Origin: a virus
Lineage: Duplodnaviria; Heunggongvirae; Uroviricota; Caudoviricetes
DNA: 64,000 bases
Direction: 5' to 3' (one strand)
Virus record (IMG/VR): IMGVR_UViG_3300021963_008171
Location: 10,995-74,994 of that record
Below, in pieces: positions 1 to 64,000 of the stretch. The notes under the pieces were generated by a model that saw only the letters and a program-made list of their open reading frames with translations, ran no database searches and had not been told where the DNA came from. Both the position numbers and the translations under genes were made by a program. How positions within the stretch are numbered: position 1 is the stretch's first letter; the number at the start of each line of letters is the position of its first letter.

Positions 1-146
1 CAAAGATATACGATAGACTTCCTGTTCATATAAAAAATAGAGTAATCAAGGAAATATCAGAGAGAAAGAAGGATCCAGAGGCATTTGAAAGATCTGTTCA
101 GAATGTTTCGGATCTAATGCAATCTGGCATATTTGATGATATATAA
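1..146 (+). CDS. 3' end of an ORF that starts upstream of the window; function unknown
   Basis: Frame 3 is open from the window edge to TAA 144-146 (...DLMQSGIFDDI*). It is co-oriented with the downstream genes. Confidence 0.4.
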   Translation, partial: KIYDRLPVHIKNRVIKEISERKKDPEAFERSVQNVSDLMQSGIFDDI

Positions 147-148
147 AT
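138..148 (+). promoter_or_regulatory. GATATATAAAT motif (candidate phage-specific promoter core)
   Basis: Exact 11-mer 2 nt before ATG 151. The same or near-identical motif recurs before many genes and before two RNA genes. Confidence 0.4.
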
Positions 149-150
149 CA

Positions 151-777
151 ATGAAATATCTAAAGAATTTTAAATCCTTATTTGAAAGTGATGATCCTGG
201 ACATTCCGCCAGGGATATCTTTGATATCTGGGAGGTCTACAAGGTACGAGGACCCGGAATAGGCCACACCAGCGAAGAATACTTGAAAAAAATAGATTGG
301 GAGATGGGAGATCATCTAGACACTCCCGACCATCATGTTAAGGTGTATTCAGCAGATGGGTTTCATGAAGACGGCACGGAATTTCAAGCAGAGTATATGG
401 TAATAGATGACAACATTACAGAACTGGATTTGGATAATTTAGAAATTGTTAATTCCGAACGTTTCGAGCAAACGATCTATGATAAAATAGAATCTGATGG
501 ACATATTGTTAAACGCGCAAAAAACTTCAACACGTTAGAGACCTCTGCAGAATGGGACGATATTATTGGGATGTTTAAAAAAGCTTCTGATAATGGATCA
601 AGAACAGATGGAAAAATAACCATCGATGATAAAGAATACGAAACGGACCTAATTCTGTCTTGGGGTATTGTTAAATTGAAAGACGATAAAAAGGAATATT
701 GGTGGAACCCTAATACGAAAATATTATACATTAAATCCAAGCAGGGAGAGGAAATTTGGGCAATCTACAATCGTTGA
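151..777 (+). CDS. hypothetical protein with the recurrent N-terminal motif (MKYLKNFKSLFE)
   Basis: ATG 151 is in frame with track ORF 133..777 and lies directly after the motif. 208 codons. Confidence 0.6.
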   Translation: MKYLKNFKSLFESDDPGHSARDIFDIWEVYKVRGPGIGHTSEEYLKKIDWEMGDHLDTPDHHVKVYSADGFHEDGTEFQAEYMVIDDNITELDLDNLEIVNSERFEQTIYDKIESDGHIVKRAKNFNTLETSAEWDDIIGMFKKASDNGSRTDGKITIDDKEYETDLILSWGIVKLKDDKKEYWWNPNTKILYIKSKQGEEIWAIYNR

Positions 778-965
778 TTCTCTATCAAATTACTTATCTC
801 TAACATCTTGGATTCATCCATAACAATTTCCTCGTTATCGTCAAAGGCATCTATCGAAAAATGTCCTGAATAAAAATCCTCGGTTAACATAACGGTGTAT
901 GAATTGCCATCATCAGTGGTAACATTATAGGTTAGATCTGTTTGCATTAATAATACTGTTGCCAT
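765..965 (-). CDS. small acidic hypothetical protein
   Basis: 66-codon ATG ORF immediately downstream of the minus-strand terminator 973-1002. A 13-nt convergent overlap with 151..777 lowers confidence. Confidence 0.35.
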   Translation of the reverse strand: MATVLLMQTDLTYNVTTDDGNSYTVMLTEDFYSGHFSIDAFDDNEEIVMDESKMLEISNLIENQRL

Positions 966-972
966 AGTTCAT

Positions 973-1002
973 AAAAAAAGCGACTGGATATCCAATCGCT
1001 TT
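973..1002 (-). terminator. rho-independent terminator (minus strand)
   Basis: AAAGCGA (977-983) pairs with TCGCTTT (996-1002). Read on the minus strand, the stem is followed by a run of T (A973-A979 on plus). It sits right after the stop of 1025..1312. Confidence 0.65.
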
Positions 1003-1024
1003 ATTTCATTTTAGTAGATTTCCA

Positions 1025-1312
1025 CTACTTTTTAGCTTTTTTAGCTTTAGTTGTTTCAGCCTTCGCCGGTGCCTTTTTAGCAGCTGGTTTTTTTGCTGGT
1101 GCTTTTTTGGTAGCTGGTTTTTTAGCAGCCGGTTTTACCTTTTCGATAACAGCTGGTGCTGCTTCTACTGATACAACGGGTTCTTCTGCCTTTACCTCTA
1201 CAACAGGATCAGCTTTAACTGGCTCAGCCTCTTGGTTTTTTGGTTTTTTGCTAATCTTTGTGTAAGCAAAATAAGCTCCCAAAACTAAAATCGCTAGAAA
1301 TAATACTTGCAT
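1025..1312 (-). CDS. membrane-anchored Lys/Ala/Pro-rich protein (histone-H1/AlgP-like KKPAAKKAPAKK repeats)
   Basis: N-terminal hydrophobic helix MQVLFLAILVLGAYFAY. The C-terminal tail reads AAKKPATKKAPAKKPAAKKAPAKAETTKAKKAKK. Confidence 0.65.
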   Translation of the reverse strand: MQVLFLAILVLGAYFAYTKISKKPKNQEAEPVKADPVVEVKAEEPVVSVEAAPAVIEKVKPAAKKPATKKAPAKKPAAKKAPAKAETTKAKKAKK

Positions 1313-1327
1313 ATTTTTGGTTATTTG

Positions 1328-1338
1328 ATTTATATATC
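1328..1338 (-). promoter_or_regulatory. GATATATAAAT motif on the minus strand
   Basis: Plus-strand ATTTATATATC is the reverse complement of GATATATAAAT, 15 nt upstream of the minus-strand ATG at 1312. Confidence 0.4.
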
Positions 1339-1419
1339 ACTTAATTCTTTCGTTTTTGCATTTTTAATGGGGTCCTGAATCTTTTCAATACATTTGTGAT
1401 AGAATGAAAAAACATTTTT

Positions 1420-2100
1420 ATGAAGATAAAACACCCACTTGTTAAGGGAAAGGTTGAAATGATAAAACCGTTCATTTATTGTGTGGAGGTAAAGGATGAC
1501 TATGATAGAGCAATGCTTTTTTGTAGATACCAAGAATTTTACGAATCTCCTTATAAAAACATCAGGGGTAAGTATTTTAGCTGGGAAACATTTATGAGAA
1601 CATATACAAAAGAAAGGTTATCCGATTTCTTTACGTATCCTTTTGATTGGTCTGGTTATAATATACCATCTAATGTTTTAGAAAAAGGCATAGATACCTT
1701 TTATAAACAGAGCGAGTATGATAAGATAATGAGTGACATTTACTTTTATTGCTCAATAGATTCTCAAAATAAAAACAAAGGGACAAGAACAAAGTGGTAT
1801 TTAATAGGAGCTGATTCTAAAAAATCACAAACTATGAATCACGAAATAGCACATGGACTTTATTATACCAATAAAGAATATAAAAAAAGAATGGATCGGA
1901 TAATATCCGATATGAAGAAATCCAATTTTAAATTTATGAAAAAAGCATTAGTTAAAATGGGATATGCTGATGACGATAAAATTATATTTGATGAGATACA
2001 GGCATTTATGTCAACTGGTTTATATAAAACACTCGATAATGAAGATACAAGATCCTATCAGGACAGCTTCAAGGAGGTCTATAACGAATTTAATATATAA
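1420..2100 (+). CDS. hypothetical protein with an HExxH motif (NHEIAHGLYY); possible metallopeptidase-like fold
   Basis: 226-codon ORF. A single HEIAH motif is the only recognisable feature. Confidence 0.5.
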   Translation: MKIKHPLVKGKVEMIKPFIYCVEVKDDYDRAMLFCRYQEFYESPYKNIRGKYFSWETFMRTYTKERLSDFFTYPFDWSGYNIPSNVLEKGIDTFYKQSEYDKIMSDIYFYCSIDSQNKNKGTRTKWYLIGADSKKSQTMNHEIAHGLYYTNKEYKKRMDRIISDMKKSNFKFMKKALVKMGYADDDKIIFDEIQAFMSTGLYKTLDNEDTRSYQDSFKEVYNEFNI

Positions 2101-2103
2101 GGA

Positions 2104-2322
2104 ATGATCCCAAACAAAGAATATCTAGATCAGATAGCAAAAAAATTAGATTCGTTTAATAAGATAAACGGTGTTGATCCAGGAATGCGCAGGGATTTAT
2201 ACAACGATAACTTTGATTTTATGGATCATGCAGGAAAGGCTGCGATTGAATACATGAACAGGAGAAAAGAAGAACCCCAAAATTTTATAGATCCTCTATT
2301 CACGGATCACAATAAATACTAA
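2104..2322 (+). CDS. hypothetical protein
   Basis: 72 codons. The ATG is 3 nt after the previous stop, and the ORF is co-oriented. Confidence 0.5.
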   Translation: MIPNKEYLDQIAKKLDSFNKINGVDPGMRRDLYNDNFDFMDHAGKAAIEYMNRRKEEPQNFIDPLFTDHNKY

Positions 2323-2324
2323 TT

Positions 2325-2531
2325 ATGGATTTAAAAAAACTAGATCAAAAAACATTAAAAAAAGGCATAGCTGATAAGGGATGGAACATTCATCTACCAA
2401 ATCCATTAAAGCCTCAAGAAACCGTTTGGATTCATCAGGATCAAACCGGAATAGACACAAGGCAATACGTTAGAATAATACACTCAGAACCTAATGTTGT
2501 CTCAGTTTTTAGTAAAAGATATTTTGAATAA
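2325..2531 (+). CDS. hypothetical protein
   Basis: 68 codons. The ATG is 2 nt after the previous stop. Confidence 0.5.
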   Translation: MDLKKLDQKTLKKGIADKGWNIHLPNPLKPQETVWIHQDQTGIDTRQYVRIIHSEPNVVSVFSKRYFE

Positions 2532-2544
2532 AAATATATAGAGC

Positions 2545-2994
2545 ATGGGATATGAAATTAAGTTAATAGCAGGGGAGATAGGGGCAACTAAGACCTTTAT
2601 TGAGATTGCAAGCGTGGATCTATCCAAGATAGGAAACGGTCCATTAGCTAAGCTCGTTGCATATTCTAAAGGTAAGGAAACACCAGATTTTAGTGATTGG
2701 AAATTTTTAAAGGACGTCAAAGGGTCACATCTAGGAATAGATCCATCCGCCTCTGAGATATTTGACATTGGAATGAATTATAACAACGTTGAGATTTGGG
2801 ACGGTGATGAAAAAATAGGCGAAGATCTTTATGGAGATCCGCTCCCGGCAATCCCGGTTAAGCAGGTACTCGCTGCACTTCATGAGGAATTAAAATCTGA
2901 AAGATATAGAAGATTTGAACTTGCAAAACAGCTTCTCGAAGAACTCTCTACATCCAAATGGGATAACATTTTCGTAGTTCCCTACGGTCACTAG
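2545..2994 (+). CDS. hypothetical protein
   Basis: 149 codons. Preceded by AAAAATATATAGAGC; the identical 18-mer AAAAATATATAGAGCATG also precedes the gene at 29196. Confidence 0.55.
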   Translation: MGYEIKLIAGEIGATKTFIEIASVDLSKIGNGPLAKLVAYSKGKETPDFSDWKFLKDVKGSHLGIDPSASEIFDIGMNYNNVEIWDGDEKIGEDLYGDPLPAIPVKQVLAALHEELKSERYRRFELAKQLLEELSTSKWDNIFVVPYGH

Positions 2995-3035
2995 AAATTT
3001 TGCAAACGGGGAATATATAGAAAAAAACCCCGATT

Positions 3036-3164
3036 ATGGCAAAGGCAAAAGGAGCATCAAGCAGCCAAAAAATTACTTTTGGTAAAAGAAGAAACGGCAA
3101 GGCTAAGAAAACCCACAATAAACACGACCGCAAGGAAAGAAACTACAGAGGTCAAGGCAGATAG
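3036..3164 (+). CDS. very basic 42-aa protein (MAKAKGASSSQKITFGKRRNGKAKKTHNKHDRKERNYRGQGR)
   Basis: Not in the track (shorter than 60 aa). ATG 3036 lies 15 nt after GAATATATAG (3011-3020), and the ORF is co-oriented with its neighbours. It competes with the TTG-started antisense track ORF 2948..3133. Confidence 0.4.
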   Translation: MAKAKGASSSQKITFGKRRNGKAKKTHNKHDRKERNYRGQGR

Positions 3165-3218
3165 TCTCATTTTAGTTTTACGTAAAATAGTATTACCTTT
3201 ATATTCAAAAATAAAGGT

Positions 3219-3632
3219 ATGAATAAAACGTTGACTATAGTTAGGGGTTTACCCGGATCTGGTAAATCTACATTTGCAAATTTTATCTGGAATGATTACG
3301 CTATTTGTGAGGCTGATAAGTTCTTCTATGATAGCGAGGGACATTATCTTTTTGATCCATCTAAGCTAAAGGAAGCTCACAAGTGGTGCCAGGAAGAAGT
3401 TGAGAAAAGAATGCAGGAGAATCAAAACAATCCCCAATATTATCCAGAAATAGTTGTTTCTAATACATTCACACAGGAATGGGAAATGCAAGCATATTTC
3501 GATCTAGCAAAGAAGTACGATTACAAAGTATTTTCGATAATAGTTGAGAATAGGCACGGAAACACTAATATACACGGGGTACCTGACGATACACTCAAAA
3601 AAATGAGGGACCGATTTCACATATCATTATAA
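3219..3632 (+). CDS. P-loop kinase (AAA_33 / polynucleotide-kinase-like family)
   Basis: Walker A motif GLPGSGKST at the N-terminus, then VVSNTFTQEWEM and a C-terminal HGVPDDTLKKMRDRF, typical of small phage ATP-binding kinases. Confidence 0.7.
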   Translation: MNKTLTIVRGLPGSGKSTFANFIWNDYAICEADKFFYDSEGHYLFDPSKLKEAHKWCQEEVEKRMQENQNNPQYYPEIVVSNTFTQEWEMQAYFDLAKKYDYKVFSIIVENRHGNTNIHGVPDDTLKKMRDRFHISL

Positions 3633-3679
3633 ATTAATATTTAATATTTTTATCAGGGGGGATTTTTGTCTTTCAGTCG

Positions 3680-3710
3680 GATATATAAACTGAAAAAATC
3701 CTCATTCCGT
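3680..3710 (+). promoter_or_regulatory. leader box copy 1: GATATATAAAC-TGAAAAAATCCTCATTCCGT
   Basis: Near-identical to 11676-11707. It starts a 168-nt untranslated leader ahead of envelope module I. A strong hairpin (3748-3755 pairing with 3783-3790, plus an inner AGGG/CCCT pair) follows. Confidence 0.5.
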
Positions 3711-3791
3711 GAAAAAAGATACGACCTTTTTACACGAAGATAGTTACAGTCTTTCAGGACAGGGAAACACGAAGCCCTATCAGAAAGACTT

Positions 3792-3799
3792 TATATTTG
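3792..3799 (+). promoter_or_regulatory. TATATTTG = Bacteroidetes-type TAnnTTTG -7 box
   Basis: Exact match to the TAnnTTTG consensus, 47 nt upstream of ATG 3847. Confidence 0.4.
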
Positions 3800-3822
3800 T
3801 CCCTCTCCTGGGATAGTGTGGA

Positions 3823-3847
3823 TTTTTTCCAATTTAATTGGAAAAAA
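3823..3847 (+). promoter_or_regulatory. perfect 12-nt inverted repeat abutting the start codon
   Basis: TTTTTTCCAATT (3823-3834), then T, then AATTGGAAAAAA (3836-3847). The last A is the A of ATG 3847. Confidence 0.4.
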
Positions 3848-4353
3848 TGACAAAGACACTTAAAATCCTATTTATAGCAATTTTTGCTATGGCATTTTCC
3901 TTTCAATCTTTCGGACAAGGAAAATCTGTTCTCATAGGGGAAATCACTAACAAAATTCAAATTGGAAATCTAGCAGGATCTAGGCCATTAACTTTTGGCT
4001 TTAGAAATCTATTGGAGGAATACCTTCAAGAAAACGATTTTGACATCGTAGAAGACGAGACTAAATTTGATTACAAGGTCAACATAGATCTTCTTTTCTT
4101 TGATGTTGAGACCACAAAGTCTAGCGTTGCAATATTCCACAAAAACAATGCAGAGACAGTACTAAAAATAAAGGCATATCTTTTAGATAATAAGGGGAAG
4201 AAAATAAAAGAATGTTTAATAACAGAAAAAGCTTCCGAGATTTCAACATCAACTTTAATAGTTGACGAGGGCGGAAAAATGAATCAACAATCGGTTTCTA
4301 CAGTTATTAAAAAGGTGTGCGGAACAGCAATAAAACAATTATTAACACAATGA
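3847..4353 (+). CDS. secreted short CsgG-like protein
   Basis: Signal peptide MTKTLKILFIAIFAMAFSFQSFGQ. The blocks FGFRNLLEEYLQENDFDIVE, DYKVNIDLLFFDVE and VLKIKAYLLDNKGKKIKE align by eye with CsgG-family blocks and with the paralog at 13503. Confidence 0.5.
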   Translation: MTKTLKILFIAIFAMAFSFQSFGQGKSVLIGEITNKIQIGNLAGSRPLTFGFRNLLEEYLQENDFDIVEDETKFDYKVNIDLLFFDVETTKSSVAIFHKNNAETVLKIKAYLLDNKGKKIKECLITEKASEISTSTLIVDEGGKMNQQSVSTVIKKVCGTAIKQLLTQ

Positions 4354-6005
4354 AAAAACTAATTTTATTATCAGTATTTTTTCTCCTGTTTGGATTCTCA
4401 GGATTTGCACAATTGACGATTAGTCAATCCCTAACACCTACCTCGGGTTTAAAGGTTGGTGACACGATTACAGTTAGATATAATTTAACGAAAGGAACAG
4501 TGATTAAGAATCCTCGTTATCTTTGGTTTAGATATCAGTTTAACAACAAAGCTCTGACTTATGTTTCAACTGCTTTCAATCAAGGATCATCTTCTCAAAC
4601 ATTCTATACAGGTTGGAGCAATTATAAGTTTACGCCAAACGGCGGAGCAAGTGACAATGATCTGGATGTCCAGTATGGTTTAACCCCTTGGAACTACGCA
4701 GTTAATTCTGATTGGAATGTTGGTCAATTAGCGGTTCAAAGAGCAGACCAATCTATTAATGGGTTAATCGCAACACAAAAGTACATTTTGAAGGATCAAA
4801 ATACCTACAACAATATCTTTAAAATAGATTTAGCATCAGGTACGGATACAACAGGTGCAAATGTTGGAACTATTTACGGCGGGGGTTGGTCTTCTATATC
4901 CGGTGTAACTGGTAACACTTCACAATTCAAGGTGAAAGTACTATTCCCTCAGGGATATGCAATCTCTGACCATAATGTTCAATTAATGAAATTAAAATCA
5001 GACGGTAGCGGAGATATCGATTGGTCACAACAGCCTATTGCTCAATTACCTCTAGATGCTACTGGAGAGGCTCTTTTCACAACGCAGGTTAAAGTTGGTG
5101 ATAGCGTTGGTGTGTTTGTATCACCAGCATCCCAAAAATCTTGGATGAATAATGTGATCACGGTTTCTGATGCTTATAAGGCATTTTTAGGACACACACA
5201 AACTGATATCGGCGGAACTGCAAACTTTTTCACTTATCCAGTTTTGGAGAAAAAGGTAGGAAATGTTACTAAAAACGATGCAACGTTTAACGAAGCGGAT
5301 TCTTATAATTTATTCGCTTATGTAATGGGACAAGACGTGTCAGCAAACGCATTCATTCCTACAAGCACTGTGACATCTTGGAGATGGTATAGCGGTTTAT
5401 TAAATCAAAGTTGGTTAGACGGAGTTATTAAGAATAGGGTATTAATTGATACACCTATCAAAGAGGTTTATGCTGTATATGCTTGGGGAGGTGATTTAAA
5501 CTGGTCTCACTCATCAGATCCTGCAGTGATTGCAAGTAGAATATCAGCTGGACAGTATACGAATTCTGTAAATTCAATTCAGACAAACTCTGTTAAATCA
5601 ATGAGTAGTGTTTCCATGGCTTACAGAACAGAAGCAGTTGAAACTGCTAAGCTAAGCGTAACATCAACTTTAGAAAATGGCAAGGTTATTTTAACAACAA
5701 CTTTAACTAAAGCAGAACTAGCAGGTTTACAAGTTGTTATGAACTATGACGAAAGCAAATTAACATTGGATAACGTGGTGTTCGATGCAGGTTCTACTAT
5801 AACGAACTTCTCAACCCACGATGGTGGTAGATTAACATTTGGTTCTATAGATCAATTAAAAACAGCAAGAATTAAAACTGGTACACCTTATAAATTAATC
5901 TTCACACCAAAGGTAGCATTATCAAACACTGCGGGATTATTCTACTTTGTACTATCAGACGCAGTTGACGGCAAAGGAAATAAAATCGACCTAATAGTTG
6001 AATAA
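4350..6005 (+). CDS. secreted protein with a C-terminal cohesin-like module
   Basis: ATG 4350 forms an ATGA overlap with the previous stop. Signal peptide MKKLILLSVFFLLFGFSGFAQ. The C-terminus LQVVMNYDESKLTLDNVVFDAGS...YKLIFTPK parallels the C-terminus of the next protein. Confidence 0.65.
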   Translation: MKKLILLSVFFLLFGFSGFAQLTISQSLTPTSGLKVGDTITVRYNLTKGTVIKNPRYLWFRYQFNNKALTYVSTAFNQGSSSQTFYTGWSNYKFTPNGGASDNDLDVQYGLTPWNYAVNSDWNVGQLAVQRADQSINGLIATQKYILKDQNTYNNIFKIDLASGTDTTGANVGTIYGGGWSSISGVTGNTSQFKVKVLFPQGYAISDHNVQLMKLKSDGSGDIDWSQQPIAQLPLDATGEALFTTQVKVGDSVGVFVSPASQKSWMNNVITVSDAYKAFLGHTQTDIGGTANFFTYPVLEKKVGNVTKNDATFNEADSYNLFAYVMGQDVSANAFIPTSTVTSWRWYSGLLNQSWLDGVIKNRVLIDTPIKEVYAVYAWGGDLNWSHSSDPAVIASRISAGQYTNSVNSIQTNSVKSMSSVSMAYRTEAVETAKLSVTSTLENGKVILTTTLTKAELAGLQVVMNYDESKLTLDNVVFDAGSTITNFSTHDGGRLTFGSIDQLKTARIKTGTPYKLIFTPKVALSNTAGLFYFVLSDAVDGKGNKIDLIVE

Positions 6006-6006
6006 T

Positions 6007-8301
6007 ATGAGATTTTTATTATTTATATTATTTTCTCTAATATCATTTTTAGGGTTCGGACAGAGTGTATCTGCTCCGGACTCTAAATCGTTTATACCAT
6101 CCACAACCGGCCAAGATGGGAGTGGATTCCAATTAAGTGGATTTAGTGCAACATCTACTTTATTAGCATCAATCAGTTTAATCAATCCATCAACAAATAC
6201 TACATTTTACCTTAACGATACACGAGGATTAATTGCCGCAAGTGGATTTACTTTAACGGGTAATAAAACTCGTTTAGTGGTATTGGGAACAATGTCAGAT
6301 ATTAATACTGCATTGGTATCTTTAAAAGTTAATACAGGTTCTGTAGTTGGTAATGTTCAATTATCGGTAGCGGCAACTGTAAACCCTGTTGGATTCTTTT
6401 ACAATGGAGTTAATGGACATTTTTACAAACCCATAACCGCAACCAATGAAAGAACTTCATACACACTTGCAAGAAGTAGGTCATTGCTAACTACATTCAA
6501 AGGACAGACAGGCTATTTGGTAACAATAACATCGGCTTCCGAAGATGCATTTATATTCGCAAATGTTCCTGCAACTAATGTATGGTTTGCTGCAACAGAT
6601 GAAATAAAAGATGGAACTTGGGTAATTGATGCTGGTCCTGAAAAAGGTACTGTGATGAAAACCTCAAATGGACAAACTAATGGAAACATTCCTGGCGTAT
6701 ATAACAACTGGGCACAAGGTGAACCAAATGGTAGTAATGGTAGTGAGAACTATGCAGTGGCAAAGTGGAATGGTGCTGCAAATTGGAACGATTTATCAAA
6801 CAATTGGAGTAATCCTTATGTAATTGAATACGGAACTTGGACTAACCCTGATGATGCAACATTTACTGAATTCTATACTAATAGTGTAACTCACTCAAAT
6901 GGGGAAGTATTGAGAGCAGCATTCAATGTTGATTTCGGAACTAATGTAGATGAAACAAAATTTTCAGCAAAAGCAAATACGTATGTAAATAATTTATGGG
7001 GTACAACAACTAACACATCAAGATCAATTAGTGGATTAGGTAAAGTAGATGTTACAAATGATTTGGATACTGTAAAGATTCAAAACGGAGGATACGTGGG
7101 TTCAATAGTAGGAGGGCAGGTAGAATGGTCTTATGTTAATTTTTATAACGGAGCAACCACACTTTACATTGACATGAGAAAGTTTGGTGCGATCGGTGCA
7201 AATTCTGTATCACACATTACACTCTTAGATGTATACAGTGGACCTGTTACCTTTTTAGGAAATGATGCAACCTGGGCAAGATATACGATACCCTCGACCC
7301 TTCCGAAAGTAACAAACGGAACGTCAACAAATTCACAATATATTCGCAACGCTGGATACGGAGATTATGCATTTATGTGTGAGATTTCATTTGAACTTAA
7401 TCGTGAATATAAACAACACGGAATAGAATTATCGTATACTAATCAAACAGATTTGAACACCCTGTATAATAGTATCGTTACTGTATCTGATGTGTTTATA
7501 GCATTTAAAGAATTATCAAATGGCGGGATATTTGGGGATCAAAGCGGATTGGAATTTACCAACGGTATTCAATTTATGAACGCAGATGTGGACGGTAATG
7601 GATTATTCAATGAATCCGACACGTATAAATTATTACAGCACCTAACTGGAGTTCAGCCATTAACACAAAATCCATTATTAACATTCTTGATGAAGCTTTA
7701 TAGCAAATCTGATTATGATGCAATTACAAAATCAAATTGGAACACAAGATTTAATTCTACGAGAAGTCTATTTCCATTTAGTTTAAATACGGGTACCCTT
7801 AATAACACATACAATGTGAACGTAACCTGGATAGGTGACGTAAACCTTTCTCATTCGGCACAACAAACTGCAAGCGGTGTTGCAACCAATTCATATAGAA
7901 GCATGAGCCTAATGACTAATACAACCACTAATGAAATAAATGCATCAATCATGGGTGAAAATGTTGGAGGTAAGGTTATAGTAACGATATCAGTAGACCC
8001 ATTACAGCAAGAATTAGTAGGAACCCAATTCCAGTTGAATTATGATAATACCTCGTTGGAATTTCAAAAAGTAGATTTTATAACAAAAGGTAATCCAACA
8101 AATTTTGGAACAGATAAAGGATCTTATATCACATTGGGATCATTAATCACTGATGGATCAACAATATTAGACAAAACAACAGAATATAAAATAACATTCG
8201 TACCAAAAATTGGATTAACTGGAACATTAGGGTTAACTTCTGTTTCAGCAACAGATGCTGTTAATAAAGCAGGAACTCAATTAAAAGTAAAATTAAACTA
8301 A
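6007..8301 (+). CDS. secreted multidomain protein: C-type lectin, dockerin-like EF-hand repeat and cohesin-like C-terminus
   Basis: Signal peptide MRFLLFILFSLISFLGFGQ. C-type lectin signature GHFY...YLVTITSASEDAFI...WFAATD...WAQGEPNGSNGSENYAV...WNDLS...YVIEYG. Dockerin-like MNADVDGNGLFNESDTYKLLQHLTG. C-terminus FQLNYDNTSLEFQKVDF...YKITFVPK. Confidence 0.75.
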   Translation: MRFLLFILFSLISFLGFGQSVSAPDSKSFIPSTTGQDGSGFQLSGFSATSTLLASISLINPSTNTTFYLNDTRGLIAASGFTLTGNKTRLVVLGTMSDINTALVSLKVNTGSVVGNVQLSVAATVNPVGFFYNGVNGHFYKPITATNERTSYTLARSRSLLTTFKGQTGYLVTITSASEDAFIFANVPATNVWFAATDEIKDGTWVIDAGPEKGTVMKTSNGQTNGNIPGVYNNWAQGEPNGSNGSENYAVAKWNGAANWNDLSNNWSNPYVIEYGTWTNPDDATFTEFYTNSVTHSNGEVLRAAFNVDFGTNVDETKFSAKANTYVNNLWGTTTNTSRSISGLGKVDVTNDLDTVKIQNGGYVGSIVGGQVEWSYVNFYNGATTLYIDMRKFGAIGANSVSHITLLDVYSGPVTFLGNDATWARYTIPSTLPKVTNGTSTNSQYIRNAGYGDYAFMCEISFELNREYKQHGIELSYTNQTDLNTLYNSIVTVSDVFIAFKELSNGGIFGDQSGLEFTNGIQFMNADVDGNGLFNESDTYKLLQHLTGVQPLTQNPLLTFLMKLYSKSDYDAITKSNWNTRFNSTRSLFPFSLNTGTLNNTYNVNVTWIGDVNLSHSAQQTASGVATNSYRSMSLMTNTTTNEINASIMGENVGGKVIVTISVDPLQQELVGTQFQLNYDNTSLEFQKVDFITKGNPTNFGTDKGSYITLGSLITDGSTILDKTTEYKITFVPKIGLTGTLGLTSVSATDAVNKAGTQLKVKLN

Positions 8302-9194
8302 TGAAAAGGATAACAATCATATTAATCTTACTTTTCATAGGGGTTTATTCTAAAGCACAAATTGTAAAACCTGATACGTTACAGCTTTCACCTAAAGAAT
8401 TGTTTGGTGAGAGTGATGATTGGAATGATATAGGTATATTACAATCCTATATTGATTTTTCAAAAGACGTTCTTTCATCCTCAAATCTATCTGTTGGTAT
8501 AATCGGAAAACAGGTGTCAAGTACTTTAAATCTGGGATACAGTAAATGGTCTAATAATGGAGTATGGGGACACTCATTTTCCACATCAATAAATCCGATA
8601 TGGAATTATTATGGTGTTGGTTATGGATTTAGTAGAAATACTGATAAGAGAACAACAACATTACAAACATTCTATTCAACTGATTTTGATTTTCAAAAAG
8701 ATATCAGTATTTCATTTATAGATGTTTTCAGGACAAAAAAGTTTGGGACATTTGGGTATAGCTTAATTGCATCAAAAACATTTTGGGGAACATATGAAGG
8801 AGCATGGGAAGGAAAATACACAGTTGATGCGAATGGTAATTTTTTGGATTTGATTTACCCACAAATGCCGGCATCATCCGAAATGATTTATAAAGGAATG
8901 TTAATGTACACATATACAATCAAAACAAAGAGAGTTAATATATCCCCACAAATATTTGCTATGAGCGACATCTATAAAGATTTTAAGGATGGTACCTCTT
9001 CGGATTTAGCATATCTTGATGATTTCAATTTGGATTTATATTATGGTACATCATTCGATTGGAAAATAACTAAAAGATTTGTTTTAAACACTAATATTAG
9101 ATTCAACAAAACGTGGGATAAATTAAGCGAGTCTGTTGGATATAAAAAAAGTAATCCAATAATGTTTATGATAGGAACAAACTTTCAATTTTAA
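8301..9194 (+). CDS. outer-membrane beta-barrel-like protein (paralogous to the C-terminus of 10224..11669)
   Basis: Signal peptide MKRITIILILLFIGVYSKAQ. Alternating aromatic/Gly-rich strands with a terminal ...MIGTNFQF. Shared blocks: ISPQIFAMS/IAPQVFVTS and GTSFDWKITKRFVLNTNIRFN/GFSYDYKLTGRFGLNLNYRFS. Confidence 0.6.
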   Translation: MKRITIILILLFIGVYSKAQIVKPDTLQLSPKELFGESDDWNDIGILQSYIDFSKDVLSSSNLSVGIIGKQVSSTLNLGYSKWSNNGVWGHSFSTSINPIWNYYGVGYGFSRNTDKRTTTLQTFYSTDFDFQKDISISFIDVFRTKKFGTFGYSLIASKTFWGTYEGAWEGKYTVDANGNFLDLIYPQMPASSEMIYKGMLMYTYTIKTKRVNISPQIFAMSDIYKDFKDGTSSDLAYLDDFNLDLYYGTSFDWKITKRFVLNTNIRFNKTWDKLSESVGYKKSNPIMFMIGTNFQF

Positions 9195-9197
9195 AAG

Positions 9198-9455
9198 ATG
9201 AAAAAAATATTAATTATATCATTTTTATTCTTAACAATATCATCTTGTACTAGTTACAAGATTAGGGTAATACAGTATGATGGAACTGGATATTCGTTGT
9301 ATTTGCCAATGAAAAAACACGGATTGGATAAATGGTACGATGATAACATTGTGTACTATTCTGAAGAGATGGCAAGGTTTAAAATTAAAAAATGGAAGAG
9401 TGAGGAATATCATTCGGATCCGTGGAAAAAACCAAAATACATTAAAATAAATTAA
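9198..9455 (+). CDS. small lipoprotein
   Basis: MKKILIISFLFLTISSC contains a lipobox Cys. 85 codons. Confidence 0.6.
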   Translation: MKKILIISFLFLTISSCTSYKIRVIQYDGTGYSLYLPMKKHGLDKWYDDNIVYYSEEMARFKIKKWKSEEYHSDPWKKPKYIKIN

Positions 9456-9799
9456 TGAAAAAGATATTATTCATATTTCTGATTTTACTGTATGGATGTA
9501 CTAAACCGGAGTTACCAACACCGGCACCGCCAGTCGAAAAAATATTTGATGTTGGGGAGAGTAGTGTTACCAATGGACAATCTTTGTATTTTGATTTACC
9601 ATCACCTGGAGTTTATATTTTATCCTTAATTGATAAAGAGACAAACCAAGTAATAAGCAGAGAAAAATTCGTGGGTCAGATTGGGGAGAATTCAAGAAAG
9701 ATCTATACCAATTCTATAAAATCACAAACGCTATATCTATTGTTGTCAGATTCTTCTAAAAACGAGATGAAAAGAACAACTATATTAATAAGAAAATAA
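9455..9799 (+). CDS. small lipoprotein, beta-sandwich-like (T9SS-CTD-like pattern)
   Basis: MKKILFIFLILLYGC lipobox. The stretch GQSLYFDLPSPGVYILSLIDKETNQVIS...LYLLL resembles the Por-secretion-tail / Ig-like pattern. Confidence 0.55.
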   Translation: MKKILFIFLILLYGCTKPELPTPAPPVEKIFDVGESSVTNGQSLYFDLPSPGVYILSLIDKETNQVISREKFVGQIGENSRKIYTNSIKSQTLYLLLSDSSKNEMKRTTILIRK

Positions 9800-9810
9800 A
9801 ATAAAAAGAA

Positions 9811-10185
9811 ATGAAAAAATCACTAATCTTCTCAATCTGCGTTATTCTATTTGCAGGATGTACAAAAGACGACATGCTAATTCCTATGCAGGAACAAATT
9901 AAACCAGAGCTTGCTATTCAAAACAGCGTGGGTATTAAATTAGAAACCCCATTTGTTTCCAAGGAAGTTTCAATGAACGTAAAATTGGAAAAGGAAGGTA
10001 CTGTAGTTATTAAAATAACTGACATATCAAATAGAGTTGTATCTAAGGAACAGGTTAATGTAAAGGCTGGAGATAATCTATTGAAAGTTTATACCTCTGC
10101 TTTACCATCTTCTTCATATAGAATTGGTATCTACGACTCTAGTAACAATCTTCTAGGAATAACAGACTTTAATAAGATAAACTAA
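9811..10185 (+). CDS. small lipoprotein, beta-sandwich-like (T9SS-CTD-like pattern)
   Basis: MKKSLIFSICVILFAGC lipobox. The stretch VVIKITDISNRVVSKEQVNVKAGDNLLKVYTSALPSSSYRIGIYD matches the xIxIxDxxGRxV...G.N...L..G.Y pattern. Confidence 0.55.
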   Translation: MKKSLIFSICVILFAGCTKDDMLIPMQEQIKPELAIQNSVGIKLETPFVSKEVSMNVKLEKEGTVVIKITDISNRVVSKEQVNVKAGDNLLKVYTSALPSSSYRIGIYDSSNNLLGITDFNKIN

Positions 10186-10223
10186 AAGATTATCTTAAAA
10201 TATTTGAGGCGGAGAAAAATTGA

Positions 10224-11669
10224 ATGAAGAAATTATTATTGTTCCTTTTATTGGTAGTAGCATCCTTTGCTGCTAGTGCACAGACCTTCACCCAGACCTA
10301 TGTGGATAAATGTACTGGGGAGCTCAAAGTTGTGGTGTCTGCTCCTATGCCCAATGGTGGAGTAATGATTTCTTTTTATAATCAAATGAAGATATTCACG
10401 AATGCGCAGGTCAATGACGGAACGGTTCAAAAATGGCTGAATCAAGTTTATACTGATTATAATACAAGACCTTGTCCAGTAAGTACTGTTGCTGTACAAA
10501 CAGTTCAACAAACTGTTGCACAAGCGGCATCAGCTGCTGCATCTGCTGCAGCTTCTTCCGCAGCAAGTAATGCAGCTTCATCTGCAGCTAGTTCTTCGGC
10601 ATCAGCTGCTGCTTCATCGTCTGCAAGTAGCGCTGCAAGTTCTTCTGCATCATCTTCTGCTAGTGCTTCTGCTGGTTCATCCGCGGGTGCTTCTGCTGGT
10701 TCATCAGGAGGTCCTTCTTCTCAAAGCTCAGGCGGATCTTCAGGTTCATCTAGCTCTAACGGGGAAAGTAAAAGTAGTGGATCATCATCAGGAGAATCAA
10801 AATCTGAAAGTAAAGCTGAATCAAAATCTGAAAGTAAATCAGAATCAAAATCCGAAAGTAAAAGTGAGGAGAAGAAAGAGGAAAGCAAATCTGAGAGTAA
10901 AAAAGAGGAGAAGAAAGAGGAGAATAAAAAAGAAGAAGAGAAGAAAAAAGAGGAGGAGAAAAAGAAAGAAGAGGAAAAGAAGAAGAAAGAAGAGGAAAAG
11001 AAGAAGAAACAATCCGTTAGTAATCCCACACTAGTTGCTTCCGATCTTGCAGTAACACAAGGAAATGACGGTAGATATTCTGCTATGATATCAACAGGTA
11101 TAAGCAAATCTTCCATGACGGGAACGGAAAGTTGGGGATTAACATCCATGATATGGACAACATTTGATCAATTTGCTTTGAATGGCGGATACACTAAAAT
11201 GAATTTCGAAAAAGGCAAATTAAAGAACATAGATTCATATTCTATGACATTAGCATACCTTCAGGGAAATATCATGATTATGCAGGGTTATACGCACATT
11301 AAACCGGATCCTAAGATAGGTACTTATGGATTTAACGTAGGAGTTGTTAGCTTATTATTAAAGGATGGAAATAAGTATACCTATTCTGCTTCTTTTTCGT
11401 CCATCGGATTTTGGACAAAGATTTATCAGGTAAATAAAAAAACATCAATAGCTCCTCAGGTTTTCGTAACAAGCTCCCCGATATCATGGAATCCAAACAC
11501 CAATCAAACCTTGGTAAACAGACATTACGGATATATGACAGGGTTTTCGTATGACTACAAATTAACTGGAAGATTCGGGCTTAATCTAAATTATAGATTT
11601 TCTGGATCAACCCAAGCGGGAACACCGATATTGCATAATTTTATGATAGGATCGAGGATTATGCTGTAG
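10224..11669 (+). CDS. secreted protein: N-terminal domain, long Ser/Ala to Ser/Gly to Ser/Glu/Lys to Glu/Lys low-complexity linker, and C-terminal beta-barrel-like domain
   Basis: Signal peptide MKKLLLFLLLVVASFAASAQ. The linker spans roughly 160 residues. The C-terminal ~200 aa are paralogous to 8301..9194 and end ...FMIGSRIML. Confidence 0.65.
   Translation: MKKLLLFLLLVVASFAASAQTFTQTYVDKCTGELKVVVSAPMPNGGVMISFYNQMKIFTNAQVNDGTVQKWLNQVYTDYNTRPCPVSTVAVQTVQQTVAQAASAAASAAASSAASNAASSAASSSASAAASSSASSAASSSASSSASASAGSSAGASAGSSGGPSSQSSGGSSGSSSSNGESKSSGSSSGESKSESKAESKSESKSESKSESKSEEKKEESKSESKKEEKKEENKKEEEKKKEEEKKKEEEKKKKEEEKKKKQSVSNPTLVASDLAVTQGNDGRYSAMISTGISKSSMTGTESWGLTSMIWTTFDQFALNGGYTKMNFEKGKLKNIDSYSMTLAYLQGNIMIMQGYTHIKPDPKIGTYGFNVGVVSLLLKDGNKYTYSASFSSIGFWTKIYQVNKKTSIAPQVFVTSSPISWNPNTNQTLVNRHYGYMTGFSYDYKLTGRFGLNLNYRFSGSTQAGTPILHNFMIGSRIML
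10523..11010 (+). repeat. coding low-complexity tract including a 3 x 24-nt tandem repeat (10794-10865)
   Basis: GAATCAAAATCTGAAAGTAAAGCT, GAATCAAAATCTGAAAGTAAATCA and GAATCAAAATCCGAAAGTAAAAGT encode ESKSESK(A/S). GCN/TCN runs lie upstream and GAA/GAG/AAA/AAG runs downstream. Confidence 0.85.
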
Positions 11670-11675
11670 AAAAAA

Positions 11676-11707
11676 GATATATAAAGTTGAAAAAATCCTC
11701 ATTCCGT
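11676..11707 (+). promoter_or_regulatory. leader box copy 2: GATATATAAAGTTGAAAAAATCCTCATTCCGT
   Basis: Matches 3680-3710 except for one substitution and one inserted T. It begins 7 nt after the stop of 10224..11669 and heads a 168-nt leader before ATG 11844. Confidence 0.5.
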
Positions 11708-11843
11708 TAGCAAGAAATCTACATTTCTTCGTACGTCTTTTCAAAACTAGCTGGCTTATTGCCGGAAACCTGTATGAAAGGCGGGTCTCAACTTTGAGTA
11801 TTTTTTCTAGGTATTAAAAAAAACCGAATATAAAATAAACAAA

Positions 11844-12158
11844 ATGAGCGAAGAAACAGAAAACGACGGAACCTGGTCAGGTTTAAAAAAGACAATCGTA
11901 GGAGTACTTGGTACAGTAGTAACTGCAGGTGGAGTATTTTTAACTACACTATTAGGAGGCGGAGATAAAGACGAAGCCCCAGCACCAGCAGCCCCAGTAA
12001 TTAACATCACAAACTCAAATCAACAGCAACAAGCAGCAGGAAAAACCGTGATTATTCAGGGTGGCAACAATGGCGGAACAGGCAAACCAGCAGCTCCAGC
12101 TCCAGCACCTAAGAAGAAAGAAGGTGATGAGTTTAAAGAGGAAGCACCAAAATGGTAA
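11844..12158 (+). CDS. single-pass membrane protein with Pro/Ala-rich segments
   Basis: TM helix IVGVLGTVVTAGGVFLTTLLGGG, then APAPAAP ... KPAAPAPAPKKK. Confidence 0.55.
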   Translation: MSEETENDGTWSGLKKTIVGVLGTVVTAGGVFLTTLLGGGDKDEAPAPAAPVINITNSNQQQQAAGKTVIIQGGNNGGTGKPAAPAPAPKKKEGDEFKEEAPKW

Positions 12159-12334
12159 ATATGGAACAAGGGCTAAGTTTCATAGCAGTAGTTGCAGTAT
12201 GTTCAATAGCTATGTTTGTATTTAATTCACCAATAATGTTTTTAACATCTTTTATAATTGGATGTAGCTACTTGGTATTAAGAGGGAGAAAAAAGGGGTG
12301 GAGATTACCCAAAGATATAAAAAATACACATTAA
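12152..12334 (+). CDS. small two-helix membrane protein
   Basis: LSFIAVVAVCSIAMFVF and IMFLTSFIIGCSYLVL. The start is either ATG 12152 or ATG 12161. Confidence 0.45.
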   Translation: MVNMEQGLSFIAVVAVCSIAMFVFNSPIMFLTSFIIGCSYLVLRGRKKGWRLPKDIKNTH

Positions 12335-12348
12335 TAGAATAAATTAAA

Positions 12349-12918
12349 ATGGCAGAAAAAAATCAACAACCAAGTGGATTTAAAGACCTATTAAACTCGA
12401 TGATGACCCGCAGATGGTACATCACCGCATTAGTGTTAGGCGGATTTATGCTAATACTAGCAGGAATGTTTGCAGCTATAGGAATAGGAACCAAAATGGC
12501 AGGAGAATGGAAAGAGCTTCTTCTTTTATTATTAGGGGCTTTTATTGGCTCTTATGGTAAGATTATAGACTACTGGTTCTCAGATACCGACAAAGACAAG
12601 ATGCTAGTTCAGAAGATGGACGAAGAAGATGGAACTACTTTATCTCATACTAATGACATGAAGGAAACTAACAAGCCATACGCACCAACTATCCCTGATG
12701 CATTTGTTGCAGGAGCACAAGCTGCTAGAGAATTAGCAGTGGTTGAAAATCAGCAAAATTTTGAATTGGCTAAGGATCAACAAGAGCACGAGCAGGAAAT
12801 GGAAAAGCTTGAATATGAATCTCATAGACAATGCGAGCATGAATGGGGTGATTCCGATAATGATGGAGAACTTGAATGTCAAAAATGCGGATTGTTAAAA
12901 GACAATTTCGAGGGTTAA
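12349..12918 (+). CDS. membrane protein with an acidic/coiled C-terminal domain containing a CxxC pair
   Basis: Two hydrophobic helices (WYITALVLGGFMLILAGMFAAIGIG and LLLLLLGAFIGSYG). The C-terminus reads ...HRQCEHEWGDSDNDGELECQKCG. Confidence 0.55.
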   Translation: MAEKNQQPSGFKDLLNSMMTRRWYITALVLGGFMLILAGMFAAIGIGTKMAGEWKELLLLLLGAFIGSYGKIIDYWFSDTDKDKMLVQKMDEEDGTTLSHTNDMKETNKPYAPTIPDAFVAGAQAARELAVVENQQNFELAKDQQEHEQEMEKLEYESHRQCEHEWGDSDNDGELECQKCGLLKDNFEG

Positions 12919-12942
12919 TCCCAAACAATATAAAATAATAAC

Positions 12943-13197
12943 ATGACTTTTAAAGAATGGATCATAGATCTTTTTAAAGACGAAAGAGGAGCAATTTCAG
13001 TAAAACCTGTGATTGCATTTGTTGGATCATTATTCCTTTGCGGAACGATGTTAGCTAACTCTTTCAGTGAAGAGCATTTTAAACCAGCAGCAGAATTGGT
13101 GAATGCAGTAATGGTAATAACAGCAATCGGTATGGGCGCTGATACATTAGATAAATTCACTAAGAAAGCACCTGCGGACAAGCAAGAAGAAGCTTAA
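12943..13197 (+). CDS. small two-helix membrane protein (holin-like size and topology; unproven)
   Basis: Helices VIAFVGSLFLCGTMLANSF and LVNAVMVITAIGMGA with a charged C-terminus. A hairpin follows at 13204-13225. Confidence 0.5.
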   Translation: MTFKEWIIDLFKDERGAISVKPVIAFVGSLFLCGTMLANSFSEEHFKPAAELVNAVMVITAIGMGADTLDKFTKKAPADKQEEA

Positions 13198-13203
13198 AGT
13201 TGA

Positions 13204-13225
13204 GGAACGGGTTAATCCCCGTTCC
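13204..13225 (+). terminator. terminator-like hairpin
   Basis: GGAACGGG, loop ttaatc, CCCGTTCC: a perfect 8-bp stem 7 nt after the stop. The downstream tract is only weakly T-rich. Confidence 0.4.
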
Positions 13226-13258
13226 CTTCAAATACAAATAAAACACGACTAAACCCCC

Positions 13259-13492
13259 ATGAAAAATCAATTAACAAAAGCAAGTGAATTTCTATTTCAC
13301 GTATACCTAAGACTTTGTCTGTGCTGGGTATTTTTTGCACTAGGAATACAGGTATTCTTTGTGTATTTACAAGTTAGCGATCAACAAGAAAGAATGCGTC
13401 AATATTCAAACGAATTCGAATGGAAATTTGACGGAAGATTTAAAAACAATCCAGAAAACATTATGTACGAAGGACCGACATCTGAAAAATAA
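13259..13492 (+). CDS. small membrane protein
   Basis: Hydrophobic segment FLFHVYLRLCLCWVFFALGIQVFFVYL. 77 codons. Confidence 0.45.
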   Translation: MKNQLTKASEFLFHVYLRLCLCWVFFALGIQVFFVYLQVSDQQERMRQYSNEFEWKFDGRFKNNPENIMYEGPTSEK

Positions 13493-13502
13493 TTAGGAAA
13501 GA

Positions 13503-14240
13503 ATGAAAAAGCAAATATACAACATCTCAATACTGGTCATCGTTTTTATGATTGGTTTTGTTCTGACTACAAAAGCTCAGACTATAGGTAAAACGAAAAC
13601 TGAAGATTTTAAAGCGGACTTCGAAAAGAAGAAGGATATTTCAGCATATCTTGATTACGAGGGTCCAAAGAAAAATATTCAATTGTTAAAGTGCGGAATC
13701 AATGATGAAACGTACGAGGCATATCCAGAATTAAAAGAAAAAAGAGTAGGACTTGGTGTTACTAACATCGTATTAGAATATCTTGATAACCTAAATAGAT
13801 TCGAATTCACTGAGGATAAAACCGAGATTAAAAACAGAATGGTGAAGCAATTCCAAGCATCACAATCTGGAATTTCTGAAAACAAATTAGACGGTAGAGG
13901 AAAGATAAAGCTAGCACACTATTTTGTTGAAATTGAAGTCTATGATTATTCAGTATCTGAAGACGAGTCAATTAGTCTAAAGGATGGCATCAAAGATAAT
14001 CTTGTAACAAGATTGGGTCTTCAGGTTAGATTTACTAATGCAGAGACTGGAGCAATAATAGCAGCATCTGGATTAGGTGAGGCTAAAACAACTAGGGAAT
14101 TAACTCTTGTTGCTGATGCTTCTGTTGACCCTATTAAATTCAATCAATCTACAATTAGTATTTCAACCAAAAAAGCATTGGATATAGCATGTGCAAACAT
14201 TCTAGATAAGATGATTAGAAAGGGAGTATTCCCTCAATAA
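13503..14240 (+). CDS. CsgG-family-like secretion/assembly protein
   Basis: Signal peptide MKKQIYNISILVIVFMIGFVLTTKAQ. The blocks GVTNIVLEYLDNLNRFEFTE, LAHYFVEIEVYDYS and LGLQVRFTNAETGAIIAASGLGEAKT align by eye with E. coli CsgG blocks (ATAMLVTALKDSRWF, ANIMVEGSIIGYES, IAVNLRVVNVSTGEILSSVNTSKT). Confidence 0.65.
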   Translation: MKKQIYNISILVIVFMIGFVLTTKAQTIGKTKTEDFKADFEKKKDISAYLDYEGPKKNIQLLKCGINDETYEAYPELKEKRVGLGVTNIVLEYLDNLNRFEFTEDKTEIKNRMVKQFQASQSGISENKLDGRGKIKLAHYFVEIEVYDYSVSEDESISLKDGIKDNLVTRLGLQVRFTNAETGAIIAASGLGEAKTTRELTLVADASVDPIKFNQSTISISTKKALDIACANILDKMIRKGVFPQ

Positions 14241-14293
14241 ATTTAGGTATAGCTTAAAACACTATGCTTTAGTTACACGACCTAAAGTATAAA

Positions 14294-14941
14294 ATGAACT
14301 TAAAACACGACAATTCCTCACTTAACACCATAGTAGTGGTGTTCTTTCTAGCAATCTCACAACTATTCTACAGCTGTAAGAATAACAGTTCCCCTAGGAA
14401 AGTATCCGATAAAGATAAAGCATCAATAAGTAAAGGATTGTCAGATACAACATTTATTCACGACACCGTGTATGTGGATAATTTAATTCCGTTCGAAGTT
14501 TTAAGGGACACCATAATTTATAGAGATGTCCCGGCTATCGTTGACACTGCTGCGATATTGGGAATGTATAATGTTAAAAAAGTTAAAATCGATACACTCA
14601 AGCTTGATTATGGCTATATCACAGTGGTTGATACTGTTTCTGGAGGTAATATCCTATCTAGAAAATATTTCTCTAAGATTAAGGTACCTGTTAAAGAGAG
14701 GATCGAAAAGATAAAAGAAGAACCTAGGGGTAATCTGTATTTAGGCCTGAATGGGGGTTTAGATAAACCTAACTATGTTTACTCCCTGGGGACTTCTTTT
14801 CTCTATAAAACACCTAAGGATAAAATTTACGAACTTGGTATAGGGGTTTGGAATATGACATCTAATGGAATAGATGGCCAATTCATTCCGTATGTAAAAG
14901 GAGGGGTTTACTGGAAGGTTAACCTCAAAGGGAAGAAATAA
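14294..14941 (+). CDS. lipoprotein with a beta-rich C-terminal domain
   Basis: TIVVVFFLAISQLFYSC lipobox-like signal. The C-terminus is Gly/aromatic-rich (GNLYLGLNGGLDKPNYVYSLGTSFLYK...GGVYWKVNL). Confidence 0.55.
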   Translation: MNLKHDNSSLNTIVVVFFLAISQLFYSCKNNSSPRKVSDKDKASISKGLSDTTFIHDTVYVDNLIPFEVLRDTIIYRDVPAIVDTAAILGMYNVKKVKIDTLKLDYGYITVVDTVSGGNILSRKYFSKIKVPVKERIEKIKEEPRGNLYLGLNGGLDKPNYVYSLGTSFLYKTPKDKIYELGIGVWNMTSNGIDGQFIPYVKGGVYWKVNLKGKK

Positions 14942-15000
14942 TTTGCCATATTTAAATCGAATTATTTCCTGCATAATGATCTATAATCACTAAAAAATGT

Positions 15001-15237
15001 ATGGAAATTAAATCAAGTCCCCTTAATTGCACATTAGTTTTTGATTTTTCCGTGAACGATAAGAGCTTTAATGTTTCTCTTTATCAGGATCTAATCACCA
15101 ACGACAAATCCGTAATAGTCTTAAATCCTGATGGAACAGATGTTGATGATGTTGCATTATGCGATCTTATTGCTAAATATGCTATAGATAAATATAGTAT
15201 CACTTATGATCCGGGTACTGAGGATAACGAGGATTAA
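15001..15237 (+). CDS. hypothetical acidic protein
   Basis: 78-codon ATG ORF, co-oriented. Confidence 0.45.
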   Translation: MEIKSSPLNCTLVFDFSVNDKSFNVSLYQDLITNDKSVIVLNPDGTDVDDVALCDLIAKYAIDKYSITYDPGTEDNED

Positions 15238-15255
15238 TCAATTTAAAAATAGGTT

Positions 15256-15810
15256 ATGATTTTAGAACAAGAAGATTTCTTATCGGAGCAGGATTGCGAT
15301 AAATTAATAGAATTAGCTCGACCCCAACTTTTCAAAACAACAACTTTGGGAAAACCTGTCGATGGATACAGAGTAGCAGAGGGAGCATGGCTTATGTCGA
15401 CAGAAGAAACTGTGTGCAAATTTAGATGCTTAGTATCAGATCTTGTTGGAATTCCAGAGGAGAACATGGAGGGAACACACATAGTTAAATATGAAATAGG
15501 AGGAGAGTATAAGGTTCATCACGATTTTTTCCATCCCAATGAAGGATATTATGATAGGGAAGTAACACAGAGAGGTGGACAGAGAACTAAAACCGCTCTG
15601 GTTTATCTTAATGACGATTTCAAGGGCGGGTCCACTGAATTTCCACAAAAAGAAAGAATTATCACACCAAGGAAAGGAAAATTAGTAGTCTGGTCAAATC
15701 TTAACGAAGATGGAACTTTAGATTTTACAAGTCTTCATGCGGGACTTCCTGTCGAAGAAGGAACAAAATATATTGCAGTAATCTGGATCAGGGAAAATAA
15801 ATTCAGATAA
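15256..15810 (+). CDS. prolyl 4-hydroxylase-like 2OG-Fe(II) oxygenase
   Basis: HxD in YKVHHDFF, the distal His in SLHAGLPV, and the 2OG-binding Lys in TKYIAVIWIRE. TALVYLNDDFKGGSTEFP is typical of the P4Hc family. Confidence 0.8.
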   Translation: MILEQEDFLSEQDCDKLIELARPQLFKTTTLGKPVDGYRVAEGAWLMSTEETVCKFRCLVSDLVGIPEENMEGTHIVKYEIGGEYKVHHDFFHPNEGYYDREVTQRGGQRTKTALVYLNDDFKGGSTEFPQKERIITPRKGKLVVWSNLNEDGTLDFTSLHAGLPVEEGTKYIAVIWIRENKFR

Positions 15811-15837
15811 ACATTTTTTTACTGACTGTACTATTTT

Positions 15838-15845
15838 TACATTTG
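15838..15845 (+). promoter_or_regulatory. TACATTTG = TAnnTTTG -7 box (preceded by CTGTACTAT)
   Basis: 17 nt upstream of the 15863 start. CTGTACTAT (15826-15834) recurs at 16326-16334, upstream of a TATATTTT box before the gene at 16369. Confidence 0.4.
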
Positions 15846-15862
15846 TAGAAAATCATTATACC

Positions 15863-16285
15863 TTGGGGCACGACATAACAGCAACATCGAAAAAATCTGG
15901 AGAAAGACTTTCATATATTAGTATAAGTGCATTCAACCAGTGTAAATCCTGGATCTTATATGAATCCCTAAATTGTAATGAATTCAATTCCGGGGTTTCC
16001 GGTAATGGAGGATCTAAGATTATTCAAGAGAATGATATAAAAATCTCACTATCGAAGTTTAAATATTTGGCAACTGAGCCTATCCAAGAAATGGAATCTG
16101 CCGTTGTTTCTTCCAAGCCATGTAAATCAGCATCTGGGGTTTTAAAAAAAGTTCTGAGTGCCCTTGGATCTAAACCCGATCGGGGAGATATTAAAACTAA
16201 CCTCGACACAGAATCTTTGAAGGACGTCGAGAGATTCCTAACAGAAATACAGGATTCCGGGGAAATAGTCATAGATTTCCTCTAA
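15863..16285 (+). CDS. hypothetical protein
   Basis: 140 codons. Only a TTG start is available near the 5' end. Confidence 0.45.
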   Translation: MGHDITATSKKSGERLSYISISAFNQCKSWILYESLNCNEFNSGVSGNGGSKIIQENDIKISLSKFKYLATEPIQEMESAVVSSKPCKSASGVLKKVLSALGSKPDRGDIKTNLDTESLKDVERFLTEIQDSGEIVIDFL

Positions 16286-16368
16286 ACCCTCATTTTTACC
16301 CCATTTTTGAAACCTTTTTGTTTGCCTGTACTATAATATGTATATTTTAACAAACTAAATTTAAAAAA

Positions 16369-16569
16369 ATGGCAAACACAAAAAAGGCGGTAAAACGCAA
16401 AAACATGGTCCCAGTGGTACAAATGACTCCGGGTGGAAGAAAGTTAAAGAAGTATTCTTCTATTCGTGAGGCAGCAACATCAACAGGCACAGACGCAAGT
16501 AATATCTCAAAAGTTACTAGAGGCGTTTATAAAACTGCTGGTGGATTCCGTTGGCAAACCTCAAAGTAG
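16369..16569 (+). CDS. small DNA-binding protein, NUMOD1/IENR-type HTH-like (as found in homing-endonuclease DNA-binding modules)
   Basis: YSSIREAATSTGTDASNISKVTRGVYKTAGGFRWQ fits the f.Si.eAa..lgi....Is....g..k...Gf.W pattern. The N-terminus is basic. Confidence 0.5.
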   Translation: MANTKKAVKRKNMVPVVQMTPGGRKLKKYSSIREAATSTGTDASNISKVTRGVYKTAGGFRWQTSK

Positions 16570-16580
16570 TTTAAAACTAA

Positions 16581-16616
16581 ATACGGGACTTCATCATTTT
16601 TTTTGGAGTCCCGTAT
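16581..16616 (+). terminator. terminator-like hairpin
   Basis: ATACGGGACT (16581-16590) pairs with AGTCCCGTAT (16607-16616) to form a 10-bp stem with a T-rich loop, 12 nt after the stop of 16369..16569. Confidence 0.5.
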
Positions 16617-16634
16617 TGTTTATCCCTATCCCAG

Positions 16635-17333
16635 ATGATATACGATTTTCATGGAAATTTTTCTGAGATCTATCCGATACCAAAGGATTCTTTAAAAAGA
16701 CCAGACAGGGAAAGATGGGGGTATTATTGGGATTTTGAAGATTATATAATAGAGCATGAGCCCGGCAGGGGATTATCAATACAGGGAATTCTTTTGACCG
16801 ATCCTGATGATTTTAAACTGTTCTCTGGTTTATTTCAAAGAGCATTTAGGATGTCAACGATAAATGCAAAGCTGAAAAATTTTCACATTGTAAATTTCAC
16901 GGATTTTGATGATTCTCCAGAATTTGAATCATCCTATATAAGCAACTCCGTATCTGGTCTGAGCTCTGAGATAGATGAAAAGATAGAAAGAATGGGAAAT
17001 CTCTTTGAAGAGATCAGGAATTCAATTAAAAGAAGGGATGGGGTTTGGATATCCCTTTGTCCATATTGGACTGATTTAATCCACGAGGAGACCCAAAGAT
17101 TCTGGGGGGACGACATAAAGGTTTTTAGACTTCCAGTAGAGTATTCCCCTATGAATTTCAAAGAGCTTTGGGAAGAGCTTGATGTTATGGGAGGTCTTAG
17201 ATTTGAAAAAGATATGATGTGGGAGGATTTCTCATTCATGTACCCACAATTTGTCAAATACTTAGATCCGGAGATTAGACAGAGGATAGACACAGATTTT
17301 CTGGGAACAAGCTCAGAATACGGACTCCTGTAG
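16635..17333 (+). CDS. hypothetical protein
   Basis: 232-codon ATG ORF. The antisense ORF 16934..17395 is judged a shadow. Confidence 0.55.
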   Translation: MIYDFHGNFSEIYPIPKDSLKRPDRERWGYYWDFEDYIIEHEPGRGLSIQGILLTDPDDFKLFSGLFQRAFRMSTINAKLKNFHIVNFTDFDDSPEFESSYISNSVSGLSSEIDEKIERMGNLFEEIRNSIKRRDGVWISLCPYWTDLIHEETQRFWGDDIKVFRLPVEYSPMNFKELWEELDVMGGLRFEKDMMWEDFSFMYPQFVKYLDPEIRQRIDTDFLGTSSEYGLL

Positions 17334-17528
17334 AAGAAAGGATAGATACAGCAAGATGGAAAGGATATAGCATTAATTAAACAGCCATTTAACAATTAGT
17401 TAGGTGATTTTTAATAAATCTTCTATCCCAAAATTCCATCCTCCCCAATTTATCGGCACATAAAACGGCAATCCAGAGAAATCCAGATTGCTACAAATGA
17501 TGACCTTGGGGATCATATAAAACAATAG

Positions 17529-17966
17529 ATGGAAGAGAAAGAATTGAGTGGGAAGGTAGTAACTACCACAGAAACAGACGAAAGTGTGGAATCAACACAC
17601 GAAACTACCTCGAGCAAAGGTAAAATGACAGACTTAGATGTTGCTAAGAAAATGATCAATTTAAAACAAAGCGCAGATGCTAGAAACATTAAATTTGATT
17701 TATCCTTCACAACATTAAAGAAACTGATGGAGCAGAAAAAATGCTTCTATACAGGAAGGGTTTTAGATCCAAGAGGGGATTATGCATTAAGCATAGACAG
17801 AATCGATAACAAATTAGGATATGTGGAAGGTAACGTCGTTTCCTGTACTGTTGAAATAAACAGAAAGAAAACCGACATTACATTGGATGAAATTGAAATG
17901 ATCTATAAGGCTATAAAAAAAGCCAAAAAAGGAATTTTTGAATCTGATGAAAACGGAGATAACTAG
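17529..17966 (+). CDS. HNH endonuclease-like protein
   Basis: ALSIDRIDNKLGYVEGNVVSCTVEINRKK matches the HNH_3-type pattern (sIDRIDn..gY...Nv......N..K). Confidence 0.55.
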   Translation: MEEKELSGKVVTTTETDESVESTHETTSSKGKMTDLDVAKKMINLKQSADARNIKFDLSFTTLKKLMEQKKCFYTGRVLDPRGDYALSIDRIDNKLGYVEGNVVSCTVEINRKKTDITLDEIEMIYKAIKKAKKGIFESDENGDN

Positions 17967-18375
17967 GGAGAACGTTGAAAAATCGTTTTTAAGTATGCTC
18001 GGATTAGAGTCCGGAGAGATTCTTTTTGAATCTCTCTGGAATCATTTTGTTGACCGGGGAGATTTTATTAATGTTGTTCTTTTAGACGGAAGTCCTCTTT
18101 ATAATAGCGAGGGATATCATTTAAAGCCAGTCTATTTGGATCCTGAAACCAGCGATAGCACGTATGATATATTTTATACGCCTTCGGAAATACCTGAGAA
18201 ATTCAGGGGCAAGATTGGTAATTACTACTATATCACAGGGAAAATAAGATTTATGGACGATGGTGGTCCCGCTTCAGATCTTATAGTATACGCAAGGAGA
18301 AAGAATAAAAACGGGGAATGGAAAAAATCCCACAATCAATTAATAGTCTATAAAATAAGACAAAAAGAAGAATAG
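17947..18375 (+). CDS. hypothetical protein
   Basis: ATG 17947 is in frame with track ORF 17938 (which starts at TTG). 142 codons. Confidence 0.5.
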   Translation: MKTEITRENVEKSFLSMLGLESGEILFESLWNHFVDRGDFINVVLLDGSPLYNSEGYHLKPVYLDPETSDSTYDIFYTPSEIPEKFRGKIGNYYYITGKIRFMDDGGPASDLIVYARRKNKNGEWKKSHNQLIVYKIRQKEE

Positions 18376-18394
18376 AAATCTAAAGAAAAAGAAT

Positions 18395-18766
18395 ATGAAT
18401 ATTTCAGACATTAATTTAAAAAATGCCAGGATTATTCTAGATTGGTGCTACCAAAATCTGGGTAGATCAAAGTACAGACCATATTCCAAATTAAAGATTT
18501 CAATGTCAAGAAGCATAAATTGTAAGGGAATGTACGAGGAGGAAGGCGATTCAAGTACCATATACATTAATCCCAAAAGACACAGGAGCTTTAATGAATT
18601 CATAGACACCATGATTCACGAGTATATCCATTTCTTGCAAAGCCTAAGATACTACGATCAAATCATGGAGATAACTGGATACGACAAGCATCCGATGGAG
18701 CATTCCTCAAATCTGGTAGCGGACATTCTTAAGCACAGATGCAGAAAAGAGCTTTTCAGCCGCTAA
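18395..18766 (+). CDS. hypothetical protein with an HExxH motif (MIHEYIHFLQ); SprT-like?
   Basis: One HEYIH motif in a 123-aa protein. Confidence 0.45.
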   Translation: MNISDINLKNARIILDWCYQNLGRSKYRPYSKLKISMSRSINCKGMYEEEGDSSTIYINPKRHRSFNEFIDTMIHEYIHFLQSLRYYDQIMEITGYDKHPMEHSSNLVADILKHRCRKELFSR

Positions 18767-18819
18767 TTTTTTTATACCGGGATATTCCCCTATATTTACA
18801 TTCTAAATGGAAATATTTT

Positions 18820-19230
18820 ATGGATTCAAAAGGTAAACAATGGTCTTCTGAGGAGATCGATTTTCTGAAGAAAAATTACGAAGCGATGAAATTTAAGGAT
18901 CTTTCAGAAAGCCTCGAAAGAAGCATAGAAAGCATCAGATCTAAGTTAAAAAGAATGGGCCTTTCAAAGGAGGCAAAAACACCTGGACCTAAGAATACTA
19001 TTATAGTTAAGGGTCTGATAGGAAAGGCTGCTAAACCAGATCCCAAGAATGGAAGAATCCCGAGAAGTAGAAAACAGTTTGAAACACTAACTAACGATAA
19101 GAAAATGATTCCAGTTTATATAGATTCAAAAACCACGATCTATATAAAAGAAGGGGAGGATCCACAGGCTGCTAGGGAGAAGTACTTTGCTAGAATGGCA
19201 GAAAGAACAGCTCCAATAGTGCATTTTTAA
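18820..19230 (+). CDS. Myb/SANT-like putative DNA-binding protein
   Basis: ATG 18820 is in frame with track ORF 18739. WSSEEIDFLKKNYEAMKFKDLSESLERSIESIRSKLKRMGL resembles a single Myb-like repeat. Confidence 0.4.
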   Translation: MDSKGKQWSSEEIDFLKKNYEAMKFKDLSESLERSIESIRSKLKRMGLSKEAKTPGPKNTIIVKGLIGKAAKPDPKNGRIPRSRKQFETLTNDKKMIPVYIDSKTTIYIKEGEDPQAAREKYFARMAERTAPIVHF

Positions 19231-19247
19231 TTATGAGTATCCTACCT

Positions 19248-19255
19248 TATCTTTG
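19248..19255 (+). promoter_or_regulatory. TATCTTTG = TAnnTTTG -7 box
   Basis: 9 nt upstream of ATG 19265, in a 34-nt intergenic gap. Confidence 0.4.
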
Positions 19256-19264
19256 CATTAACAT

Positions 19265-19606
19265 ATGAAGGTATACCACATTTCGCCTAAAAGATTAAGA
19301 AAAAACATTTTACAAGAGGGATTAAAACCAACACTGGGACCTAGATCTAAAAGATTGGGAGAAAAAGAAGCTAAGCTTTTTTTCACCAAAGAATTAAATC
19401 ACTCTGTGGAATTGAGCAACAATAAAAGATTCAACAGACATCCGGATTTTTCTAACGGAATTGATATTTGGGAGATTAAGCTATCTGACAAAGTTAAAAT
19501 AGAAAATGATATGAAATTTAATGATGGATTCTACACTAGAGAAATAGTAGGTGTTCTTGATATAGAACTTGTGAAATCTTTCGAATGGATGGACAAACAA
19601 AACTAG
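19265..19606 (+). CDS. hypothetical protein
   Basis: 113-codon ATG ORF. Confidence 0.55.
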   Translation: MKVYHISPKRLRKNILQEGLKPTLGPRSKRLGEKEAKLFFTKELNHSVELSNNKRFNRHPDFSNGIDIWEIKLSDKVKIENDMKFNDGFYTREIVGVLDIELVKSFEWMDKQN

Positions 19607-19610
19607 AATT

Positions 19611-19859
19611 ATGAAAAATTGGATAAAACATAAAAACAAAACGATAAATCTCAATAATGTTTTCTCGTACAGTAGTGGTTTATTCGAGAGATTAACAGAT
19701 TTTCAGAGCAATAAATCCGAGACTGTTTATTACATACAATTCGATTCAACTGGGAAAGAAAGTCAGCGATTCGAATTTGAATCTGCACAAGAAAGGGATG
19801 AATTCCTTACCCTCCTAGAAGATAAAATCAATGAAACTTCGGGTGATTCTGTGATATAA
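19611..19859 (+). CDS. hypothetical protein
   Basis: 82-codon ATG ORF, 4 nt after the previous stop. Confidence 0.5.
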   Translation: MKNWIKHKNKTINLNNVFSYSSGLFERLTDFQSNKSETVYYIQFDSTGKESQRFEFESAQERDEFLTLLEDKINETSGDSVI

Positions 19860-19879
19860 TAAGCATATAACATGCTGTA

Positions 19880-20245
19880 TTGAAAAGGTCAGAGCACTAC
19901 GAGGATTATCCTAAACCGGTTTCAGAATTGACAGAAAAGCTATTAGATGGCTTAGAAGAAGAGAATTTTTTCGAAACTGAACACGCAGATTACAACATCA
20001 CTTTTAGAAGATTCGCAGATTCCGCTTTAAAGAAGTGGATCAAGGGCGATGATATGGATGATTTTACAGAGGAGGAATTTTCTCAAATCCTCCGATTCTC
20101 CATGGTAGAAACAGATCTATTAAGAATGAGTGAAAGGGGATTGCTTGACTCTATAGAAGATTCCAATGGCGAAGCTATGTATTTCTTAACCGACAAGGGT
20201 AAGAAAGAGATAGAAACACTAGTGGAAAAGGAAAAATCCAAATAA
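19880..20245 (+). CDS. hypothetical acidic protein
   Basis: 121 codons with a TTG start only. Confidence 0.45.
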   Translation: MKRSEHYEDYPKPVSELTEKLLDGLEEENFFETEHADYNITFRRFADSALKKWIKGDDMDDFTEEEFSQILRFSMVETDLLRMSERGLLDSIEDSNGEAMYFLTDKGKKEIETLVEKEKSK

Positions 20246-20308
20246 ATTAATCTGGGCATTTACTGAAATAAAATTCATTTCTCCTACTAATATAGAGAAA
20301 GGTAAAGA

Positions 20309-20536
20309 ATGAATAATTTATCATGGTCTTCCGAAGATTCTGCTTCAAAAAAAGCTCAGACAAAGAAGGAGGAAGTAAAGAAAAAGAGGATAGATTACAA
20401 GAAGGAAATAGAGGATCTAGAAAAGATCCATAAGAGAATTCTAGATAAGTACGAACTTCATGCACACAACAAGGTGTCCAATGCTATGATTGATATAAAA
20501 GGAGCCATTGAGAATCTGAAAAAATTTGAGCAATAG
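20309..20536 (+). CDS. hypothetical Lys/Glu-rich protein
   Basis: 75-codon ATG ORF. Confidence 0.45.
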   Translation: MNNLSWSSEDSASKKAQTKKEEVKKKRIDYKKEIEDLEKIHKRILDKYELHAHNKVSNAMIDIKGAIENLKKFEQ

Positions 20537-20537
20537 C

Positions 20538-20753
20538 ATGAACCTTCCCGATAAGATAACTCAGAGTGACATCAAGGCAGCCTCCCTGAAATTCGTAAAA
20601 GAGAGGTTTGGTTTTGTGAACTTGAGATCTGCAGAATCTTATGATATAAATCTTAAATCACATAGGGTATCATACGAGGTTGGTATGATACAAACCCTGG
20701 AAAAAATGGGATACAGAAAGAAGGGGAATTCTTACCTGTACGGAGGAGAGTAA
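20538..20753 (+). CDS. hypothetical protein
   Basis: ATG 20538 is in frame with track ORF 20526 (TTG start) and lies 1 nt after the previous stop. Confidence 0.45.
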   Translation: MNLPDKITQSDIKAASLKFVKERFGFVNLRSAESYDINLKSHRVSYEVGMIQTLEKMGYRKKGNSYLYGGE

Positions 20754-20781
20754 AATCCCTCCACAATATAACGTATTTTAA

Positions 20782-21189
20782 ATGAGCGAATCGAAGTTCA
20801 GAGTTCTTTCAAAAGAAAAATTACTTTCCTACAAAGAAAGCCATTATCTAACTGTCGGAAGACTTTTAGAATTTATTAAGGAAAATAACATTCCTGAGGA
20901 TGCATTAGTTGTATCCCAAAGGGTGGAAGATATCTACTACGAAACTCACAATTGGGGCGTATATGTCAAAGAAGGATATCATTCACATTGGATGAAAGAT
21001 ATGAATCGAAAAATAGACGAAGGTGTATTTGATGACAAGGAAGAATTTCCTATGATCACAGAGGAGATGAAAAGGAAATTTACAGAAGATGAAATAGCTG
21101 AAGCACACGAGCAATATCATCCGGTTTGGTGTCCTGTATTATACAAGGACGACAAAGACGATATACTTTTTTTAGATCTACATTATTAG
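20782..21189 (+). CDS. hypothetical protein
   Basis: 135-codon ATG ORF. Confidence 0.55.
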   Translation: MSESKFRVLSKEKLLSYKESHYLTVGRLLEFIKENNIPEDALVVSQRVEDIYYETHNWGVYVKEGYHSHWMKDMNRKIDEGVFDDKEEFPMITEEMKRKFTEDEIAEAHEQYHPVWCPVLYKDDKDDILFLDLHY

Positions 21190-21192
21190 CAT

Positions 21193-21915
21193 ATGTCAAA
21201 AAGAAAAGTCTGTATAATCATTCCATCCAGAATGAATAGTTCTAGATTTCCCAATAAACCACTGGTTGATATTGATGGCAAATCCATGATAAGGAGAGTA
21301 TACGAAAAATGCTCTGCATCCATAGCAGATTCAGTGGCGGTTGCAACCGAGGATAAATCCATATACAATCACGTAACCGAATTTGGAAACTGTCACTTAA
21401 CCGATAAATTTGATAACGGAACATTAAGGGTTTGTCAGGTTGCTCAGATGCTGGAAGACTTCGATTATATTATCAACGTTCAGGGTGACGAGCCTTTCTT
21501 AGATTTGTCCTTTCTGAATAGATTTATTTCAGATTTATCCTGGATCAAAAGCGGAGAAATTTTAACAGGTGCAGAGGATAATTCCCTAATGACAGAAGAA
21601 CAAATGATCAATCCAAATGCAGTTAAATTCATAGCATCCGATGGCCTTGTTTCAGGATTCACAAGAAGCCCGATATTCAAGCCAACCAAGAACATATTTA
21701 AGCACATAGGAATATACGGATTCTGCTCTTCCGATATTAAATTGATAGCATCAATGGAGCCTAGTGATCTTTCAAAAAGAGATTCGCTAGAACAAATAAC
21801 CTGGATGGAAAGGGGCTTTAATTTTAAGTATACGGTGTGTTACAATAAAGCCATATCTATAGATACCCCTGAGGATTTAAGCTTAGCTATGAGCGTCTTT
21901 TTGCCCTCTAAATAG
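21193..21915 (+). CDS. kdsB: 3-deoxy-manno-octulosonate cytidylyltransferase (CMP-Kdo synthetase)-like
   Basis: Aligns by eye along its whole length with E. coli KdsB: IIIPSRMNSSRFPNKPLVDIDGKSMI, VAVATED, NVQGDEPFL, NPNAVKF, HIGIYGF, LEQ, IDTPEDL. Confidence 0.85.
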   Translation: MSKRKVCIIIPSRMNSSRFPNKPLVDIDGKSMIRRVYEKCSASIADSVAVATEDKSIYNHVTEFGNCHLTDKFDNGTLRVCQVAQMLEDFDYIINVQGDEPFLDLSFLNRFISDLSWIKSGEILTGAEDNSLMTEEQMINPNAVKFIASDGLVSGFTRSPIFKPTKNIFKHIGIYGFCSSDIKLIASMEPSDLSKRDSLEQITWMERGFNFKYTVCYNKAISIDTPEDLSLAMSVFLPSK

Positions 21916-21943
21916 AGAAAAATCCATTACATTTAGGATAAAT

Positions 21944-22426
21944 ATGGAAGTGAGAATTTACATAGATCTTGACGGCACAGTGTGCGATCTTAAATCTGCA
22001 GTTAATAAATACAGGGAGCAGAATTCGAACGACATCGAATCGATCAACTACAAATATCCGTGGTCTATACCCGGATTTTTTCTTGATCTGCAACCACTTC
22101 CTCTAGCAATAGAATCCGTTAATTTTCTAAAGAAAAATCACGATGTTTGGTTCTTGAGTAGACCATCTTTTAAAAACACAAACTCTTATACGGAAAAGGC
22201 AGAATGGGTCAAAAAACATTTTGGCTATGAGATGCAGAGAAAATTAATATTATGTGGGGATAAATCTCTACTAAAAGGAAAGATCCTAATCGACGATGCA
22301 GAAAATGCTAAGCAAGATATGTTTGACGGAGTGTGGTTAAAGATAGGATCCGAGCAATATCCTGATTGGGAAAGCATTCTCCCGAGGATCCAAGAAATAT
22401 CAGAATTGGGGATAAATAGCTTATAA
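21944..22426 (+). CDS. HAD-superfamily 5'(3')-deoxyribonucleotidase-like phosphatase
   Basis: Motif I IYIDLDGTVCDL; the distal motif is KGKILIDD. Size and pattern fit the NT5C family. Confidence 0.6.
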   Translation: MEVRIYIDLDGTVCDLKSAVNKYREQNSNDIESINYKYPWSIPGFFLDLQPLPLAIESVNFLKKNHDVWFLSRPSFKNTNSYTEKAEWVKKHFGYEMQRKLILCGDKSLLKGKILIDDAENAKQDMFDGVWLKIGSEQYPDWESILPRIQEISELGINSL

Positions 22427-22435
22427 GATTTTCTT

Positions 22436-22741
22436 ATGGCTAGAATGATTAGAAGATTCAGTTTCGACTCTGGTGATGTTACACTAGACACCCTAGTTGG
22501 CACTAACGACAGAGAAATAGTATATGAGATACTGAGAGGAATATTTTATGGGATTGCATCGGGGCATGAATCAGTAGAACTCTTTGAAATCAAAACAGTT
22601 TGCGGTAATCAGGTTTTTGCAATAAACAGAAAGCAATGGGGTAAAGCTCTGGAGAGATGTTTGGAATCCATGATAGAGGAGGAGGATTATGAGACGTGCT
22701 CTGAAATACAAAAAGCTTTAGATATAGTTAAGAATATATAA
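22436..22741 (+). CDS. hypothetical protein
   Basis: 101-codon ATG ORF. Confidence 0.5.
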   Translation: MARMIRRFSFDSGDVTLDTLVGTNDREIVYEILRGIFYGIASGHESVELFEIKTVCGNQVFAINRKQWGKALERCLESMIEEEDYETCSEIQKALDIVKNI

Positions 22742-22745
22742 GGTA

Positions 22746-22988
22746 ATGAAGCATATTAGAATTTTTGAAGAGTACGATCCTAATTACAATCCTTATCCTT
22801 ATAAGGTTCTTAATCCTGGGCAGATCCAGCACTATCGTCAAGTTTTTAGACTTAGACCTGCCAAAGATGTAGACTATGCCTGGAAAATACTTGATACGGT
22901 CGAGAAAAACGAAGGTAAGGTTTCACTTAAGCAGTGGAATGTAATCCAAAGAACATATCACGGAGGAAATTATCCGGTTAATTATTAA
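22746..22988 (+). CDS. hypothetical protein with the recurrent N-terminal motif (MKHIRIFEEY)
   Basis: 80-codon ATG ORF. Confidence 0.5.
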   Translation: MKHIRIFEEYDPNYNPYPYKVLNPGQIQHYRQVFRLRPAKDVDYAWKILDTVEKNEGKVSLKQWNVIQRTYHGGNYPVNY

Positions 22989-23629
22989 TGAAGCACCTAT
23001 TAGAATATCTTGATTTCAGTGAGCTTTCCCCGGAAGCAGCAAACAATGCCATAGAAAAGGTCAGACAGGAAAGATACGAAGATTATGATATTTGTGATTG
23101 GGTAGTTGATGATTCTGAATTATTCGAGCCGCCACATAAAGAAATGTCACAGCTTTTTGGGGAGGATTATTATGAATCCAATGGAGATCGATTCATGATC
23201 GAGAATGAATCACCCAAAAAAATCAGCTTTGTTGGAAAACAGGATCAGAACCACTACCTCCACTGCTCAAAGGCGATGGAAGTAAGTAATGACAATCTTT
23301 TTTTAAGATGGCTAGGTATACCCCCAAAATTTTTTAAATATATTTATTATTCATTTATAGACGGGGGACTTGGATATTCTGGCTCAAATACTGCAATAGC
23401 TTTTGAAATCGAAGACCATCAAGAGTTTGAAGAAAGATTCGGGTCACAAGGAGAAACAATCCTCGCAGAGTATTTTGAAAAAGCAGAAAAGAAATTTGAT
23501 TCACACATGGATTATGTTCTGACCAAGATCTCATCTTGCATAGATTCCCAATACGAAGACGATGCAATAATAGACCACATAGAATCCAATGAGATTACCT
23601 TTGACGAAGAAGGCAATCCAATAAGATAG
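22988..23629 (+). CDS. hypothetical acidic protein with the recurrent N-terminal motif (MKHLLEYLDF)
   Basis: TAATG overlap with the previous gene. 213 codons. Confidence 0.55.
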   Translation: MKHLLEYLDFSELSPEAANNAIEKVRQERYEDYDICDWVVDDSELFEPPHKEMSQLFGEDYYESNGDRFMIENESPKKISFVGKQDQNHYLHCSKAMEVSNDNLFLRWLGIPPKFFKYIYYSFIDGGLGYSGSNTAIAFEIEDHQEFEERFGSQGETILAEYFEKAEKKFDSHMDYVLTKISSCIDSQYEDDAIIDHIESNEITFDEEGNPIR

Positions 23630-23658
23630 TTACATTTTAAAGTTCGGGGAAATTATTT

Positions 23659-23666
23659 TATATTTG
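23659..23666 (+). promoter_or_regulatory. TATATTTG = TAnnTTTG -7 box
   Basis: 27 nt upstream of the TTG start at 23694. Confidence 0.4.
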
Positions 23667-23693
23667 TAGATATAATATGTTAAACCCGAAGAA

Positions 23694-24431
23694 TTGAGCC
23701 AGAAAGATATAAATTTTGATAGATTAAAATTAGATCCGTCTGATGGAATTCTAAAGATAACAAAATCCAAACAATTTAAGGAAATACCATATATTGATGT
23801 TAATCAACACATCGAGGAATCTGTCATTTGGGCTGTTAAGAACGAATTTCAAAGAAACGGAAGGGTTCTTGATAAAGTGATAAAAAATTCAATCATCGGA
23901 AAACTTGGTGAATTTGCAGTCTATCATTTTTTAGATAGAATGGGATATCTTCCTGGATATCCAGATCTTAGAATAATAGAAAAAGGCGAAAGCAAGAATG
24001 ACGGTGGATACGATCTAAAAATTCTTAATAAGTATTACATCAACGTAAAAACATCAACAGGAGGATCCAATACACTTCTCTTAAAAAAAAGTCATTTCGA
24101 TTCCTTGGGAAATTGTGTATATAGAAAATCACCAGAAGATCCTCCGTGCCAATATTTTTTTCTATGCAGGATAAATCCAGATCTAAAAAAAATTAATCTG
24201 GATGATTGGACTGATATCGATTCCGTTGCTAGAGAACTATCACAATTAAGATTTAGGTGTGACATACCTGGATTTTTGACAATAGATGATTTTAGAAAAA
24301 TCATCTTAGAGAAGGTCACAATAAATACTGGACAAATGTTAGCAGTGAAGGATTTTAAATTCGACGAGGATAACTATTATTGTCAGACTGGAAATCTTAG
24401 AGATATAGAACAAATTAAAAAATATGGTTGA
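23694..24431 (+). CDS. hypothetical protein, possible PD-(D/E)xK nuclease fold
   Basis: GEFAVYHFL...DGGYDLKILNKYYINVKTS loosely fits a D...(D/E)xK arrangement. A TTG start is the only option near the 5' end. Confidence 0.4.
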   Translation: MSQKDINFDRLKLDPSDGILKITKSKQFKEIPYIDVNQHIEESVIWAVKNEFQRNGRVLDKVIKNSIIGKLGEFAVYHFLDRMGYLPGYPDLRIIEKGESKNDGGYDLKILNKYYINVKTSTGGSNTLLLKKSHFDSLGNCVYRKSPEDPPCQYFFLCRINPDLKKINLDDWTDIDSVARELSQLRFRCDIPGFLTIDDFRKIILEKVTINTGQMLAVKDFKFDEDNYYCQTGNLRDIEQIKKYG

Positions 24432-25134
24432 TATAGTAATACTTAGTTGCTCTGCAAATGATGAATTAAAAAAGCAAACTACCGATTGCCTCGATTCCCT
24501 ATTTTTATCAGAGAACGATTCGGAAAATTTATTCAACGTCATAGTATTGGAATCCGAAGATTCCGTTAATTGGAATTCTTATCCAAACACCAAAACATAT
24601 AAATCTCCAGAGCCATATGGATACCACAAGTACATGAACTATGGCAGAAAACTTGGAATCAATGAATATGTCTGCTTATGTAATAATGATCTCATATTTT
24701 ATAAGGGATGGGCTTCTCATATTCTAGAATTATCTAAGGCACACCCAGGTATACTTTCATTTTCCCCAATATGTCCGAGAACCCAGCCTCTGTACGGAAT
24801 ACAACCAAATTCTGAAAATTATCTTGGATATGAAATAAGAAAGCATATTTCTGGTTGGTGCATATTTCAGAAAAGAGAAATTTATGAAATTATTGGGGAT
24901 CTTGACGAGAGCTTTACCCACTGGTTCTCTGATAATGATTATGCTTTAACCCTGTACACAAAAGGCATTCAGCACTGTTTAGTTACGCATTCCATAGTGG
25001 AACATCACGACAAAAATGTCGGAAAAACTGGACCTGCAGTATTATCAGACTCCGAGATGTATAATATGACAAGCGGAAGCCAAGATTTATTCACTAGGAA
25101 ATGGGATTCCTATTTCTCACAAATCGGTAAATAA
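24424..25134 (+). CDS. glycosyltransferase family 2-like
   Basis: N-terminus VDIVILSCSANDELKKQTTDCLDSL...VIVLESEDS fits the usual GT2 start. Acidic motifs NNDLIF and SDNDYAL lie downstream. Confidence 0.5.
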   Translation: MVDIVILSCSANDELKKQTTDCLDSLFLSENDSENLFNVIVLESEDSVNWNSYPNTKTYKSPEPYGYHKYMNYGRKLGINEYVCLCNNDLIFYKGWASHILELSKAHPGILSFSPICPRTQPLYGIQPNSENYLGYEIRKHISGWCIFQKREIYEIIGDLDESFTHWFSDNDYALTLYTKGIQHCLVTHSIVEHHDKNVGKTGPAVLSDSEMYNMTSGSQDLFTRKWDSYFSQIGK

Positions 25135-25193
25135 TTCAGATTTATTTGAAAATCCAAACAGGTTTTGATCTATAGTAATGAATATGGATTTTA

Positions 25194-25682
25194 ATGTTTA
25201 GGATATCCTTTAGAATTTCACCATTCCAAGAATTTAACGTTGGATCCCTGGTTGCTTACCGGGACGAAAATCTAGTGGATTACATAAGGGAAACCCTTTA
25301 TTCTAGATCCAATTTTTTCTACATTGAATCAGTTGATTGGCAAAAATATGAATGCAAAATATCTAATGGTATAGACTCTATCATGTCAACCCCAGACCAA
25401 CTCATAGAGGTGGTTTCTTATATAGAAAAGATCGAGATGAACGGAATAAGATCTATGAAATTTTCAGAGAATACCGTTGAAAATGTTGCTAGATGGCAAG
25501 ATGATTTTGACAATAGAGAATCCTATATTTTGGAGGATCAAAAAATGGGAGTATTTCTCGAAAATGTTGAAATACCGAGGGATTATTTTTCCTTAGCGAA
25601 TAAAATAATTAATGTCAATTCCAAGATTAAAAATTATATAGTTGCCCGGTTTGACGACGAGGTAATTCATAGTCTCCTTTGA
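25194..25682 (+). CDS. hypothetical protein
   Basis: 162-codon ATG ORF. Confidence 0.5.
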   Translation: MFRISFRISPFQEFNVGSLVAYRDENLVDYIRETLYSRSNFFYIESVDWQKYECKISNGIDSIMSTPDQLIEVVSYIEKIEMNGIRSMKFSENTVENVARWQDDFDNRESYILEDQKMGVFLENVEIPRDYFSLANKIINVNSKIKNYIVARFDDEVIHSLL

Positions 25683-25725
25683 GATAGATACAAGAATCAA
25701 TCAGATAAAATATAAATTTAGAAAA

Positions 25726-26025
25726 ATGACAGAATTGCAAGGTGACAATTTCGAAAGTGCTGTTTCTTCAGCCAAAAAATGTTTAGTAGATTTTTATGCA
25801 ACTTGGTGTGGGCCGTGCAGAGCTATGAATCCGGTTTTAGAAAGTGTAGAGAGTGAATTGGGTGCAGATATTATTTTTAAAATTGACGTTGATAAAAATA
25901 GAGAATTGGTTGAAAAATACGGAATTAGATCCGTTCCAACTTTTATATTTTTTGAAGATGGGGAAGAAAAGGAAAGAAAAAGCGGAGCGATCCCTAAAGG
26001 ATATTTAATAGAATCTTTATCATAA
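25726..26025 (+). CDS. trxA: thioredoxin
   Basis: WCGPC active site in VDFYATWCGPCRAM, followed by VPTFIFF. 99 aa. Confidence 0.9.
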   Translation: MTELQGDNFESAVSSAKKCLVDFYATWCGPCRAMNPVLESVESELGADIIFKIDVDKNRELVEKYGIRSVPTFIFFEDGEEKERKSGAIPKGYLIESLS

Positions 26026-26315
26026 TGGAAAAAATTAAATCATTTAATTCATTTCTTAGCGAGGGAAATAAATCAGGAGAGATGACACCTGATGAGGTAT
26101 ACCAAAGAGCCTCTTCACACAAAAAGTGGTATCATCTTGAAGATTTTGAAAAAGAATTAAAGGCAGGAATAGCAGTGGAAATGGAACACACCAATGACCA
26201 AGAAACCGCTAGAAGAATTGCATTGGATCATCTTTATGAAGATCCCGAATACTATGAAAAATTAGCTAAAGCTGGTTTAATCGATGAACCAGACGCATTG
26301 AAAAATTTGGAATAA
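26025..26315 (+). CDS. conserved small protein (VEMEHT...DHLYEDPEYY motif) with the recurrent N-terminal motif (MEKIKSFNSFLSE)
   Basis: TAATG overlap with the thioredoxin gene. 96 codons. Confidence 0.55.
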   Translation: MEKIKSFNSFLSEGNKSGEMTPDEVYQRASSHKKWYHLEDFEKELKAGIAVEMEHTNDQETARRIALDHLYEDPEYYEKLAKAGLIDEPDALKNLE

Positions 26316-26351
26316 TTTTTCAAAACATTTTTATTTCTCAGGAAACTATCA

Positions 26352-26370
26352 TAGATTTGCATATATAAAC
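26352..26370 (+). promoter_or_regulatory. TAGATTTG (-7 box) immediately followed by CATATATAAAC
   Basis: Both promoter-like motifs are juxtaposed at the 5' edge of the ORF-free region. Confidence 0.5.
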
Positions 26371-26822
26371 ATCTAAAGAAAAAGTTCTTTAAAATATTGG
26401 TTGTTAAAGTTGAAGCGGCAGAATTGGATACATCAAAATCAATTATGCAAGGAACGAATTTGATCTCGTATCAAATTTATCCAAACACCATCTTATCCGG
26501 TCTAATAGGATGAGATACGTCAGACACTAGCTGGATGACGGTAAATTTAGATATTTCTGAATAGAAATTCGGGGCGGCTAACAGGCCTTAGGGGTTAGAG
26601 AATCGTTCACTTAATGGACAACCTCCAGATCTGGAGATTCTCATCTTTACAATAACCAATTAATAAAATACTATCCGACGCGGGATAGGGAGTTACTTCA
26701 CTGCAAACGAAACAACACTCCCTTTCAATATTCTCGGTAAGTTATTCTTATTAAATACATTAAATTGTGTTTGCTTAAATATAGGAAGGCTTATCGACTC
26801 ACGTTGGTAAGCTTTTTTTTTT
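26371..26822 (+). ncRNA. candidate structured non-coding RNA locus (possible Y-RNA/YrlA-like partner of the adjacent Ro60 homolog); one long RNA or two shorter ones
   Basis: No ORF of 60 aa or more. Hairpins at 26427-26472, 26490-26516, 26518-26540, 26553-26568, 26623-26636, 26671-26688 and 26688-26722. Possible long-range helix between 26399-26409 and 26645-26657 with bulges. Ends in a terminator. Confidence 0.55.
26789..26822 (+). terminator. rho-independent terminator
   Basis: GCTTATCGAC, loop tcac, GTTGGTAAGC: 10 bp including 2 G:U pairs, followed by T10 (26813-26822). Confidence 0.8.
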
Positions 26823-26844
26823 GCCAAAAATTTAAAACAAACAT

Positions 26845-28470
26845 ATGAGCAAGTTATCAGAGTACGCGGTTAAGTCCAAAACAGAAATTAGAAAATACGA
26901 GGATCTAGTTGTTGAGAATTTTATGGGGGGTAATTCCTATAAATTGTCACCGCTACAAACACTTAAAATAGTAGCTGCTAGCTCGATCTTCGGGGAGCCA
27001 CAGTACTATAGAGATGGGATAAAGAAGCAGGCTTCGATAAAGAACCATGATACCCTATTGAAATACTCAATATTTGCTGGCCTTATAGAAGGCTGTACCT
27101 CCGCAGCGGACGTTTTTACGAACGCTATTGATGCAGCCTTAGATTATGACTTCAAGGGAACTTTAGACTTAGCTACGGAGCTAAGAATGGTGTTTTTTAT
27201 GAGATTAAACCCAGCCGTCATATTTATACGTGCTTCTATCCATCCAAAAAGAGCAGAATTCAATGGATCCAACCCAGGATACATGAAAACTGTGGGCAAA
27301 TCCATAGCACTTAGACCCGATGATTTAACAAATCAGCTTGAATATTTCATGTACGTGAACAAGACAAAAAGCAAATTAAGCTCCATTGTTAAAAGAACCT
27401 GGGCAGAAAGACTTGGAGAGTATTCAAGATATCAACTAAACAAATACAAAGGCAAAAGTCTAATTGATCTTGTTAGAATTTCACACGCTTGGAATAATGA
27501 TATAGATGAGCTAATGAAGACCGGATCTATCAAGGTTGAAGAATCTGAAAGAACATGGGAAAATTTAAGGTCGGAGGGCAAGACATGGAAGGAGATTCTA
27601 GAAGCAATCGAAATCCCTCACATGGCTCTTTTGAGAAATCTGAGGGGAATCTTCAAAGAAATAGAGGATTTGGAGATTGCTAAATCCGTCATGACAAAAT
27701 TATCGGCTGGTGTTACTAAGGGAAATCAATTTCCATTTAGATATTGGTCTGCATATAAAGCGGTAGAGAAAGAAGAAATAAATCATAAAGGAGTCATTCT
27801 TGATGGATTAGAGGAGTGCATGGACATTTCAGTACTGAATATGCCAAAGCTTGATGGAAAAACTATATGTCTTTCCGATAATTCAGGATCTGCCTGGGGT
27901 CAGTTATCATCAGAATATGGAACGGTTTATGCAGCAGAGATAGCAAATCTTTCTTCACTGATTACTGGAAAACAATCCGACGAAGGCGAAATAGGTTTAT
28001 TCGGAGATCGCCTTATTGTAGAGTCAGTTTCTAAAAGAAATGGACTTCTATCTCAGTTAAAAGCTATCAATGAGGTGGAGAGAGATCATGGTAAATTGGG
28101 GGGAGGCACAGAGAATGGGATTTGGTTGTTCTTCGATGATGCAATCAAGAGTAAAAAACATTACGATAACATTTTTATCTATTCTGATATGCAAGCTGGA
28201 CATGGTGGGTTATATGGAACAGATTCTTCAGAATATAAAGATTTCTTACATGGAGATTGGAGGCATATAGATGTTCTAGCTCTTGTTTCTAAATATAGGA
28301 AAGACGTGAATCCCAAGGTGAATCTATTTTCCGTTCAAGTTGCTGGATATGACAATACAGTATTGCCGGAGAATCTTTATAGGGGAGCTATTTTAGCAGG
28401 ATGGACGGGTAAAGAGCCAGTTTTTGCTAAGGCGTTAATCGACACCTGGAACGAAATAGAAAATCGATAA
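26845..28470 (+). CDS. rsr: Ro60-like TROVE-domain protein with a C-terminal vWA domain
   Basis: By-eye matches to human Ro60: NKYKGKSLIDLVRISHAWN vs YKQRNGWSHKDLLRLSH; IPHMALLRNLRGI vs MPLTALLRNLGKM; NQFPFRY vs RIHPFHI. The vWA MIDAS-like motif is ICLSDNSGSAWG. Confidence 0.85.
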   Translation: MSKLSEYAVKSKTEIRKYEDLVVENFMGGNSYKLSPLQTLKIVAASSIFGEPQYYRDGIKKQASIKNHDTLLKYSIFAGLIEGCTSAADVFTNAIDAALDYDFKGTLDLATELRMVFFMRLNPAVIFIRASIHPKRAEFNGSNPGYMKTVGKSIALRPDDLTNQLEYFMYVNKTKSKLSSIVKRTWAERLGEYSRYQLNKYKGKSLIDLVRISHAWNNDIDELMKTGSIKVEESERTWENLRSEGKTWKEILEAIEIPHMALLRNLRGIFKEIEDLEIAKSVMTKLSAGVTKGNQFPFRYWSAYKAVEKEEINHKGVILDGLEECMDISVLNMPKLDGKTICLSDNSGSAWGQLSSEYGTVYAAEIANLSSLITGKQSDEGEIGLFGDRLIVESVSKRNGLLSQLKAINEVERDHGKLGGGTENGIWLFFDDAIKSKKHYDNIFIYSDMQAGHGGLYGTDSSEYKDFLHGDWRHIDVLALVSKYRKDVNPKVNLFSVQVAGYDNTVLPENLYRGAILAGWTGKEPVFAKALIDTWNEIENR

Positions 28471-28475
28471 TTAGT

Positions 28476-28497
28476 GGGATCTTACGATCCCATTTTT
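28476..28497 (+). terminator. rho-independent terminator
   Basis: GGGATC, loop ttac, GATCCC, then ATTTTT. It starts 6 nt after the stop of the Ro60-like gene and is immediately followed by GATATATAAAT. Confidence 0.7.
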
Positions 28498-28499
28498 CT

Positions 28500-28510
28500 G
28501 ATATATAAAT
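28500..28510 (+). promoter_or_regulatory. GATATATAAAT motif
   Basis: Exact 11-mer between the terminator (28476-28497) and ATG 28512. Confidence 0.45.
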
Positions 28511-28511
28511 C

Positions 28512-29192
28512 ATGAAGCACCTGAATACGTTCAATGAATCAATGAGATCCAACAACATTATTGTGGGTGGATCAAGTTTCAAAGATCCAAGAGACGGAAG
28601 AGAATATCAAACTGTTATACTTGATAACGGAAAAGAGAAAGTAGAATGGTTTGCGGAAAACTTAGATTATGATGACACTGATGACTTTGGTGGAAAATCT
28701 GCATTAGACATATTCTTTACTAATAATGATCTGCCATCGATCAAGGAGGATACAAACAGAAACACCTGCGGTAGATATTATAGATTCAATTCGTTGGTGA
28801 ACGCATGTCCAGAAGGATGGGAGATACCAGAAAGAAGTGAATTTATAGATCTTTTTAAAAAAATCACGGGAAAAGATCCACATTTATGGAGGGATCACGA
28901 TAGAACTGAAATATTTAAATCAGTTTGCGGGTTTAGATCCTCATTAGAATTGACAATGTGCGGAAGCTATGAAAAACCAAGATATATGGGAACATCTTCT
29001 TTTGCAGGACAAAGACCGGATTCTAACGGATTTAATTTTAGCGGTAATAGGGATGGATATTATTGGTCAAGTACACCAGGTTCTATGAATAATGGAGGCG
29101 CAGTCTTTATATTCAGGGAGGATGAAAAAAAGTACCTAGAGGATGTTGGCTATGGTTATTACGCGGTTAGACCGATAAGAAAAAATATATAG
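28512..29192 (+). CDS. FISUMP (Fibrobacter succinogenes major paralogous) domain protein with the recurrent N-terminal motif (MKHLNTFNES)
   Basis: FKDPRDGREYQTVILDNGKEKVEWFAENLDY, CPEGWEIPERSEFIDLF and GYYWSST match the FISUMP pattern. Confidence 0.7.
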   Translation: MKHLNTFNESMRSNNIIVGGSSFKDPRDGREYQTVILDNGKEKVEWFAENLDYDDTDDFGGKSALDIFFTNNDLPSIKEDTNRNTCGRYYRFNSLVNACPEGWEIPERSEFIDLFKKITGKDPHLWRDHDRTEIFKSVCGFRSSLELTMCGSYEKPRYMGTSSFAGQRPDSNGFNFSGNRDGYYWSSTPGSMNNGGAVFIFREDEKKYLEDVGYGYYAVRPIRKNI

Positions 29193-29195
29193 AGC

Positions 29196-29438
29196 ATGGA
29201 AATTAAAAGATTTGGCACATTTCTTAACGAAATGAAAAAAGAATACGGACAGGATTTCTCTCTTAGAGATATTAAACCTGGTGATAAAGTGACCTACATG
29301 GGGACTAAATACCACGTGATAGATTCTAATGAGGTTGTTTTAGAGCTTTCTAAAAATGACAAAGCAAAGCAGGGTGACAAGGGAAACTTCTTTGTGAACA
29401 GAAATATGTTCAAACAAAACGGGGCTATTCCTGACTAA
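29196..29438 (+). CDS. hypothetical protein (N-terminus MEIKRFGTFLNEM)
   Basis: 80 codons. Preceded by the same AAAAATATATAGAGC string as the gene at 2545. Confidence 0.5.
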   Translation: MEIKRFGTFLNEMKKEYGQDFSLRDIKPGDKVTYMGTKYHVIDSNEVVLELSKNDKAKQGDKGNFFVNRNMFKQNGAIPD

Positions 29439-29441
29439 TCC

Positions 29442-29452
29442 GATATATAAAT
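29442..29452 (+). promoter_or_regulatory. GATATATAAAT motif
   Basis: Exact 11-mer 10 nt before ATG 29463. Confidence 0.4.
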
Positions 29453-29462
29453 AAACAAAAAT

Positions 29463-29849
29463 ATGAAGCACTTAAAAGACTTTGATTCTATAGTAGAAAA
29501 TTTGGAAGAATCTGATGTTATGGATACATCTGGCGATTCCCCAGTGATGGAACCGGTTGAAAATAAATCATTAATCAACGCAGATTCTTGGATACCATCC
29601 CAACACGAAGAGGGTGATTACGATGTCACATGGACAGATGAAAATGGTGAAAAAGTGACCGCGGCATTTAAAGACGCTGGAGGTCCAATTCAATCTATGG
29701 AAAATGGAACCGGGTTTTCAGATCTAGAATCCATTGAAGGAACGGCAACCGACGGTAAAGAATATGTTGGAGAGATCAGATATAAAGAAGGAAAGGGCAA
29801 TTCTGAGGATGTTTTCTTAGTTACCAATATATCAATTAGCCATAAATAG
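29463..29849 (+). CDS. hypothetical acidic protein (N-terminus MKHLKDFDSIVEN)
   Basis: 128-codon ATG ORF. Confidence 0.55.
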   Translation: MKHLKDFDSIVENLEESDVMDTSGDSPVMEPVENKSLINADSWIPSQHEEGDYDVTWTDENGEKVTAAFKDAGGPIQSMENGTGFSDLESIEGTATDGKEYVGEIRYKEGKGNSEDVFLVTNISISHK

Positions 29850-29893
29850 CTGAAACATTTTTTCGAAACAAATATTTTTAATACATTTGAAGG

Positions 29894-30403
29894 ATGAAAC
29901 ACATCCTTCTTTTTTTGCTCCTGATTTCAGGTATTTCGGGATATTCGCAAACATCGGTTCCGTTCGGATCTGATGGTGATAAGGTTAATAGAGCATGCTC
30001 ACTTGTTAAAGAATATGCCCCGGATGTATATAATCACATAACATCCAGATCCAGGATCCAATCCTTCCTTGATTCCAATGGTGATAAATTTTCAAGCACA
30101 AATAGAATAGAAGGAGGAAATGAAAAAACTTATTGGATATTGGCGGGATTTGGATCAATCAGAGAAAGAAGCCAATATCACCTTGCAGGACTTATATTCC
30201 ACGAATCCATGCACATGTTGATAGCTGAGCAAAGAATGGCAAACGGAAGATCTGGGTATTTTTCTCATTTATCTCCGAAACAACAGAAACAAGAAGAATT
30301 TTTGATCTATAAAATGCAGATAGATCTTCTCGTAAGAATGAATGCACCACGTAGGGAAATTCAAGAAATGAGGGAGTGGATGCAACCCTACGTATCTAGA
30401 TAA
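29894..30403 (+). CDS. secreted protein with an HExxH motif (IFHESMHMLI); possible metallopeptidase
   Basis: Signal peptide MKHILLFLLLISGISGYSQ and a single HESMH motif. Confidence 0.45.
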   Translation: MKHILLFLLLISGISGYSQTSVPFGSDGDKVNRACSLVKEYAPDVYNHITSRSRIQSFLDSNGDKFSSTNRIEGGNEKTYWILAGFGSIRERSQYHLAGLIFHESMHMLIAEQRMANGRSGYFSHLSPKQQKQEEFLIYKMQIDLLVRMNAPRREIQEMREWMQPYVSR

Positions 30404-30453
30404 AAAACATCTTTTTTTACTGAGATAGATAGCGGCAATATAAGTAATTAGAA

Positions 30454-30780
30454 ATGGCTCTAGTTGTCTACAGTAAGTTAAAGGAATTACAAATCCAAGA
30501 AAAAGAAATATACGAATTTGGTAATTGGCTAAGAAGCTTTGCCAATGAATCAGCGTGGGACGGTGACGATGAGTATGAGGATTCATATGAGGAAGAAACC
30601 GAGGTACCTACCAATCATGACGGTGATGTCATGGAATACCCATGGGATGATTTCAGCTATATAGTGGTACCGGATTCAGCGGACGAGGTTAATGATGCAT
30701 TAGACGTTTCAAGAATGCTTGGTGTGTCATCAAGATTTGACGTTTATGACATGGGTAGGGTATTTTTTGTCGTTAAGTAG
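30454..30780 (+). CDS. hypothetical acidic protein
   Basis: 108-codon ATG ORF. A weak hairpin (30781-30796) follows it. Confidence 0.5.
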   Translation: MALVVYSKLKELQIQEKEIYEFGNWLRSFANESAWDGDDEYEDSYEEETEVPTNHDGDVMEYPWDDFSYIVVPDSADEVNDALDVSRMLGVSSRFDVYDMGRVFFVVK

Positions 30781-30799
30781 AGGACCCGGCGGTCTTTTA

Positions 30800-30810
30800 G
30801 ATATATAAAA
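30800..30810 (+). promoter_or_regulatory. GATATATAAAA motif
   Basis: Follows the weak hairpin AGGACC-cggc-GGTCTT. Lies 13 nt before ATG 30824. Confidence 0.4.
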
Positions 30811-30823
30811 AAAAGAGATTAAA

Positions 30824-31375
30824 ATGGCTTTACAAATTAATCAAGAAATTGAGACAATTAATAAGGGAATAGTGACTAATCCGTATTTAAGGATAGAATC
30901 ATACAGAATAGATAAGGTTTTAGGATATTTTATAGTTGCAACTGCTATGTTCAGGGACAAAGCAGACGCAGACTCTAATAAATTTGTCTATCACGAGGAT
31001 TATACACAGCCTATAGATAGAGCACCACAAACTGGGCCGATAGCAACAATGATCACATACGAGGATAACTCTTTCGAATATCCAGTAATTGTTGAATTCC
31101 CATTAACTGTTTCAGAAGAAGTTACCGAAGACATTTACGAGGATCAGGAGGTAACTAGAACCATAACATACAATGACTTTGACGAAAACGGAGATATCGT
31201 AGAGAAAACAAGAACAGAAACCACGATAGAAAAAGTTAAGACAGGGACACACGAAGTAACCAAATCAAGAATAGATCTTTCCGTAGTAGGAGCAGATCCT
31301 TATGGATGGGCTTACTCAAGATTAAAGACGCACTACGAAGGAATCTTCGGGGCTGGAAATGTAACTGATTGTTAA
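30824..31375 (+). CDS. hypothetical protein
   Basis: 183-codon ATG ORF. Confidence 0.55.
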   Translation: MALQINQEIETINKGIVTNPYLRIESYRIDKVLGYFIVATAMFRDKADADSNKFVYHEDYTQPIDRAPQTGPIATMITYEDNSFEYPVIVEFPLTVSEEVTEDIYEDQEVTRTITYNDFDENGDIVEKTRTETTIEKVKTGTHEVTKSRIDLSVVGADPYGWAYSRLKTHYEGIFGAGNVTDC

Positions 31376-31378
31376 GAT

Positions 31379-31858
31379 ATGAGTGTAGTTGCGTTTACTT
31401 CTAGTAATATTAGATTTGGTAATCAGGGTACCTTCGGAGGAACTACCCAATTATCCAATCTATGGATGGGAACAACCAACGTTTCCTTGCAAACAATATA
31501 CACGTCAAAAATATACCCAAGGGGTCCTGCATTAGGAGCGAATCTTGCAACTTTCAGATCCTCGAAATGGAGAGTTATTAGACTCGTGAGCAATGATTAC
31601 ACAAAGGGTAACGTTGCATTTTCTTATCCGGTATTAACATTGGGTGCAGGTGGCCCGGTTGGAGATGGATATGCCTGGAGTTATCTTGATTATAGTTACA
31701 TTACTATAGCAGCAACCGCCGTATATCCATACACATTCCAAAGATGGGAAACTTTAAATCCTGCGCCGGCAGGAACGACACTTAGCACATCATCAGCAGT
31801 ATCTCTTTACAACACAGATTGGACTGGATACTATGAGGTTAGAGCAGTATTTGCATAA
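31379..31858 (+). CDS. hypothetical protein
   Basis: 159-codon ATG ORF, 3 nt after the previous stop. Confidence 0.55.
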   Translation: MSVVAFTSSNIRFGNQGTFGGTTQLSNLWMGTTNVSLQTIYTSKIYPRGPALGANLATFRSSKWRVIRLVSNDYTKGNVAFSYPVLTLGAGGPVGDGYAWSYLDYSYITIAATAVYPYTFQRWETLNPAPAGTTLSTSSAVSLYNTDWTGYYEVRAVFA

Positions 31859-31861
31859 TTT

Positions 31862-32764
31862 ATGAAAGTAATTTGGGTCCTAGAAAATATCAGGAAAGAC
31901 CATAAATTTTTTTTACCAGAAATAGAACTTCTTGGATTGATCGCTTCTATTTCTAATTGGAAATTACTGTATCCAGAAACAAACACGCATCTTTATTGTG
32001 ATTCCACAGTACTCGAATATCTAACCAAGATAGAAATATTAGATCTCTGGGATAACGTACACACAGAAGAACTTTGCACAGAGGACAAAATAAACAGAAG
32101 GGCTTTCTGGGCAGCTTCAAAAATTAAAATTCTAAGAAATATAGAGGCTCCTTTTATAATAATGGACTGTGATCTTTATTTTAAAAAAAGATCTCTAGAT
32201 CTTGATTCTTTTCAAAAATTTGACATAGTAACAAATCAGATAGAAGATGGATTGGGATACTATCCAACAAAGAGAGATCCTATTATAAAAGAAATGAATG
32301 ATCCTTTTAAATACAGATCCTCACACGCATTCAATGTTGCCTTTCTTTATATAGGCTGTGAAAAAATTAGAAGGGAATACACAAATTTAGCATATTCATG
32401 GATGGAAGATTTATCTTCAAAAAATCCAGACATTGGGATTTTAACCGGAAAGCATATGATTTTCTGTGAACAAAAGATGCTAAAGGAATTTTCAGATCTT
32501 TATGATTCTAAGGTAATATCCCTAGCAGATCATATGATAAAAGGAGCGGAAGAAAGAATACCTATGATGGATGGATATGAATCTTTAAATCTTAGAGATT
32601 CAGATTATGTGCATCTGCACAGATTAAAAAGCAGAGTTAAATTCAATTCCGGGCTGTTTATTGATACCAGAAGTGATATCATTAAATCTATATACAATCT
32701 AAGTCCAGAGAGATCTAAGAAAGCATTCTCAGCATTAAAGCTCTCTAATCAGGATCTATTCTAA
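31862..32764 (+). CDS. hypothetical protein (contains IIMDCDLYF, a possible DxD motif)
   Basis: 300-codon ATG ORF. No confident family assignment. Confidence 0.55.
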   Translation: MKVIWVLENIRKDHKFFLPEIELLGLIASISNWKLLYPETNTHLYCDSTVLEYLTKIEILDLWDNVHTEELCTEDKINRRAFWAASKIKILRNIEAPFIIMDCDLYFKKRSLDLDSFQKFDIVTNQIEDGLGYYPTKRDPIIKEMNDPFKYRSSHAFNVAFLYIGCEKIRREYTNLAYSWMEDLSSKNPDIGILTGKHMIFCEQKMLKEFSDLYDSKVISLADHMIKGAEERIPMMDGYESLNLRDSDYVHLHRLKSRVKFNSGLFIDTRSDIIKSIYNLSPERSKKAFSALKLSNQDLF

Positions 32765-33380
32765 CCTTTCTTTTATCCGAAATGATGTAATCGTAAATTA
32801 CATCATTTTCTATTTCTACTCCAATATATTCTAGCATCCTTGCAATTTCTGAAATGTTATGGCCGACAAAAAGATCTTCATAATAAAATATAGGCCACGA
32901 ATTTTGTTCTGCTATTGAGGTCATTTTATAGGAAAAATATTTGAAAGATTCGATTTCATTCTTTAGTCTTTCCCGATCTATTTTATTTACATCATATATC
33001 TTAGGAATATCCCACCCAATCTTAGAATCTAGATTTATTAAAAGACTTTCTGCCTGTAATCCTTTATCTCTTCTATCCAAAACTATAACCTTATCAAAGA
33101 ATTCTTTCATCCAATCAGTAAATCTTCTTTCATCGTTTCCTGTCGATTTTTTGGGATGCTGGCTACATCCAAAAAGGGTTTTAGTTAATACCTGATCGTA
33201 TTTAAAAAAAGGATCTATATAATCAAAATCAAAACCTTCTTTATAATATGTAACGTAATTTTTTGGATTATATGGTTCATAGAAACATTGAAATCCCTTT
33301 GGATGTAAATGCGATTCCAACATTCTATATAAGGAGGTTGAACCTGTTCTTGGCCTAGCTAATATTGCTATTTTACTCAT
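32745..33380 (-). CDS. Stf0-type sulfotransferase-like protein
   Basis: 5'-PSB-like loop ILARPRTGSTSL and 3'-PB-like VIVLDRRDKGLQAESLL. Paralogous to the two upstream genes. Confidence 0.7.
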   Translation of the reverse strand: MSKIAILARPRTGSTSLYRMLESHLHPKGFQCFYEPYNPKNYVTYYKEGFDFDYIDPFFKYDQVLTKTLFGCSQHPKKSTGNDERRFTDWMKEFFDKVIVLDRRDKGLQAESLLINLDSKIGWDIPKIYDVNKIDRERLKNEIESFKYFSYKMTSIAEQNSWPIFYYEDLFVGHNISEIARMLEYIGVEIENDVIYDYIISDKRKVRIDPD

Positions 33381-33407
33381 TACATATCTATCCTAATGGT
33401 TTGGATA

Positions 33408-33989
33408 TCAAATTAATCTCTTTCCTGATTTCCCTCCTCTTAATTTATTCTGAGGATTTACTATGTTAATTTTAGGGGTAAACCCTAGATAAGATGCTAT
33501 TTTTTCACCTCCCGTGTTATTGAAATATAGATCTTCGTATGTTACCTGTATACAGTCCTTTAGTGATTTAAAATATTTATTTCTTATTACTATTGATTCG
33601 TGAACGGATCTTATCCTTTCCTCGTTATCCAATAGAAATTCGTTATTTATTTCATAATATGAAACGTCCCACTTATCATTAACTAAATTATTATGCCACC
33701 TATTATGAACGTTTGCCCAAACTACGCTTTCTGCTTGAGCCATAGAATCATTCCTTGTTAAAACTATTCTTTTATCAAAGAAATCCTTACCATTATCATA
33801 ACTCCATCTATTATCAGTTGATATCTTAACTATACACTCATTCATCTTTTCCAATTTAATTCCTTTAAAAAATTCCTCATGTTTAGGATTTAGCAACTCG
33901 TGATAATACGTTATACCGGTCTCAAGTTCTAACCATTCCCCCAGAGATCTTGATCCAGTCCTGTAGTCGGTGTATATTAATATTCTCAT
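33408..33989 (-). CDS. Stf0-type sulfotransferase-like protein
   Basis: ILIYTDYRTGSRSL and IVLTRNDSMAQAESVVWA. Confidence 0.7.
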   Translation of the reverse strand: MRILIYTDYRTGSRSLGEWLELETGITYYHELLNPKHEEFFKGIKLEKMNECIVKISTDNRWSYDNGKDFFDKRIVLTRNDSMAQAESVVWANVHNRWHNNLVNDKWDVSYYEINNEFLLDNEERIRSVHESIVIRNKYFKSLKDCIQVTYEDLYFNNTGGEKIASYLGFTPKINIVNPQNKLRGGKSGKRLI

Positions 33990-33992
33990 CTG

Positions 33993-34523
33993 CTATATCA
34001 ATTGTTTTTTCATATTTCTATATCTTTTAGATCCTATTTCGAATTTTGATTCAAATTCTAAATAATCCTCAATTTTCTTAAGACCCTCTTTTGAATAAAA
34101 TAATTCCTCATATGTTAAATGAAGACATTCTATTAATTTTTTAAATTCCACATTTTCAGAAATTATTTTATTTTCTATTTCTTTAATTTCTTGCTTGTTT
34201 GAATTTAAAAAATCATCCGATATAGAATATGCTGAAAATTTCTTTTCTTCTATTTCAGAATATAATCTACTTTCAGCTTGTTCCCTAGTATTTTCCCTTA
34301 CGAGAACTATTTTTTTATCGAACATATGTTTGATTCTATCATAAGAATCTTCGTCCGGGCAAACCTTGTATATTCCGAATGTGTGCGAATTCACAGCTTG
34401 GTCAAACTCATCGTTTGTTTTATAATGAAATCTTCTATAATAATCACAGCTATATTCTATCATCAAAAAGTTAGCTAATGATGTGGATCCTGTTCTATGG
34501 CTTGTGTATATTAATATTTTCAT
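33993..34523 (-). CDS. Stf0-type sulfotransferase-like protein
   Basis: ILIYTSHRTGSTSL and IVLVRENTREQAESRLYS. Confidence 0.7.
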   Translation of the reverse strand: MKILIYTSHRTGSTSLANFLMIEYSCDYYRRFHYKTNDEFDQAVNSHTFGIYKVCPDEDSYDRIKHMFDKKIVLVRENTREQAESRLYSEIEEKKFSAYSISDDFLNSNKQEIKEIENKIISENVEFKKLIECLHLTYEELFYSKEGLKKIEDYLEFESKFEIGSKRYRNMKKQLI

Positions 34524-35346
34524 TGATGTGCTTTAATATATTATTTGCAATCTCCTCATGCCCACTATAGCTTGGATGATAATCAACAATTTTACCATTT
34601 GTATCGTGCATAATAGTGTGCTTATCTTTGCGTATTTTATATGATATTCCATTATCGCCATCGGAAATTAAATTTTTTGGCTTCTCGCAACATTTAGGCC
34701 AGTAGTCTTCGTGTAGGATAAAAACATTAAATCCTATATTTAAGAGAATTTCATTTATTTGTATAAATCTCCAAACCTCCCTCTCGTAATATTTTTTGGT
34801 TGATATGAATTCTAAAAAAAAGTCTTGCATTAAATCATACTTTTTTTTAGATAATTTTAAATTTTCATTACGTAAATATTGCCCGGTGTTTGTATAGAGT
34901 AAGGTGTCTTCTCCCCCGTCCTCATAACTCTTGATTATATTATTAATAAAGACGGTTTTTAAGAAATATGGAGATTGATTATCGGGATCATATAAAAAAT
35001 CTCTAGGCTCAATGCACCACCCACCCAGGAGCTTTTGCTGTTTAACTAAGGGGAAGTCATATCTAGCGCTAGTCGATATTTGAATTATGATAATATCGTC
35101 TTTTTTAAAATTATTAAACTCCTTTAATATTCTATCTAAAATAGAATCGTTTGTTGACCCATTTACGCCATAGTTTAAAATATCAAATCCGATTTTTTCT
35201 GCTACATGTTCCGCCCATATTTTTTTTGTTGGATCGATATAATCAAGATATTTTGAATTGTAAAATGATTTAGGATCGCCCGACTTATCCTCTTTGCATC
35301 CGTGTCCCCACGTAAAACTGTCACCAAAAGCCCAGAGTTTACTCAT
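34495..35346 (-). CDS. SGNH/GDSL hydrolase-like protein
   Basis: Block I LWAFGDSFTWGHG and block V-like IVDYHPSYSGHEEIA. Confidence 0.65.
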   Translation of the reverse strand: MSKLWAFGDSFTWGHGCKEDKSGDPKSFYNSKYLDYIDPTKKIWAEHVAEKIGFDILNYGVNGSTNDSILDRILKEFNNFKKDDIIIIQISTSARYDFPLVKQQKLLGGWCIEPRDFLYDPDNQSPYFLKTVFINNIIKSYEDGGEDTLLYTNTGQYLRNENLKLSKKKYDLMQDFFLEFISTKKYYEREVWRFIQINEILLNIGFNVFILHEDYWPKCCEKPKNLISDGDNGISYKIRKDKHTIMHDTNGKIVDYHPSYSGHEEIANNILKHINENINIHKP

Positions 35347-35930
35347 ATTAATTTTTTTTCAAAATTTAAAAAAGAAAACATATTATAATATTTTCTATCC
35401 TCTTTAATCATATTCATCATAATACCATATTGGTCGGGATAAGTACTTTTAATATAATTTTTAATATAATTAGGGCTCCTCCATATATTAAATTCTTTAA
35501 AATTATATCTATCTTTATCGTATGGTTTCATTTTTCCCTCGAGAGATAAAAACAAAGTTAGATCTTTCAGTCTTAAAGCAATCGGCTTTTTATCCTTGGA
35601 TAAATAGGCCTCAAAAATAGTTCTATTCAGAATCCCACACCAGTGTGTTGACCCTAATTCAGAAACAAACAGGTTAATTAATTCTTCCTCCGTAATTCCT
35701 TCCCAGTTACTATGATTGTTCCACAAGCTTAAAATCTCTGTGTGTAGAGCACTATTTAGATGATCCTCAGGGTCTCTTAATATTATAACCCCCCAATTCA
35801 AATTCTTAAATTCGTCCCATCCGGCATCGAGCATAATTACTCCTTTTGTTTCTCCCCCGAAGGATCTTAAATATCTCGTTCCACACTTTAACGGTGTTAT
35901 AAATCTATTATCGATTTGTATTATCGTCAT
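35343..35930 (-). CDS. sulfotransferase-like protein (fourth, divergent)
   Basis: ITPLKCGTRYL resembles the PK.GTT 5'-PSB loop. ILRDPEDHLNSAL resembles the RDP..R..S 3'-PB motif. Confidence 0.45.
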   Translation of the reverse strand: MTIIQIDNRFITPLKCGTRYLRSFGGETKGVIMLDAGWDEFKNLNWGVIILRDPEDHLNSALHTEILSLWNNHSNWEGITEEELINLFVSELGSTHWCGILNRTIFEAYLSKDKKPIALRLKDLTLFLSLEGKMKPYDKDRYNFKEFNIWRSPNYIKNYIKSTYPDQYGIMMNMIKEDRKYYNMFSFLNFEKKLI

Positions 35931-36596
35931 TTAAATACTTTAAAAAATATTCACATTGAACTAATTGGCCTATCTCACCGAATTGATCGTCATTTAGCTC
36001 GTTTTTTGTTTCTTCCTTAATAGTCTGAGCACCAATTTTTTTAAGATGATTGTACAGATCTGTTACATCCCCTCCTATGTAATATGGCTTGTGTATTTTT
36101 TTATCAAACGTCCAATAATAAACTTTAAACCCTATAGATCTAGATAATAGATTAATTAGATTTTCCCAGCTAAATATTTCATCGAGCCACGACTCGTTGA
36201 TCCTATTATCGTGCAATTCCTTTATTGTTGTTAAATTAATACCGCTCAAAAACTCTGGGGTATTCACATGTTTTAATACATACGGTCTAGATGTAACAAC
36301 TCCCCATTATATTGATTAACTATTCTAAAATTTTGAATATCGGACCAACCAATAATGACAATATCTTCTTTCTTAATCGATGCAGAGAGTTTACAGAACC
36401 ACTCAAATATATCATAGTTAGATTGTCCTCCTATAGCATAATTTTTTAAACCAAGATTTAATTTTTCAGAAAGAAGCTCTGACCACGACTTAGGAAATTT
36501 TCCGGACCTGTATTGATTGTAATAATGATATCGACGCTCTTTCGTCTTTCCGAATATAGCGGAAGAATTATCTCCGAATATCCATAAATCGCTCAT
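35908..36596 (-). pseudogene. split SGNH hydrolase paralog (two ORFs, 36273..36596 and 35908..36267, in different frames)
   Basis: The N-terminal piece (LWIFGDNSS...YAIGGQSNYDIFEWF...DIVIIGWSD) parallels the N-terminus of 36593..37291. The C-terminal piece (..DDQFGEIGQLVQCEYFLKYL) parallels DMHFSENGNRQMSEYLYDLI, with the catalytic His position read as Gln. Confidence 0.5.
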
Positions 36597-37291
36597 AGTA
36601 ATTTTACTTTTTTGGTATTATCATAGGATTTAATTAGATCATAAAGATATTCAGACATTTGTCTATTTCCATTTTCACTGAAATGCATATCATAGATTTC
36701 GCCGTTTGTTTCTTCGAATATGGTTTCTATTTTTTGCTTTATCGGCGTAACAAACAATCCTCCTTCTTCCTGTTTAAATGGAGACCAATTAATTATAATA
36801 TTATCCGGATATATGTGATTGATTAATTTAATATATCTATTAATCTCGTCAACATATGGAAGTTCGCACCTATTAACAATTATTTCATTTAATGCGTCCA
36901 CACTAATGTCAGTTAAATAACTTGTATCAGATATTGTGGATATCAACTGCGAATCTTTGTCTTTGTTATTTAAATTATCTGGCCTAATTGTTAAAAAACT
37001 GCCATTCCTTGAAGCTACTCTAAATCTAATCGTAGACGACCATCCGATAATTATGATGTCTTCCCTATCGATTTTATTTAAACTATCAATTATAGAATCC
37101 ATGATGGTATAATTGTCTGCTCCGCCTATTCCCAGGTTTCTAGAAGGCATTCCCAGTTTTGCAGACAAAAAATCAGAAAATACCTTCGGAACATATTTTT
37201 TCCAATTGATATAATCCCTCCTCCATTTTACTAAAAATCGTCCTTCGTTTGTTTCTGAGAACGAATCACCAAAGATCCATAGTTTTGGCAT
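36593..37291 (-). CDS. SGNH/GDSL hydrolase-like protein
   Basis: LWIFGDSFSE, LGIGGADNY and DMHFSENGNRQM (the D-x-H block). Confidence 0.65.
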   Translation of the reverse strand: MPKLWIFGDSFSETNEGRFLVKWRRDYINWKKYVPKVFSDFLSAKLGMPSRNLGIGGADNYTIMDSIIDSLNKIDREDIIIIGWSSTIRFRVASRNGSFLTIRPDNLNNKDKDSQLISTISDTSYLTDISVDALNEIIVNRCELPYVDEINRYIKLINHIYPDNIIINWSPFKQEEGGLFVTPIKQKIETIFEETNGEIYDMHFSENGNRQMSEYLYDLIKSYDNTKKVKLL

Positions 37292-37302
37292 AAAATTACC
37301 AG

Positions 37303-37416
37303 TTAGGAATGCTTATTTCTTATTGCTGTAAATATTGTGCTTAGTATAGCTAAGCAGACAGTTTTGTCTGAAGCCTGTACTTGAGTTGGTGTGGATTTGT
37401 CTAATAATTTTGCCAT
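37303..37416 (-). CDS. possible 37-aa protein with a short hydrophobic segment
   Basis: Not in the track. MAKLLDKSTPTQVQASDKTVCLAILSTIFTAIRNKHS fills the only gap in the minus-strand operon. Confidence 0.3.
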   Translation of the reverse strand: MAKLLDKSTPTQVQASDKTVCLAILSTIFTAIRNKHS

Positions 37417-37424
37417 TTTTTTTA

Positions 37425-38825
37425 TTATTTTTCTGGGACGAAGTTGTGTGTTATTACGCTACCTAGTAGATTAACCCCGGTAATTCCGTTTAAATCTGTA
37501 CCTGCTACAAATACGTCATCAGGCTCTATGTTTATTGTTGTGATATTACCGTTGTACCATTCTAAATTTATTGAATTTATGTCAGCAACAATTTCATCTG
37601 AGATTACAATTGAATCTGTGTCCTCTATATCACTTGCTATTTTGAATTTAACGATGCCTGTGTTTTTTTCCCTAATTAATAGTTTTTCGTTTGGAGTTAC
37701 CAGTGTACTTCCGTTTAATGATCCATTGGAATATTCTATTCTTGGAAGCCAACCCTGAAATGTTGAGGTTAATTTATTAATAACAGATGCTGAAGAATAC
37801 GTGATTAACTCAGATATTGATAAAGATGATGACCAATTTAAACTCTCTGTTGAAAGTTCGTCTTTATTTAAACCTGATATAGAAATAGATTTAATTACAT
37901 CTCCTATATCAATGGAGTTTAAATCAATGGAAATTTCCTGATCTTCTACAATTTTAATAACCTCGTATTCGCTGGGTGTTCCCGTAGAATTCATGGGATT
38001 TGAGAAATACATAGACCTCCATTTATTGTCTAATTTATTATCTGTATATGTTATTTCAGTTTCCGCTAGTGGTACTGTGTTAGAATAAACACATCCCCCC
38101 ATATCAATAATGGTTTCAGCATCCTCTAATAATAGCGTCCATGTTCTGATCACGTTTGAAATTTTCCCATTTTCTAACGTATTTTCGTCAAATCTATATT
38201 CCTGCAGCATACTTGTACCATCTAGTGTAGATTTTAAATTTGACAGATTCGTTTCATTGTCTATTTTATAAAATGCGGGATATTCATTTTTTTCAAAATC
38301 TGGCAGTATTTTTTTAGCTATAACGTTAGGATTTAAACCGTTATCTATTAATTCGTTTAGATTATCAAATGTAACATTATCATCTGGGTGTAAAAGACAC
38401 GTTTTGGGTAAAATTCCCTCATTGTTTGATTCAAATAGCAATTTTACCATTTCAGACTTATCCCTGCAATAAAGATCGTCTATGATGGCAGTTAAATCAT
38501 ATGCGCATCTCAGATAAAATGTACTTTCGTCTACAACTATAGAAGGTGTAGTCAAGCTATTATTTGGAACTACAATTAACTCCAGTATTATGCTGTTATT
38601 GTCACAAAAATCTTGAAACTTAGAAATAGCAGACTGTGAAATGTGCTTTTTTTTGTAAACTAGTATTAGCTTAGTATACGAATTAGACGTCAAATATGTC
38701 ATTAAATTATCCAATTCTAGAAATTCGATAGTTGTGTGAAAAAGATCAACATCTGTGTTTGTTTCTAAGAATTTTATGTCGTTTTCCAATTTTAAAAAAT
38801 CGGATCCTATTAATACTGCTTTCAT
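37425..38825 (-). CDS. hypothetical protein (466 aa)
   Basis: Long ATG ORF inside the minus-strand operon. No recognisable motif. Confidence 0.6.
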   Translation of the reverse strand: MKAVLIGSDFLKLENDIKFLETNTDVDLFHTTIEFLELDNLMTYLTSNSYTKLILVYKKKHISQSAISKFQDFCDNNSIILELIVVPNNSLTTPSIVVDESTFYLRCAYDLTAIIDDLYCRDKSEMVKLLFESNNEGILPKTCLLHPDDNVTFDNLNELIDNGLNPNVIAKKILPDFEKNEYPAFYKIDNETNLSNLKSTLDGTSMLQEYRFDENTLENGKISNVIRTWTLLLEDAETIIDMGGCVYSNTVPLAETEITYTDNKLDNKWRSMYFSNPMNSTGTPSEYEVIKIVEDQEISIDLNSIDIGDVIKSISISGLNKDELSTESLNWSSSLSISELITYSSASVINKLTSTFQGWLPRIEYSNGSLNGSTLVTPNEKLLIREKNTGIVKFKIASDIEDTDSIVISDEIVADINSINLEWYNGNITTINIEPDDVFVAGTDLNGITGVNLLGSVITHNFVPEK

Positions 38826-38835
38826 ATATTGTTTT

Positions 38836-39417
38836 TTATAAATATTTATTTTTTCTCTCCATTATTTTTTCTTTCAATAAAAATGGAATCTTTTCTTCGA
38901 TACTAAAGGTTTCGTCGTTATATAATAGATGAAAATCGTCTAAAAACTCAGTTTTAAAATTGGTAATATTTCCGTACGATAAATACCAGCTATCAATTGT
39001 AACAGATTCATCGTATGTTCTATCCCTATTTTTAACCCTATTAATACACACGTCCAGCGGCGCATATAGCATAAACATTATGGTTTTGTATCCATTAATA
39101 TTCAACTTTTTGCGCTGTTTCCTTATAGAATCTATATATCTACCAACTGTATCGATGACTATATTATCCCCATGGGCTATAGCTTCTAAAAATGTATTAT
39201 AACTAATATCCTTTGCACTCTCGAAAAACTTAGAAGCCTGTCCTGCCTGATCCTCGCTGAAATCTGTTATTTTAACCCCCATCCCCGAGCCTTTTAATAG
39301 TTTTTCGTATGGGATGTCAACATTAATCTTCTTAAAAGAACTAAAATATCTATCGGAAAATGTAGTTTTACCACTTCCCCCAGAGCCACAAACAAAGACT
39401 GCTATCTTATCTTTCAT
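38836..39417 (-). CDS. P-loop NTPase/kinase
   Basis: Walker A motif VFVCGSGGSGKTTFS at the N-terminus. 193 aa, kinase-sized. Confidence 0.6.
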   Translation of the reverse strand: MKDKIAVFVCGSGGSGKTTFSDRYFSSFKKINVDIPYEKLLKGSGMGVKITDFSEDQAGQASKFFESAKDISYNTFLEAIAHGDNIVIDTVGRYIDSIRKQRKKLNINGYKTIMFMLYAPLDVCINRVKNRDRTYDESVTIDSWYLSYGNITNFKTEFLDDFHLLYNDETFSIEEKIPFLLKEKIMERKNKYL

Positions 39418-39874
39418 TTACCCATTTTTTTATTGATTCAATATCCTCATTGTGTTTAATTAGTTCTGGCTCTGTTTCTAGTATCCATAATTTATCCTTT
39501 AGAATAAATTCAGGCTTTAAAACCCTTATTGAGTAACCCCCGGATGATATCGTGTTAAAAATGTTTTCTACGTAATTAACAAACAAGTGAAATTCCCCGC
39601 ATTTGTTTTTATTAAATCCGGTGTATACCTCAAAATTAAATCCAAGATCCTGGTTGACTATTAAATCACCCCGATACAATCTAAATTTCCTTTGTAAAAT
39701 ATTTTCGTAAATGTCCCAATCTTTTTTTAAAATATTAAGATCTATATCAGAAATATCTCTACTTATTACCCCTTGTAGATTTAAGCTTAAAGATCCTCCG
39801 ACAATTATATTACCCTCTGTGATACTGTAAATTTCTTTGAATATCTCCTCGTAGGGTCCGTGTAGTTTAATCAT
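39407..39874 (-). CDS. minimal nucleotidyltransferase (pol-beta-type fold)
   Basis: IVGGSLSLNLQGVISRDISDIDLNI fits hG[GS]x9-13Dh[DE]h. Confidence 0.55.
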   Translation of the reverse strand: MIKLHGPYEEIFKEIYSITEGNIIVGGSLSLNLQGVISRDISDIDLNILKKDWDIYENILQRKFRLYRGDLIVNQDLGFNFEVYTGFNKNKCGEFHLFVNYVENIFNTISSGGYSIRVLKPEFILKDKLWILETEPELIKHNEDIESIKKWVNER

Positions 39875-40422
39875 ATTAATGTCTTTTTAAATCCACCAGA
39901 TCCTTTAAGAGAAACCCAATTGACCAAAGAATATCTGATCCCGCTAATAACAGGGGTTACCCTGTGTGGTGTGTCGGAATAAAAGATCAATAAGGTTCCT
40001 GTGTTAACATTTGGAGTTGTTAAATTACCATTATCGTCTTTGAATTGTAGATATCCCCCGTCATAATCATTATTGAGTACGATTACAACCGAACAATATC
40101 TTTCTCTGTAGACATCGTCTGAAGAATCTGTATGCCAATTATAATATTCATCGGGTTTGTATTCAGTAAATTGATATCTACCTAGATTTGTTAATTCGTG
40201 TCCCTTAACATTCATGGTTTTTCTTAGAATTTCCTTTAATCTATCATCTAAACCATCAATCTTATCTATAAATCCCACTGATGATTTTCTAGCGTTAGAA
40301 ATACCAGAATTTGCCACTTTTGCTGCGGTTAGATTCAATTCAGTTTTATACTTTATTATACATTCGAAACATTCATCCTCTGTTAAAAATCCACAAAAAA
40401 CTTGAACGTTCCTATTCATCAT
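39871..40422 (-). CDS. 2OG-Fe(II) oxygenase (P4H-like)
   Basis: HxD in NWHTDSSDD, the distal His in DTPHRVTPV, Arg in IRYSLVNWV, and VVIVLNNDYDGGYLQF. Confidence 0.75.
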   Translation of the reverse strand: MMNRNVQVFCGFLTEDECFECIIKYKTELNLTAAKVANSGISNARKSSVGFIDKIDGLDDRLKEILRKTMNVKGHELTNLGRYQFTEYKPDEYYNWHTDSSDDVYRERYCSVVIVLNNDYDGGYLQFKDDNGNLTTPNVNTGTLLIFYSDTPHRVTPVISGIRYSLVNWVSLKGSGGFKKTLI

Positions 40423-40633
40423 TCATCTTTTTTAGTCCGTATTTAATACATTTGTACCATATTCTTTCGTGCAAATAGTATTGAATGGGTTTCCACAGGA
40501 GCTCTGCAACACCAAAGGCTGCCCCAATCTTTATTGATCCGGTTACTATCCACATTGTTAAAAATCCAATCGTAGTACTAAGCACCCTATAGCTAATTGT
40601 TTTTGCTATGTGTCTCTTTTTCTCTACTATCAT
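40412..40633 (-). CDS. DUF2061-type small membrane protein
   Basis: RHIAKTISYRVLSTTIGFLTMWIVTGS...ELLWKPIQYYLHERIW matches the R..KT.sYR...Yy.HER.W pattern as remembered. Confidence 0.6.
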   Translation of the reverse strand: MIVEKKRHIAKTISYRVLSTTIGFLTMWIVTGSIKIGAAFGVAELLWKPIQYYLHERIWYKCIKYGLKKMNDE

Positions 40634-40653
40634 ATATTATATGTGTATAAAAA

Positions 40654-41031
40654 CTATCCTTTGCTTACGTCATATTTTATAGACCCATCAGCTGACATAT
40701 GACCAGTTCTTATAGCAGTACCGCTTATTGCTCCTACCTCTGCTGGCGGTTCATGGTAAATCACATCATATCCTACTCCCCTTCCATAATTAACACTTTC
40801 TATATCAGGTATAACGGAGATAAAAAGTCTCCCGGTTTGTAAATAATCGTTCAGTTCGATTTTTAATTCATCAAAAACTTGCAATGCAGATTTTGGATTG
40901 TTTTCGTCTTGCGGTACGTCTCTAATTGCGACCCAGACATTCTTCCCCTGACTAAATTGCTGATCTATTAACCACTGGTGTCCTTTGTGCCAGTTTTGCC
41001 ATCTTCCGATGTATAACGCGTATTTTTTCAT
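40654..41031 (-). CDS. minimal HxGH-type nucleotidyltransferase (cytidylyltransferase-like superfamily)
   Basis: YIGRWQNWHKGHQWLI carries the (H/T)xGH motif, and ISGTAIR matches the ISxTxxR motif. 125 aa. 4-nt overlap with the APS-kinase gene. Confidence 0.65.
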   Translation of the reverse strand: MKKYALYIGRWQNWHKGHQWLIDQQFSQGKNVWVAIRDVPQDENNPKSALQVFDELKIELNDYLQTGRLFISVIPDIESVNYGRGVGYDVIYHEPPAEVGAISGTAIRTGHMSADGSIKYDVSKG

Positions 41032-41465
41032 ATAGATTCTAGACCCAAAATACTGATAAGTTCCTCGAACGATTCATTCAGATCATCACCATTTACAAAT
41101 GCCTTATAATTATCAACGGGCAGCTCAAATGCTTGTACATGGAGTTTATCCTTTCCTGAGAAATGCGGCCTATTAAACAGTATCTCAGTGACCTCGTTAT
41201 TCGCTTTTAAATCCTCCCTAATTGCACGATAAGGACAAACCATACTTATCACTACATCATATCCTTTTTGGCTCATAAAACGAGCTATTGTAAAGGATCT
41301 TTCTATGTTTCTAATTCTCCCCGAATATGAATAATCAGTATTTGGAAATATCTCTCTTAAATCGTCGCCGTCTATCCAAATTGTTTTTTCGCCCAATCTT
41401 TCTACGAGCATACTAGACATTTGGGTTTTTCCTGTGCCAGGCTGCCCGATAAACAAATAAATCAT
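41028..41465 (-). CDS. cysC: adenylyl-sulfate (APS) kinase-like
   Basis: IYLFIGQPGTGKTQMSS...IWIDGDDLREIFPNTDYSYSGRIRNIERSFTIARFMSQKGYDVVISMVCPYRAIRE aligns with E. coli CysC LWFTGLSGSGKSTVAG...[53 protein letters not shown]. The lid region appears shortened. Confidence 0.7.
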   Translation of the reverse strand: MIYLFIGQPGTGKTQMSSMLVERLGEKTIWIDGDDLREIFPNTDYSYSGRIRNIERSFTIARFMSQKGYDVVISMVCPYRAIREDLKANNEVTEILFNRPHFSGKDKLHVQAFELPVDNYKAFVNGDDLNESFEELISILGLESI

Positions 41466-41476
41466 ATATTTTTAAA

Positions 41477-41593
41477 TTAATGGTTATATGTGAACGGATC
41501 TCTTTTTCTGATCTCCTCTATTTTCTTCATGAACTCCTTCTTTTTCCTTCTTTTTTCGAAGTAATCCTTGATCCAGTTTAGTATCTTTTTCAT
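41477..41593 (-). CDS. possible 38-aa very basic protein at the head of the minus-strand operon
   Basis: Not in the track. MKKILNWIKDYFEKRRKKKEFMKKIEEIRKRDPFTYNH, with ATG 41593 and TAA 41477-41479. Confidence 0.3.
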   Translation of the reverse strand: MKKILNWIKDYFEKRRKKKEFMKKIEEIRKRDPFTYNH

Positions 41594-41694
41594 CTTAATA
41601 GTTATATTGATTATATATTTTAAGTTTCCCCCTTCCTGGCGGTAACTATTTCGGAATTTTATCCAATTTTACTCTAAAATATTAAAATAGAAAT

Positions 41695-42918
41695 ATGGTT
41701 TGGAATTACCAAGATACAGTGCTAGTTCATGTGGAACTTTCCAATCTTTGCAATGCTGCTTGTCCCCTTTGCCCAAGATATGTAAACAATTCGTTAAGGG
41801 TCAATCCAGAATTGGACTTGGGCAGCGTTTCTTTTGAGGATTTTAAAAAATGGTTCCCTCTAGAATTTGTACAAAAAAGTAAAGGATGGATATTCTGCGG
41901 TACTAATGGCGACCCCATGATGGCTAGAGACGTGTATGAGATATTAGAATATGTTCTCAGAAATTCGACTGCTAAGGTCCAGGTCAACACTAACGGTTCC
42001 ATAAGAGACGGGGAATTTTGGGAAAAAATAGGATCTTTATTTGCCGAGCCCTGTGAAAATAGCAGATATGTTGTTTTCTCTGTTGATGGACTGGAGGACA
42101 CGAACCACATCTACAGAAGAAACGTGAAATGGGAGAGGGTGATGGAAAATATGAGAGCCTATGCAAAATCAGGATCTACTGGTATTTGGGACTTTCTAAT
42201 ATTCAAGCACAATGAGCATCAGCTAGAGGAGGCTGAGCTTCTCTGCAAAGAAATAGGTCTAGCATTTTCTCCAAAAAGACCCTTTGGGTTTGAAACGGGA
42301 AATCCTGATGAATACCAGGACTTAATGGTTTATGACATGGAAGGAAATTTTTTATACAAGATAGAGCCGGCCAGCGAGGAGTGGAGATTAAATAGATCCA
42401 TGAATAAATTTGAGAGAGGAGAGGAAAAAATATGGATTCCGGGAAAGGGGAAAAGAACAGATGATGAAATCAAAGAAAAGTGGAATGGACTGATCGAGAG
42501 GGATCTTCCTAAATATAAATTCCCGGAAAGATTCAAAGAAAAATCAGTTAGTTGCAAATCTTGCCATCCTATCGGGAAGGAAATTTATGTTGATTGTAAG
42601 GGAAATGTTATGCCTTGCTGCTTTGTTGGAACAATGTACAACAGTGACTTTCAACACCACGAGGCATTACAGATAAAAAAACATTTATGGGACTGGGGAT
42701 TGGATAAAATAAATCTGAATAATCATTCTCTCAAAGATATACTAGATAGCAAATATCTAGATGAGGTTTTTGCCAACCGCTGGGAAGGAGCTAAGGATGA
42801 GGATAAAATGGGATATTGCTTTAACACATGCTCGGTTGATCACATGAAAGATCTTTTTGTCAGAAAGGAAAATCTACCAATTTCTTCAGAAAAATCAGGC
42901 AAAAAAAGTCTTATCTAG
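41695..42918 (+). CDS. radical SAM enzyme with a Cys-rich (SPASM/twitch-like) C-terminal region
   Basis: CxxxCxxC in LSNLCNAACPLCPRY. The C-terminal region has CKSCHP...CKGNVMPCCF...CFNTC. Confidence 0.75.
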   Translation: MVWNYQDTVLVHVELSNLCNAACPLCPRYVNNSLRVNPELDLGSVSFEDFKKWFPLEFVQKSKGWIFCGTNGDPMMARDVYEILEYVLRNSTAKVQVNTNGSIRDGEFWEKIGSLFAEPCENSRYVVFSVDGLEDTNHIYRRNVKWERVMENMRAYAKSGSTGIWDFLIFKHNEHQLEEAELLCKEIGLAFSPKRPFGFETGNPDEYQDLMVYDMEGNFLYKIEPASEEWRLNRSMNKFERGEEKIWIPGKGKRTDDEIKEKWNGLIERDLPKYKFPERFKEKSVSCKSCHPIGKEIYVDCKGNVMPCCFVGTMYNSDFQHHEALQIKKHLWDWGLDKINLNNHSLKDILDSKYLDEVFANRWEGAKDEDKMGYCFNTCSVDHMKDLFVRKENLPISSEKSGKKSLI

Positions 42919-42933
42919 GGACATTTTTTGGGC

Positions 42934-42944
42934 GATATATAAAA
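42934..42944 (+). promoter_or_regulatory. GATATATAAAA motif
   Basis: Ends 1 nt before ATG 42946. Confidence 0.35.
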
Positions 42945-42945
42945 T

Positions 42946-45441
42946 ATGAACGATAAGATAAATTTAGTCTATGACGATTGGCCTCTTGATCAGGAAAGGC
43001 CGAATCCCAATGGAGATAAATATTTTCCAGAAGCAAATGCCTGGATGACTGGTGATGGTCCGATGGAGACTCTTCGATACTGCAATTACGTCAACCGAAG
43101 AATGGAAGATGTCGACAAGTACCAGGAGGAAAATTTCTTTTATGTTGTTTGGCATCGACATTCTCTCTATGACAGATTTTTGTATTTTGACAGACTTCCA
43201 ATAGGTGATGATATGATAGGGGCTTTCCAAAGAAAGCCAAATCTTTATCTTCTTTTAATAAACGATCAAGAGATAGAGCCTATAGAAACTATAAGCAAAC
43301 TTGATCTCGCTCTAGAAAGAAATAATATAGATCCAAGAAAGGTTTTTGTAGTTAACAACAATTCTAGAAATTGGGAATATAAAAAAGAATTGGGGAGTAA
43401 TATTAATGTTCATAGTACGAGGGCAATGCCTCTAGCATTGGCTAAAATTCCCAGAAGTAATTTCGTAGAGAATAAAGAAGGGCATTTTTTCATGTCACAC
43501 AACCATTCTTTAAGAGAAAGCAGATCCGCGTTTGTGTGTCTCTTAAAAAAATATGGACTGATCGATGATTTTGATTGGTCTTATTTGAAGCTCTGGAGAC
43601 TACCTGGTGAGGATTGGATAACTATCTATAGAAGAATATTCAACGATTCCGATATGGAATTCATGATGCCAGAAATAGAATATTTTAATTCTTATGGTAT
43701 TAAGAAAAGCAATTACGAGTCACATTTTCCGTGGCTTGATGAAATGACAACTAATAGTCCTTCTTGGTGGGAAACATTTAATTCACAGCAGTACGAGAAT
43801 ACCTATTTTAATGTAACTGTGGAAACACAATATTTTGGAAGGGACCTTCACATAACAGAAAAGTCATTTAAACCCTTTATCCATCTGCAGTTTCCTATGA
43901 TTCTTGCCTCCAGACATCATATAAAACATATGCGGGAGTATTACGGGTATGATTTTTTCGATGATGTGATTAACCACGATTATGATAACGTCGTAAGTGA
44001 TAGAGATAGAATCTTTAGGTTCATAGAAGAACTAAAAAGAATTCAGGAGAATAAAGAATTCTTTATCGATTTTTATAAAAATAACAAGGAAAGATTTCGG
44101 AGGAATCAAGAAATGGTTTATCAATTCACCAATGAATATGATGCTAGCTATTTCAGGGCATTGACAAAATTTGATCACCCAAAGAAAACCCTTAATCTTG
44201 TTTATGATAATTGGGATACCCAAACTAATCGCCCATTAAGAGGCAATTCTGAAGATCTTTACCTAAGTACATTCCACATGAATGTTGACAGTGTAGTTGG
44301 ATCCTTACAATTTGATAGAAGATTAATCAGAAGATATAGATTGGAAGATGTTCCTAAGATAAAAAATGAGACATTCTTTTATTTTGTCACCTTAATTCCT
44401 GGCATCCTAGCGGAGAATTTAAGATCTGGAAAACTACCAATAAATAGAGATGCTATCAACATGCTCAAGAATTATTCAAACTTTAATGTGATAATAATGA
44501 ATGAGCAGGAAGCAGAAAGAAAAGAAACACTGGTTCTTCTTGATAAATGGTCCAAAGAATCCGGCTTAAATCAGCAACAAATTTGGTTTTCTAATAACAA
44601 CCCAAGACTACAAGAATTCAAAGAGGAAATAGGAACTGATATAAATGTTCATTCGACAGTTAGACTTGCTAATTTCACAGCAAATTCTGTTATACATTCA
44701 GTGGGAAGGGTGGAGTTCAAGTCTGAGAAAGACGGGGAATTTTTCATGTGTCACAATAGAAGGCCAAGACCGCATAGATATGGTTTACTATGCTTGCTTA
44801 AAAAGAGCGGGGTTTTAGATGATGTTGATTGGTCTTTAGTTCAAGGGTTTCAGTTCAAGGGAAATAAGCACCCTGAATCCTTCTTTAGAACAATATTTAA
44901 CGATGAAGATATAGAAAACATGAGAGAAGAAATTGAGTACTTCTCTAACATAGAACAAAAGAAAAGTAGATACGAGGAAGAAAGAACATGGTTCGATGAT
45001 AGGGAAAATGAAAATAATGTTCCTTGGAATGAAACCTATGATAAAAATCAGTTGGAAAATTCATATTTCAATATCACAACAGAAACTGAATTTTCATCAG
45101 ATCTGACACACATATCAGAAAAATCTTTCAAAGCTTTCTGTGCAATGCAGTTTCCCATGATTCTTGCATCTGCTCACCACATCAGAGAAATTAAAAAGAA
45201 ATATGATTTTGATTTTTTTGATGATGTGATCAATCACGATTATGACGACGAAGAGAATCACAGAGACAGACTTTTTAAATTTGTAAAAGAGATAAAAAGA
45301 ATAAACGACAACAAGGAGTTCTTCATAGAATTTTATAAGAACAACAAATTTAGATTCGAGGAAAATCTTAGAAAAATAGAGGAGAAAGTAAAGGATCAAT
45401 CAGATTCTGACTTTTTAAAAAGAATATCTGGTATAATATGA
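42946..45441 (+). CDS. tandem-duplicated two-module enzyme, fucosyltransferase (GT10/GT11)-like C-terminal motif in each half
   Basis: The halves (aa 1-~411 and ~412-831) are colinear. Shared blocks: INLVYDDW/LNLVYDNW, NVHST, FFMSHN/FFMCHN, LCLLKK.G..DD.DWS, and HITEKSFKPFIHLQFPMILASRHH/HISEKSFKAFCAMQFPMILASAHH followed by FFDDVINHDYD. Confidence 0.45.
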   Translation: MNDKINLVYDDWPLDQERPNPNGDKYFPEANAWMTGDGPMETLRYCNYVNRRMEDVDKYQEENFFYVVWHRHSLYDRFLYFDRLPIGDDMIGAFQRKPNLYLLLINDQEIEPIETISKLDLALERNNIDPRKVFVVNNNSRNWEYKKELGSNINVHSTRAMPLALAKIPRSNFVENKEGHFFMSHNHSLRESRSAFVCLLKKYGLIDDFDWSYLKLWRLPGEDWITIYRRIFNDSDMEFMMPEIEYFNSYGIKKSNYESHFPWLDEMTTNSPSWWETFNSQQYENTYFNVTVETQYFGRDLHITEKSFKPFIHLQFPMILASRHHIKHMREYYGYDFFDDVINHDYDNVVSDRDRIFRFIEELKRIQENKEFFIDFYKNNKERFRRNQEMVYQFTNEYDASYFRALTKFDHPKKTLNLVYDNWDTQTNRPLRGNSEDLYLSTFHMNVDSVVGSLQFDRRLIRRYRLEDVPKIKNETFFYFVTLIPGILAENLRSGKLPINRDAINMLKNYSNFNVIIMNEQEAERKETLVLLDKWSKESGLNQQQIWFSNNNPRLQEFKEEIGTDINVHSTVRLANFTANSVIHSVGRVEFKSEKDGEFFMCHNRRPRPHRYGLLCLLKKSGVLDDVDWSLVQGFQFKGNKHPESFFRTIFNDEDIENMREEIEYFSNIEQKKSRYEEERTWFDDRENENNVPWNETYDKNQLENSYFNITTETEFSSDLTHISEKSFKAFCAMQFPMILASAHHIREIKKKYDFDFFDDVINHDYDDEENHRDRLFKFVKEIKRINDNKEFFIEFYKNNKFRFEENLRKIEEKVKDQSDSDFLKRISGII

Positions 45442-47105
45442 AAAAGGTACTAATTACAGGATGCAATGGTTTAGTTGGAAGCTATCTAAGAGATCTTTGT
45501 TTAGATAATGGATGGAAAGTTACTGGTGTAGATAGAAACGCAACAAAGAGAATTACCAGAGATTTTAATTACAAATTTAAAAAACTAGACTTATTAATAG
45601 AACAAAATATAATAGATCTTTTTAAAGATGAAAAATATGATGTAGTATTTAATTGTTTTGGAATTAAAGGATCTCCAGTAAGGGCAAAAAATAATCCTGT
45701 TGATTTTCTGTACCCGTCTTTTAAAATAAACACTGAGATAATAAATCAATGTTATTTAAACGACACGTGGTTGGTTTTTGTTAGCTCTGTTGGTGTTTAT
45801 AGCCCAGCAGAAAAATTCTCAGAAGATGATGTTTGGAAAACACTACCATCAGAATCCGATTGGTTTCCGTCTTGGTCTAAAAGAATGGGAGAATTGCTAT
45901 TGGAATCATATCGGGTTCAATATGGATACAACAAATGGACGATAGTAAGACCAGCAAATATATTTGGTGAATACGACGACTTTAGTGGTAGTGGAACATT
46001 GATATCAACCATGGTAAAAAAGGTCTACGAATCTTCTGGAGAGATTGAAGCATGGGGAGACGGCACACCTATCAGGGATTTTGTTTACGGAAAAGACGTT
46101 GCTTTGTCTTTAATAAAACTTTATGAAGAAGAAATAAACGATATAGTTAATTGCGGGTCAGGAATAGAGGTATCAATAAAAGATGTTGTTGAAGAAATTA
46201 TAAAAGCAAGCGGGAAGGAAATCTCAGTAAAATGGGATTCTTCTAAACCTAATGGAGATCTTAGAAGACTAATGGATACCACAAGACAGGAAATTCACGG
46301 GATAATGCCAAAAACCAATTTTTCCGATGCTATACTTAATGTTTATAAATATTACTCAGGTCTTTTCGAAGAGGAGTTACCAGTAATATCTAAAGACGAT
46401 TTGCTCGTCGAAGGTGCATATGTTGGAAAAATATCTGATTTCCTAGAGGAGGATGAATTAGAGCTTTTCAAAGAAATGATAGAGGATGTTAAAGAGTACT
46501 CCTCCGAAGATATTGAAAATAGACTTTCGTGCAAATATAATTATGACGATATAGTAAATGAATATGACCATAATATTCCACCCAGTAAAGTTGCGGAGAG
46601 AGATGCATTTATTCGAAAGAATAAATATCACGTTTGGCAAAAATGGTGGGATTTTAGGTATCCTAAAGAGTCATATTTCAGCGAGATAGCCACAAAAATA
46701 TTAAAGGATCTTTACCCACAGGCTGCCGCTGCTTTGAATGAGGCTAAGATATCAGGATCTATGGCACTTTTTGAAGATGGACATTTCATAGACATTCACA
46801 ACGATGGAGCTAATGTAGGAAGACTTTGTGTAATTATATTCTATCTCTCCGACCCTTCTGCTCATAATAACGGGGGAGGGGAATTAAGAATAATTACCAG
46901 CACAGGAAAAGAATTTATAATAGATCCAGTTTTTGATAATTTCTGCGTGATGGATTTTGCAAAGAATAACATAAAACATGAAGTAAAGATGGTTAATAAC
47001 GGATTTAAAAGATATACCTATATAAATTTTATATCACTCAAAGATGGGATTTTAGAATCAATTTTCCCGAACGAAATAAAAATAGAAAAGAAAAAAATAA
47101 TATGA
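45438..47105 (+). CDS. fusion protein: NAD(P)-dependent epimerase/reductase (extended SDR) plus C-terminal 2OG-Fe(II) oxygenase-like domain
   Basis: N-terminus VLITGCNGLVGSYL, RPANIFG and WGDGTPIRDFVY. C-terminus IDIHNDGANVGRLCVIIFYLSD...GGGELRI...IKHEV...RYTYINF, giving HxD, a distal His and an Arg. Confidence 0.65.
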   Translation: MKKVLITGCNGLVGSYLRDLCLDNGWKVTGVDRNATKRITRDFNYKFKKLDLLIEQNIIDLFKDEKYDVVFNCFGIKGSPVRAKNNPVDFLYPSFKINTEIINQCYLNDTWLVFVSSVGVYSPAEKFSEDDVWKTLPSESDWFPSWSKRMGELLLESYRVQYGYNKWTIVRPANIFGEYDDFSGSGTLISTMVKKVYESSGEIEAWGDGTPIRDFVYGKDVALSLIKLYEEEINDIVNCGSGIEVSIKDVVEEIIKASGKEISVKWDSSKPNGDLRRLMDTTRQEIHGIMPKTNFSDAILNVYKYYSGLFEEELPVISKDDLLVEGAYVGKISDFLEEDELELFKEMIEDVKEYSSEDIENRLSCKYNYDDIVNEYDHNIPPSKVAERDAFIRKNKYHVWQKWWDFRYPKESYFSEIATKILKDLYPQAAAALNEAKISGSMALFEDGHFIDIHNDGANVGRLCVIIFYLSDPSAHNNGGGELRIITSTGKEFIIDPVFDNFCVMDFAKNNIKHEVKMVNNGFKRYTYINFISLKDGILESIFPNEIKIEKKKII

Positions 47106-48076
47106 TAAACAAGAATTCAAGAATTTTAATTACCGGTGGATCTGGATTGGTTGGACAAAATTTAACTGAAAGACTAGTCAGAGAGGGATATACAGATTTA
47201 AGAGTAAATCTTCATAGAAGAGGAGTTAGAAAGGTTCATGACGGTGTTAATTACACATATCATGATCTACAAACATACGAAGGGTGTAAAATCGCAACAG
47301 TGGACGTTGATGTTGTTTTTCATGCCGCTGCTTCAACCTCAAATGCAGTTGATACTGTAGTAGATCCTTTAGCACACGTTACACCAAATGTTGCTATGAA
47401 TAATTTTCTTATAGATGCAGCTTGGAGGAATAATGTACAGCACTATATTTTCATTTCTTCCAATACCGTTTATCCACCAAAGGGTGATGAGCCTGTGGTA
47501 GAAACAGATTTTCTATTTGATGAACCTTATCCAGTATATTTTCCAGTTGGCTGGATGAAAAGATACGCAGAGGTTCAGTGCGAACTTTACGGAAAATATC
47601 TCCCAAGAAAGATGAAATCAACTGTGATAAGACCAGCCAATTTGTTTGGTCCTCATGATAAGTACGATTTCAATAAATGTCACGTTACCCCAGCAACAAT
47701 AAGAAAGGTAGCAGACAAAATGAACCCGATTCCTGTTTGGGGTGACGGATCGGAATTAAGGGATCTCCTTTTCGTAGAAGATTTTGTAGAAGCTCTACAG
47801 ACGGTAATGGAAAAAGAAACTGAAATGTTCGAGGTGTATAATGTTGGATCTAATAAAGTATATTCAGTTCTTGATGTTCTTGAGAAGATGAAAAAGATTG
47901 CAGACTATGATGCACCGACAGAGTTCATTAGTGGAAAGCCTTCTATGATACCAACTAGAAAAATAGATTCTAATAAAATCAAAGAAAAATTAGGATGGGA
48001 GGCAAAAACCCCCCTAGAAGATGGATTGGCTATAGCTTATAATTGGTATCTTGAGAATAATAAAGAATTCAAATAA
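47102..48076 (+). CDS. GDP-L-fucose synthase (Fcl/GMER)-like NAD(P)-dependent epimerase/reductase
   Basis: [14 protein letters not shown]. By-eye matches to E. coli Fcl: [26 protein letters not shown] vs [64 protein letters not shown] vs GWYHEISLEAGLASTYQWFLEN. Confidence 0.75.
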   Translation: [324 protein letters not shown]

Positions 48077-48077
48077 T

Positions 48078-48983
48078 ATGAAGGGATTGATTTTTGCTGG
48101 TTGTTCTTTTACCTGGGGTCAGGGATTATATTACTATTCGGGATTGAATACTTTAGTCGAGCCTGAACCAGATTGTTATGATGCTAGTCTTATCACAGAT
48201 GCCCATAAAAGATATATGGAAACACTGAGATATCCCAGGATAGTTGCAAATCATTTCAACACGTTTGAGTTGGTGTCTAAGCAAAATGGAGGATCTGAAG
48301 AAAGTTCGATTGATTTTATTAATTCAGCATTTGGAATTGGGGAAAAATTTGGATTTTTAACAGATCAGGAATTTTCTTTTAGCGAAATAGAATATGTTAT
48401 AATACAAACATCCCAACCGAATAGAAATGGATTTTACTTCCAATACGAGGGAGAGGAACATAAATTCTTGATTCACGAAAAATCATCAAAAGGTAAATTT
48501 TACGAATGGCTTATAGAAGAAAGAAAATTAACTATCGATGAGTGGTTTGAAGAGCACAAGGAAACATACATTGAGAAAATAAAAAGATTGATGAAGTTCC
48601 TTGAATCCAATGGAATTAAAACGAAAATACTCTGCTGGGAGAACGATTATTTAAATCTAATCAGATCTGATATTTTTATGTACAACAGATTTATCCCGTT
48701 GGAATACAGAGGGGATCAATTTTCGTCCATAAGAGATTTAATGTCCAAACACTCGCATCTTACCATAAATTCAGATTATGATAACTTTCAGGATCCTCCG
48801 AAGGATCACCATCCATCTAAAGAATGTCACCAGGTTCTAGCAGAATCTGTTATAAAATCTATAGAAAGTGATCTGAAGAATTTAAGCGAAACCCATATTT
48901 TTGATGATCACAGGGAGTTTATGAAAACTCTTCCTTGTCCAGCAAAAGAGCCAATTATAAAAAAGGCTAAAACCCTTATATAG
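48078..48983 (+). CDS. divergent SGNH-like hydrolase
   Basis: ATG 48078 is in frame with track ORF 48051. The N-terminus LIFAGCSFTWGQG has GCS in place of GDS. The C-terminus is PKDHHPSKECHQVLAESV. Confidence 0.45.
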   Translation: MKGLIFAGCSFTWGQGLYYYSGLNTLVEPEPDCYDASLITDAHKRYMETLRYPRIVANHFNTFELVSKQNGGSEESSIDFINSAFGIGEKFGFLTDQEFSFSEIEYVIIQTSQPNRNGFYFQYEGEEHKFLIHEKSSKGKFYEWLIEERKLTIDEWFEEHKETYIEKIKRLMKFLESNGIKTKILCWENDYLNLIRSDIFMYNRFIPLEYRGDQFSSIRDLMSKHSHLTINSDYDNFQDPPKDHHPSKECHQVLAESVIKSIESDLKNLSETHIFDDHREFMKTLPCPAKEPIIKKAKTLI

Positions 48984-50421
48984 GTTTTTCTGGTGGATAT
49001 GGATAAGTACCTGTTTCGAAGTGCGTTATTCTTCCATCGTTAAGATTAACTACTGGAATGGATTGATCAACTTTTATAGCCCCATACCATTCAGCTAATT
49101 CTGGAAAAGTCTCTTTGAAGTTCTTACCCCTTCTACTATCATATTGTACATAGAAGCTTTTGAAATCATGGTGTAGTATCGATTTATCGTCTTCTGTTGT
49201 ATTGTGCCCTTTCTCTACAACCTGTATGTAATCCAATAATCTTTGAACCTGAGCAAATTCTCCAACACTGAATAAATTGGGTGTCATTTTTTCGTTGAAC
49301 CATTTACTCAATTTTGCATGAAGCTCAGCTTTGATTTCATCAGGAAGAACTAATGGTGACATAAATGCCGGCCATCTTAGAATATTAAGATCAACGTTTG
49401 GTTTATTTGCACCATATTTCTTTTTTAGTTCTATCATATCATCCAAGAAATCAGTGATGCTAAATAGACATAAACTGTTGATTGTCATCATTATGGTTAA
49501 AGATCTTAATTTAGCTCTTTCGATTAAGCTAACAAGATTGCTTCTCCATGTTTCGTAAACTAATCCGTCTCTAATATATTCTGCATGTCTTCCATAGGAT
49601 TCGTTGCTAGTATAGATGTCCATTTCTTTAATGTCCATCGTGTGTGACATTGCTATCATCTTCTCTAATGTTTGTTCTGTCATTCCGAGATTTGAATTAA
49701 CAGCAAGTCTTAGATTAGGAGAAGGGTTGGATTTTAATATGTCTATGAAATCCCAAAAATTGTGGCTCAAAGAAGGCTCTCCCCCTGTAATTCTGATCTC
49801 CTCTAATGTTTGAGATAACTCTGGCCACCATTCGAAAAAAGCCTGTACGAATGGATTCCTTTCGTTATACTTTCCAAATATTTCTGACCAAGAACCGTCA
49901 CTTCGGTATGCACCCGCTGAATCTGTTCTCATCTTTTGATATGGACCAAATTGCTGAATTTCCTTTCCCCACGTGGTACTGTATCCTGCATTACAATAGC
50001 TACACGCAAAATTACAAGTTCTATCAAAGCTTATTTCTAATGTCTTTAAAAGAATATCATCTCTGTAATCGGTCTCTTCTATTTTAGCTATGTCTTCCTC
50101 GTTATAGATGATGCTTTTGTAAACCCTGTCAGATACATTGTTTCTCCCTATGTCCTCTATTTTCCAGCAATAAGAGCATTCTGCAGGTCTAATGCCACTA
50201 AGCATCATTTTTCGCATTTGCTTTTTATGCCTTGTGTTGTGAATTGCAGAAGGATTTGTTTTTATTTCTTCCAAGTCTATAGGATGCGGAAGGGGTAAAT
50301 GGCAGGATCCGGTGTATCCATGTCCAAGATGTATACTTGCATTGTACCATTTCGCTGCACAAAAGCTTTTGCTTATCTTATTAAGGTTTTTTTCTCTCCA
50401 GTCTATCAGTTCTTTTGACAT
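48976..50421 (-). CDS. radical SAM enzyme (paralog of 50989..52383)
   Basis: CxxxCxxC in DRTCNFACSYCNAGYS. The N-terminal Cys/His cluster is CAAKWYNASIHLGHGYTGSCHLPLPH...ECSYCWKIED. Confidence 0.75.
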   Translation of the reverse strand: MSKELIDWREKNLNKISKSFCAAKWYNASIHLGHGYTGSCHLPLPHPIDLEEIKTNPSAIHNTRHKKQMRKMMLSGIRPAECSYCWKIEDIGRNNVSDRVYKSIIYNEEDIAKIEETDYRDDILLKTLEISFDRTCNFACSYCNAGYSTTWGKEIQQFGPYQKMRTDSAGAYRSDGSWSEIFGKYNERNPFVQAFFEWWPELSQTLEEIRITGGEPSLSHNFWDFIDILKSNPSPNLRLAVNSNLGMTEQTLEKMIAMSHTMDIKEMDIYTSNESYGRHAEYIRDGLVYETWRSNLVSLIERAKLRSLTIMMTINSLCLFSITDFLDDMIELKKKYGANKPNVDLNILRWPAFMSPLVLPDEIKAELHAKLSKWFNEKMTPNLFSVGEFAQVQRLLDYIQVVEKGHNTTEDDKSILHHDFKSFYVQYDSRRGKNFKETFPELAEWYGAIKVDQSIPVVNLNDGRITHFETGTYPYPPEKPI

Positions 50422-50429
50422 AGTCTAAA

Positions 50430-51011
50430 TTATATTTGGTGTAGAAAATTGCAGTTATCTGTTAGATCGTAGCTTTTTCCGTGGATGAATTCTTCGAATA
50501 CATGCTTACTTATAGTTTCTTCGTCTCTTATTATTTCCAGTTCATGAAGAATTACCTCAAGATAATTGAGATTAAATTCATTTTTCGGGAAATTCCCAGC
50601 TCCAAATATTATATGTGAATTTGTGTCTGCTGCTAATTTGTCGTTTATAAAATAAAGGGTTAATGCATTTCCGTCTATATAAACAGTTATTACACCATTT
50701 CCTTTTGTTACCAACAATTCATATTTTCTGTTTGGCTCCCATTCAAAGTTACAAGAAAGATATTCAGTTTTTCCTTTACCGTCAGTAACAATTAATAGCA
50801 TGCCATATTCCTCCAGATCTATTCCAAGGTAGCTGGGAAGTTTAGCAAATAGAGTTGATTTTCTAGTTATTTCTTTCTCTAGTTCAAAGACTAGCTTAAA
50901 ACTAAAATCCCCTTCATAATCAAATATGTGATTTGCTGGATCTTTTATGAATTTTTGTCCTAATATATTAGGCCACATTATCCAGGGTTCACCCTCTTTT
51001 ATTTTTAACAT
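50430..51011 (-). CDS. LamG/concanavalin-like jelly-roll protein
   Basis: FSFKLVF...RKYELLVTKGNGVITVYIDGNAL...NSHIIFGAGNF...LEVILHELEII fits the Laminin_G_3 pattern. Confidence 0.5.
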   Translation of the reverse strand: MLKIKEGEPWIMWPNILGQKFIKDPANHIFDYEGDFSFKLVFELEKEITRKSTLFAKLPSYLGIDLEEYGMLLIVTDGKGKTEYLSCNFEWEPNRKYELLVTKGNGVITVYIDGNALTLYFINDKLAADTNSHIIFGAGNFPKNEFNLNYLEVILHELEIIRDEETISKHVFEEFIHGKSYDLTDNCNFLHQI

Positions 51012-52383
51012 CTTCGTAGAATTTTTTTAGTTCAGGAAAGGTTTTTATAAAATCTGTACCTCTTCTTTTATCGTGTTCATCAACAAACAATACAAAATCT
51101 TTTCTATTTTTTTCAACGTCGAATCCATCCTCTGATATAGCATAGTCATAGATTCTTTTTATCTTTTGAATCTCAACATCGGAAAATCCATAATTATCGT
51201 GTGTGAATTCAGGTGTTGCGTAATAGAATGCTTTTTGAGCAGCTTTGAATATGAGCTCTTTGTGTTCGTCGTTAAGTATTTTAACCGACTGATGCTCTGG
51301 CCATCTTAGATAGGATGTATCTAGCTGTATGGCAGATATCCAATACCTTTCTTTGTTTTGGTATTTCTTTTTTAGCTGGAATATCTTTTCTATTAACTTA
51401 GAATACCCAAACACCGACATTGCGTTAAACGTTGCCATAACGTTCACTGTGACCTTCGGAAGTTCGGTTAGGATAGTTTCTACATTTTCGAAGAAGTGGT
51501 CAAAATTGAGCCCGAAACGGATGTATTCGGCTTGTTCTTTCCATGCTTCACACGAGGTAAATACTATTAGCTCGTTTACCCTGTTTTCCTCAATTATTTT
51601 TTTACACAATTTCACAAATTTTTCTACCAGATTTTTAGGAACACCAAGATTGGTATTGATTGAAAGATTTAATTTTCTATTAGGTTCCTCGGTTTCTGCT
51701 ATGAATTCTAATAACTTCCACGTGTCTTTTGAAAGAAGTGGTTCACCACCAGTTATTCTAAATGTGTGTAAGTCGTTGTAAAGATCTGGCCACCATTCCC
51801 AAAATGCTTCAACGTATGGATTTTCTTCTGAATGCTTGTATGGTATTTGTCCGGTTTCCCTGGGCCATTTAAGATCATTAAAATTTGTTGATGTTGGATA
51901 TCCCCCATGATTTTCTATTTCTTCCATCCATTTGGAAGAAAACATAGGGCTACAATAGGAGCATTTGAAATTACACGTGTTTGAAAAATTAACCTCAACA
52001 TATTTTGGATTGTAATCTGAGCTCCATCTTAGATTTTTAATTTCGTCCATGTGTGGAAATGACCATGGCTCTGAGCTTTTGAAAACCCTATCAGAAAAAG
52101 ATTCTGAACTATCTTCCACCTTCCAACAATAATTACATTCCTCGGGTCTTTGCCCATTTAACATTTCCCTTCTCACCTTCTTTTTGTGCTTGGTGTTGTG
52201 AAGAGCCGATGGATTATTTTCCAGTTCGCTCAAAGGAATTTTATGTGGAATCGGGTGATGACATGAATGCGTCATTCCATTATGAAGATGCATAGTAACT
52301 TGTGTCCACTTAGCGAGACACATCCCACATCCAGTTGAATTTAATTCTTTTCTTGTTTCCTCAAAAATTCTTTGATCGCTCAT
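50989..52383 (-). CDS. radical SAM enzyme (paralog of 48976..50421)
   Basis: SNTCNFKCSYCSPMFS. The N-terminal cluster is CGMCLAKWTQVTMHLHNGMTHSCHHPIPH...ECNYCWKVED. Confidence 0.75.
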   Translation of the reverse strand: MSDQRIFEETRKELNSTGCGMCLAKWTQVTMHLHNGMTHSCHHPIPHKIPLSELENNPSALHNTKHKKKVRREMLNGQRPEECNYCWKVEDSSESFSDRVFKSSEPWSFPHMDEIKNLRWSSDYNPKYVEVNFSNTCNFKCSYCSPMFSSKWMEEIENHGGYPTSTNFNDLKWPRETGQIPYKHSEENPYVEAFWEWWPDLYNDLHTFRITGGEPLLSKDTWKLLEFIAETEEPNRKLNLSINTNLGVPKNLVEKFVKLCKKIIEENRVNELIVFTSCEAWKEQAEYIRFGLNFDHFFENVETILTELPKVTVNVMATFNAMSVFGYSKLIEKIFQLKKKYQNKERYWISAIQLDTSYLRWPEHQSVKILNDEHKELIFKAAQKAFYYATPEFTHDNYGFSDVEIQKIKRIYDYAISEDGFDVEKNRKDFVLFVDEHDKRRGTDFIKTFPELKKFYEDVKNKRG

Positions 52384-53825
52384 TATGCTTTACAATTTAT
52401 TAAAAGTACGTTATTGCCAAGATCCTTCGCCGTGATTAATTCATATTGCATATTATTAATCCCGTCGCTCTTGTAATCTATGGATCTTCTTTGCATTTCT
52501 GTAACAAATCTTCTTTCGTTTCTGGCTGTTGTTTCTCCCTTAGCCCATTTATTGTTTACTAATCCTTCGTCAACATGTGGCATGCATTCAAAATCTCCTT
52601 CTCTTCTAAATGGTATTGGCATATCAGTAACCGAAAAATCCTTCTTCTCAAATTCCACATTTTTATGATCTGCTCTTACTCCTTTTATTAAATCTGGTAT
52701 TTTTTCTGCTGATATATTTTCAAAATCATAATGCAAGACAGGATCTATTTTCTTTGAATGAAAATCCGATATTTGACTAGCATTATCTACGAATTTATCA
52801 AATATAAGTAATTCTGCTATCTCTCCCCTGAAATTTATAGGATTTCCTTTATCTGCATTGGTTCCTAAATACATCGGACTTTTATCTTCGTAATTGAACA
52901 TACCTCCAAATATGTAAGTGGATTTTTCCTCCTTGATGCCCTTTTCGTTAGATTTTCCAAGCTCGTCATTAAGAAAAAAGTTAAATCTGGACTCAGATTC
53001 TTTATACGAAGTTGTCACCCATGTCCATTCTTCGTCACTTCTTTTGAGCCAATTGTAAAACATAGTTTTGTCCTGGTTGTAAACCATGCTTGTTACTGCT
53101 CTTGAATTATTGAAAGAGATTGAATATGGACAATAGCTTTGCTTTCTAAAAACTGGAAATTCTATAAATTGTTTATCTTCCTCCCCTATTAACCATTCGT
53201 TATACTTTTCATTCTGTTGCTGAGCCCGGAATAAAACCGCTATGGTGTGATCTTTGGTTAACAGGTGATTCATTTCTTTTTTGTGAGGAATCTTTATCCA
53301 TGAATCCTCCCCATTAAAAATTGCAACATTCTTCTGATCGTACTTTTTATACACCCTGCAGTTAGAGTATCCCTCGAAATGAGCACGGAAAAAAAGATCA
53401 TCGTCTTCCATTCCCCAATCCCAATAGTTATTAGAATATCCATTTGTTCTCTCCACCTGCTCCTTGGTAAAAAGAACCACCCCGCCAAAGTATTGTTCGT
53501 AATTTAATTTGTAATCATACTTTGATAGTTTGGTTGCTATATGAACAGGATTTTCTCCTGGGTAGGAATAATCACAGTCTTCTGACACTGGTATCATATC
53601 AATATCGTGCCATGCTATGTAATCACATCCGTCATCAAAAGCAAACTTGGCTGCAATGTTCTTCATTAAACCCCGGTTAAAGAGTTTATCGTCCATTTGA
53701 TTTGCAACATAGAATTTATGTTCTATTCCTCTCTTGTTCAGAAATTCTGTCAAGTGCGGAACTAGTTTTTGTAAATGTTCGTATCTATTTCTGTATGGGA
53801 TACAGATTCCAAGTTTATGTTTCAT
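52383..53825 (-). CDS. GT7 (beta-1,4-galactosyltransferase-like) glycosyltransferase with an inserted LamG-like domain
   Basis: Start ATG 53825, forming an ATGA overlap. IPYRNRYEHL..., FNRGLMKN, HDIDMIPV and YFGGVVLFTKEQVERTNGYSNNYWDWGMEDDDLFFR compare with mammalian B4GalT1 [36 protein letters not shown]. The C-terminal tail SDGINNMQYELI... resumes the GT7 fold after a ~230-aa insert. Confidence 0.8.
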   Translation of the reverse strand: MKHKLGICIPYRNRYEHLQKLVPHLTEFLNKRGIEHKFYVANQMDDKLFNRGLMKNIAAKFAFDDGCDYIAWHDIDMIPVSEDCDYSYPGENPVHIATKLSKYDYKLNYEQYFGGVVLFTKEQVERTNGYSNNYWDWGMEDDDLFFRAHFEGYSNCRVYKKYDQKNVAIFNGEDSWIKIPHKKEMNHLLTKDHTIAVLFRAQQQNEKYNEWLIGEEDKQFIEFPVFRKQSYCPYSISFNNSRAVTSMVYNQDKTMFYNWLKRSDEEWTWVTTSYKESESRFNFFLNDELGKSNEKGIKEEKSTYIFGGMFNYEDKSPMYLGTNADKGNPINFRGEIAELLIFDKFVDNASQISDFHSKKIDPVLHYDFENISAEKIPDLIKGVRADHKNVEFEKKDFSVTDMPIPFRREGDFECMPHVDEGLVNNKWAKGETTARNERRFVTEMQRRSIDYKSDGINNMQYELITAKDLGNNVLLINCKA

Positions 53826-55234
53826 ATGCCTACGTCTACCCAAGTTATATTCTTGTCTTTTTTTATTCCGTGTTCTGTGAATTTGATTCTGAATACACCA
53901 TCATCTTCATCTGATGATGACATACTATAATTTTTAGAAACCTCGTTGATGAACCTCAATTGATTCCATCTAGTTGCCTGATCCTTCCATTTATTTTCAA
54001 AGAATCCATTCTCACTGTGACCAAGTGCTTTGAATAATCCCTTCCTCCTTCTGGGAATTTCTAATTTTTTGTGTGATGGAATTTCCATTTCCCTGATATC
54101 ACAATTGAATATTCTAGCATGATTCCTATTTCCGGATTGATCTACCAATCGATAATTTCTGATACTTTTTGCATTGTAAAGAAGATGTAGCTCGTTAGAA
54201 ATTTTATATTTTCTAAATTTTTGATTTTTAGTTAATTCCTCTACCTCTTCTTTGGATAAACATTTCTTGACAACTGCAAATGAGTCTATCAGTCCTTTAA
54301 ACATATTAGGATCTCCTATTCTGTGTGGATTTCCTGCTCCTAGATAAAACAAATCAACATCATCATATGACCTTAAAGATTCGAATCCCTCAGATTCTCC
54401 TATTAATTCACCATCCTGATAGAATTTGATTTTCTTTTCTCCTAATGATATTGTCACACAAACTGTAGTTTGATAGTTTGTTTTAATATCGGAATTCACG
54501 TAAAAAGCTTTTTCTTCCTTATCGAATGTTACAAAATTGTATCTCTGAAAAGAATTATAAGAAACTGCAGTGTCATATCCAGGTAAGCTAAATGCTGTAA
54601 AAACGTCCGAATCCTTTGTGTGATCACACTCGATATCTTCTGGATAAAAAGAAACAAAAAATGTTAGATCCGTATCAAGATCAAAATTGTTTTTAATCTC
54701 GACGTAAGAATTAATTCCATTAAAATATAATGCTGTGAATTTCTTTTTTGAATTCTTAACAAATCCAAAATCAGTCTCACATCCGTTTCTAACGCATCTT
54801 AATAATAGATCATCGTCTTCGAATCCCCATCCCCAATATCTGTTTGAGTAACCATTTATTCTTCTAAATTCATCTGCTGGAAAAATAGTAACACCACCAA
54901 AATATTGATCGAAAGTCTTTTTTGTATTTCCAGATTCTACCTCCACTATATTTTTAGCCAAGTGAACTGGGAATGGTGAATAACTATAATCAACATCAAC
55001 AGGAAGAAGATCTATGTCATGAAATACCACATAATTACATCCAAGTCTTTTTGCGTATTTGAATCCAATATTTAAGAGCATCCCACGGTTAAATTGCTTA
55101 GCATCATCTTGGTTGATAATGATAAGCTCGAATGAGATCCTTTTCTCGTCAAGATAATTTATTAGATGTCTCTTGAATGCTAGAAGATGCTCCCATCTGT
55201 GCCGATGAGGTACTATTACTCCTAGTTTATTCAT
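53822..55234 (-). CDS. GT7 (beta-1,4-galactosyltransferase-like) glycosyltransferase with an inserted LamG-like domain (paralog)
   Basis: VPHRHRWEHL, FNRGMLLN, HDIDLLPV and YFGGVTIFPADEFRRINGYSNRYWGWGFEDDDLLLR. The insert contains FKGLIDSFAVVKKCLSKEEVEEL. The tail ...NITWVDVGI compares with B4GalT1 ...TQITVDIG. Confidence 0.8.
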   Translation of the reverse strand: MNKLGVIVPHRHRWEHLLAFKRHLINYLDEKRISFELIIINQDDAKQFNRGMLLNIGFKYAKRLGCNYVVFHDIDLLPVDVDYSYSPFPVHLAKNIVEVESGNTKKTFDQYFGGVTIFPADEFRRINGYSNRYWGWGFEDDDLLLRCVRNGCETDFGFVKNSKKKFTALYFNGINSYVEIKNNFDLDTDLTFFVSFYPEDIECDHTKDSDVFTAFSLPGYDTAVSYNSFQRYNFVTFDKEEKAFYVNSDIKTNYQTTVCVTISLGEKKIKFYQDGELIGESEGFESLRSYDDVDLFYLGAGNPHRIGDPNMFKGLIDSFAVVKKCLSKEEVEELTKNQKFRKYKISNELHLLYNAKSIRNYRLVDQSGNRNHARIFNCDIREMEIPSHKKLEIPRRRKGLFKALGHSENGFFENKWKDQATRWNQLRFINEVSKNYSMSSSDEDDGVFRIKFTEHGIKKDKNITWVDVGI

Positions 55235-55430
55235 TCAAATTATCGTTTTCTTCTACGAATTTAGTGTGGAATTCAGACAGATAGAATTGGATTCGGTTGC
55301 TCCATTCGTTTTTGTCTATCTCCTCTACCCAAGCTGTTAGGTCTTCCATACAGTTTGCAATCTTTTCTAATGCTTTAACCTTTCTGATTTCCAGGTCTTG
55401 TGGATTTTCTGTTTTTTTAGATACTGACAT
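55227..55430 (-). CDS. hypothetical small acidic protein
   Basis: 67-codon ATG ORF with an 8-nt overlap onto the downstream gene. Confidence 0.45.
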   Translation of the reverse strand: MSVSKKTENPQDLEIRKVKALEKIANCMEDLTAWVEEIDKNEWSNRIQFYLSEFHTKFVEENDNLNE

Positions 55431-55441
55431 GATTTCTGTTT

Positions 55442-56287
55442 TTATATGGATGTGATAATTTTTATTAATTTTTTCCAGGAAGTGTATCCATCATAGCTGT
55501 TTACATTCTGCTCGAACATAAATGAAGGATCGCTTACGTCTAGTTTATTCTCTATTATAGCATCATACATCTTTTTATATTCGGATGAAAATGCATATTG
55601 TGAATTTACGTCCGCCACAGCCTTGATCCTTTCTAGACACGTTGAATCCCATTTGAAGTGATGAACTTGGACCGAGTATTTTTCAACTGGAGCAATTAAT
55701 GGATGATTCCACCCCTGCCATTTCCATGTTGTATAGCCATCTATCTTTGCATAGTGCTGGCCAGAAGTTATTTGAACGTGCCCCTTTACCAAACAAACTT
55801 TATTTGGGCAGGCATTACTTAGTGGATATCTAAAAAACCCAGCAAGTGGAAATTGAGAAAATATGTCTTTTCCTGATCTTATTCTGGGGAATTCACCATC
55901 TTCTCCTAATCTATCAACAAATCCACCTCTAACCAAATCCCACCCATTTTTTTCGCAGTCGTCTGCTATTCTTCTTGGATGATCGTTGTAAAGATGAAAT
56001 TCATCAATATCAGCAACCATCCACCAATCGTTAGGATGCTCATATTTACAAGAATTATAAATTGTGGTTACCTCTTCCCAGTCAAAACCCCTACTTTTTC
56101 TGGATCCGCAGATTTTTACATTCTTGTGATCCTTTATCTTTTCCTCTACCTGTTTTTTTAAATCTGGATAAAGATCCGATTCATAGACGTAAAACAAAAT
56201 TTCATCCACATTAAATTTACTATAATGTTGAATGAAGTGGGGTATAAGATTAACCCCGTGTCCTATTACTGATACGACTCTAAGCAT
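55442..56287 (-). CDS. glycosyltransferase-like protein (GT2_4/GT92-like, DxDEF motif)
   Basis: DWWMVADIDEFHLY resembles the dW....D.DEf motif of the Glyco_tranf_2_4 and GT92 families. Confidence 0.45.
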   Translation of the reverse strand: MLRVVSVIGHGVNLIPHFIQHYSKFNVDEILFYVYESDLYPDLKKQVEEKIKDHKNVKICGSRKSRGFDWEEVTTIYNSCKYEHPNDWWMVADIDEFHLYNDHPRRIADDCEKNGWDLVRGGFVDRLGEDGEFPRIRSGKDIFSQFPLAGFFRYPLSNACPNKVCLVKGHVQITSGQHYAKIDGYTTWKWQGWNHPLIAPVEKYSVQVHHFKWDSTCLERIKAVADVNSQYAFSSEYKKMYDAIIENKLDVSDPSFMFEQNVNSYDGYTSWKKLIKIITSI

Positions 56288-57011
56288 TTTTTCTTTTTAA
56301 TATAGTTATACCGCTCGAAGCTGGTTTTTCTTTTAATCTTCCATAATTGAATAAATTAAAAATTTCCCATTCATCGTTATTAAAATCCTTTACGAATTGG
56401 GAAGGACCTGAGAAATCATGGAAATCCTTTTTCTGGTCCTCTGTTACTATATAATTTTCTGAAAAGCTTGGATCTGTGTCGTGTATAGCGATTATCCCAT
56501 TCTTTTCCATTATCGTGCTGTACATATTAAAATCCTTGGAAACCCCTTCATATGAATGATCGCCGTCTATAAATAAGAAATCTATTTTGATGTCTTGCAT
56601 TATAAAGAAATCATAGAATGCTTTCTCTGATGTTTCTTTTATAAATCTTGGGTGGAAATTAGATCTATAGAATCCAGATTCGTCCATCATATTGGATTGT
56701 CCCCCGATTCCATTGCAAGGATCTACCACGTAGGTAGCTCCGATATCTCCCCAATTGTAATCGGGATTTCCTTCGAATATTCCCGAACCGTGTAAATCTA
56801 TTCTTGCCTGTGTCATTATCCTAGGAATAAAACCTCCCCCGCTCCCAATACACACGCAATTTTTAGATCTTGTAAACTGGATAAGCGAGTATATTAATAG
56901 TCCATCGCCTAGATCAGAATCCGTTGCACCATGTGACCAGCGGAAAGGTACAGGAATTTCCCCGTCGTTTGTTATCTTTTCCCTGATATAATCTAAATTC
57001 AATACCATCAT
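56280..57011 (-). CDS. class I SAM-dependent methyltransferase (Methyltransf_24/CmcI-like)
   Basis: Motif I CVCIGSGGGFIP, then FLFIDGDHSYEGVSKDFNMY...GIIAIHD. Confidence 0.6.
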   Translation of the reverse strand: MMVLNLDYIREKITNDGEIPVPFRWSHGATDSDLGDGLLIYSLIQFTRSKNCVCIGSGGGFIPRIMTQARIDLHGSGIFEGNPDYNWGDIGATYVVDPCNGIGGQSNMMDESGFYRSNFHPRFIKETSEKAFYDFFIMQDIKIDFLFIDGDHSYEGVSKDFNMYSTIMEKNGIIAIHDTDPSFSENYIVTEDQKKDFHDFSGPSQFVKDFNNDEWEIFNLFNYGRLKEKPASSGITILKRKNA

Positions 57012-57116
57012 TTTATTTTATCAATTAAGGATGAAAGATTTCACCAAAACGAAACTTAATAGTAAACAAATAGTATTACATTTTATATTCGGAAGGATTT
57101 ATATTATATTTACACC

Positions 57117-57899
57117 ATGGGACAAAAAATAATGACAATAGGGGACGTTCACGGGAGGGATACCTGGAAGTTTCTGACCCATGGGAGTAGTTATGAATTC
57201 GAGCAATGGTCTATTATGGTCGAAAATGGTGCGGATCCCAGTGATGAAATGTTCAAGGATGATTATCCATATTTCGGGGTAGATAAGATTGTTTTTATCG
57301 GTGACTATGTTGATAGCTTCACGGTATCAAATGTTGAGATTAAGAGAAATCTGGAAGACATTATTATGTTTAAAAAGAAAATGCCGGATAAAGTGATTCT
57401 TCTTTGGGGAAATCATGATGTTCAGTATTTTATCCCAAATCAAATTTGCAGCGGGTTTAGACCAGAGGCTAAATGGGACTTACAAATTCTATTTGATCAC
57501 AACAAAGAGCTTTTTCAAATGGCGTATCAGGAGGGAGAATATCTTTGGACCCATGCTGGTTTATTGAAACCGGTTCTTTCGGATATGCTAAAAATGTACC
57601 CAGATTTGAAAGAATTTAAAACTGAGATGGATATTTTGAATCATGCTTTTGAAATGGAAATTCCACAGATATTTCAGGTCGATGGAGCAAGTGGGGGATG
57701 GAGTATGTATGGAGGACCTTTATGGGTAAGACCTAAACAGCTCGAGCAGTACGGATGTAGATTGAATCAAATAGTAGGTCACACCCCGCAGAAAAAATTA
57801 GTTGAAATTGAAACAGGTCATGGTTATAAAATCTGGCTAACGGATTACATCGAATATAATGAAGAATCGGAGATCATTCCATTTATACTAGAGATATGA
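57117..57899 (+). CDS. calcineurin-like metallophosphoesterase
   Basis: MTIGDVHGR, VFIGDYVDS, LWGNHD and WTHAG. Confidence 0.85.
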   Translation: MGQKIMTIGDVHGRDTWKFLTHGSSYEFEQWSIMVENGADPSDEMFKDDYPYFGVDKIVFIGDYVDSFTVSNVEIKRNLEDIIMFKKKMPDKVILLWGNHDVQYFIPNQICSGFRPEAKWDLQILFDHNKELFQMAYQEGEYLWTHAGLLKPVLSDMLKMYPDLKEFKTEMDILNHAFEMEIPQIFQVDGASGGWSMYGGPLWVRPKQLEQYGCRLNQIVGHTPQKKLVEIETGHGYKIWLTDYIEYNEESEIIPFILEI

Positions 57900-58180
57900 T
57901 ATCAAAAAAGACAAAAGAAAGAGCGAAACAAATTATGAATGGAACATATACTCCGCCGGAGCCTGAAAAAATTGCTGTTAAATTCGAGGTCACAGAAAAA
58001 CAGTATAAAAAATATAAGAGATGGAGAAATGCTAAAACTAAAAAAGACGGGGAGCTTTATGTCGGAACAATCGGAGGAGCATATACTTTTTGCTTTACTG
58101 CAACCGGAATAGGAGAAATAGTAACGGTGAGAGCAGCAGACGGAGACGAGTTAGATTTAACAGATTATAATACTTGGTAA
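57896..58180 (+). CDS. hypothetical protein
   Basis: 94 codons with an ATGA overlap onto the phosphoesterase gene. Confidence 0.5.
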   Translation: MISKKTKERAKQIMNGTYTPPEPEKIAVKFEVTEKQYKKYKRWRNAKTKKDGELYVGTIGGAYTFCFTATGIGEIVTVRAADGDELDLTDYNTW

Positions 58181-58782
58181 TGAAGGTAATATTTTTAGAT
58201 CACGATGGAGTGATATGTCTTTCTAATAATTGGGGAGGTAGAATGAAGAAGCAGAAAGAGTATGGCAGAAAGATGAGCCAATCTGTTAATGAACTTCCTG
58301 TGGAGGTTAGATTCGATAATTTTGACAAAAAAGCAATTGACACATTAAATGAAATACTGGAAGAAACTGGTGCTGAAATTGTTGTCTCATCTGATTGGAA
58401 AAGATGGGCCACTGTTGAGGAGATGGGTGAATATTACGAGTCACAGGGGATCAAAAAGAAACCCATAGATTGTACTCCATATTTCAGAGATCTCATGAAA
58501 GACGGAAAGGCTCCTAAAATAGGAGAATTTCACTATCAAAGATTTGAAGATCTTGAACAGGAGAGGCATTTTGAAATCCTGGATTATTTAAGAGATCATC
58601 CAGAGATAACACATTGGGTTGCTATTGATGATTTAAATATGGGTATCGACATTGTTTATACCGACGGACAGGAGGATCAAAGATATTGGGGACTTACAAA
58701 TTTTGTTTGGACGCCAAGAGAAGATGAAGGAATTAAACAATCAGGTATCAAAGAAAAGATTTTAAAATTTTTAAAACAATAA
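58180..58782 (+). CDS. HAD-like phosphatase-fold protein
   Basis: ATG 58180 forms a TAATG overlap. Motifs VIFLDHDGVI, VVSSDWK and VAIDDLN. Confidence 0.55.
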   Translation: MKVIFLDHDGVICLSNNWGGRMKKQKEYGRKMSQSVNELPVEVRFDNFDKKAIDTLNEILEETGAEIVVSSDWKRWATVEEMGEYYESQGIKKKPIDCTPYFRDLMKDGKAPKIGEFHYQRFEDLEQERHFEILDYLRDHPEITHWVAIDDLNMGIDIVYTDGQEDQRYWGLTNFVWTPREDEGIKQSGIKEKILKFLKQ

Positions 58783-58787
58783 TAATT

Positions 58788-58973
58788 ATGGAATACGCAC
58801 CGGTTTTTGGATTAATGTTTATAGTAGTTGCTTTCATATCGTGGCAATGGGTTAGAGGTATTGACAACATGAAAAAGAATCATCCTGATTACAAAGGTGA
58901 GGATTTTTTAAACTGGGGAGATGAAGATATCGATGACGAATTTAGCAGGCAAAATAAAAATAATAACAAATGA
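58788..58973 (+). CDS. small single-pass membrane protein
   Basis: TM segment YAPVFGLMFIVVAFISWQWV. Confidence 0.45.
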   Translation: MEYAPVFGLMFIVVAFISWQWVRGIDNMKKNHPDYKGEDFLNWGDEDIDDEFSRQNKNNNK

Positions 58974-59329
58974 AAAGAGTATTAAAAAAGATTTTTATCA
59001 ACAAATTCTCGGAGATCCTACTGATTATTTTCGTAGCAGGATTCTCTCTTGATCTTTTAGCGTTCCCACTAATGAGCGCACCGAGTTCAATAAAGAATAT
59101 AATAGGAGGTGCAATTCTGGTTTTCTTTGTCATGTTCATCGTTATGTATGCAAGTGAAATGCTATCAGACGGAAAAAAAGAAGCCGAAGATTCTGAGGAT
59201 CCGGGAGAAACTGAATTGGATTATATCCCGAAGGATAAGCTACCAAAAAAGAAGAAAAATTCCAAGCAATTTCCCGAAATTAAGAGCGATGAACCCTTTG
59301 TAAAAACAAGAAAGAAAGCAAAAAAATAG
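58970..59329 (+). CDS. two-helix membrane protein with a charged tail
   Basis: Helices EILLIIFVAGFSLDLLAFPLM and IIGGAILVFFVMFIVMYA. It sits directly upstream of the SPFH gene. Confidence 0.5.
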   Translation: MKRVLKKIFINKFSEILLIIFVAGFSLDLLAFPLMSAPSSIKNIIGGAILVFFVMFIVMYASEMLSDGKKEAEDSEDPGETELDYIPKDKLPKKKKNSKQFPEIKSDEPFVKTRKKAKK

Positions 59330-59333
59330 TAAT

Positions 59334-60251
59334 ATGAATTTCGAAGAAAGATATGCTCAACAAATCAAAGAGAGGGAAGAGCAAGCACAACAAGAAAAAT
59401 TAAAAAAACAAATAAAACAAAAACAGATGATGAGAAACATTTTAATTGGGGTTGGGTTATTTTTTACACTAACCTTTTTATTCTTCTCTTGTGAGAGGAT
59501 CGATGCAGGACACGTTGGCGTCAAGGTGAATCAGTACGGGGATAATAAAGGCGTGGATGATGTTGTTGCAGTTACCGGTATGGTATTCTTTAATCCATTC
59601 ACAACTGCAATCTATGAATTTCCAACTTTTATTCAACACAAAGAATATAAAGGAGAGAATTCATTTGTGGTAAATAGCAAAGATGGTTCTGAATTTAGTG
59701 TTTCTCCTATTATGAACTACTCCGTACAGAGAGATAAAGTACCAGCAATCTTTAGTAAGTATCGTAGACCATTAGAAGATATTGAAGAAGGCTTTTTAAA
59801 AACTGCTGTGTATGATGCTTTTAGATTGGCAACTAATAAATATACTGCGGATGAATTAATTTCAAACAGAGCAGTATTTGAAATTGAGGTTCGCAGATTA
59901 CTAGACGGACAACTATTAAAAGAGGGTTTTATCATTAATCAATTCACGTCTAACCTGATCTACCCAGAAACATTTAAGAAATCTATTGAAGCTAAAAATA
60001 ATGCGGTACAAGCAGCTTTAAGAGCTGAGAACGAAGTTAAAACTGCAGAAGCACAAGCTAAGATTAAGGTAGCAACTGCTGAAGGTAATGCACAGGCTAT
60101 GCTAACGTCTGCAAAGGCAGAAGCTGAATCAAATAGAATGAAACAGCAGACATTAACACCACTGTTATTGCAATTGGAGTACATTAATAAATGGGACGGA
60201 AAACTTCCTGTTTATGGAACTGCACCTATGTTATATAAACCGGTTAACTAG
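59334..60251 (+). CDS. SPFH/band-7 (prohibitin-like) membrane protein
   Basis: N-terminal TM helix, IDAGHVGVKVNQYG, and a C-terminal Ala/Glu/Lys coiled region ...ALRAENEVKTAEAQAKIKVATAEGNAQA.... Confidence 0.8.
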   Translation: MNFEERYAQQIKEREEQAQQEKLKKQIKQKQMMRNILIGVGLFFTLTFLFFSCERIDAGHVGVKVNQYGDNKGVDDVVAVTGMVFFNPFTTAIYEFPTFIQHKEYKGENSFVVNSKDGSEFSVSPIMNYSVQRDKVPAIFSKYRRPLEDIEEGFLKTAVYDAFRLATNKYTADELISNRAVFEIEVRRLLDGQLLKEGFIINQFTSNLIYPETFKKSIEAKNNAVQAALRAENEVKTAEAQAKIKVATAEGNAQAMLTSAKAEAESNRMKQQTLTPLLLQLEYINKWDGKLPVYGTAPMLYKPVN

Positions 60252-60278
60252 GATTTACAAGAAACTAAATCTTCCTCC

Positions 60279-60297
60279 GAATATATAATCCTCAATT
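60279..60297 (+). promoter_or_regulatory. GAATATATAATCCTCAATT: promoter-like motif upstream of the tmRNA
   Basis: Combines the ATATATAA core with AATCCTCA(A)TT, which also follows the core in the two leader boxes. It ends 16 nt before the tmRNA 5' end. Confidence 0.45.
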
Positions 60298-60313
60298 AGT
60301 TCTTTTAAATATT

Positions 60314-60725
60314 GGGGATGACATGGCATTTGATCCGGATGTGGATTTTAATACTACACGCAGAGGTATGGTACTCATCCTCTTTAATCTCGGTACAAAC
60401 AAGTAAACGACGTAGAATTATCTACCATGACTTTCGAAGACGCAATGTCTTTCGTAGGTGCTGATTACGCACTAGCTGCCTAATCACTCCCGCACACATC
60501 GTGGGACTTAAAATAGAATGTGTACCAAGGTGTGATTTCTACCCAAAAAGGAATAAGGTCACGTTCAGAGGACTACCTTAATACAAGTGAACTCGACACA
60601 GTTATTGGTAACGATGTCAAAATAGGAACCATTTATTTTGTTAGGCAAGAAAAACTAGCTAAGCGTGTGAGACGTTAGTATTATTATTTCTTTCGGAGAC
60701 CGGGGTTCGAATCCCCGCATCTCCA
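60314..60725 (+). ncRNA. ssrA: tmRNA (transfer-messenger RNA)
   Basis: 5' GGGGATG pairs with CATCTCC (60718-60724), including a G3:U pair. T-arm CGGGG-TTCGAAT-CCCCG. Discriminator A at 60725. The internal tag frame ends ...GGT GCT GAT TAC GCA CTA GCT GCC TAA (GADYALAA*, stop 60481-60483). Confidence 0.9.
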
Positions 60726-60737
60726 CAAATTTTATAT

Positions 60738-60812
<75 letters not shown>

Positions 60813-60823
60813 AATTTAAAATC

Positions 60824-61207
60824 ATGTCTACCAATTGTAATATCTGCAGCGAAAAATGTTTTGGAAAGGATGGATATGATGGAAGTTGCTGTACAATAGA
60901 AGCACGTGACTATATCATAGGTCCACATAAGGACGCTAAGCAATTCATTCAATCATTATCATTAAAGCTCGGAAGAGAGATCAGCTACGAGTCAATATTC
61001 ATTGATTACGAAGAAGGAAAAAGACTTTTTCCCGACAAATCCGCATGGCAAAGCCCAACTTCATATCCTGCATTCAGAGTTGATCTAAATAATCCAAGAA
61101 ACCCCTGCATCTTTTACAATACAGTAGTTAAATCATGTATGGTATATGATATCAGACCAGAAACATGCGAGACATATCAATGCGATTATCTTAAAAGTAA
61201 TCTCTGA
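60824..61207 (+). CDS. YkgJ-family (CxxCxxCC) Cys-cluster protein
   Basis: ATG 60824 is in frame with track ORF 60752, whose 5' part overlaps the tRNA. CNICSEKCFGKDGYDGSCC...CIFYN...CMVYDIRPETCETYQC. Confidence 0.6.
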   Translation: MSTNCNICSEKCFGKDGYDGSCCTIEARDYIIGPHKDAKQFIQSLSLKLGREISYESIFIDYEEGKRLFPDKSAWQSPTSYPAFRVDLNNPRNPCIFYNTVVKSCMVYDIRPETCETYQCDYLKSNL

Positions 61208-61214
61208 TATATAG
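61206..61214 (+). promoter_or_regulatory. GATATATAG motif variant
   Basis: Overlaps the stop of the previous gene. Lies 19 nt before ATG 61234. Confidence 0.3.
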
Positions 61215-61233
61215 ATGCAAAACACGTGCATCA

Positions 61234-62046
61234 ATGATTAAGAAGTATCTAGATTTTATTAATGAATCCATAAAATATCTTTCAACCCAAGAGTTTTTCA
61301 ATTGGCTAGAGGAAAGAAAGGACCATGTATTCATTGCTCTTGACACAGAAACTACTGGGCTAAAAGGTCCAAGGATAGATCAATTGACTCAAATTGCTGC
61401 TATTGCTTTTTCTTTTGATTATGATTCTCTATCATTCTTGGAAATTAGCAGATACAATAAGAAGATCTCTTTAACTCCAGAAATTAAAGCATTAAAACAA
61501 TTACCGGATTCTGAAATTCAGGGAGCACTTAAATATAACAGATACGGCGTAAGCGGAGGAAAATTCCAAGACGAGCAGGTAGTTATAAACGAATTGGTAG
61601 ATTTTGTTGCACAATTTGATAAAAGCATTTTATTAATTCAAAATTCACCATTTGATATGCCAATGATTAATGTCAGGGCTAAATTTCAAAGACTGAATTC
61701 AGAGGTATTTGATACAAAAGATTTCTTTGCATATTTCTTAATACCAACTCTTCAAAGATTAGCAGATACTGATCCAGAAGCCCAAAGTATATTGGATACT
61801 TTCGGTAAATCATCAAGTGGGAAGCTTTACACATCATCGCTTCCTAAGGTAGCTGCAGGACTTGGTGTTGACCCGAGTGGAGCGCATGATGCATTATACG
61901 ATTGCTCATATATGGTTGAAACCCTGGAAAAAGCGTTTCAAATAGTTAGAAATAATTCAGATTTTGACAGAAAAGATTTAATCAGACAAAGAATACTAAC
62001 AGATCGCTATATGAAAGCGAAGAATAAGGCAGAAGGAAGACTATGA
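61234..62046 (+). CDS. DEDD-family (DnaQ-like) 3'-5' exonuclease
   Basis: ExoI VFIALDTETTGL, ExoII LLIQNSPFDMPMI and ExoIII GAHDALYDCSYM. The N-terminus is MIKKYLDFINESI. Confidence 0.85.
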   Translation: MIKKYLDFINESIKYLSTQEFFNWLEERKDHVFIALDTETTGLKGPRIDQLTQIAAIAFSFDYDSLSFLEISRYNKKISLTPEIKALKQLPDSEIQGALKYNRYGVSGGKFQDEQVVINELVDFVAQFDKSILLIQNSPFDMPMINVRAKFQRLNSEVFDTKDFFAYFLIPTLQRLADTDPEAQSILDTFGKSSSGKLYTSSLPKVAAGLGVDPSGAHDALYDCSYMVETLEKAFQIVRNNSDFDRKDLIRQRILTDRYMKAKNKAEGRL

Positions 62047-62735
62047 TAAAGAACTTTTCATCATACATTAATGAGCAGTATTCCAATCCAAAAGATGTGG
62101 TTAATCTGAAATATGGCACCCCTCAGATGGATCACAAAGAAAAAATGGATCAAGGATCATCCCTATATTCCTCCGTGAAAGACACAGATCTTTGGAAAAA
62201 GTGGACTTCCACCTTTCCTCCGGCGCAGAGTTCAGAAGATGCTATAAAATCCCTAGAAGAATTAATTCTAATTGGATCTTCACAAACCCCAGAGGATAAA
62301 GAATTTGTTAAAGATGCTGAACATGATATGAAAGGCATTTTCGTTAAATTTTTAAAACTCAACGGAGTAGATAATATAACTGTAGAAGATCTTAAAGAGA
62401 TATCCAAAGAATTAGATCCTATAACATTTCATCTGAAATACATTTTTAATTATCCAAGACCTCACCAATTAGCAGGCGAATTGGAAATCCCGTTATACCC
62501 TTCTCAAACAACAGATGCATGCAGTCCTGCATATCCGTCGGGTCATTCTATAGATTCATTCGTTATGGGAGGATTAATAGGTAAAAAAATACCTCAACTC
62601 CGAAACGATGTTCTAAAACTGTCTGAAAAAATTTCCAGATCTAGACTTCAAGGAGGTATACATTTTTCTTTCGATCAGGAGTTTGGGAGACAAATTGCAG
62701 AGGATATTTTAAACCTTGATTTTTTGTCTCTCTAG
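62043..62735 (+). CDS. PAP2-superfamily phosphatase
   Basis: NYPRPHQ (the RP of motif 1), YPSGHS, and SRSRLQGGIHFSFD (SRx5Hx3D). The N-terminus is MIKNFSSYINEQ. Confidence 0.75.
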   Translation: MIKNFSSYINEQYSNPKDVVNLKYGTPQMDHKEKMDQGSSLYSSVKDTDLWKKWTSTFPPAQSSEDAIKSLEELILIGSSQTPEDKEFVKDAEHDMKGIFVKFLKLNGVDNITVEDLKEISKELDPITFHLKYIFNYPRPHQLAGELEIPLYPSQTTDACSPAYPSGHSIDSFVMGGLIGKKIPQLRNDVLKLSEKISRSRLQGGIHFSFDQEFGRQIAEDILNLDFLSL

Positions 62736-62794
62736 AGCCATTTTTTCCCTTTCTAAAATAAAATCACCTTCTTTCCTGTTTAATCATATTTCTT

Positions 62795-62806
62795 GAATAT
62801 ATAAAT
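62795..62806 (+). promoter_or_regulatory. GAATATATAAAT motif
   Basis: 32 nt upstream of ATG 62839 of the collagen-like gene. Confidence 0.4.
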
Positions 62807-62838
62807 GAACTCGATAGAGTCAAAATTCAAAGAAATAG

Positions 62839-64000
62839 ATGCCATTAATTTTAAGAAACGTCAAAGGTTCGGCTTTAACCATCAATGAGATGGATGATAA
62901 CCTTGAGTATTTATACAATAGGACATCGGTTGGAACATCAGGTACTGCTGGTACATCAGGTATTCAAGGATCCCAAGGATTTCAAGGTGCTCAGGGTCTA
63001 ACAGGACCTCAAGGTCTTAAAGGTGATACCGGGTCAACCGGAGCACAGGGTAGCACAGGATCAACCGGGGCTCAAGGAGCTCAGGGATTAACTGGTTCAG
63101 GAGCACAGGGAGCAGAAGGTCCAACCGGAGCACAGGGTAGCACAGGATCAACCGGAGCTCAAGGAGCTCAGGGATTAACTGGTTCAGGAGCACAGGGAGC
63201 AGAAGGTCCAACAGGGGCTCAGGGAGACATTGGATCTACAGGATCACAGGGAGCGCCGGGAACAGGAGCACAGGGAGCGCCAGGTCCAACAGGAGCACAG
63301 GGTGATACAGGTTTAACCGGAGCTCAAGGAATTAGCGGAACATCTGGCCAGTCAGGAGCACAAGGTCCAGCAGGTTCAGGAGCGCAAGGGGATCCAGGTC
63401 CAACGGGAGCTCAGGGAGACCCTGGATTAACAGGAGCACAAGGTCCAGCAGGGGCGGGAGCTCAGGGAGAGGCTGGTCCAACGGGAGCTCAGGGAGACAC
63501 TGGATTAACGGGAGCACAAGGAGCACAAGGTCCAGCAGGTTCTGGGGCACAGGGTGATTCAGGTCCAACCGGAGCTCAGGGGGACATCGGATTAACAGGA
63601 GCGCAAGGACCAGCAGGTTCTGGAGCCCAGGGTGCAGAGGGTGCTCAGGGAGCAACAGGAGCAGATGGATCCTCAATTACCTGGATGGGTGGATGGGTTA
63701 ATAATATACCATACGGAGAAAACGATGTAGTACAATATAATGGCAATTCCTACATAGGAACTGTAAATTCGATAACAGTAGGGGTAGCACCTGAAAATAA
63801 TCTAGCGGAATGGGACATATTTGTTCTTTCTGGGGAAGGAGCTCAAGGAGCAGAAGGAGCACAGGGTGCTAACGGAGCAGCTGGAGCACAGGGAGCAGCA
63901 GGTGAAGGAGCTCAGGGAGATGCCGGATCTGCAGGAGCGCAGGGAGCTAAAGGAGATGATGGGTCCGCAGGGGCACAAGGAGCAAAAGGAGACACAGGAG
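62839..64000 (+). CDS. collagen-like (Gly-X-Y) fibre protein with an embedded CBM5/12-like module; 3' end lies beyond the window
   Basis: Hand translation is open from ATG 62839 to the window edge. N-terminus MPLILRNVKGSALTINEMDDNLEYLYNRT. About 250 residues of GXY follow (GTSGTAGTSGIQGSQG...). A non-collagen block ITWMGGWVNNIPYGENDVVQYNGNSYIG...AEWDIFV lies at 63676-63828, after which GXY resumes. Confidence 0.85.
   Translation, partial: MPLILRNVKGSALTINEMDDNLEYLYNRTSVGTSGTAGTSGIQGSQGFQGAQGLTGPQGLKGDTGSTGAQGSTGSTGAQGAQGLTGSGAQGAEGPTGAQGSTGSTGAQGAQGLTGSGAQGAEGPTGAQGDIGSTGSQGAPGTGAQGAPGPTGAQGDTGLTGAQGISGTSGQSGAQGPAGSGAQGDPGPTGAQGDPGLTGAQGPAGAGAQGEAGPTGAQGDTGLTGAQGAQGPAGSGAQGDSGPTGAQGDIGLTGAQGPAGSGAQGAEGAQGATGADGSSITWMGGWVNNIPYGENDVVQYNGNSYIGTVNSITVGVAPENNLAEWDIFVLSGEGAQGAEGAQGANGAAGAQGAAGEGAQGDAGSAGAQGAKGDDGSAGAQGAKGDTG
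63034..63207 (+). repeat. 2 x 87-bp tandem duplication inside the collagen-like gene
   Basis: 63034-63120 and 63121-63207 differ at 2 positions. Each encodes 29 aa ((S/P)TGAQGSTGSTGAQGAQGLTGSGAQGAEG). Confidence 0.9.

Follow-up and report, generated by a model that had tools for sequence, protein, structure and literature searches.

Positions 11844-14941 of the window (the whole 64,000-nt stretch of phage DNA analysed here) belong to a single conserved cluster of about 13 envelope genes (~3680-14941) and make up its second half. Protein F of this half is a secreted, true but remote member of the CsgG superfamily. Because F is without the membrane-pore features of CsgG, it is probably a periplasmic ring or scaffold and not a secretion channel. 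True phage CsgG and CsgF are already known from pelagimyophages, and the pore-less F differs from those. The phage lineage is large and widespread, and its aquatic, Flavobacterium-type members have genome sizes of about 160-330 kb.

An ORF check found all seven open reading frames of this half, A to G, on the plus strand (Table 1). A Kyte-Doolittle scan gave one strong hydrophobic segment in each of them, and B, C and D were seen by eye to have a second, in agreement with the one or two hydrophobic helices originally reported for the small ORFs. Homologues of A, C, E, F and G occur in 52-84 of 84 related phage loci, at median identities of 41-84%. These loci (~80) were picked by similarity to F, which inflates its apparent conservation (median identity of 84% for F vs 41-56% for its neighbours, which are clearly more diverged in this set). 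Relatives of C, D and G were not detected outside this phage lineage, and an enzymatic or energising domain was found in no member of the cluster. A, C, D, E and G are genuine proteins, conserved and directed to the envelope; with A, C, D and E kept in related loci, the original prediction for the small membrane proteins survives, except for B, a homologue of which is present in just 1/84 loci.

Table 1. Features of the envelope cluster, with positions in the window.
Feature	Position	Strand	Description
Leader box copy 1	3680..3710	+	About 147 nt upstream of 3838-4353
Short paralogue of F (3838)	3838..4353	+	171 aa, secreted; CsgG/PelC-size fold
10224 protein	10224..11669	+	481 aa, secreted
Leader box copy 2	11676..11707	+	GATATATAAAGTTGAAAAAATCCTCATTCCGT; about 155 nt upstream of A
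A	11844..12158	+	104-aa bitopic membrane protein (ORF, TM scan, homologues)
B	12152..12334	+	60-aa hydrophobic mini-ORF; start overlaps stop of A
C	12349..12918	+	189-aa membrane protein; two hydrophobic segments
D	12943..13197	+	84-aa protein; two hydrophobic segments, charged C-terminus
Hairpin	13204..13225	+	Perfect 8-bp stem, GGAACGGG/CCCGTTCC, 6-nt loop; just past D stop
E	13259..13492	+	77-aa membrane-anchored protein; one long hydrophobic segment
F	13503..14240	+	245-aa secreted CsgG-superfamily protein, signal peptidase I type
G	14294..14941	+	215-aa lipoprotein, LFYSC lipobox

F begins with a signal peptide without Cys (MKKQIYNISILVIVFMIGFVLTTKA, followed by QT) and, like CsgG, is exported to the envelope. 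A direct Pfam or PDB match to F was not found, and pairwise BLASTP against CsgG was not significant (E=7). A profile of 35 F homologues had CsgG as its top PDB match (hmmsearch, E=1e-4), and hhalign aligned the F family with E. coli CsgG (curli, type VIII; PF03783; PDB 4UV3, 4UV2, 6L7A) over about 220 residues in the same secondary-structure order (93%, E=3.4e-7, 221 columns), and F with the CsgG of phage HTVC008M (91%, E=1e-6). Pfam CsgG was matched by 19/35 F relatives (best E=1.9e-17), the cellular relatives score above the Pfam gathering threshold, and the more distant members of the family are lipoproteins. The AlphaFold2 model of F (pLDDT 80) found CsgG as its best Foldseek match (E about 5e-7), followed by the ring lipoproteins PelC, FlgT, LptE and GNA1162. 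The block-by-block alignment with CsgG that had been claimed for F thus holds at the level of profile and fold but not in pairwise BLASTP, and homology over nearly the full length is borne out by the profile, hhalign and the model.

The reading of F as a working CsgG-type (type VIII) outer-membrane channel, with CsgE/F-like small proteins and an unfolded substrate such as the 10224 protein, is disfavoured, and we consider it quite improbable. It draws on the full-length homology, on the true CsgG/CsgF genes of other aquatic myophages and on the initial Tyr-Pro of the constriction loop, which is better conserved than the family's other non-core elements (in the hhalign alignment, CsgG Tyr66 is the conserved Y74 of F, followed by P75). 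The F model, too, has long strands of 16-19 residues where CsgG has membrane hairpins, and these could form a barrel-like projection of some kind. However, the TM1 equivalent of F (EDESISLKDGIKDNLVT) is 17 residues long with 7 charged and 0 aromatic, vs 21 residues with 3 charged and 3 aromatic in CsgG (VKSGGVGARYFGIGADTQYQL), and the TM2 equivalent has 19 residues with 6 charged and no aromatics, vs 25 residues in CsgG; the hairpins are 4 and 6 residues shorter and 32-41% charged on both faces, and such shortened, charged hairpins without aromatics are common to 35/35 F relatives. In the constriction loop, the residue roles of which have been described for CsgG (PMC7304575, PMC4594475), Asn70 is replaced by K78 in F and Phe71 aligns to a gap; this phi-clamp Phe and the Asn are both described as required in CsgG-like translocators (PMC4594475). 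Neither F nor its homologue in the cultured phage immuto (gp017) has a lipobox, whereas CsgG has one. Neither Pfam nor an hhalign comparison with phage CsgF detected a relative of CsgE, CsgF, CsgA or CsgB; F has a short paralogue, and A, C, D, E and G are unlike phage CsgF or the neighbours in curli clusters. The label 'full-length CsgG-like', where it is read as a channel, and the analogy of the small proteins to CsgE/F are accordingly not supported.

F is encoded by 490 viral contigs, and the best 80 of these have the gene order 3838-4317-5998-(8301)-9455-9811-A-C-(D)-(E)-F-10224-G. The presence of D, 8301 and 9198 varies between relatives, and a core of about 10 genes stays in order across contigs whose cluster proteins are just 40-56% identical. 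A-like, F-like and 10224-like genes remain together as far out as immuto, which has them adjacent in a partial cluster, its A homologue (gp016) overlapping the start of gp017. In a marine contig, F-like, 10224-like and 3838-like genes are consecutive, and cellular relatives have adjacent short-plus-long CsgG-fold pairs with overlapping stop and start. The cluster is flanked by replication, nucleotide and DNA metabolism genes. Its split and the duplication of the leader box are confined to this sublineage, and the two modules originally proposed are a local rearrangement of one cluster that most relatives keep unsplit. Both halves do lie behind the same leader box, as had been predicted: the whole window has two copies, each preceding a start codon by about 150 nt, and 9 related loci have the box at both places, with an invariant core (AGATATATAA...AAAAATCCTCAT) and constant spacing to A and to 3838. 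Copy 2 probably serves the A-G unit as a promoter or regulatory site. The second CsgG-like gene predicted for the first half was recovered in 3838-4353, a shorter CsgG-fold paralogue with homologues in 57 loci, the family of which aligns with that of F by hhalign (90.6%, E=1.3e-6, residues 47-170 vs 78-235) but not significantly in pairwise BLASTP.

Among the small proteins, A has a short N-terminal cytoplasmic part, a TM segment at residues 18-36, an extended tail rich in Pro, Ala and Gln, and an invariant C-terminal motif (KKEGDEFKE...W), which is kept in its homologues (68 loci, median identity 56%). B is a variable slot rather than a conserved gene: two near-identical relatives (L003, L006) have an unrelated 34-aa hydrophobic mini-ORF in its place, and in L005 the gap at this slot is absent. 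C, with hydrophobic segments at about residues 24-46 and 57-76, has an invariant motif (GAFIGSYGKIIDYWFSD-DKDKMLVQKMDEEDG) and an acidic C-terminal part ending in HRxCxHxWGDxDxDGxxECxxCG, to which its relatives add DxDGDG repeats; homologues occur in 74 loci (median identity 56%), and searches of Pfam, PHROG, NCBIfam, PADLOC and cultured phages gave no match. D is very strongly conserved where present (20 loci, median identity 82%), is without matches in PHROG and in cultured phages, and reaches only a sub-threshold match to TIGR01598 holin_phiLC3 (E=0.067); it is holin-like in format only. E (72 loci) has a conserved motif after its hydrophobic segment (WKFDGTFKNNPENIWYE), and in many relatives its sequence is the in-frame N-terminus of a short CsgG-fold protein (212-219 aa), in which case it does not stand free before F. 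The hairpin between D and E may be a terminator or RNA-processing site separating A-D from E-G, a role that is uncertain because no T-run was found downstream of it.

G has its lipobox-like LFYSC at residues 24-28, followed by a periplasmic part rich in beta-structure; its C-terminus has four amphipathic strands, rich in Gly and aromatics, that end in GGVYWK. The lipoprotein assignment made for it originally is valid for this sublineage, whereas in other relatives the N-terminus is a membrane anchor without Cys. A profile search of the PDB gave no match for G, and its AlphaFold2 model was unusable (pLDDT 45.6). In most relatives G lies directly downstream of the 10224 homologue, which itself directly follows F. 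The 10224 protein consists of a small, 2-Cys N-domain, a low-complexity spacer rich in Ser/Ala and Glu/Lys, and a C-terminal domain of 245 aa homologous to ORF 8301-9194 (hhalign 100%, E=2e-56). It had no PDB match, and its C-terminal domain is a putative outer-membrane beta-barrel on the basis of the sequence pattern and two weak DUF5777 matches; the 8301 protein is likewise a putative beta-barrel protein.

We tentatively propose that the phage uses the cluster to build a ring or scaffold in the periplasm, as part of an envelope complex by which the surface or envelope of the infected cell is remodelled. From analogy we infer that F, probably together with its short paralogue, may form a soluble ring or scaffold beneath the outer membrane, resembling the periplasmic part of CsgG, or PelC, its centre lined by the conserved YPEL-K/E-K-R loop and F itself contributing no membrane barrel. 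The anchored proteins A and E would tie this ring to the inner membrane, A as a tether that is rich in Pro and has its C-terminal peptide conserved, and E as the anchor that other phages fuse to the short paralogue. The ring might cooperate with the putative beta-barrel proteins 10224 and 8301, and the assembly, which would not be a lysis device, could for example place the lectin/cohesin-like secreted proteins of the cluster on the surface or block other phages; this biological purpose is the weakest step of the proposal. The functional analogy that we propose is PelC, the dodecameric periplasmic ring lipoprotein of Pel export (PDB 5T0Z, 5T10, 5T11), which shares the fold of F (Foldseek E 2e-6 to 1e-4), a likeness seen at the level of fold, is about the size of the short paralogue 3838, and has no membrane barrel of its own but an outer-membrane beta-barrel partner above it. 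Unlike F, PelC is a lipoprotein, and it is bound up with the PelB porin and a polysaccharide pathway, of which no counterpart is linked to F.

Phages often cluster small membrane-protein or lipoprotein genes that act singly, such as T4 Imm and Sp or T5 Llp, and the envelope proteins of the present cluster might likewise act independently, for instance in superinfection exclusion, receptor masking or host takeover, and share merely a promoter. The free exchange of B, the variable D, 8301 and 9198, and the lack of an enzymatic or energising domain in any member are consistent with this, but a core order that stays constant at 40-56% protein identity, the overlap of the immuto A and F homologues, the fusion of E to the short paralogue in many phages and the short-plus-long pairing in cellular genomes all argue for a common machine, and we regard independent action as somewhat unlikely. 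Unlikely, too, is a module for lysis or lysis timing, with D as its holin or pinholin, C, A and G as spanin- or antiholin-like parts, and F as a gated element of the periplasm or outer membrane. D does have the class II holin format and its weak holin_phiLC3 match, G is a lipoprotein in this sublineage, and the authors of the Melnitz study proposed that phage CsgG regulates lysis (PMC9004378). A homologue of the immuto endolysin was, however, found neither in the window nor within 10 kb of F in the 84 related loci, which upholds, for this query, the earlier remark that no endolysin is visible, and the immuto endolysin itself is encoded about 8 kb away, beyond tRNA and queuosine genes. D, moreover, has no PHROG holin match and is missing from most relatives that retain A, C, E and F; by eye, G is much bigger than an o-spanin and without a C-terminal helix, and A and C do not have the coiled-coil layout of an i-spanin. 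The replication and nucleotide-metabolism genes around the cluster also speak against lysis.

F and its short paralogue might instead be periplasmic regulators, soluble or anchored, that resemble LpoB or the TolB N-domain and bind a host machine of the cell wall or outer membrane (a penicillin-binding protein, Bam or the type IX secretion system, for example) and modulate it. LpoB (PF13036), an outer-membrane lipoprotein that activates PBP1B, is matched by 6/35 F relatives and uses the same fold as LptE, GNA1162 and F, and the higher identity of F than of its neighbours is what a conserved host partner would lead one to expect. CsgG is nevertheless the consistently better match, F itself does not match LpoB, which is active as a monomer and has a long disordered tether, a host partner was not identified, and the linkage to beta-barrel-like and inner-membrane-anchored proteins is left unexplained, so that we hold this explanation to be very unlikely.

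The nearest phage counterparts of the proposed ring or scaffold protein are the CsgG genes that, together with CsgF, are known in the pelagimyophage HTVC008M and the Methylophilales phage Melnitz (PMC7029224, PMC9004378). Their CsgG proteins are 37-40% identical to E. coli CsgG, whereas F is a profile-level relative only, and the CsgG of HTVC008M retains the GGVGARYFGIG hairpin, the constriction-loop Phe and an adjacent CsgF, none of which F has. Shared with them is the presence of a CsgG-superfamily gene on large aquatic myophages, with genes for small membrane proteins ahead of it. A 2OG-Fe(II) oxygenase gene lies near F, as it does near the CsgG-type genes of these phages, and the window, like Melnitz, carries a phage tmRNA.

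The region encodes a conserved, co-oriented envelope gene cluster that contains a pore-less protein of the CsgG fold (F) and a short paralogue of it (ORF 3838; neighbouring ORFs are named by their start coordinate), and A, E, F, 3838 and 10224 are linked to each other by gene overlap, fusion or adjacency. The seven ORFs A to G are all present as originally described, and each encodes at least one strong hydrophobic segment.

Coordinates of the features discussed (window positions), with the number of loci holding a homologue (tblastn across 84 related phage loci) and the median identity
Feature	Position	Length (aa)	Loci with homologue	Median identity (%)	Remark
Leader box, first copy	3680-3710				
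Leader, first copy	3680-3837				
ORF 3838	3838-4353	171			secreted
ORF 4317	4317-6005				large, secreted
ORF 5998	5998-8301				large, secreted
ORF 8301	8301-9194				
ORF 9455	9455-9799				small lipoprotein
ORF 9811	9811-10185				small lipoprotein
ORF 10224	10224-11669	481			
Leader box, second copy	11676-11707				
Leader, second copy	11676-11843				
A	11844-12158	104	68	56	
B	12152-12334	60	1		
C	12349-12918	189	74	56	
D	12943-13197	84	20	82	
Hairpin	13204-13225				perfect, 8 bp, GC-rich
E	13259-13492	77	72	46	
F	13503-14240	245	84	84	CsgG-like
G	14294-14941	215	52	41	
Homing-endonuclease-like ORF	16369-16569				NUMOD-type
Radical-SAM-like and nucleotide-sugar epimerase-like gene block	41695-55234				both strands
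tmRNA	60314-60728				Rfam RF00023, 80 bits, full length
tRNA-Met	60738-60812				directly after tmRNA

Searches with F itself gave no match in Pfam even at E ≤ 1, which places it below the gathering threshold of PF03783, none in PHROGs, NCBIfam or PADLOC, none in the PDB by phmmer, and a non-significant BLASTP alignment with E. coli CsgG (E = 7). The close phage relatives P0123-P0143 did not match Pfam either, whereas cellular relatives 28-31% identical to F scored 24.5-35.9 bits against a Pfam CsgG cut-off of 20.8; the link between F and the Pfam CsgG family is therefore a transitive one. An exhaustive HMMER search with F yielded 204 cluster representatives, and 35 full-length representatives (18-91% identical to F) were aligned. 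The profile of this alignment retrieved CsgG as its best match in the PDB (hmmsearch, E = 1e-4) and aligned with E. coli CsgG end to end over 221 columns (hhalign, 93% probability, E = 3.4e-7); individually, 19 of the 35 members matched Pfam CsgG (best E = 1.9e-17) and six matched LpoB. An AlphaFold2 model of F built with the same alignment (mean pLDDT 80) had CsgG on top in a Foldseek search of the PDB (4UV2, 6L7C and 4UV3; E about 5e-7), followed by PelC, FlgT, LptE and GNA1162, all of the same fold class, that of lipoproteins forming rings and plugs in the envelope, and its best match in a viral structure library was a CsgG-annotated protein of an uncultured phage. Because these profile and fold tests succeed, F is, as judged from profiles and the predicted structure, a genuine, if distant, member of the CsgG superfamily. 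The block-by-block resemblance to CsgG claimed in the original prediction is thus borne out by hmmsearch, hhalign and Foldseek.

The CsgG channel is a nonameric lipoprotein with a 36-stranded barrel, to which each subunit contributes two hairpins, and a constriction of stacked Tyr66, Asn70 and Phe71 rings, of which the Phe ring and the H-bonding ring are reported to be required (PMC4594475, PMC7304575). In this precursor numbering the three residues make up the phi-clamp plus the H-bond ring, and the features of CsgG were mapped onto F through the hhalign alignment. For the hairpins TM1 and TM2 we used what we take to be mature residues 134-154 and 184-208, following the 2014 structure paper. 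TM1 of CsgG (VKSGGVGARYFGIGADTQYQL) has 21 residues, three of them charged and three aromatic, whereas its equivalent in F (EDESISLKDGIKDNLVT) has 17, with seven charged and no aromatic ones; the 25 residues of TM2, five of them aromatic, are represented by 19 in F, with six charged and again no aromatic ones. The hairpin equivalents of F consist to 41% (TM1) and 32% (TM2) of charged residues, their predicted strands are hydrophobic on neither face, and the amphipathic TM1/TM2 hairpins of a CsgG-type channel were not found in F; the equivalents are short and polar throughout the family (all 35 members, from phages as well as from cells). At the constriction, Tyr66 corresponds to Y74 (>90% conserved), which is followed by P75, Asn70 to K78, and Phe71 to a gap. 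The signal peptide of F is of the signal peptidase I type, and in F as well as in its counterpart gp017 of the cultured Flavobacterium phage immuto this region has neither a Cys nor a lipobox; more distant relatives of F show a GC or AC lipobox. A to E and G had no curli matches in Pfam, NCBIfam or PHROG, and no relatives of CsgE, CsgF, CsgA or CsgB were found in the cluster (Pfam; hhalign against phage CsgF). With short and charged hairpins, the Phe deleted, the Asn replaced by Lys, no lipobox and no curli partners, F on sequence grounds retains from CsgG the body that lies in the periplasm and the position of the loop, but not the membrane pore. We thus consider it quite probable that F is not a CsgG-type pore, and its initial description as full-length CsgG-like, if taken to mean a full channel, does not hold.

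Phage-encoded CsgG as such is not new. Both csgF and csgG occur in pelagimyophages (e.g., HTVC008M) and in the Methylophilales phage Melnitz, and macromolecule uptake, 'sibling capture' and lysis timing have been proposed as their roles, all unproven (PMC7029224, PMC9004378). CsgG of the HTVC008M/Melnitz type is 37-40% identical to E. coli CsgG, whereas F is a relative at the profile level only (F family against HTVC008M CsgG: 91%, E = 1e-6), and the HTVC008M protein, in contrast to F, keeps the hairpin and the constriction-loop Phe and adjoins CsgF. Both types of phages have small membrane-protein genes upstream, a 2OG-Fe(II) oxygenase gene nearby and a tmRNA, which is also encoded by Melnitz, a true CsgG carrier (PMC9004378). 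Another comparison is provided by PelC, which has its fold in common with F (Foldseek 5T0Z, 5T10 and 5T11; E 2e-6 to 1e-4, probability 1.0), the low TM-scores between the two (0.24-0.44) resulting from their different lengths. However, PelC-like ring lipoproteins form a dodecamer and carry a lipid anchor, and F has no lipobox; PelC partners a PelB-type porin, and for F the adjacency to 10224 in most relatives may point to a comparable partner.

The second CsgG-like gene of the original prediction could be confirmed at the profile level. The BLASTP similarity between the product of ORF 3838 and F was not significant, but the two families aligned with each other (hhalign, 90.6%, E = 1.3e-6, residues 47-170 against 78-235) with one 29-residue deletion, and ORF 3838, on this profile evidence, encodes a short paralogue of F. 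Two GC-rich cellular metagenome contigs encode an F-like lipoprotein that passes Pfam CsgG, and the gene immediately upstream, whose stop codon overlaps the start of the lipoprotein gene, encodes a shorter paralogue (176 or 216 aa; L087 5862-7072; L088 2587-3944); this cellular pair of short and long CsgG-fold genes appears to be uncharacterised. In a marine contig, F-like, 10224-like and 3838-like genes are consecutive. Protein E, in which a single anchor precedes the motif WKFDGTFKNNPENIWYE, is encoded either by a separate gene just before F or as the in-frame, membrane-anchoring N-terminus of the short paralogue; such fusions have 212-219 aa (L005 5322-5972; L009, L013, L032, L034, L048, L050 and others). 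Since E is fused to the short paralogue in many relatives, it is functionally tied to the CsgG-fold proteins.

Conservation of the small ORFs, on which the original prediction depended, was found for A, C, D and E and not for B. The slot of B is taken by another hydrophobic ORF of 34 aa in contigs whose neighbouring genes are 95-99% identical, and both begin on the ATGGTAA ending A. No match to A, C, D, E or G was obtained in Pfam, PHROGs, NCBIfam or PADLOC, nor to C, D or G in cultured phages (tblastn). In the alignments, A is anchored at its N-terminus, continues with an extended stretch rich in Pro, Ala and Gln and carries the invariant KKEGDEFKE..W at its C-terminus, a layout suggesting that it may be a periplasm-spanning tether which presents a docking peptide, and C shows two hydrophobic segments, an invariant acidic box, a C-terminal HRxCxH...CxxC motif and DxDG repeats. 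D, also with two hydrophobic segments, is extremely conserved yet missing in most relatives. G has a LFYSC lipobox at residues 24-28, so that its description as a lipoprotein stands within the sublineage of the window, whereas other relatives have a Cys-less anchor; beta structure predominates in it, with four amphipathic strands at the C-terminus, its AlphaFold2 model reached a pLDDT of 45.6, and its profile had no match in the PDB. The hairpin directly after the stop codon of D, which is without a T-run, may mark the boundary between two units, A-D and E-G.

The region had originally been divided into two modules, but the order recurring across 80 viral loci, (E-)3838, 4317, 5998, (8301), 9455, 9811, A, C, (D), (E), F, 10224, G, describes a single cluster, every product of which has a signal peptide, a lipobox or a membrane anchor. 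ORF 10224 lies upstream of A only in the sublineage of the window (nine other loci: L003, L004, L006-L008, L012, L015, L017 and L075). In immuto, a lectin-annotated gene, a cohesin-annotated gene, gp016 (A-like), gp017 (F-like) and gp018 (10224-like) are consecutive, and the genes of gp016 and gp017 overlap. Homology (hhalign 100%, E = 2e-56) connects ORF 8301 with the last 245 residues of 10224, and by their sequence pattern both look like putative outer-membrane barrels; the family had no match in the PDB, only two weak DUF5777 matches, and in a large protein search only close, unannotated phage relatives. ORF 8301, a stand-alone paralogue of this domain, occurs in only 22 loci and is missing in the near-identical contig L003. 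Between the 2-Cys N-terminal domain and the C-terminal domain of 10224 lie ~170 residues of Ser/Ala and then ESK and EEEKKK repeats, resembling an ER/K-type single-helix spacer. The products of 4317 and 5998 have a C-terminal region of ~290 residues in common (26-27% identity), and part of 5998 matches a C-type lectin-annotated protein of immuto, whose adjoining gene has a cohesin domain annotation; the two may serve the cluster as cargo or as surface components. On account of DxDGDG motifs seen by eye, we considered whether C might pair with the cohesin-annotated proteins in the manner of a dockerin, but do not claim this. The adjacent ORFs 9455 and 9811 are paralogues (~29-30% identity) conserved in 41 loci, and one of them has a weak DUF3244 match (E = 0.006).

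Two other interpretations of the small membrane proteins had been raised, as analogues of CsgE/F and as lysis factors. Against the CsgF of HTVC008M and its neighbours, the families of A, C, D, E, G and 3838 reached hhalign probabilities of at most 5%, which speaks against the former. The closest candidate was E, whose FKNNPENI slightly resembles FKNPAF of HTVC008M CsgF and also FRNPNF, presumably the motif of E. coli CsgF; it was rejected as a CsgF analogue, with a probability of 0.2% against HTVC008M CsgF and with F apparently devoid of the barrel that CsgF plugs. For lysis, D has the format of a holin (small, two hydrophobic segments and a charged C-terminus, by inspection and hydropathy), but its best holin model, TIGR01598, matched with E = 0.067 and 13.5 bits against a cut-off of 39.7, and PHROGs gave no match. 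Spanins consist either of a small, Pro-rich lipoprotein of the outer membrane, paired or embedded with a type II protein of the inner membrane that forms a coiled coil, or of one unimolecular protein with a C-terminal TM; G, A and C show no embedded or overlapping gene pair of this kind, and G (215 aa, beta-rich, no C-terminal helix, lipobox absent in most relatives) is unlike a spanin. A lysis cassette, already regarded as unsupported in the original prediction, was rejected because no relative of the immuto endolysin, to which the search was limited, is present in the window or near F in the 84 related phage loci. Both this result and the genomic setting of the cluster, which is surrounded by genes for replication and nucleotide metabolism, fit a non-lysis role.

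We propose that F and 3838 might assemble in the periplasm into a ring or scaffold, in the middle of which the conserved, charged YPEL-K/E-K-R loop would lie, that A and E would tether this ring to the inner membrane, and that it would lie beneath the putative barrels 10224 and 8301, as PelC does beneath PelB; the assembly could alter the envelope or the surface of the infected cell. We are highly confident of the homology and of the cluster, whereas the composite of ring, tethers, putative barrels, envelope change and non-lysis role is tentative, and the purpose of the assembly within it is doubtful. Still less likely, in our judgement, is that the ~13-gene cluster (3680-14941) is an undescribed phage-built machine across the envelope of an infected Bacteroidota cell, in which a pore-less hetero-oligomeric ring of the two CsgG-superfamily paralogues, tied by A and E, would be coupled to the putative beta-barrels 10224 and 8301 exporting or displaying the lectin/cohesin-like proteins of the cluster, with the cellular pair as its bacterial ancestor. 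If this were true, the short and long CsgG-fold pair flagged here would be the uncharacterised ancestor of the device.

Phage CsgG genes have already been reported in the myophages of SAR11 and OM43, and their role was openly called a mystery. The F family represents a second, far more divergent and very abundant phage lineage with CsgG-superfamily genes and genomes of up to ~330 kb. The loss of pore features, the short paralogue and the large conserved envelope cluster argue that phages use the periplasmic ring or scaffold of the CsgG fold, not curli secretion, and this is directly testable because one member of the lineage is in culture, Flavobacterium phage immuto (gp016-gp018, host LMO8). 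F is 52.5% identical to gp017 of this phage (vB_FspM_immuto), a 160-kb myophage of Baltic Sea origin; metagenomic contigs L003 and L004 are near-identical to the window, there are 6112 relatives in the databases, and 490 IMG/VR viral contigs, the longest of 334 kb, encode a relative of F. The source of the window is therefore a large, uncultured, immuto-related phage of Bacteroidota, and megablast found no cultured-phage match to the DNA of the region.

The leader box GATATATAAAGTTGAAAAAATCCTCATTCCGT precedes both CsgG-like gene groups, as originally claimed, in exactly two copies. Outside the window it is limited to the same nine loci in which 10224 lies upstream of A; both sites, ~150 nt upstream of 3838 and A, were found in five of them and one site in four. 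The invariant box AGATATATAA..AAAAATCCTCAT is followed by a variable leader of ~130 nt, ending in a hairpin with a locus-specific stem sequence, behind which a T-run immediately precedes the start codon. A promoter combined with an attenuator or antitermination site would be one possible reading of this layout. Compared with shuffled sequences, the first copy folds with z = -3.2 and the second, with z = -1.1, no better than the shuffles; Rfam contained no family for the leader, and a scan of 11400-15400 for sigma-70 promoters and terminators gave background level only.

The window has a G+C content of ~35%, with ORFs in long same-strand runs. A function in DNA hypermodification or in the chemistry of surface glycans is possible for its radical-SAM-like and nucleotide-sugar epimerase-like genes. 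The tmRNA was detected by Rfam and not called by ARAGORN. In addition to the homing-endonuclease-like ORF of the window, a related contig carries an HNH endonuclease gene as an insertion that separates its C homologue from its D homologue (L005 9100-9648).

Follow-up and report, generated by a model that had tools for sequence, protein, structure and literature searches.

A gap of 529 nt without a conserved ORF (26316-26844) in the window (the whole 64,000-nt stretch of DNA that was analysed, from a large uncultured phage) harbours two paralogous Y-RNA-like modules in tandem, module A (26404-26650) and module B (26670-26742), upstream of the gene for a 541-aa Ro60-type protein on the same + strand. 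In this work we establish the structure and conservation of this RNA, its linkage to the protein gene and, from a predicted model, the Ro60 fold of the protein. The locus is likely to be a phage operon with a Y-RNA-like array and Ro60, in which the modules would act as Ro60-binding platforms and the apical domain of module A would tether a partner. The earlier note on this DNA had proposed a virus-encoded Ro60 with its own adjacent Y-type RNA, and this is supported computationally by the fold, the covariation, the linkage and a motif shared with the YrlA RNA of phage G. Its suggestion of a new class of RNA holds at the subfamily level, on account of the absence of a tRNA-like core and the novel apical domain; the concept itself is not new, because phage Ro60/Y RNA pairs have already been published (PMC4201824, PMC12135203).

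The + strand of the gap contains zero ORFs, as reported before, and the single ORF present (44 aa, 26693-26827) lies on the - strand. No conserved ORF was found in this region among the relatives, where the longest ORF varies between 19 and 155 aa and switches strand. The folding z-score of the gap was -5.1 on the + strand vs. -2.5 on the - strand. The gap had been described as one hairpin-dense RNA; instead, it comprises two modules built on a common plan, namely a basal stem, an asymmetric internal loop (nGCGG on the 5' side and ..AUUC on the 3' side), a 10-bp stem 2 and an apical UAC(U/A)UC.

Module B is a compact Y-like hairpin of 73 nt (26670-26742, + strand) delimited by an alignment of compact copies (A4), a covariance model (R1) and MFE folding. 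Stem 1 (26670-26678/26734-26742) leads to the internal loop (CGCGG at 26679-26683 on the 5' side and AAUAUUC at 26727-26733 on the 3' side), stem 2 (26684-26693/26717-26726) and an A-rich apical loop of 23 nt that starts with UACUUCA (26694-26700). Compared with simple Y RNAs of the YrlB/Yrn2 type, the module is likewise a long interrupted hairpin, but it has this 23-nt, A-rich loop. Its single-sequence MFE fold is identical to the comparative structure, and model R1 scored 78.5 bits on it (E 1e-18). In alignment A4 (87 distinct compact copies) 81.3% of the cells were paired, vs. 61.5% in shuffled alignments and at most 51% in slid registers, and double-sided changes were observed at 19 out of 19 pairs (0 of 500 shuffles as high). 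One hairpin drawn by eye in this region (26688-26722) corresponds to stem 2 and shows strong covariation; another (26671-26688) was not supported by the comparison, which puts its bases in the 5' strand of stem 1 and the nGCGG loop.

Module A, including its outer helix, extends from 26397 to 26660 (+ strand) according to an alignment of spliced ends, the MFE fold and RNAalifold. The outer helix (UUGGUU 26397-26402/AACCAA 26654-26659) is followed by stem 1 (26404-26413/26641-26650), the internal loop (AGCGG 26414-26418 and GAGAUUC 26634-26640), stem 2 (26419-26428/26624-26633) and the apical UACAUCA (26429-26435). The alignment of spliced ends (A6, n=39) had 75.3% of its cells paired vs. 59.0% in the shuffles, with a covariation of 0.486 vs. 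0.226 in the shuffles, a value that 0 of 500 shuffles reached. Stem 2 showed double-sided changes at 9 of its 10 pairs, though it was left out of anchoring. The MFE fold of 26397-26660 had a z-score of -4.1, and RNAalifold recovered the long-range helices again in close relatives. The bulged long-range helix suspected previously (26399-26409/26645-26657) is thus stem 1 plus the outer helix, supported by the alignment and by RNAalifold. The hairpin proposed at 26623-26636 is a palindrome and forms locally in the MFE fold, but the comparison prefers the 3' strand of stem 2 for these bases. The comparison with homologous loci that the earlier note had recommended gave a positive outcome: the helices of both modules covary.

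The two strands of module A stem 2 enclose a branched apical insert of approximately 190 nt (26436-26623, + strand), defined from the folds of relatives and from hairpin covariation. It carries the conserved block AUAGAAAUUCGGGG and the hairpin GUUCA-CUUAA-UGGAC (26605-26619); the C(G/A/U)UAA hairpin of the insert accumulated 8-15 double-sided changes per pair. Three further hairpins seen by eye (26490-26516, 26518-26540 and 26553-26568) are present in the MFE fold and sit inside this insert, which is variable (87-206 nt across 53 relatives). In the fold computed for the sister clade, the apical domain is branched and includes a GCUAU/GUAGC helix formed over a long range. When whole module A was aligned across all clades (MAFFT and RNAalifold), a single hairpin was obtained, since the central part could not be aligned; the analysis relied instead on spliced ends and on folds for individual clades.

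The apical insert gave zero Rfam matches at E<=10 (tRNA, YrlA and Y_RNA included) and ARAGORN was likewise empty. The Rfam tRNA and YrlA models (E<=10) and ARAGORN were also empty on the whole gap, in agreement with the previous failure to see a tRNA-like module. The proposed search of the gap with the Y_RNA and YrlA models was run and neither matched, which speaks against these named families; Rfam at the gathering score and at permissive thresholds returned only chance-level pntA, ctRNA and snoRNA matches on the gap. The RNAs of 12 diverse related loci gave no YrlA or tRNA match at E<=0.5. As a positive control, the YrlA model scored 36 bits on phage G (the gathering score of Rfam YrlA, RF02553, is 69 bits).

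A promoter-like element (26342-26359, + strand) is located near the start of the gap, as noted earlier. It consists of GAAAC (26342-26346) and the Bacteroidota-type -7 box TAGATTTG (26352-26359), which are predicted from their sequence to act as a promoter. Of 59 related loci, 34 have a TAnnTTTG box that precedes module A by 33-56 nt, mostly with GAAAC ahead of it, and on the + strand of the window this box is approximately 2-fold enriched in non-coding DNA (12 of 41 copies in 13.8% of the sequence). The comparison of the 59 loci also revealed a leader block, (A/C)GUUCUUUAA (26383-26392, + strand), which precedes module A by 10-25 nt in almost every one of them and is kept even where the RNA comes straight after a tRNA. 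GUUCUUUAA does not recur throughout the window (2 copies vs. 1.3 expected, the second within a CDS); the block may be the 5' end, a processing site or part of the promoter.

The gap ends in an intrinsic terminator (26784-26822, + strand; core stem 26789-26798/26803-26812, U10 26813-26822). The 10-bp stem and T10 described before were confirmed: the extended fold (26784-26817) had -16.9 kcal/mol and a z-score of -5.5, and is located 22 nt 5' of the ATG. This terminator was overlooked by a simple terminator scan and was picked up by folding. In all of the 51 loci tested, a strong terminator hairpin follows the last module and precedes the TROVE start codon. The terminator is probably leaky, because its U-tract is only 22 nt from the Ro60 ATG. 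The terminator assigned to the protein gene itself was also recovered (28473-28499, + strand; 9-bp stem and U-tract, -12.4 kcal/mol, z-score -4.8).

The 541-aa protein (26845-28470, + strand) combines a TROVE/HEAT-repeat ring with a vWA domain harbouring a MIDAS-like DNSGS (residues 345-349). The TROVE blocks and MIDAS-like motif recognised by eye were corroborated by Pfam TROVE (PF05731, 27.7 bits, cutoff 23), by phrog_850 'RNA-binding protein' (E 5e-42) and by structure prediction. In the PDB, the sequence matched phiRo60 of phage phiLo (E 3e-15). The AF2 model (pLDDT 79, pTM 0.80) is of the Ro60 fold: the best 13 Foldseek matches in the PDB were all Ro60, Rsr or phiRo60, with full-length alignments of 505-616 columns and a highest TM of 0.72. 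DNSGS aligns with DVSGS of phiRo60 and is invariant across 34 homologs; in total the protein has about 4,000 homologs.

Y RNAs in general are encoded no more than a few kb from the Ro60 gene, in bacteria and phages usually in its orientation, and the window RNA conforms to this. Of 68 related metagenome loci, 66 have a compact module upstream of the TROVE gene and in the same orientation (median distance to the ATG, 91 nt), and none of the 68 has one on the other strand or downstream. Modules also occur in 25 of the 43 genome loci, most of which are from Bacillota MAGs. The same-strand linkage spans TROVE protein identities from 45 to 92%, different hosts and different gene neighbourhoods, and RNA-motif scans of IMG/VR detected the full RNA solely beside TROVE genes; extra exact-motif loci lacking a TROVE gene were rejected as chance matches within CDS. 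The RNA and the gene stand 330-1380 nt apart in several loci, with additional ORFs in between, and some copies are fused to tRNA genes (L012, L069). Phage G has four unannotated compact modules in tandem in the 1-kb gap upstream of gp540, and one further module among tRNAs 3.7 kb downstream of the gene. Weaker signature matches were found in crAss-like phages and one haloarchaeal virus. A third module candidate in the window (18186-18285, - strand, 17 bits) was discarded; it is antisense within a 145-aa ORF and has neither stem 2 nor the UACUUC block. The loci of phage G, a Desulfovibrio phage and csAssE gave no BLASTN match to the gap, no near-identical phage was found in INPHARED, and no PNPase, RNA-repair or RNA-decay gene (including rtcB/rtcA) was found among the neighbouring genes.

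Ro60 and Rsr proteins bind the bulged basal helix of Y RNAs. Members of the family hold Y RNA on the outside of their ring and the ends of misfolded RNA in its central cavity, and Y RNAs are stabilised by Ro60 in vivo. Where the earlier note had failed to see the metazoan Ro-binding sequence by eye, the candidate Ro-binding-like sequences UCCGA-C-GCGG and GUUGA-A-GCGG are present in the window RNA, and the motif regions (GUUGAAG in module A, UCCGACG in module B) resemble the published GNCGAAN0-1G of bacteria and GGUCCGA of metazoa (PMC4201824). The strict GNCGAAN0-1G is found in 6 of the 87 compact modules and in none of the 39 copies of module A; the family's own signature YNGA-n-GCGG is found in 84 and 39 of them, respectively. 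The consensus of Rfam YrlA has the same layout as the modules (basal stem, 5-nt/7-nt asymmetric loop, second stem). A close parallel is phage G, whose gp540 (TROVE) and YrlA-type RNA have been published (Chen et al. 2014, PMC4201824). The window protein shares 50.5% identity with gp540 over the full length, the phage G RNAs are likewise upstream and on the same strand, and phage G YrlA has the same frame, CCUGA-AGCGG-stem-UACUUCGA...stem-AAUAAUC-UCAGG. However, the phage G frame encloses a canonical tRNA-like core (T and D arms), whereas in the window it encloses a plain loop (module B) or the branched, non-tRNA-like domain (module A).

The nearest solved structure is that of phiRo60 (PDB 9KOP, 9L5Y; 23-24% protein identity), which binds two Yrl RNAs (Yrl1/Yrl2) and host PNPase (Hu et al. 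2025, PMC12135203). As in the window, the non-coding stretch just before the phage Ro60 gene encodes two Y-like RNAs, with a CGAA-type motif at the junction of stem and internal loop and two motif-bearing hairpins in one of the RNAs. The phiLo RNAs are short, and the binding of phiRo60 and host PNPase is experimental; model R1 did not detect the validated Yrl RNAs upstream of phiRo60. [quoted passage not shown] In M. smegmatis one precursor, encoded upstream of rsr, yields both YrlA and YrlB, and function in these systems, among them the Rsr-Y RNA-PNPase complex RYPER, depends on tethering Ro60 to an effector (PMC4201824). Metazoan Y RNAs (RF00019) resemble the window RNA in that their two ends pair into a helix broken by a bulge or an internal loop, with CCGA nearby on the 5' strand, and in that the upper part varies, but they show no sequence or covariance-model similarity to it. 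They are RNA polymerase III transcripts from separate genes and measure 80-130 nt, the size range of known Y RNAs. Module B (73 nt) is close to this range; module A (247 nt) and the unit from promoter to terminator (approximately 450 nt) fall outside it.

The region might act only as a cis-acting 5' leader, with Ro60 binding its own leader and controlling terminator read-through by autogenous attenuation, and no separate functional RNA or RNP; we consider this unlikely. The 22 nt between U-tract and ATG leave apparently no space for a promoter of the gene's own, and the terminator holds the same place in every locus tested. The 5' arm of the terminator, CUUAUCGA (26790-26797), is complementary to UCGGUAAG (26734-26741), the 3' strand of stem 1 in module B; this complementarity covers 8-9 contiguous pairs in 8 loci of the window's subclade and is therefore a possible anti-terminator in that subclade, but it falls to approximately 4 pairs (background) in most other clades. 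The array and distant module of phage G, the ORFs that separate RNA and gene in several loci, and the stable, trans-acting nature of the homologous YrlA-type RNAs (PMC4201824) argue against a leader alone, and the conserved 190-nt apical domain exceeds the needs of an attenuator. Attenuation and the operon reading can coexist.

Even less probable is a structured non-coding RNA that acts independently, such as a ribozyme, a decoy or a substrate for tRNA-related processing, and that is syntenic with the TROVE gene but unbound by its product. The lack of an Rfam family, the scarcity of the strict Ro-binding motif, the copies fused to tRNA genes and the abundance of tRNA and tmRNA genes in both the window and phage G genomes would fit such an RNA. 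Against it, the same-strand linkage persists at 45-92% protein identity in varied hosts and neighbourhoods, the module motif frames YrlA of phage G, and motif-based scans gave no copy apart from TROVE genes. It is highly improbable that a small coding gene or promoter/operator DNA, and not an RNA, underlies the conservation of the gap: the 44-aa ORF exists and the conserved AT-rich blocks could serve as DNA sites, but ORF length, frame and strand are all unconserved, indels are not multiples of three, compensatory changes affect every module pair and the folding signal is strand-specific.

In the operon that we favour, the order would be promoter, modules A and B, leaky intrinsic terminator, Ro60 gene and terminator. 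Each module would offer a recognition platform formed by a basal helix ending in (Y)NGA/UCN(R), a loop with GCGG (5') and UUC (3'), a 10-bp helix and UAC-UC; GCGG, UUC and UAC-UC are invariant. This platform is most likely where the phage Ro60 ring binds, in the way that Ro60/Rsr proteins bind the basal helix of Y RNAs. Stoichiometry and processing are suggested by analogy: one transcript may carry two Ro60 sites, or may be cleaved into two RNPs as in M. smegmatis, and the terminator would keep the RNA in excess of Ro60 mRNA. The precedent of Y RNA loops and of the tRNA-like domain of YrlA, its proposed effector module, suggests that the apical domain of module A might tether a partner or gate its access. 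In other systems host PNPase is documented in this role, so that host RNA decay or quality control could be redirected in infection, possibly as counter-defence. A more speculative version, which we regard as doubtful, is that this domain is a new effector-recruiting fold that replaces the YrlA tRNA-like domain and recruits a host factor other than PNPase or acts on RNA itself. If true, this would be a new kind of phage RNP, for instance one neutralising RNA-targeting or nuclease-based host defence.

Conservation of Ro60/Y RNA particles extends from bacteria to humans, and how the variable part of the Y RNA chooses the effector is only partly understood. To our knowledge, bacterial and phage Y RNAs are known almost solely via the tRNA-like YrlA model. 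The signature stem, nGCGG, stem, UAC-UC ... AUUC, stem picks up Y-like modules absent from Rfam in large freshwater phages, many Bacillota genome and prophage contigs and phage G, and offers an annotation route for many unannotated phage non-coding regions. The locus also shows that the tRNA-like domain can give way to a simple loop or to a large structured domain of another kind, and this natural series of apical domains provides a test of their role as effector modules. The window RNA would represent a new subfamily of Y RNAs with a phage Ro60 as its partner, with binding and function deduced from its likeness to known particles.

The gap between the DUF5661 gene and the gene of the 541-aa Ro60-type protein (26845-28470, + strand) spans 529 nt (26316-26844) and had been described in the earlier note as free of ORFs; the ORF search found none on the + strand and a single one, of 44 aa, on the - strand. 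A promoter-like box (TAGATTTG, 26352-26359, + strand) was recognised from the sequence. The terminator proposed at the end of the gap was overlooked by a simple terminator scan and recovered by folding. It consists of a 10-bp core stem (26789-26798/26803-26812, + strand) plus U10, its extended fold has -16.9 kcal/mol (z -5.5), and it lies 22 nt from the ATG. The separate terminator ascribed to the protein gene was also found (28473-28494, + strand; terminator scan and folding). Against shuffles, the folding of 26371-26822 reached z -5.1 on the + strand and only z -2.5 on the - strand. As the gap, the terminators and the + strand folding all hold, the observation of the earlier note is confirmed. 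The DUF5661 gene (26025-26315), which lies between a thioredoxin gene and the RNA, is missing in four related loci (L004, L005, L008 and L009), where the RNA directly follows the thioredoxin gene, indicating an indel at the upstream border of the operon.

In 12 IMG/VR loci (proteins 65-89% identical), the quality of the alignment was similar for the upstream region and the coding sequence; invariant blocks alternated with stretches of compensatory changes, and indels were not multiples of three. No conserved ORF was found in the gap region of the relatives. Exact-motif scans of IMG/VR with two conserved RNA blocks located the complete RNA solely beside TROVE genes (TROVE being the RNA-binding ring domain of Ro60 proteins); the other matches were due to chance, all inside coding sequence. 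Iterated profile searches revealed that the 3' part of the RNA (module B, 26670-26742, + strand) recurs widely, often as tandem duplicates, and that the large domain (module A) has a 5' block matched by the 5' half of module B. Compact module B is formed by stem 1 (ACUAUCCGA/UCGGUAAGU), a 5-nt loop (CGCGG), a 10-bp stem 2, an apical loop beginning UACUUCA and a 7-nt loop (AAUAUUC). When 87 distinct copies were aligned with MAFFT, with no fitting to any structure, 81.3% of the cells were paired (61.5% in shuffles, at most 51% in slid registers), double-sided changes occurred at 19 of 19 pairs, and no shuffle out of 500 came up to the alignment in any measure. In stem 1, the four inner pairs were formed in 87/87 copies, with CG replaced by UA in 21 copies and AU by UA or GC in 11.

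Module A (26404-26650, + strand) has the same frame: stem 1 (UUAAAGUUGA/UCAUCUUUAC), loop AGCGG and stem 2 (CAGAAUUGGA/UCCAGAUCUG), then UACAUCA, an insert of about 190 nt and GAGAUUC; an outer helix encloses it (26397-26402/26654-26659, + strand). With the apical insert spliced out, the two helices were 75.3% paired in 39 relatives versus 59.0% in shuffles, and covariation was 0.486 versus 0.226 (0/500 shuffles as high). Stem 2, which was not used in anchoring, had double-sided changes at 9 of its 10 pairs. GCGG, UAC-UC and UUC are the invariant unpaired bases of the modules. Covariation, the check proposed for the helices, was thus found in both modules, and the bulged long-range helix suspected by eye proved real in the module A comparison. 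Two of the seven hand-folded hairpins were re-assigned by the comparative data: for the palindromic hairpin at 26623-26636, the likelier role is as 3' strand of module A stem 2, and the bases of that at 26671-26688 make up stem 1 (5' strand) and the adjoining loop in module B. Directly 5' of module A, at 26383-26392, lies a conserved block, (A/C)GUUCUUUAA, which is specific to this Y-like RNA family and is a candidate 5' end mark, processing site or promoter part. Should TAAAAT (26390-26395) act as a -10 box, the transcript would not contain the outer helix of module A. A possible third module at 18186-18285 (- strand; CUGAAGCGG ... UUCUCAG, 17 bits, E 0.04) is antisense inside a 145-aa ORF and was judged a chance match.

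Within the apical insert, which measures 87-206 nt in relatives, covariation marks a hairpin that carries a C(G/A/U)UAA loop and lies at 26605-26619 in the window. In the well-sampled sister clade the insert has a branched fold in which GCUAU and GUAGC form a long-range helix and conserved single-stranded blocks, e.g. CUAGAAAU, lie between the helices; the fold in the window's own clade is partly resolved. One natural variant (IMG/VR 3300008107_010192; L011/L017 vs L014/L006) lacks about 60 nt of the insert, comprising two hairpins, with the rest intact, which means that these hairpins can be dispensed with, unless the contig represents a deletion variant. The tRNA, YrlA (bacterial Y RNA with a tRNA-like domain, Rfam RF02553) and Y_RNA models had no match in the gap at E<=10, so the Rfam check suggested earlier was negative, nor in the RNAs of 12 diverse loci at E<=0.5. 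An ARAGORN tRNA search of the gap RNA and related RNAs was also negative. These searches bear out the failure to see a tRNA-like module by eye, and the insert is not recognisably tRNA-like.

Next to TROVE genes the compact module is widespread. Among 68 metagenome loci that had 400 nt or more of sequence 5' of the gene (protein identity 63-92%), 66 had it upstream on the TROVE strand, at a median of 91 nt from the ATG, and 18 had two copies; the opposite strand and the region 3' of the gene start gave no match in these 68 loci. A terminator hairpin separated the last module from the gene in 51/51 loci tested. With R1, the covariance model of the compact module, 25 of 43 genome loci (44-55% identical, mostly Bacillota MAGs) yielded modules on the strand of the TROVE gene; apart from two cases, they preceded the gene by no more than a few hundred nt. 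In Bacillus phage G, four tandem copies (3252-3764, 35-59 bits) fill part of an unannotated 1-kb gap 5' of gp540, and a fifth (9357-9431) lies among tRNA genes 3.7 kb downstream, all additional to the YrlA-type RNA at about 1783-1935. Weak R1 matches were obtained in a crAss-like phage, around the YrlA of phage csAssE-Sib and directly 5' of the TROVE gene of the haloarchaeal virus HGTV-1 (2245-2346, 16 bits, E 0.05; blocks GCGA, AUACUUCAA and CAAUUUCA); the latter suggests that the module platform may reach archaeal viruses. In csAssE-Sib, an annotated tRNA-Lys (3487-3560) sits in a Y-like frame at 3456-3595 (GAGUGGUGA-stem-GUUACUUCGA ... stem ... CCCUCA; weak, 10.8 bits) and may be a YrlA-type RNA instead of, or besides, a tRNA. 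In L012/L066 and L069/L070, the Y-like RNA begins about 10 nt past the 3' end of a tRNA gene, an arrangement suggesting that the two are transcribed together and that tRNA-processing enzymes free the Y-like RNA.

The breadth of this linkage makes it quite improbable that the RNA is unrelated to the TROVE gene and merely syntenic with it, and the covariation and strand asymmetry leave hardly any likelihood that the gap is conserved as a protein-coding gene or DNA site. A purely cis-acting, autoregulatory leader of the Ro60 gene is an unlikely explanation, although such a role could coexist with one in trans. In the window's subclade, pairing over 8-9 bp is possible between the 5' arm of the terminator and the 3' strand of module B stem 1, but this complementarity is at background in most clades, and the tandem arrays, distant copies and large apical domain favour a trans-acting RNA.

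The claim of TROVE blocks and a vWA MIDAS-like DNSGS in the 541-aa protein was upheld. Pfam TROVE was barely over threshold (27.7 vs 23 bits, limited to residues 230-312), PHROG 850 'RNA-binding protein' matched near full length (E 5e-42), and the sole significant PDB sequence relative was phiRo60 of Thermus phage phiLo (E 3e-15), whose DVSGS aligned with DNSGS 345-349. The 13 best PDB matches of an AlphaFold2 model built from 34 homologs (pLDDT 79, pTM 0.80) were all Ro60 structures (phiRo60, human and Xenopus Ro60, D. radiodurans Rsr; 505-616 columns aligned), followed by isolated vWA domains only. The protein is thus predicted to have the Ro60 fold. It belongs to a large family, about 4,000 homologs passing E<=1e-10 and some of them lying on 200-300 kb contigs; the closest cultured relative is phage G gp540 (50.5% identity).

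Phage-encoded Ro60 with Y-like RNAs is already established. YrlA-type RNAs were reported in 22 phages (Chen et al. 2014, PMC4201824), phage G being named among them (Hu et al. 2025, PMC12135203), and the phiRo60 of phiLo binds two Yrl RNAs encoded in its upstream non-coding region (PMC12135203). A species usually has a tRNA-like Y RNA together with a simple hairpin one, and in M. smegmatis both are upstream of rsr in a single precursor (PMC4201824). The phage G YrlA scores 36 bits on RF02553, confined to the tRNA-like core, and its frame (CCUGA-AGCGG-UAAAAGCAGU-UACUUCGA ... ACUGUUUUA-AAUAAUC-UCAGG) is that of the window's modules; the Rfam YrlA consensus has the same layout of stem, 5-nt/7-nt loop and stem, with different loop letters. 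Because these layouts match, the presumed Ro-binding platform is common to the window's RNA and a published phage Y RNA. The published 5'-strand motif GNCGAAN0-1G (PMC4201824) occurred in its strict form in 6/87 compact modules and 0/39 module A copies; the family's own signature, YNGA-n-GCGG, was nearly invariant. R1 did not detect the validated phiLo Yrl RNAs. Known Y RNAs are 80-130 nt long, a range greatly exceeded by module A and by the whole unit. The earlier note had suggested a new class: unlike YrlA, the window's RNA has no tRNA-like domain and does not attain the RF02553 score, but its basal frame is common with phage G YrlA, and we file it as a putative new Y-RNA subfamily, not as YrlA.

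No close relative of the window was found among deposited phage genomes; the relatives it has are contigs in IMG/VR, the longest being 245 kb, and most of its large ORFs lack a PHROG match. A Bacteroidota host would be consistent with the promoter box, which is of the TAnnTTTG type. At 60314-60812, a full-length phage-encoded tmRNA (80 bits) is followed 10 nt on by tRNA-Met (CAT); phage G likewise has a tmRNA and tRNAs close to its TROVE gene. Several radical SAM/SPASM-type proteins and a nucleotide-sugar epimerase-like gene cluster at 41695-53843 (both strands). Three regions, 19860-20781 (922 nt), 2101-2544 (444 nt) and 62736-64000 (1265 nt), have no ORF of at least 80 aa, and an Rfam gathering-score scan of them found no RNA.

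From the RNA structure, the TROVE linkage and the Ro60 fold, we infer the following mechanism as the most likely. Transcription would begin downstream of the TAnnTTTG box and yield a two-module RNA, the majority of transcripts ending at the U10 terminator and a fraction reading through to allow Ro60 expression. The Ro60-type protein would bind the platform of stem, internal loop and UAC-UC in each module, giving a two-ring particle or, following processing, two separate RNPs. The apical domain of module A may act as an effector tether, as do the tRNA-like domain or loops of other Y RNAs; the documented precedent is host PNPase, with which both phiRo60 and the Yrl RNAs interact (Hu et al. 2025, PMC12135203). 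As phage Bas63 has a Ro60-like protein that counters the Ppl system (PMC11482910), a role of the window's Ro60 and RNA in countering host defence is, by analogy, plausible.

Follow-up and report, generated by a model that had tools for sequence, protein, structure and literature searches.

A recurrent large-phage gene module predicted to supply and use an activated sulfate donor

Introduction

Whether a phage can activate sulfate and transfer it to an acceptor is the question raised by a block of genes within a 64,000-nucleotide stretch of viral DNA, here called the window. The original prediction was that the block couples PAPS synthesis to four sulfotransferases and that no phage sulfation pathway of this size was known to have been described, and our literature search likewise found none of such a kind. 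We put the probability at about 0.6 that the block is the local form of a large-phage module that supplies an activated sulfate donor together with several enzymes using that donor. The predicted sulfation capacity of the element is well supported.

The gene block and its viral setting

The ORF listing bears out the predicted minus-strand operon of 17 co-oriented ORFs, running from 41593 down to 32745, in which neighbouring ORFs either overlap by 4-29 nt or are separated by 3-27 nt (Table 1), and a search of the minus strand within the block for terminator-like sites found none. Most of the earlier gene calls also stand, namely the APS kinase, the DUF2061 protein, the 2OG oxygenase, the P-loop kinase and two intact SGNH proteins. 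The 37-aa ORF had been counted as an operon gene, a claim that probably fails, as no conserved counterpart was found in related loci; the 38-aa ORF with which the block opens, by comparison, has a C-terminal RKRDPF(I/T)Y(N/K)H that is invariant in related loci. The block is a tight same-strand set of 16-17 genes in an uncultured large phage.

Table 1. Features of the block and its neighbourhood (window coordinates)
Position	Strand	Feature	Basis
41695..48983	+	Divergent neighbours, context not core	Pfam; arrangement kept in closest relative
41477..41593	-	38-aa highly basic ORF, block head	Conserved across many related loci
41028..41465	-	APS-kinase-family P-loop kinase, short form, 145 aa	Pfam APS_kinase
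40654..41031	-	HxGH (HIGH-motif) nucleotidyltransferase, 125 aa	Motifs, profile, fusions
40412..40633	-	DUF2061 small two-helix membrane protein	Pfam 5.4e-16
39871..40422	-	P4H/PKHD-type 2OG-Fe(II) oxygenase	2OG-FeII_Oxy_3 3.2e-15
39407..39874	-	Possible minimal pol-beta-type nucleotidyltransferase, accessory	DUF6036 0.07; GS...DxD motif
38836..39417	-	Zeta-toxin/AAA_33-type P-loop kinase, accessory	Zeta_toxin 7.6e-9; AAA_33 6.8e-8
37425..38825	-	466-aa core protein, ATP-grasp-like + Hint-like	Predicted model
37303..37416	-	37-aa ORF, probably no gene	Occupies 133-nt gap
36593..37291	-	SGNH/GDSL-like protein a	Lipase_GDSL 2e-3, under cut-off
35908..36596	-	Decayed, frameshift-split SGNH paralog	Halves 36273-36596 and 35908-36267
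35343..35930	-	195-aa protein with sulfotransferase-like motifs	Motifs only
34495..35346	-	SGNH/GDSL-like protein b	Lipase_GDSL 6.3e-7, 30.2 bits (cut-off 23.6)
33993..34523	-	Sulfotransferase paralog ST1, 176 aa	RTGSTSL and R.....QAES motifs
33408..33989	-	Sulfotransferase paralog ST2, 193 aa	Motifs as in ST1
32745..33380	-	Sulfotransferase paralog ST3, 211 aa	

The divergent neighbours encode a radical SAM/SPASM protein, a duplicated protein of 831 aa, an epimerase-2OG fusion, a second epimerase and a protein of 310 aa; size-matched ORFs stand in the same order in the closest relative (L001), and a radical SAM gene adjoins the module in L010 too. Glycosyltransferases and sugar epimerases are abundant in the flanks of the block, and a collagen-like ORF lies in the window from 62932 onward.

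A cellular source for the window, whether a genomic island or a bacterial contig that was mis-binned, is very improbable. A PHROGs scan of 20 window proteins turned up no capsid, portal or terminase, several large genes match no cultured phage at the DNA or the protein level, and the same gene trio occurs on a few MAG contigs, all of which would suit a cellular origin; yet the closest related contigs are viral ones from IMG/VR, 111-316 kb long, the genes are small and dense with overlaps in the block, and a related locus carries thymidylate-synthase and other phage-like nucleotide genes. Also against a cellular origin, the window contains a tmRNA, a tRNA, an SPFH protein common to 791 phage records and a TROVE protein that matches a PHROG, a combination typical of huge phages.

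Predicted sulfate activation

The kinase had been called CysC-like, and the profile search agrees, with a Pfam APS_kinase score of 5.4e-10 (39.9 bits, cut-off 21.1) and a match to PDB APS kinases at 1.5e-7; its top five NCBIfam matches are all adenylyl-sulfate kinases, yet far under the curated cut-offs. The P-loop, DGDxxR, N.DYS..GR..NI and S.V.PY..R motifs are retained, and about 18 residues are missing, among them the lid KGLYKK...FTG. APS kinase by itself does not yield PAPS, a point that the original prediction overlooked, and the source of APS is the key question for the module.

The adjoining HxGH protein is the candidate. It carries the motifs GRWQNWHKGH, YGRGVGY and ISGTAIR, and its profile matches archaeal NMN adenylyltransferases, the nearest solved relatives, at 1e-5, with no ATP sulfurylases among the matches. 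Homologs number 3232 at 70-90% identity, and the gene is present in 312 IMG/VR contigs. An APS-kinase domain is found in 29 of 34 long representatives (at least 230 aa), in both domain orders (19 one way, 10 the reverse), and in some fusions this domain is canonical and full (1e-69). Such fusions occur next to DUF2061 in a T4-like phage, beside a Sulfotransfer_2 gene in one phage, amid GT-sulfotransferase genes in an Acidobacteriota locus, and also in Xylella/Stenotrophomonas phages; in the Xylella type the fusion adjoins a NADAR gene, and the check for sulfotransferases covered that neighbourhood only. One bacterial locus has canonical cysDN beside the fusion, so the fusion need not be the sole ATP sulfurylase at that locus. 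In the window, which is probably part of a much larger genome that may encode a canonical ATP sulfurylase elsewhere, and in the phage loci, a search for cysD and cysN homologs found none, and given this lack of cysDN near the phage module the HxGH enzyme plausibly takes the ATP-sulfurylase role. It is a candidate compact ATP sulfurylase and dedicated partner of APS kinase, and may represent a new compact type of sulfate-activating enzyme.

The DUF2061 gene follows the HxGH gene in 79 of 80 phage loci. Among 80 bacterial loci, cysC adjoins DUF2061 or is fused to it in 70, cysD is present in 60 and cysN in 54, the cysDN pair usually coming after cysC; DUF2061 also occurs together with nodH, nodP and nodQ in a nod locus of Mesorhizobium. 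DUF2061 is thus associated with sulfate activation, and together with the HxGH protein it is the part linked most tightly to APS kinase.

The same enzymes could conceivably serve a PAPS analogue, whereby the HxGH protein makes an NDP-linked group, the APS-kinase homolog phosphorylates it at the 3' position, and the sulfotransferase folds transfer a group other than sulfate. The precedent is the O-methyl-phosphoramidate of Campylobacter jejuni, in which Cj1415-Cj1418 jointly produce CDP-phosphoramidate 3'-phosphate (PMC11800397), and the divergent, lidless phage kinase, the HxGH sequence unlike ATP sulfurylase, and the extra kinase and nucleotidyltransferase in the window fit it. We nevertheless hold this route to be unlikely, as many fusions have a fully canonical APS_kinase domain, canonical Sulfotransfer_1/2 genes flank fusions, bacterial DUF2061 accompanies cysC-cysDN, and glutamine-kinase-like or amidohydrolase-like partners were not seen among the block genes. 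Nor is the extra pair conserved across related loci: the P-loop kinase, correctly called and above the Pfam cut-off for two families, has homologs in 4 of 80, and the nucleotidyltransferase in 0 of 80. The pol-beta label of the latter keeps its GS...DxD motif, with profile support limited to the DUF6036 match.

Sulfotransferases and recurrence of the module

A PAPS donor would be used by the sulfotransferases at the downstream end of the block. ST1-ST3 are supported as genuine sulfotransferase-fold proteins; ST1 matches ST2 at 1.7e-30, and the two match the ST3-family HMM at 1.4e-11 and 2.2e-11, respectively. The original prediction had counted four, called them Stf0-type and proposed from their number a multiply sulfated product, which stays conjectural. 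Three remain, and the resemblance in fold and motifs stands, but the Stf0 Pfam family was matched by no ST protein of the block in the profile search. The supposed fourth has two PAPS-binding-type motifs, PLKCGTRYL and R52...S60, in ILRDPEDHLNSAL, kept in 8 family members, and a homolog sits just upstream of HxGH-DUF2061 in L011; Pfam, PDB and hhalign comparisons all lent this putative sulfotransferase no support.

Eighty related phage loci were compared, for 30 of which 9 kb or more of sequence is available on each side. Within these 30 IMG/VR loci, DUF2061 is found in 29, the kinase in 28, the ATP-grasp/Hint protein in 26, the sulfotransferase family and the 2OG oxygenase in 25 each (the latter as one to four paralogs) and SGNH proteins in 13. 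The conserved core order is APS kinase, HxGH, DUF2061, 2OG oxygenase(s), ATP-grasp/Hint and sulfotransferase(s), and it recurs over contigs in IMG/VR that reach 316 kb; in about a quarter of the phage loci HxGH-DUF2061 has no detectable kinase nearby. The module is recurrent in hundreds of large-phage contigs, and the association is no accident of the window. A distant phage group (L003-L008) has the same short kinase, at 43% identity, paired with a canonical Sulfotransfer_3 protein (1e-16) and neighboured by two 2OG oxygenases, GT2 genes and adjoining collagen-like fibre genes; in L003, collagen-like ORFs directly flank the kinase-sulfotransferase cluster.

These counts bear on the more conventional view that the phage cysC boosts assimilatory sulfate reduction in the host and that the other block genes are unrelated to it. 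The cysC and cysH AMGs of freshwater metagenome phages have been interpreted in terms of sulfur assimilation, and cysC of large freshwater phages is transcribed in situ (PMC10914622). Here the kinase lies within a sulfotransferase module, the two co-occur in 23 of the 30 full-flank loci, unrelated phages carry fusion-plus-sulfotransferase cassettes, and a Pfam scan of the block and the scanned flanking genes found no cysH/PAPS reductase, which leaves host assimilation a quite improbable explanation.

The acceptor and a proposed pathway

The remaining genes may help to build what is sulfated. The P4H-like oxygenase call holds, and the protein also matches the NCBIfam Fe2+-dependent dioxygenase. 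The 466-aa protein, formerly an unknown, is modelled with moderate confidence as an N-terminal ATP-grasp-like domain (acid-amine ligase type) and a C-terminal Hint-like domain, at whose C-terminal end the family has an invariant HN. Two of the SGNH calls survive: protein a has the GDS, GG.DN and D.H (DxH) blocks and is a clear paralog of the other two (BLAST 8e-10), and protein b has intact catalytic blocks. The split one is a decaying paralog, each half matching single intact ORFs of about 230 aa in relatives; GDN stands here in place of GDS and DDQ in place of DxH, so that the catalytic Ser and His are gone. O-acyl editing, proposed in the original prediction, may be a role of the SGNH proteins.

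Our leading guess, tentative and at somewhat under even odds, is that the acceptor is a glycan of the virion or of the host envelope. A protein or peptide acceptor, such as a collagen-like fibre protein, is a live alternative in view of the core ATP-grasp/Hint model, the P4H-type oxygenases and the collagen-like ORF of the window, although as a second guess it is doubtful. PAPS would then be spent on hydroxylated residues of a collagen-like fibre or on a small peptide processed by ATP-grasp/Hint, 2OG and radical SAM/SPASM enzymes, to which the adjoining radical SAM/SPASM gene, the collagen-like ORFs beside the L003 cluster and the invariant DPFxY of the 38-aa peptide would be suited. The flanks rich in glycosyltransferases and sugar epimerases speak against it, as do the APSK::HxGH genes that elsewhere adjoin GT-fused sulfotransferases or Sulfotransfer_2, which we take to be the carbohydrate sulfotransferase family. 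Moreover, sugar acids are also amidated by ATP-grasp enzymes, for example Cj1438 (PMC11800397).

With sulfate as the transferred group, the HxGH enzyme would adenylate it (ATP + sulfate to APS + PPi) and the neighbouring kinase would phosphorylate the 3'-OH of APS to give PAPS. DUF2061, kept by bacteria with cysC-cysDN, would aid activation at the membrane, possibly through sulfate access or anchoring. The sulfotransferases would then pass sulfate to an acceptor, on its hydroxyl or amino groups, and this acceptor would be built with help from the oxygenase(s), the ATP-grasp ligase and the SGNH proteins, together with the glycosyltransferase, epimerase and radical-SAM genes of the flanks.

Comparison with known systems

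Chloroviruses and mimiviruses, which infect eukaryotes, have their own sugar-nucleotide, glycosyltransferase and collagen-modifying genes, and in this the phage resembles them, although their hosts differ; we know of no sulfation arm described for their glycosylation. In the Campylobacter pathway, Cj1415 is reportedly homologous to CysC, and Cj1416 reportedly a cytidylyltransferase of the HxGH type (work of Raushel), so that an APS-kinase homolog and an HxGH enzyme likewise yield a nucleotide donor, phosphorylated at the 3' position, with which surface glycans are decorated; the phage block differs in having no glutamine kinase or amidohydrolase, and in having sulfotransferase-fold proteins and the cysC-linked DUF2061. 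Compared with the trehalose enzyme Stf0 and with NodH, whose solved chains are 239-264 aa, ST1-ST3 are shorter (176-211 aa) and give no match to the Stf0 Pfam family.

The coupling of kinase and nucleotidyltransferase is common to the bifunctional PAPS synthases (PAPSS1/2 of metazoans, and among the PDB matches the Sat/APS-kinase and CysN/CysC fusions of bacteria), and relatives of the phage pair are also fused, in both orders. ATP sulfurylase has its HxxH motif and superfamily in common with HxGH enzymes, whereas the phage nucleotidyltransferase is NMNAT-like, not of the PF01747 ATP-sulfurylase family, and under half the size. The phage cysC AMGs likewise are cysC-like genes of large freshwater phages (PMC10914622), but the kinase described here is inside a conserved sulfotransferase module with cysH not seen nearby. 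In gene content the module also resembles bacterial operons that combine sulfate activation with sulfotransferases, namely rhizobial nodP-nodQ-nodH and Bacteroidota DUF2061-cysC-cysD-cysN, in which APS kinase, DUF2061 and small NodH/Stf0-like sulfotransferases are clustered as in the phage; the phage module, however, is viral, its kinase has no lid, and in place of a nearby GTPase-coupled CysDN/NodPQ it has a 125-aa HxGH protein.

A conserved minus-strand gene block

The 17 minus-strand ORFs that run from 41593 down to 32745 either overlap their neighbours by 4-29 nt or are separated from them by gaps of 3-27 nt, an arrangement that agrees with the original prediction. The sign of the GC skew flips across exactly this stretch, no terminator-like site was found on the minus strand inside it, and between the block and a plus-strand radical SAM/SPASM gene lie 100 nt of divergent intergenic DNA. 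The window proteins were mapped onto 80 IMG/VR loci, and presence was counted over the 30 loci flanked by 9 kb or more on either side (see the table). These counts, together with a gene order that in related loci is usually that of the window, define a conserved core composed of the APS-kinase-family protein, the HxGH nucleotidyltransferase, DUF2061, the 2OG oxygenase, the putative ATP-grasp/Hint protein and the sulfotransferases; the remaining genes of the block are accessory.

Features of the gene block and its surroundings, with presence in the 30 related loci that have at least 9 kb of flank on each side
Feature	Position	Strand	Loci	Remarks
TROVE/Ro60-like RNA-binding protein	26845-28470			PHROG 850, 5e-42
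Sulfotransferase paralog ST3	32745-33380	-	25/30 (family)	
Sulfotransferase paralog ST2	33408-33989	-		
Sulfotransferase paralog ST1	33993-34523	-		
SGNH-like protein	34495-35346	-	13/30 (SGNH)	over Lipase_GDSL threshold
195-aa protein	35343-35930	-	0/30	
466-aa protein, putative ATP-grasp/Hint	37425-38825	-	26/30	
Extra kinase (Zeta_toxin/AAA_33)		-	3/30	
Pol-beta nucleotidyltransferase		-	0/30	
2OG oxygenase		-	25/30	
DUF2061 protein		-	29/30	
HxGH nucleotidyltransferase, 125 aa	40654-41031	-		
APS-kinase-family protein, 145 aa	41028-41465	-	28/30	
Very basic peptide, 38 aa	41477-41593	-		
Radical SAM gene	41695-42918	+		SPASM domain
831-aa protein, two similar halves	42946-45441			no Pfam match
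Sugar epimerase/dehydratase fusion	45438-47105			NAD-dependent; C-terminal 2OG-Fe(II) oxygenase domain
Radical SAM gene	48976-50421			PHROG match
Radical SAM gene	50989-52383			PHROG match
Adjacent GT7 pair	52383-55234			beta-1,4-galactosyltransferase-type; one with Laminin_G_3/sialidase-N lectin-like domain
tmRNA gene, then tRNA-Met	60314-60812			tmRNA: Rfam RF00023, 80 bits, full length
Collagen-like Gly-X-Y repeat ORF	62932-64000			long; runs past window end

Pfam bears out the DUF2061 (PF09834, 59.2 bits against a cut-off of 23.1, 5e-16), 2OG oxygenase (2OG-FeII_Oxy_3, a clear match at 3e-15) and P-loop kinase (a clear Zeta_toxin/AAA_33 match) assignments, while the pol-beta nucleotidyltransferase call has a motif and a match of 0.07 as its basis. 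The 38-aa basic peptide is conserved in many related loci, where it ends in an invariant RKRDPF(I/T)Y(N/K)H and lies mostly near the kinase and at times several kb off; a 37-aa ORF was rejected as a conserved peptide on comparison with related loci. The 466-aa protein is ATP-grasp/Hint by modelling, its C-terminal half being a candidate member of the Hint/intein superfamily. Its homologs (P0187-P0272) occur in forms of 457-472 aa, 545 aa and 615-619 aa; in the longest, the invariant HN is directly followed by a further Hint domain (PT-HINT, Hint_2, Intein_splicing), a placement that suggests autoprocessing.

The APS-kinase-family protein and its probable nucleotidyltransferase partner

The short kinase had been called a CysC-like APS kinase, and the profile search supports the call: Pfam APS_kinase (PF01583) is matched with 39.9 bits against a cut-off of 21.1 (E 5.4e-10), and solved APS kinases in the PDB at about 1e-7. 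Its motifs align with those of canonical domains (GQPGTGKT, IDGDDLR, NTDYSYSGRIRNIER, SMVCPYRAIRE), such that the P-loop, DGDxxR, the N.DYS..GR..NI segment and S.V.PY..R are kept with some substitutions (F to Y, D to G), and the lid KGLYKKAR...FTGI is gone, about 18 residues being deleted in all phage short-form kinases. The five top NCBIfam matches are all adenylyl-sulfate kinase, yet they score far under the curated equivalog and subfamily cut-offs (50.8 bits against 127 at best; 40.9 against 138.7 for TIGR00455). From its family the kinase is predicted to make PAPS. As an APS kinase requires APS, it is the source of APS that decides whether the module amounts to ‘PAPS synthesis’.

The HxGH family is very large, with 3232 homologs at 70-90% identity, and in IMG/VR the gene turns up on 312 viral contigs, the longest of them 316 kb. 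The identical HxGH protein is also recorded on an 85.5-kb contig. The window protein matches no Pfam family, and its scores against NCBIfam models are far under the cut-offs. Its motifs are GRWQNWHKGH, YGRGVGY and ISGTAIR, and the GRxQPxHxGH and SxTxxR motifs of NadM are present; the nearest PDB entries to the family profile are archaeal NMN adenylyltransferases (1e-5, over profile positions 2-79 only), from whose 168-181-aa chains the protein differs in being some 45-55 residues shorter. The same PDB search returned no ATP sulfurylase (Sat, PF01747), and the faint PF01747 matches on two fused relatives (1.6e-4 and 9e-3) were both under the cut-off.

Fusions tie this protein family to APS kinase. 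Of the 150 best matches from an exhaustive search of representatives at 50% identity, 34 were at least 230 aa long, and 29 of these long forms carry an APS-kinase domain, in the order APSK-HxGH in 19 and HxGH-APSK in 10; Pfam finds full canonical APS_kinase domains in the fusions, with values down to 1e-69. The fusion is also present in cultured Xylella, Stenotrophomonas and Xanthomonas phages; it directly precedes a Sulfotransfer_2 gene in a phage that also encodes terminase and portal proteins, directly precedes DUF2061 in a T4-like phage, and lies between cysDN and glycosyltransferase-sulfotransferase fusion genes in an Acidobacteriota MAG. HxGH is thus coupled in the genome to APS kinase and sulfate-activation genes, through fusions in both orders and conserved adjacency. 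There is a strong, and new, Rosetta-stone case that a very abundant uncharacterised mini-nucleotidyltransferase works with APS kinase, and this enzyme is possibly a new class of ATP sulfurylase.

Xylella phage Bacata (L009, 3142-4318) and 12 further records of cultured phages, all siphophages, encode an APSK-like::HxGH fusion of 246 aa that overlaps a NADAR (COG3236) gene and carries no annotation beyond ‘kinase’ or ‘adenylylsulfate kinase’. The 8.3-kb stretch examined around the fusion has no annotated sulfotransferase.

DUF2061 and the source of APS

A scan of species-representative genomes for DUF2061 yielded 489 bacterial loci. Among the best 80, which were inspected, cysC directly follows DUF2061 or is fused to it in 70, with cysD following in 60 and cysN in 54. 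Placing DUF2061 in sulfate activation on genomic grounds is new and provides this family with a concrete functional setting. According to a preprint, a nod locus of Mesorhizobium that has nodH, nodP and nodQ contains DUF2061 as well. DUF2061 and APS kinase form one protein of 278-357 aa in several Bacteroidota (L106-L108, L114, L128, L141, L145, L148, L160, L163, L178). Fluviicola and other Bacteroidota have the closest cellular DUF2061 homologs, which is a lead to the host. The phage-type trio of short kinase, HxGH and DUF2061 was encountered on four MAG contigs assigned to Chitinophagaceae, ‘Bacteroides’, Gammaproteobacteria and Flavobacteriaceae (L103, L104, L109 and L158; in L109 DUF2061 sits between the kinase and HxGH), which are either prophages or phage contigs binned wrongly and may therefore hint at hosts.

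Two other roles for the kinase and HxGH, as a pair for NAD salvage of the NadR type or as PPAT with dephospho-CoA kinase (the JGI name for the HxGH protein is PPAT), were rejected because the kinase parts of the fusions are canonical APS_kinase domains and DUF2061 accompanies cysC-cysDN.

Bacteria combine DUF2061 with cysC and cysDN, the phages combine it with APSK and HxGH in the order APSK-HxGH-DUF2061, and a search of the window and the phage loci for homologs of cysD and cysN found none. Nor did Pfam match a Sat-type ATP sulfurylase among the scanned window ORFs of at least about 290 aa, a set that leaves out four (8301-9194, 48976-50421, 50989-52383 and 59334-60251). On the simplest reading of this difference, sulfate would be adenylated by the HxGH enzyme. 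Against this stand the sequence kinship with NMNATs, the cysDN genes that adjoin the Acidobacteriota fusion, and the roughly one quarter of phage loci in which HxGH-DUF2061 has no detected kinase nearby. One of these, a 223-kb contig (L011), encodes a homolog of the motif-bearing 195-aa protein just upstream of HxGH-DUF2061; the region also holds a thymidylate-synthase-like gene, a phosphoribosyltransferase, a PNP/UDP phosphorylase and a B12-radical-SAM gene.

The kinase and HxGH pair would also be accounted for by a route to a PAPS analogue, modelled on the MeOPN pathway of C. jejuni, in which Cj1415-Cj1418 make CDP-phosphoramidate 3'-phosphate (PMC11800397). We regard this as improbable, as it leaves unexplained both the cysC-cysDN link of DUF2061 and the canonical kinase domains of the fusions; moreover, the glutamine kinase and gamma-glutamyl-CDP-amidate hydrolase partners were not found in the block by Pfam and NCBIfam searches, which distant homologs may escape. 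We assign a probability of about 40% to the proposal that HxGH adds a third, structurally distinct class to the ATP sulfurylases, NMNAT-like and minimal, which with the lid-less APS kinase and DUF2061 would constitute a compact PAPS synthase in some bacteria and in large phages by the hundreds. A literature search on novel ATP sulfurylases returned nothing relevant. If confirmed, the small and very abundant HxGH enzyme would be a new sulfate-activating enzyme, useful also for enzymatic PAPS regeneration.

Sulfotransferases and SGNH-like proteins

The three genes at the end of the block, ST1-3, are true paralogs that have the sulfotransferase fold, with the 5'-phosphosulfate loop PRTGSTSL and, for the 3'-phosphate, R103...S112 invariant in LDRRDK..QAES. 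As judged from the fold, all three would use PAPS. The profile matches that the original prediction had anticipated were obtained at the level of the family, 13 of whose 19 members match Sulfotransfer_3 (best 2.3e-6) and five Sulfotransfer_1; the window proteins alone are at or under threshold, and the best PDB sequence match of the family is the NodH sulfotransferase (0.005). The description ‘Stf0-type’ holds as far as motifs and fold are concerned, but the Stf0 family model (Sulphotransf, PF09037) is absent from the Pfam matches of all 19 members.

The proposed fourth sulfotransferase, the 195-aa protein, was not upheld. It has a conserved PLKCG(T/S)xYL (here PLKCGTRYL) and R..P..HL.SAL, with the correct R52..S60 spacing, but the eight members of its family gave no Pfam match, PDB profile searches gave none, and hhalign returned a probability of 1% against the ST family and no support against a canonical sulfotransferase. 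Single-sequence locus searches with ST1 and with this gene found nothing, and an alignment-based search with the latter found only 4 loci.

The three to four SGNH genes originally proposed reduce to two intact paralogs, both of which keep the GDS and D.H blocks. The ‘split’ paralog matches single intact genes of about 230 aa in relatives; here it is frameshifted, GDS has become GDN and the catalytic His is lost, and to judge from these changes it is a decaying copy. Homologs with GCS for GDS at the nucleophile block are encoded at L085 4216-4932, L079 5543-6388 and L023 5714-6367. SGNH genes occur in under half of the related modules, and ‘O-acyl editing’ is a guess at the level of the family.

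Viral setting and candidate acceptors

When IMG/VR was searched with the kinase, it yielded one set of contigs, 111-245 kb long, with about 81% identity and another with 43%. No match was found in the cultured-phage collection, either by megablast of the block and window positions 1-25000 or by tblastn of ST1 and a 767-aa window protein, and PHROGs and Pfam revealed no capsid, portal or terminase among 20 further window proteins. The window SPFH protein is common to 791 phage records. No Y-RNA-like family exceeded the Rfam threshold in the window, and ARAGORN called the tRNA only at the tmRNA-tRNA-Met site. The SPFH, TROVE, tmRNA and tRNA-Met genes are consistent with an uncultured large phage, and a cellular origin of the window is unlikely because of its IMG/VR relatives.

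The surroundings of the block point in two directions with regard to the acceptor. A glycan is favoured by the context of two flanking GT7-like genes, a GT2, another phage-type glycosyltransferase, two sugar epimerases/dehydratases and DUF6734, and by the Sulfotransfer_2 and glycosyltransferase-fused sulfotransferase genes beside APSK::HxGH elsewhere. A protein or peptide is favoured by the presence of P4H-type oxygenases and the putative ATP-grasp/Hint protein in the conserved core, by the adjoining radical SAM/SPASM gene, and by collagen-like ORFs both in the window and beside the kinase-sulfotransferase cluster of a distant phage group.

GT7 is a mostly eukaryotic family. Each half of the 831-aa protein has an ...ITEKSFK... 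segment that is, by eye, reminiscent of fucosyltransferase motifs. The three radical SAM genes lie within 11 kb, and the collagen-like ORF is responsible for a rise in GC to 46% at the window end. In the distant group (L003 group), the collagen-like fibre genes (Peptidase_S74, Mtd_N) are directly beside the cluster.

Implications

The presence of the module across hundreds of large-phage contigs suggests that sulfation of something is common during infection. Candidate targets are the phage's own fibres or the host surface, and their sulfation would affect adsorption, superinfection exclusion or particle properties. Phage cysC has been read as an auxiliary metabolic gene (AMG) for sulfur assimilation, and its transcripts exceed the bacterial ones in some lake samples (PMC10914622). 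The assimilation reading does not fit a module of co-conserved sulfotransferases in which no cysH was found among the block genes and the flanking genes scanned with Pfam; if HxGH is indeed a sulfurylase, phage ‘cysC’ would serve to sulfate a phage-specified product, not to assimilate sulfur, and such ‘sulfur assimilation’ AMGs need a changed interpretation.

A literature search on phage and viral sulfotransferases returned nothing relevant, and no description of such a phage pathway came up. PAPS-dependent sulfation is well known from animals, rhizobia, mycobacteria and a few marine bacteria. The chemistry itself is a known one, whereas a widespread and conserved sulfation module of large phages is new.
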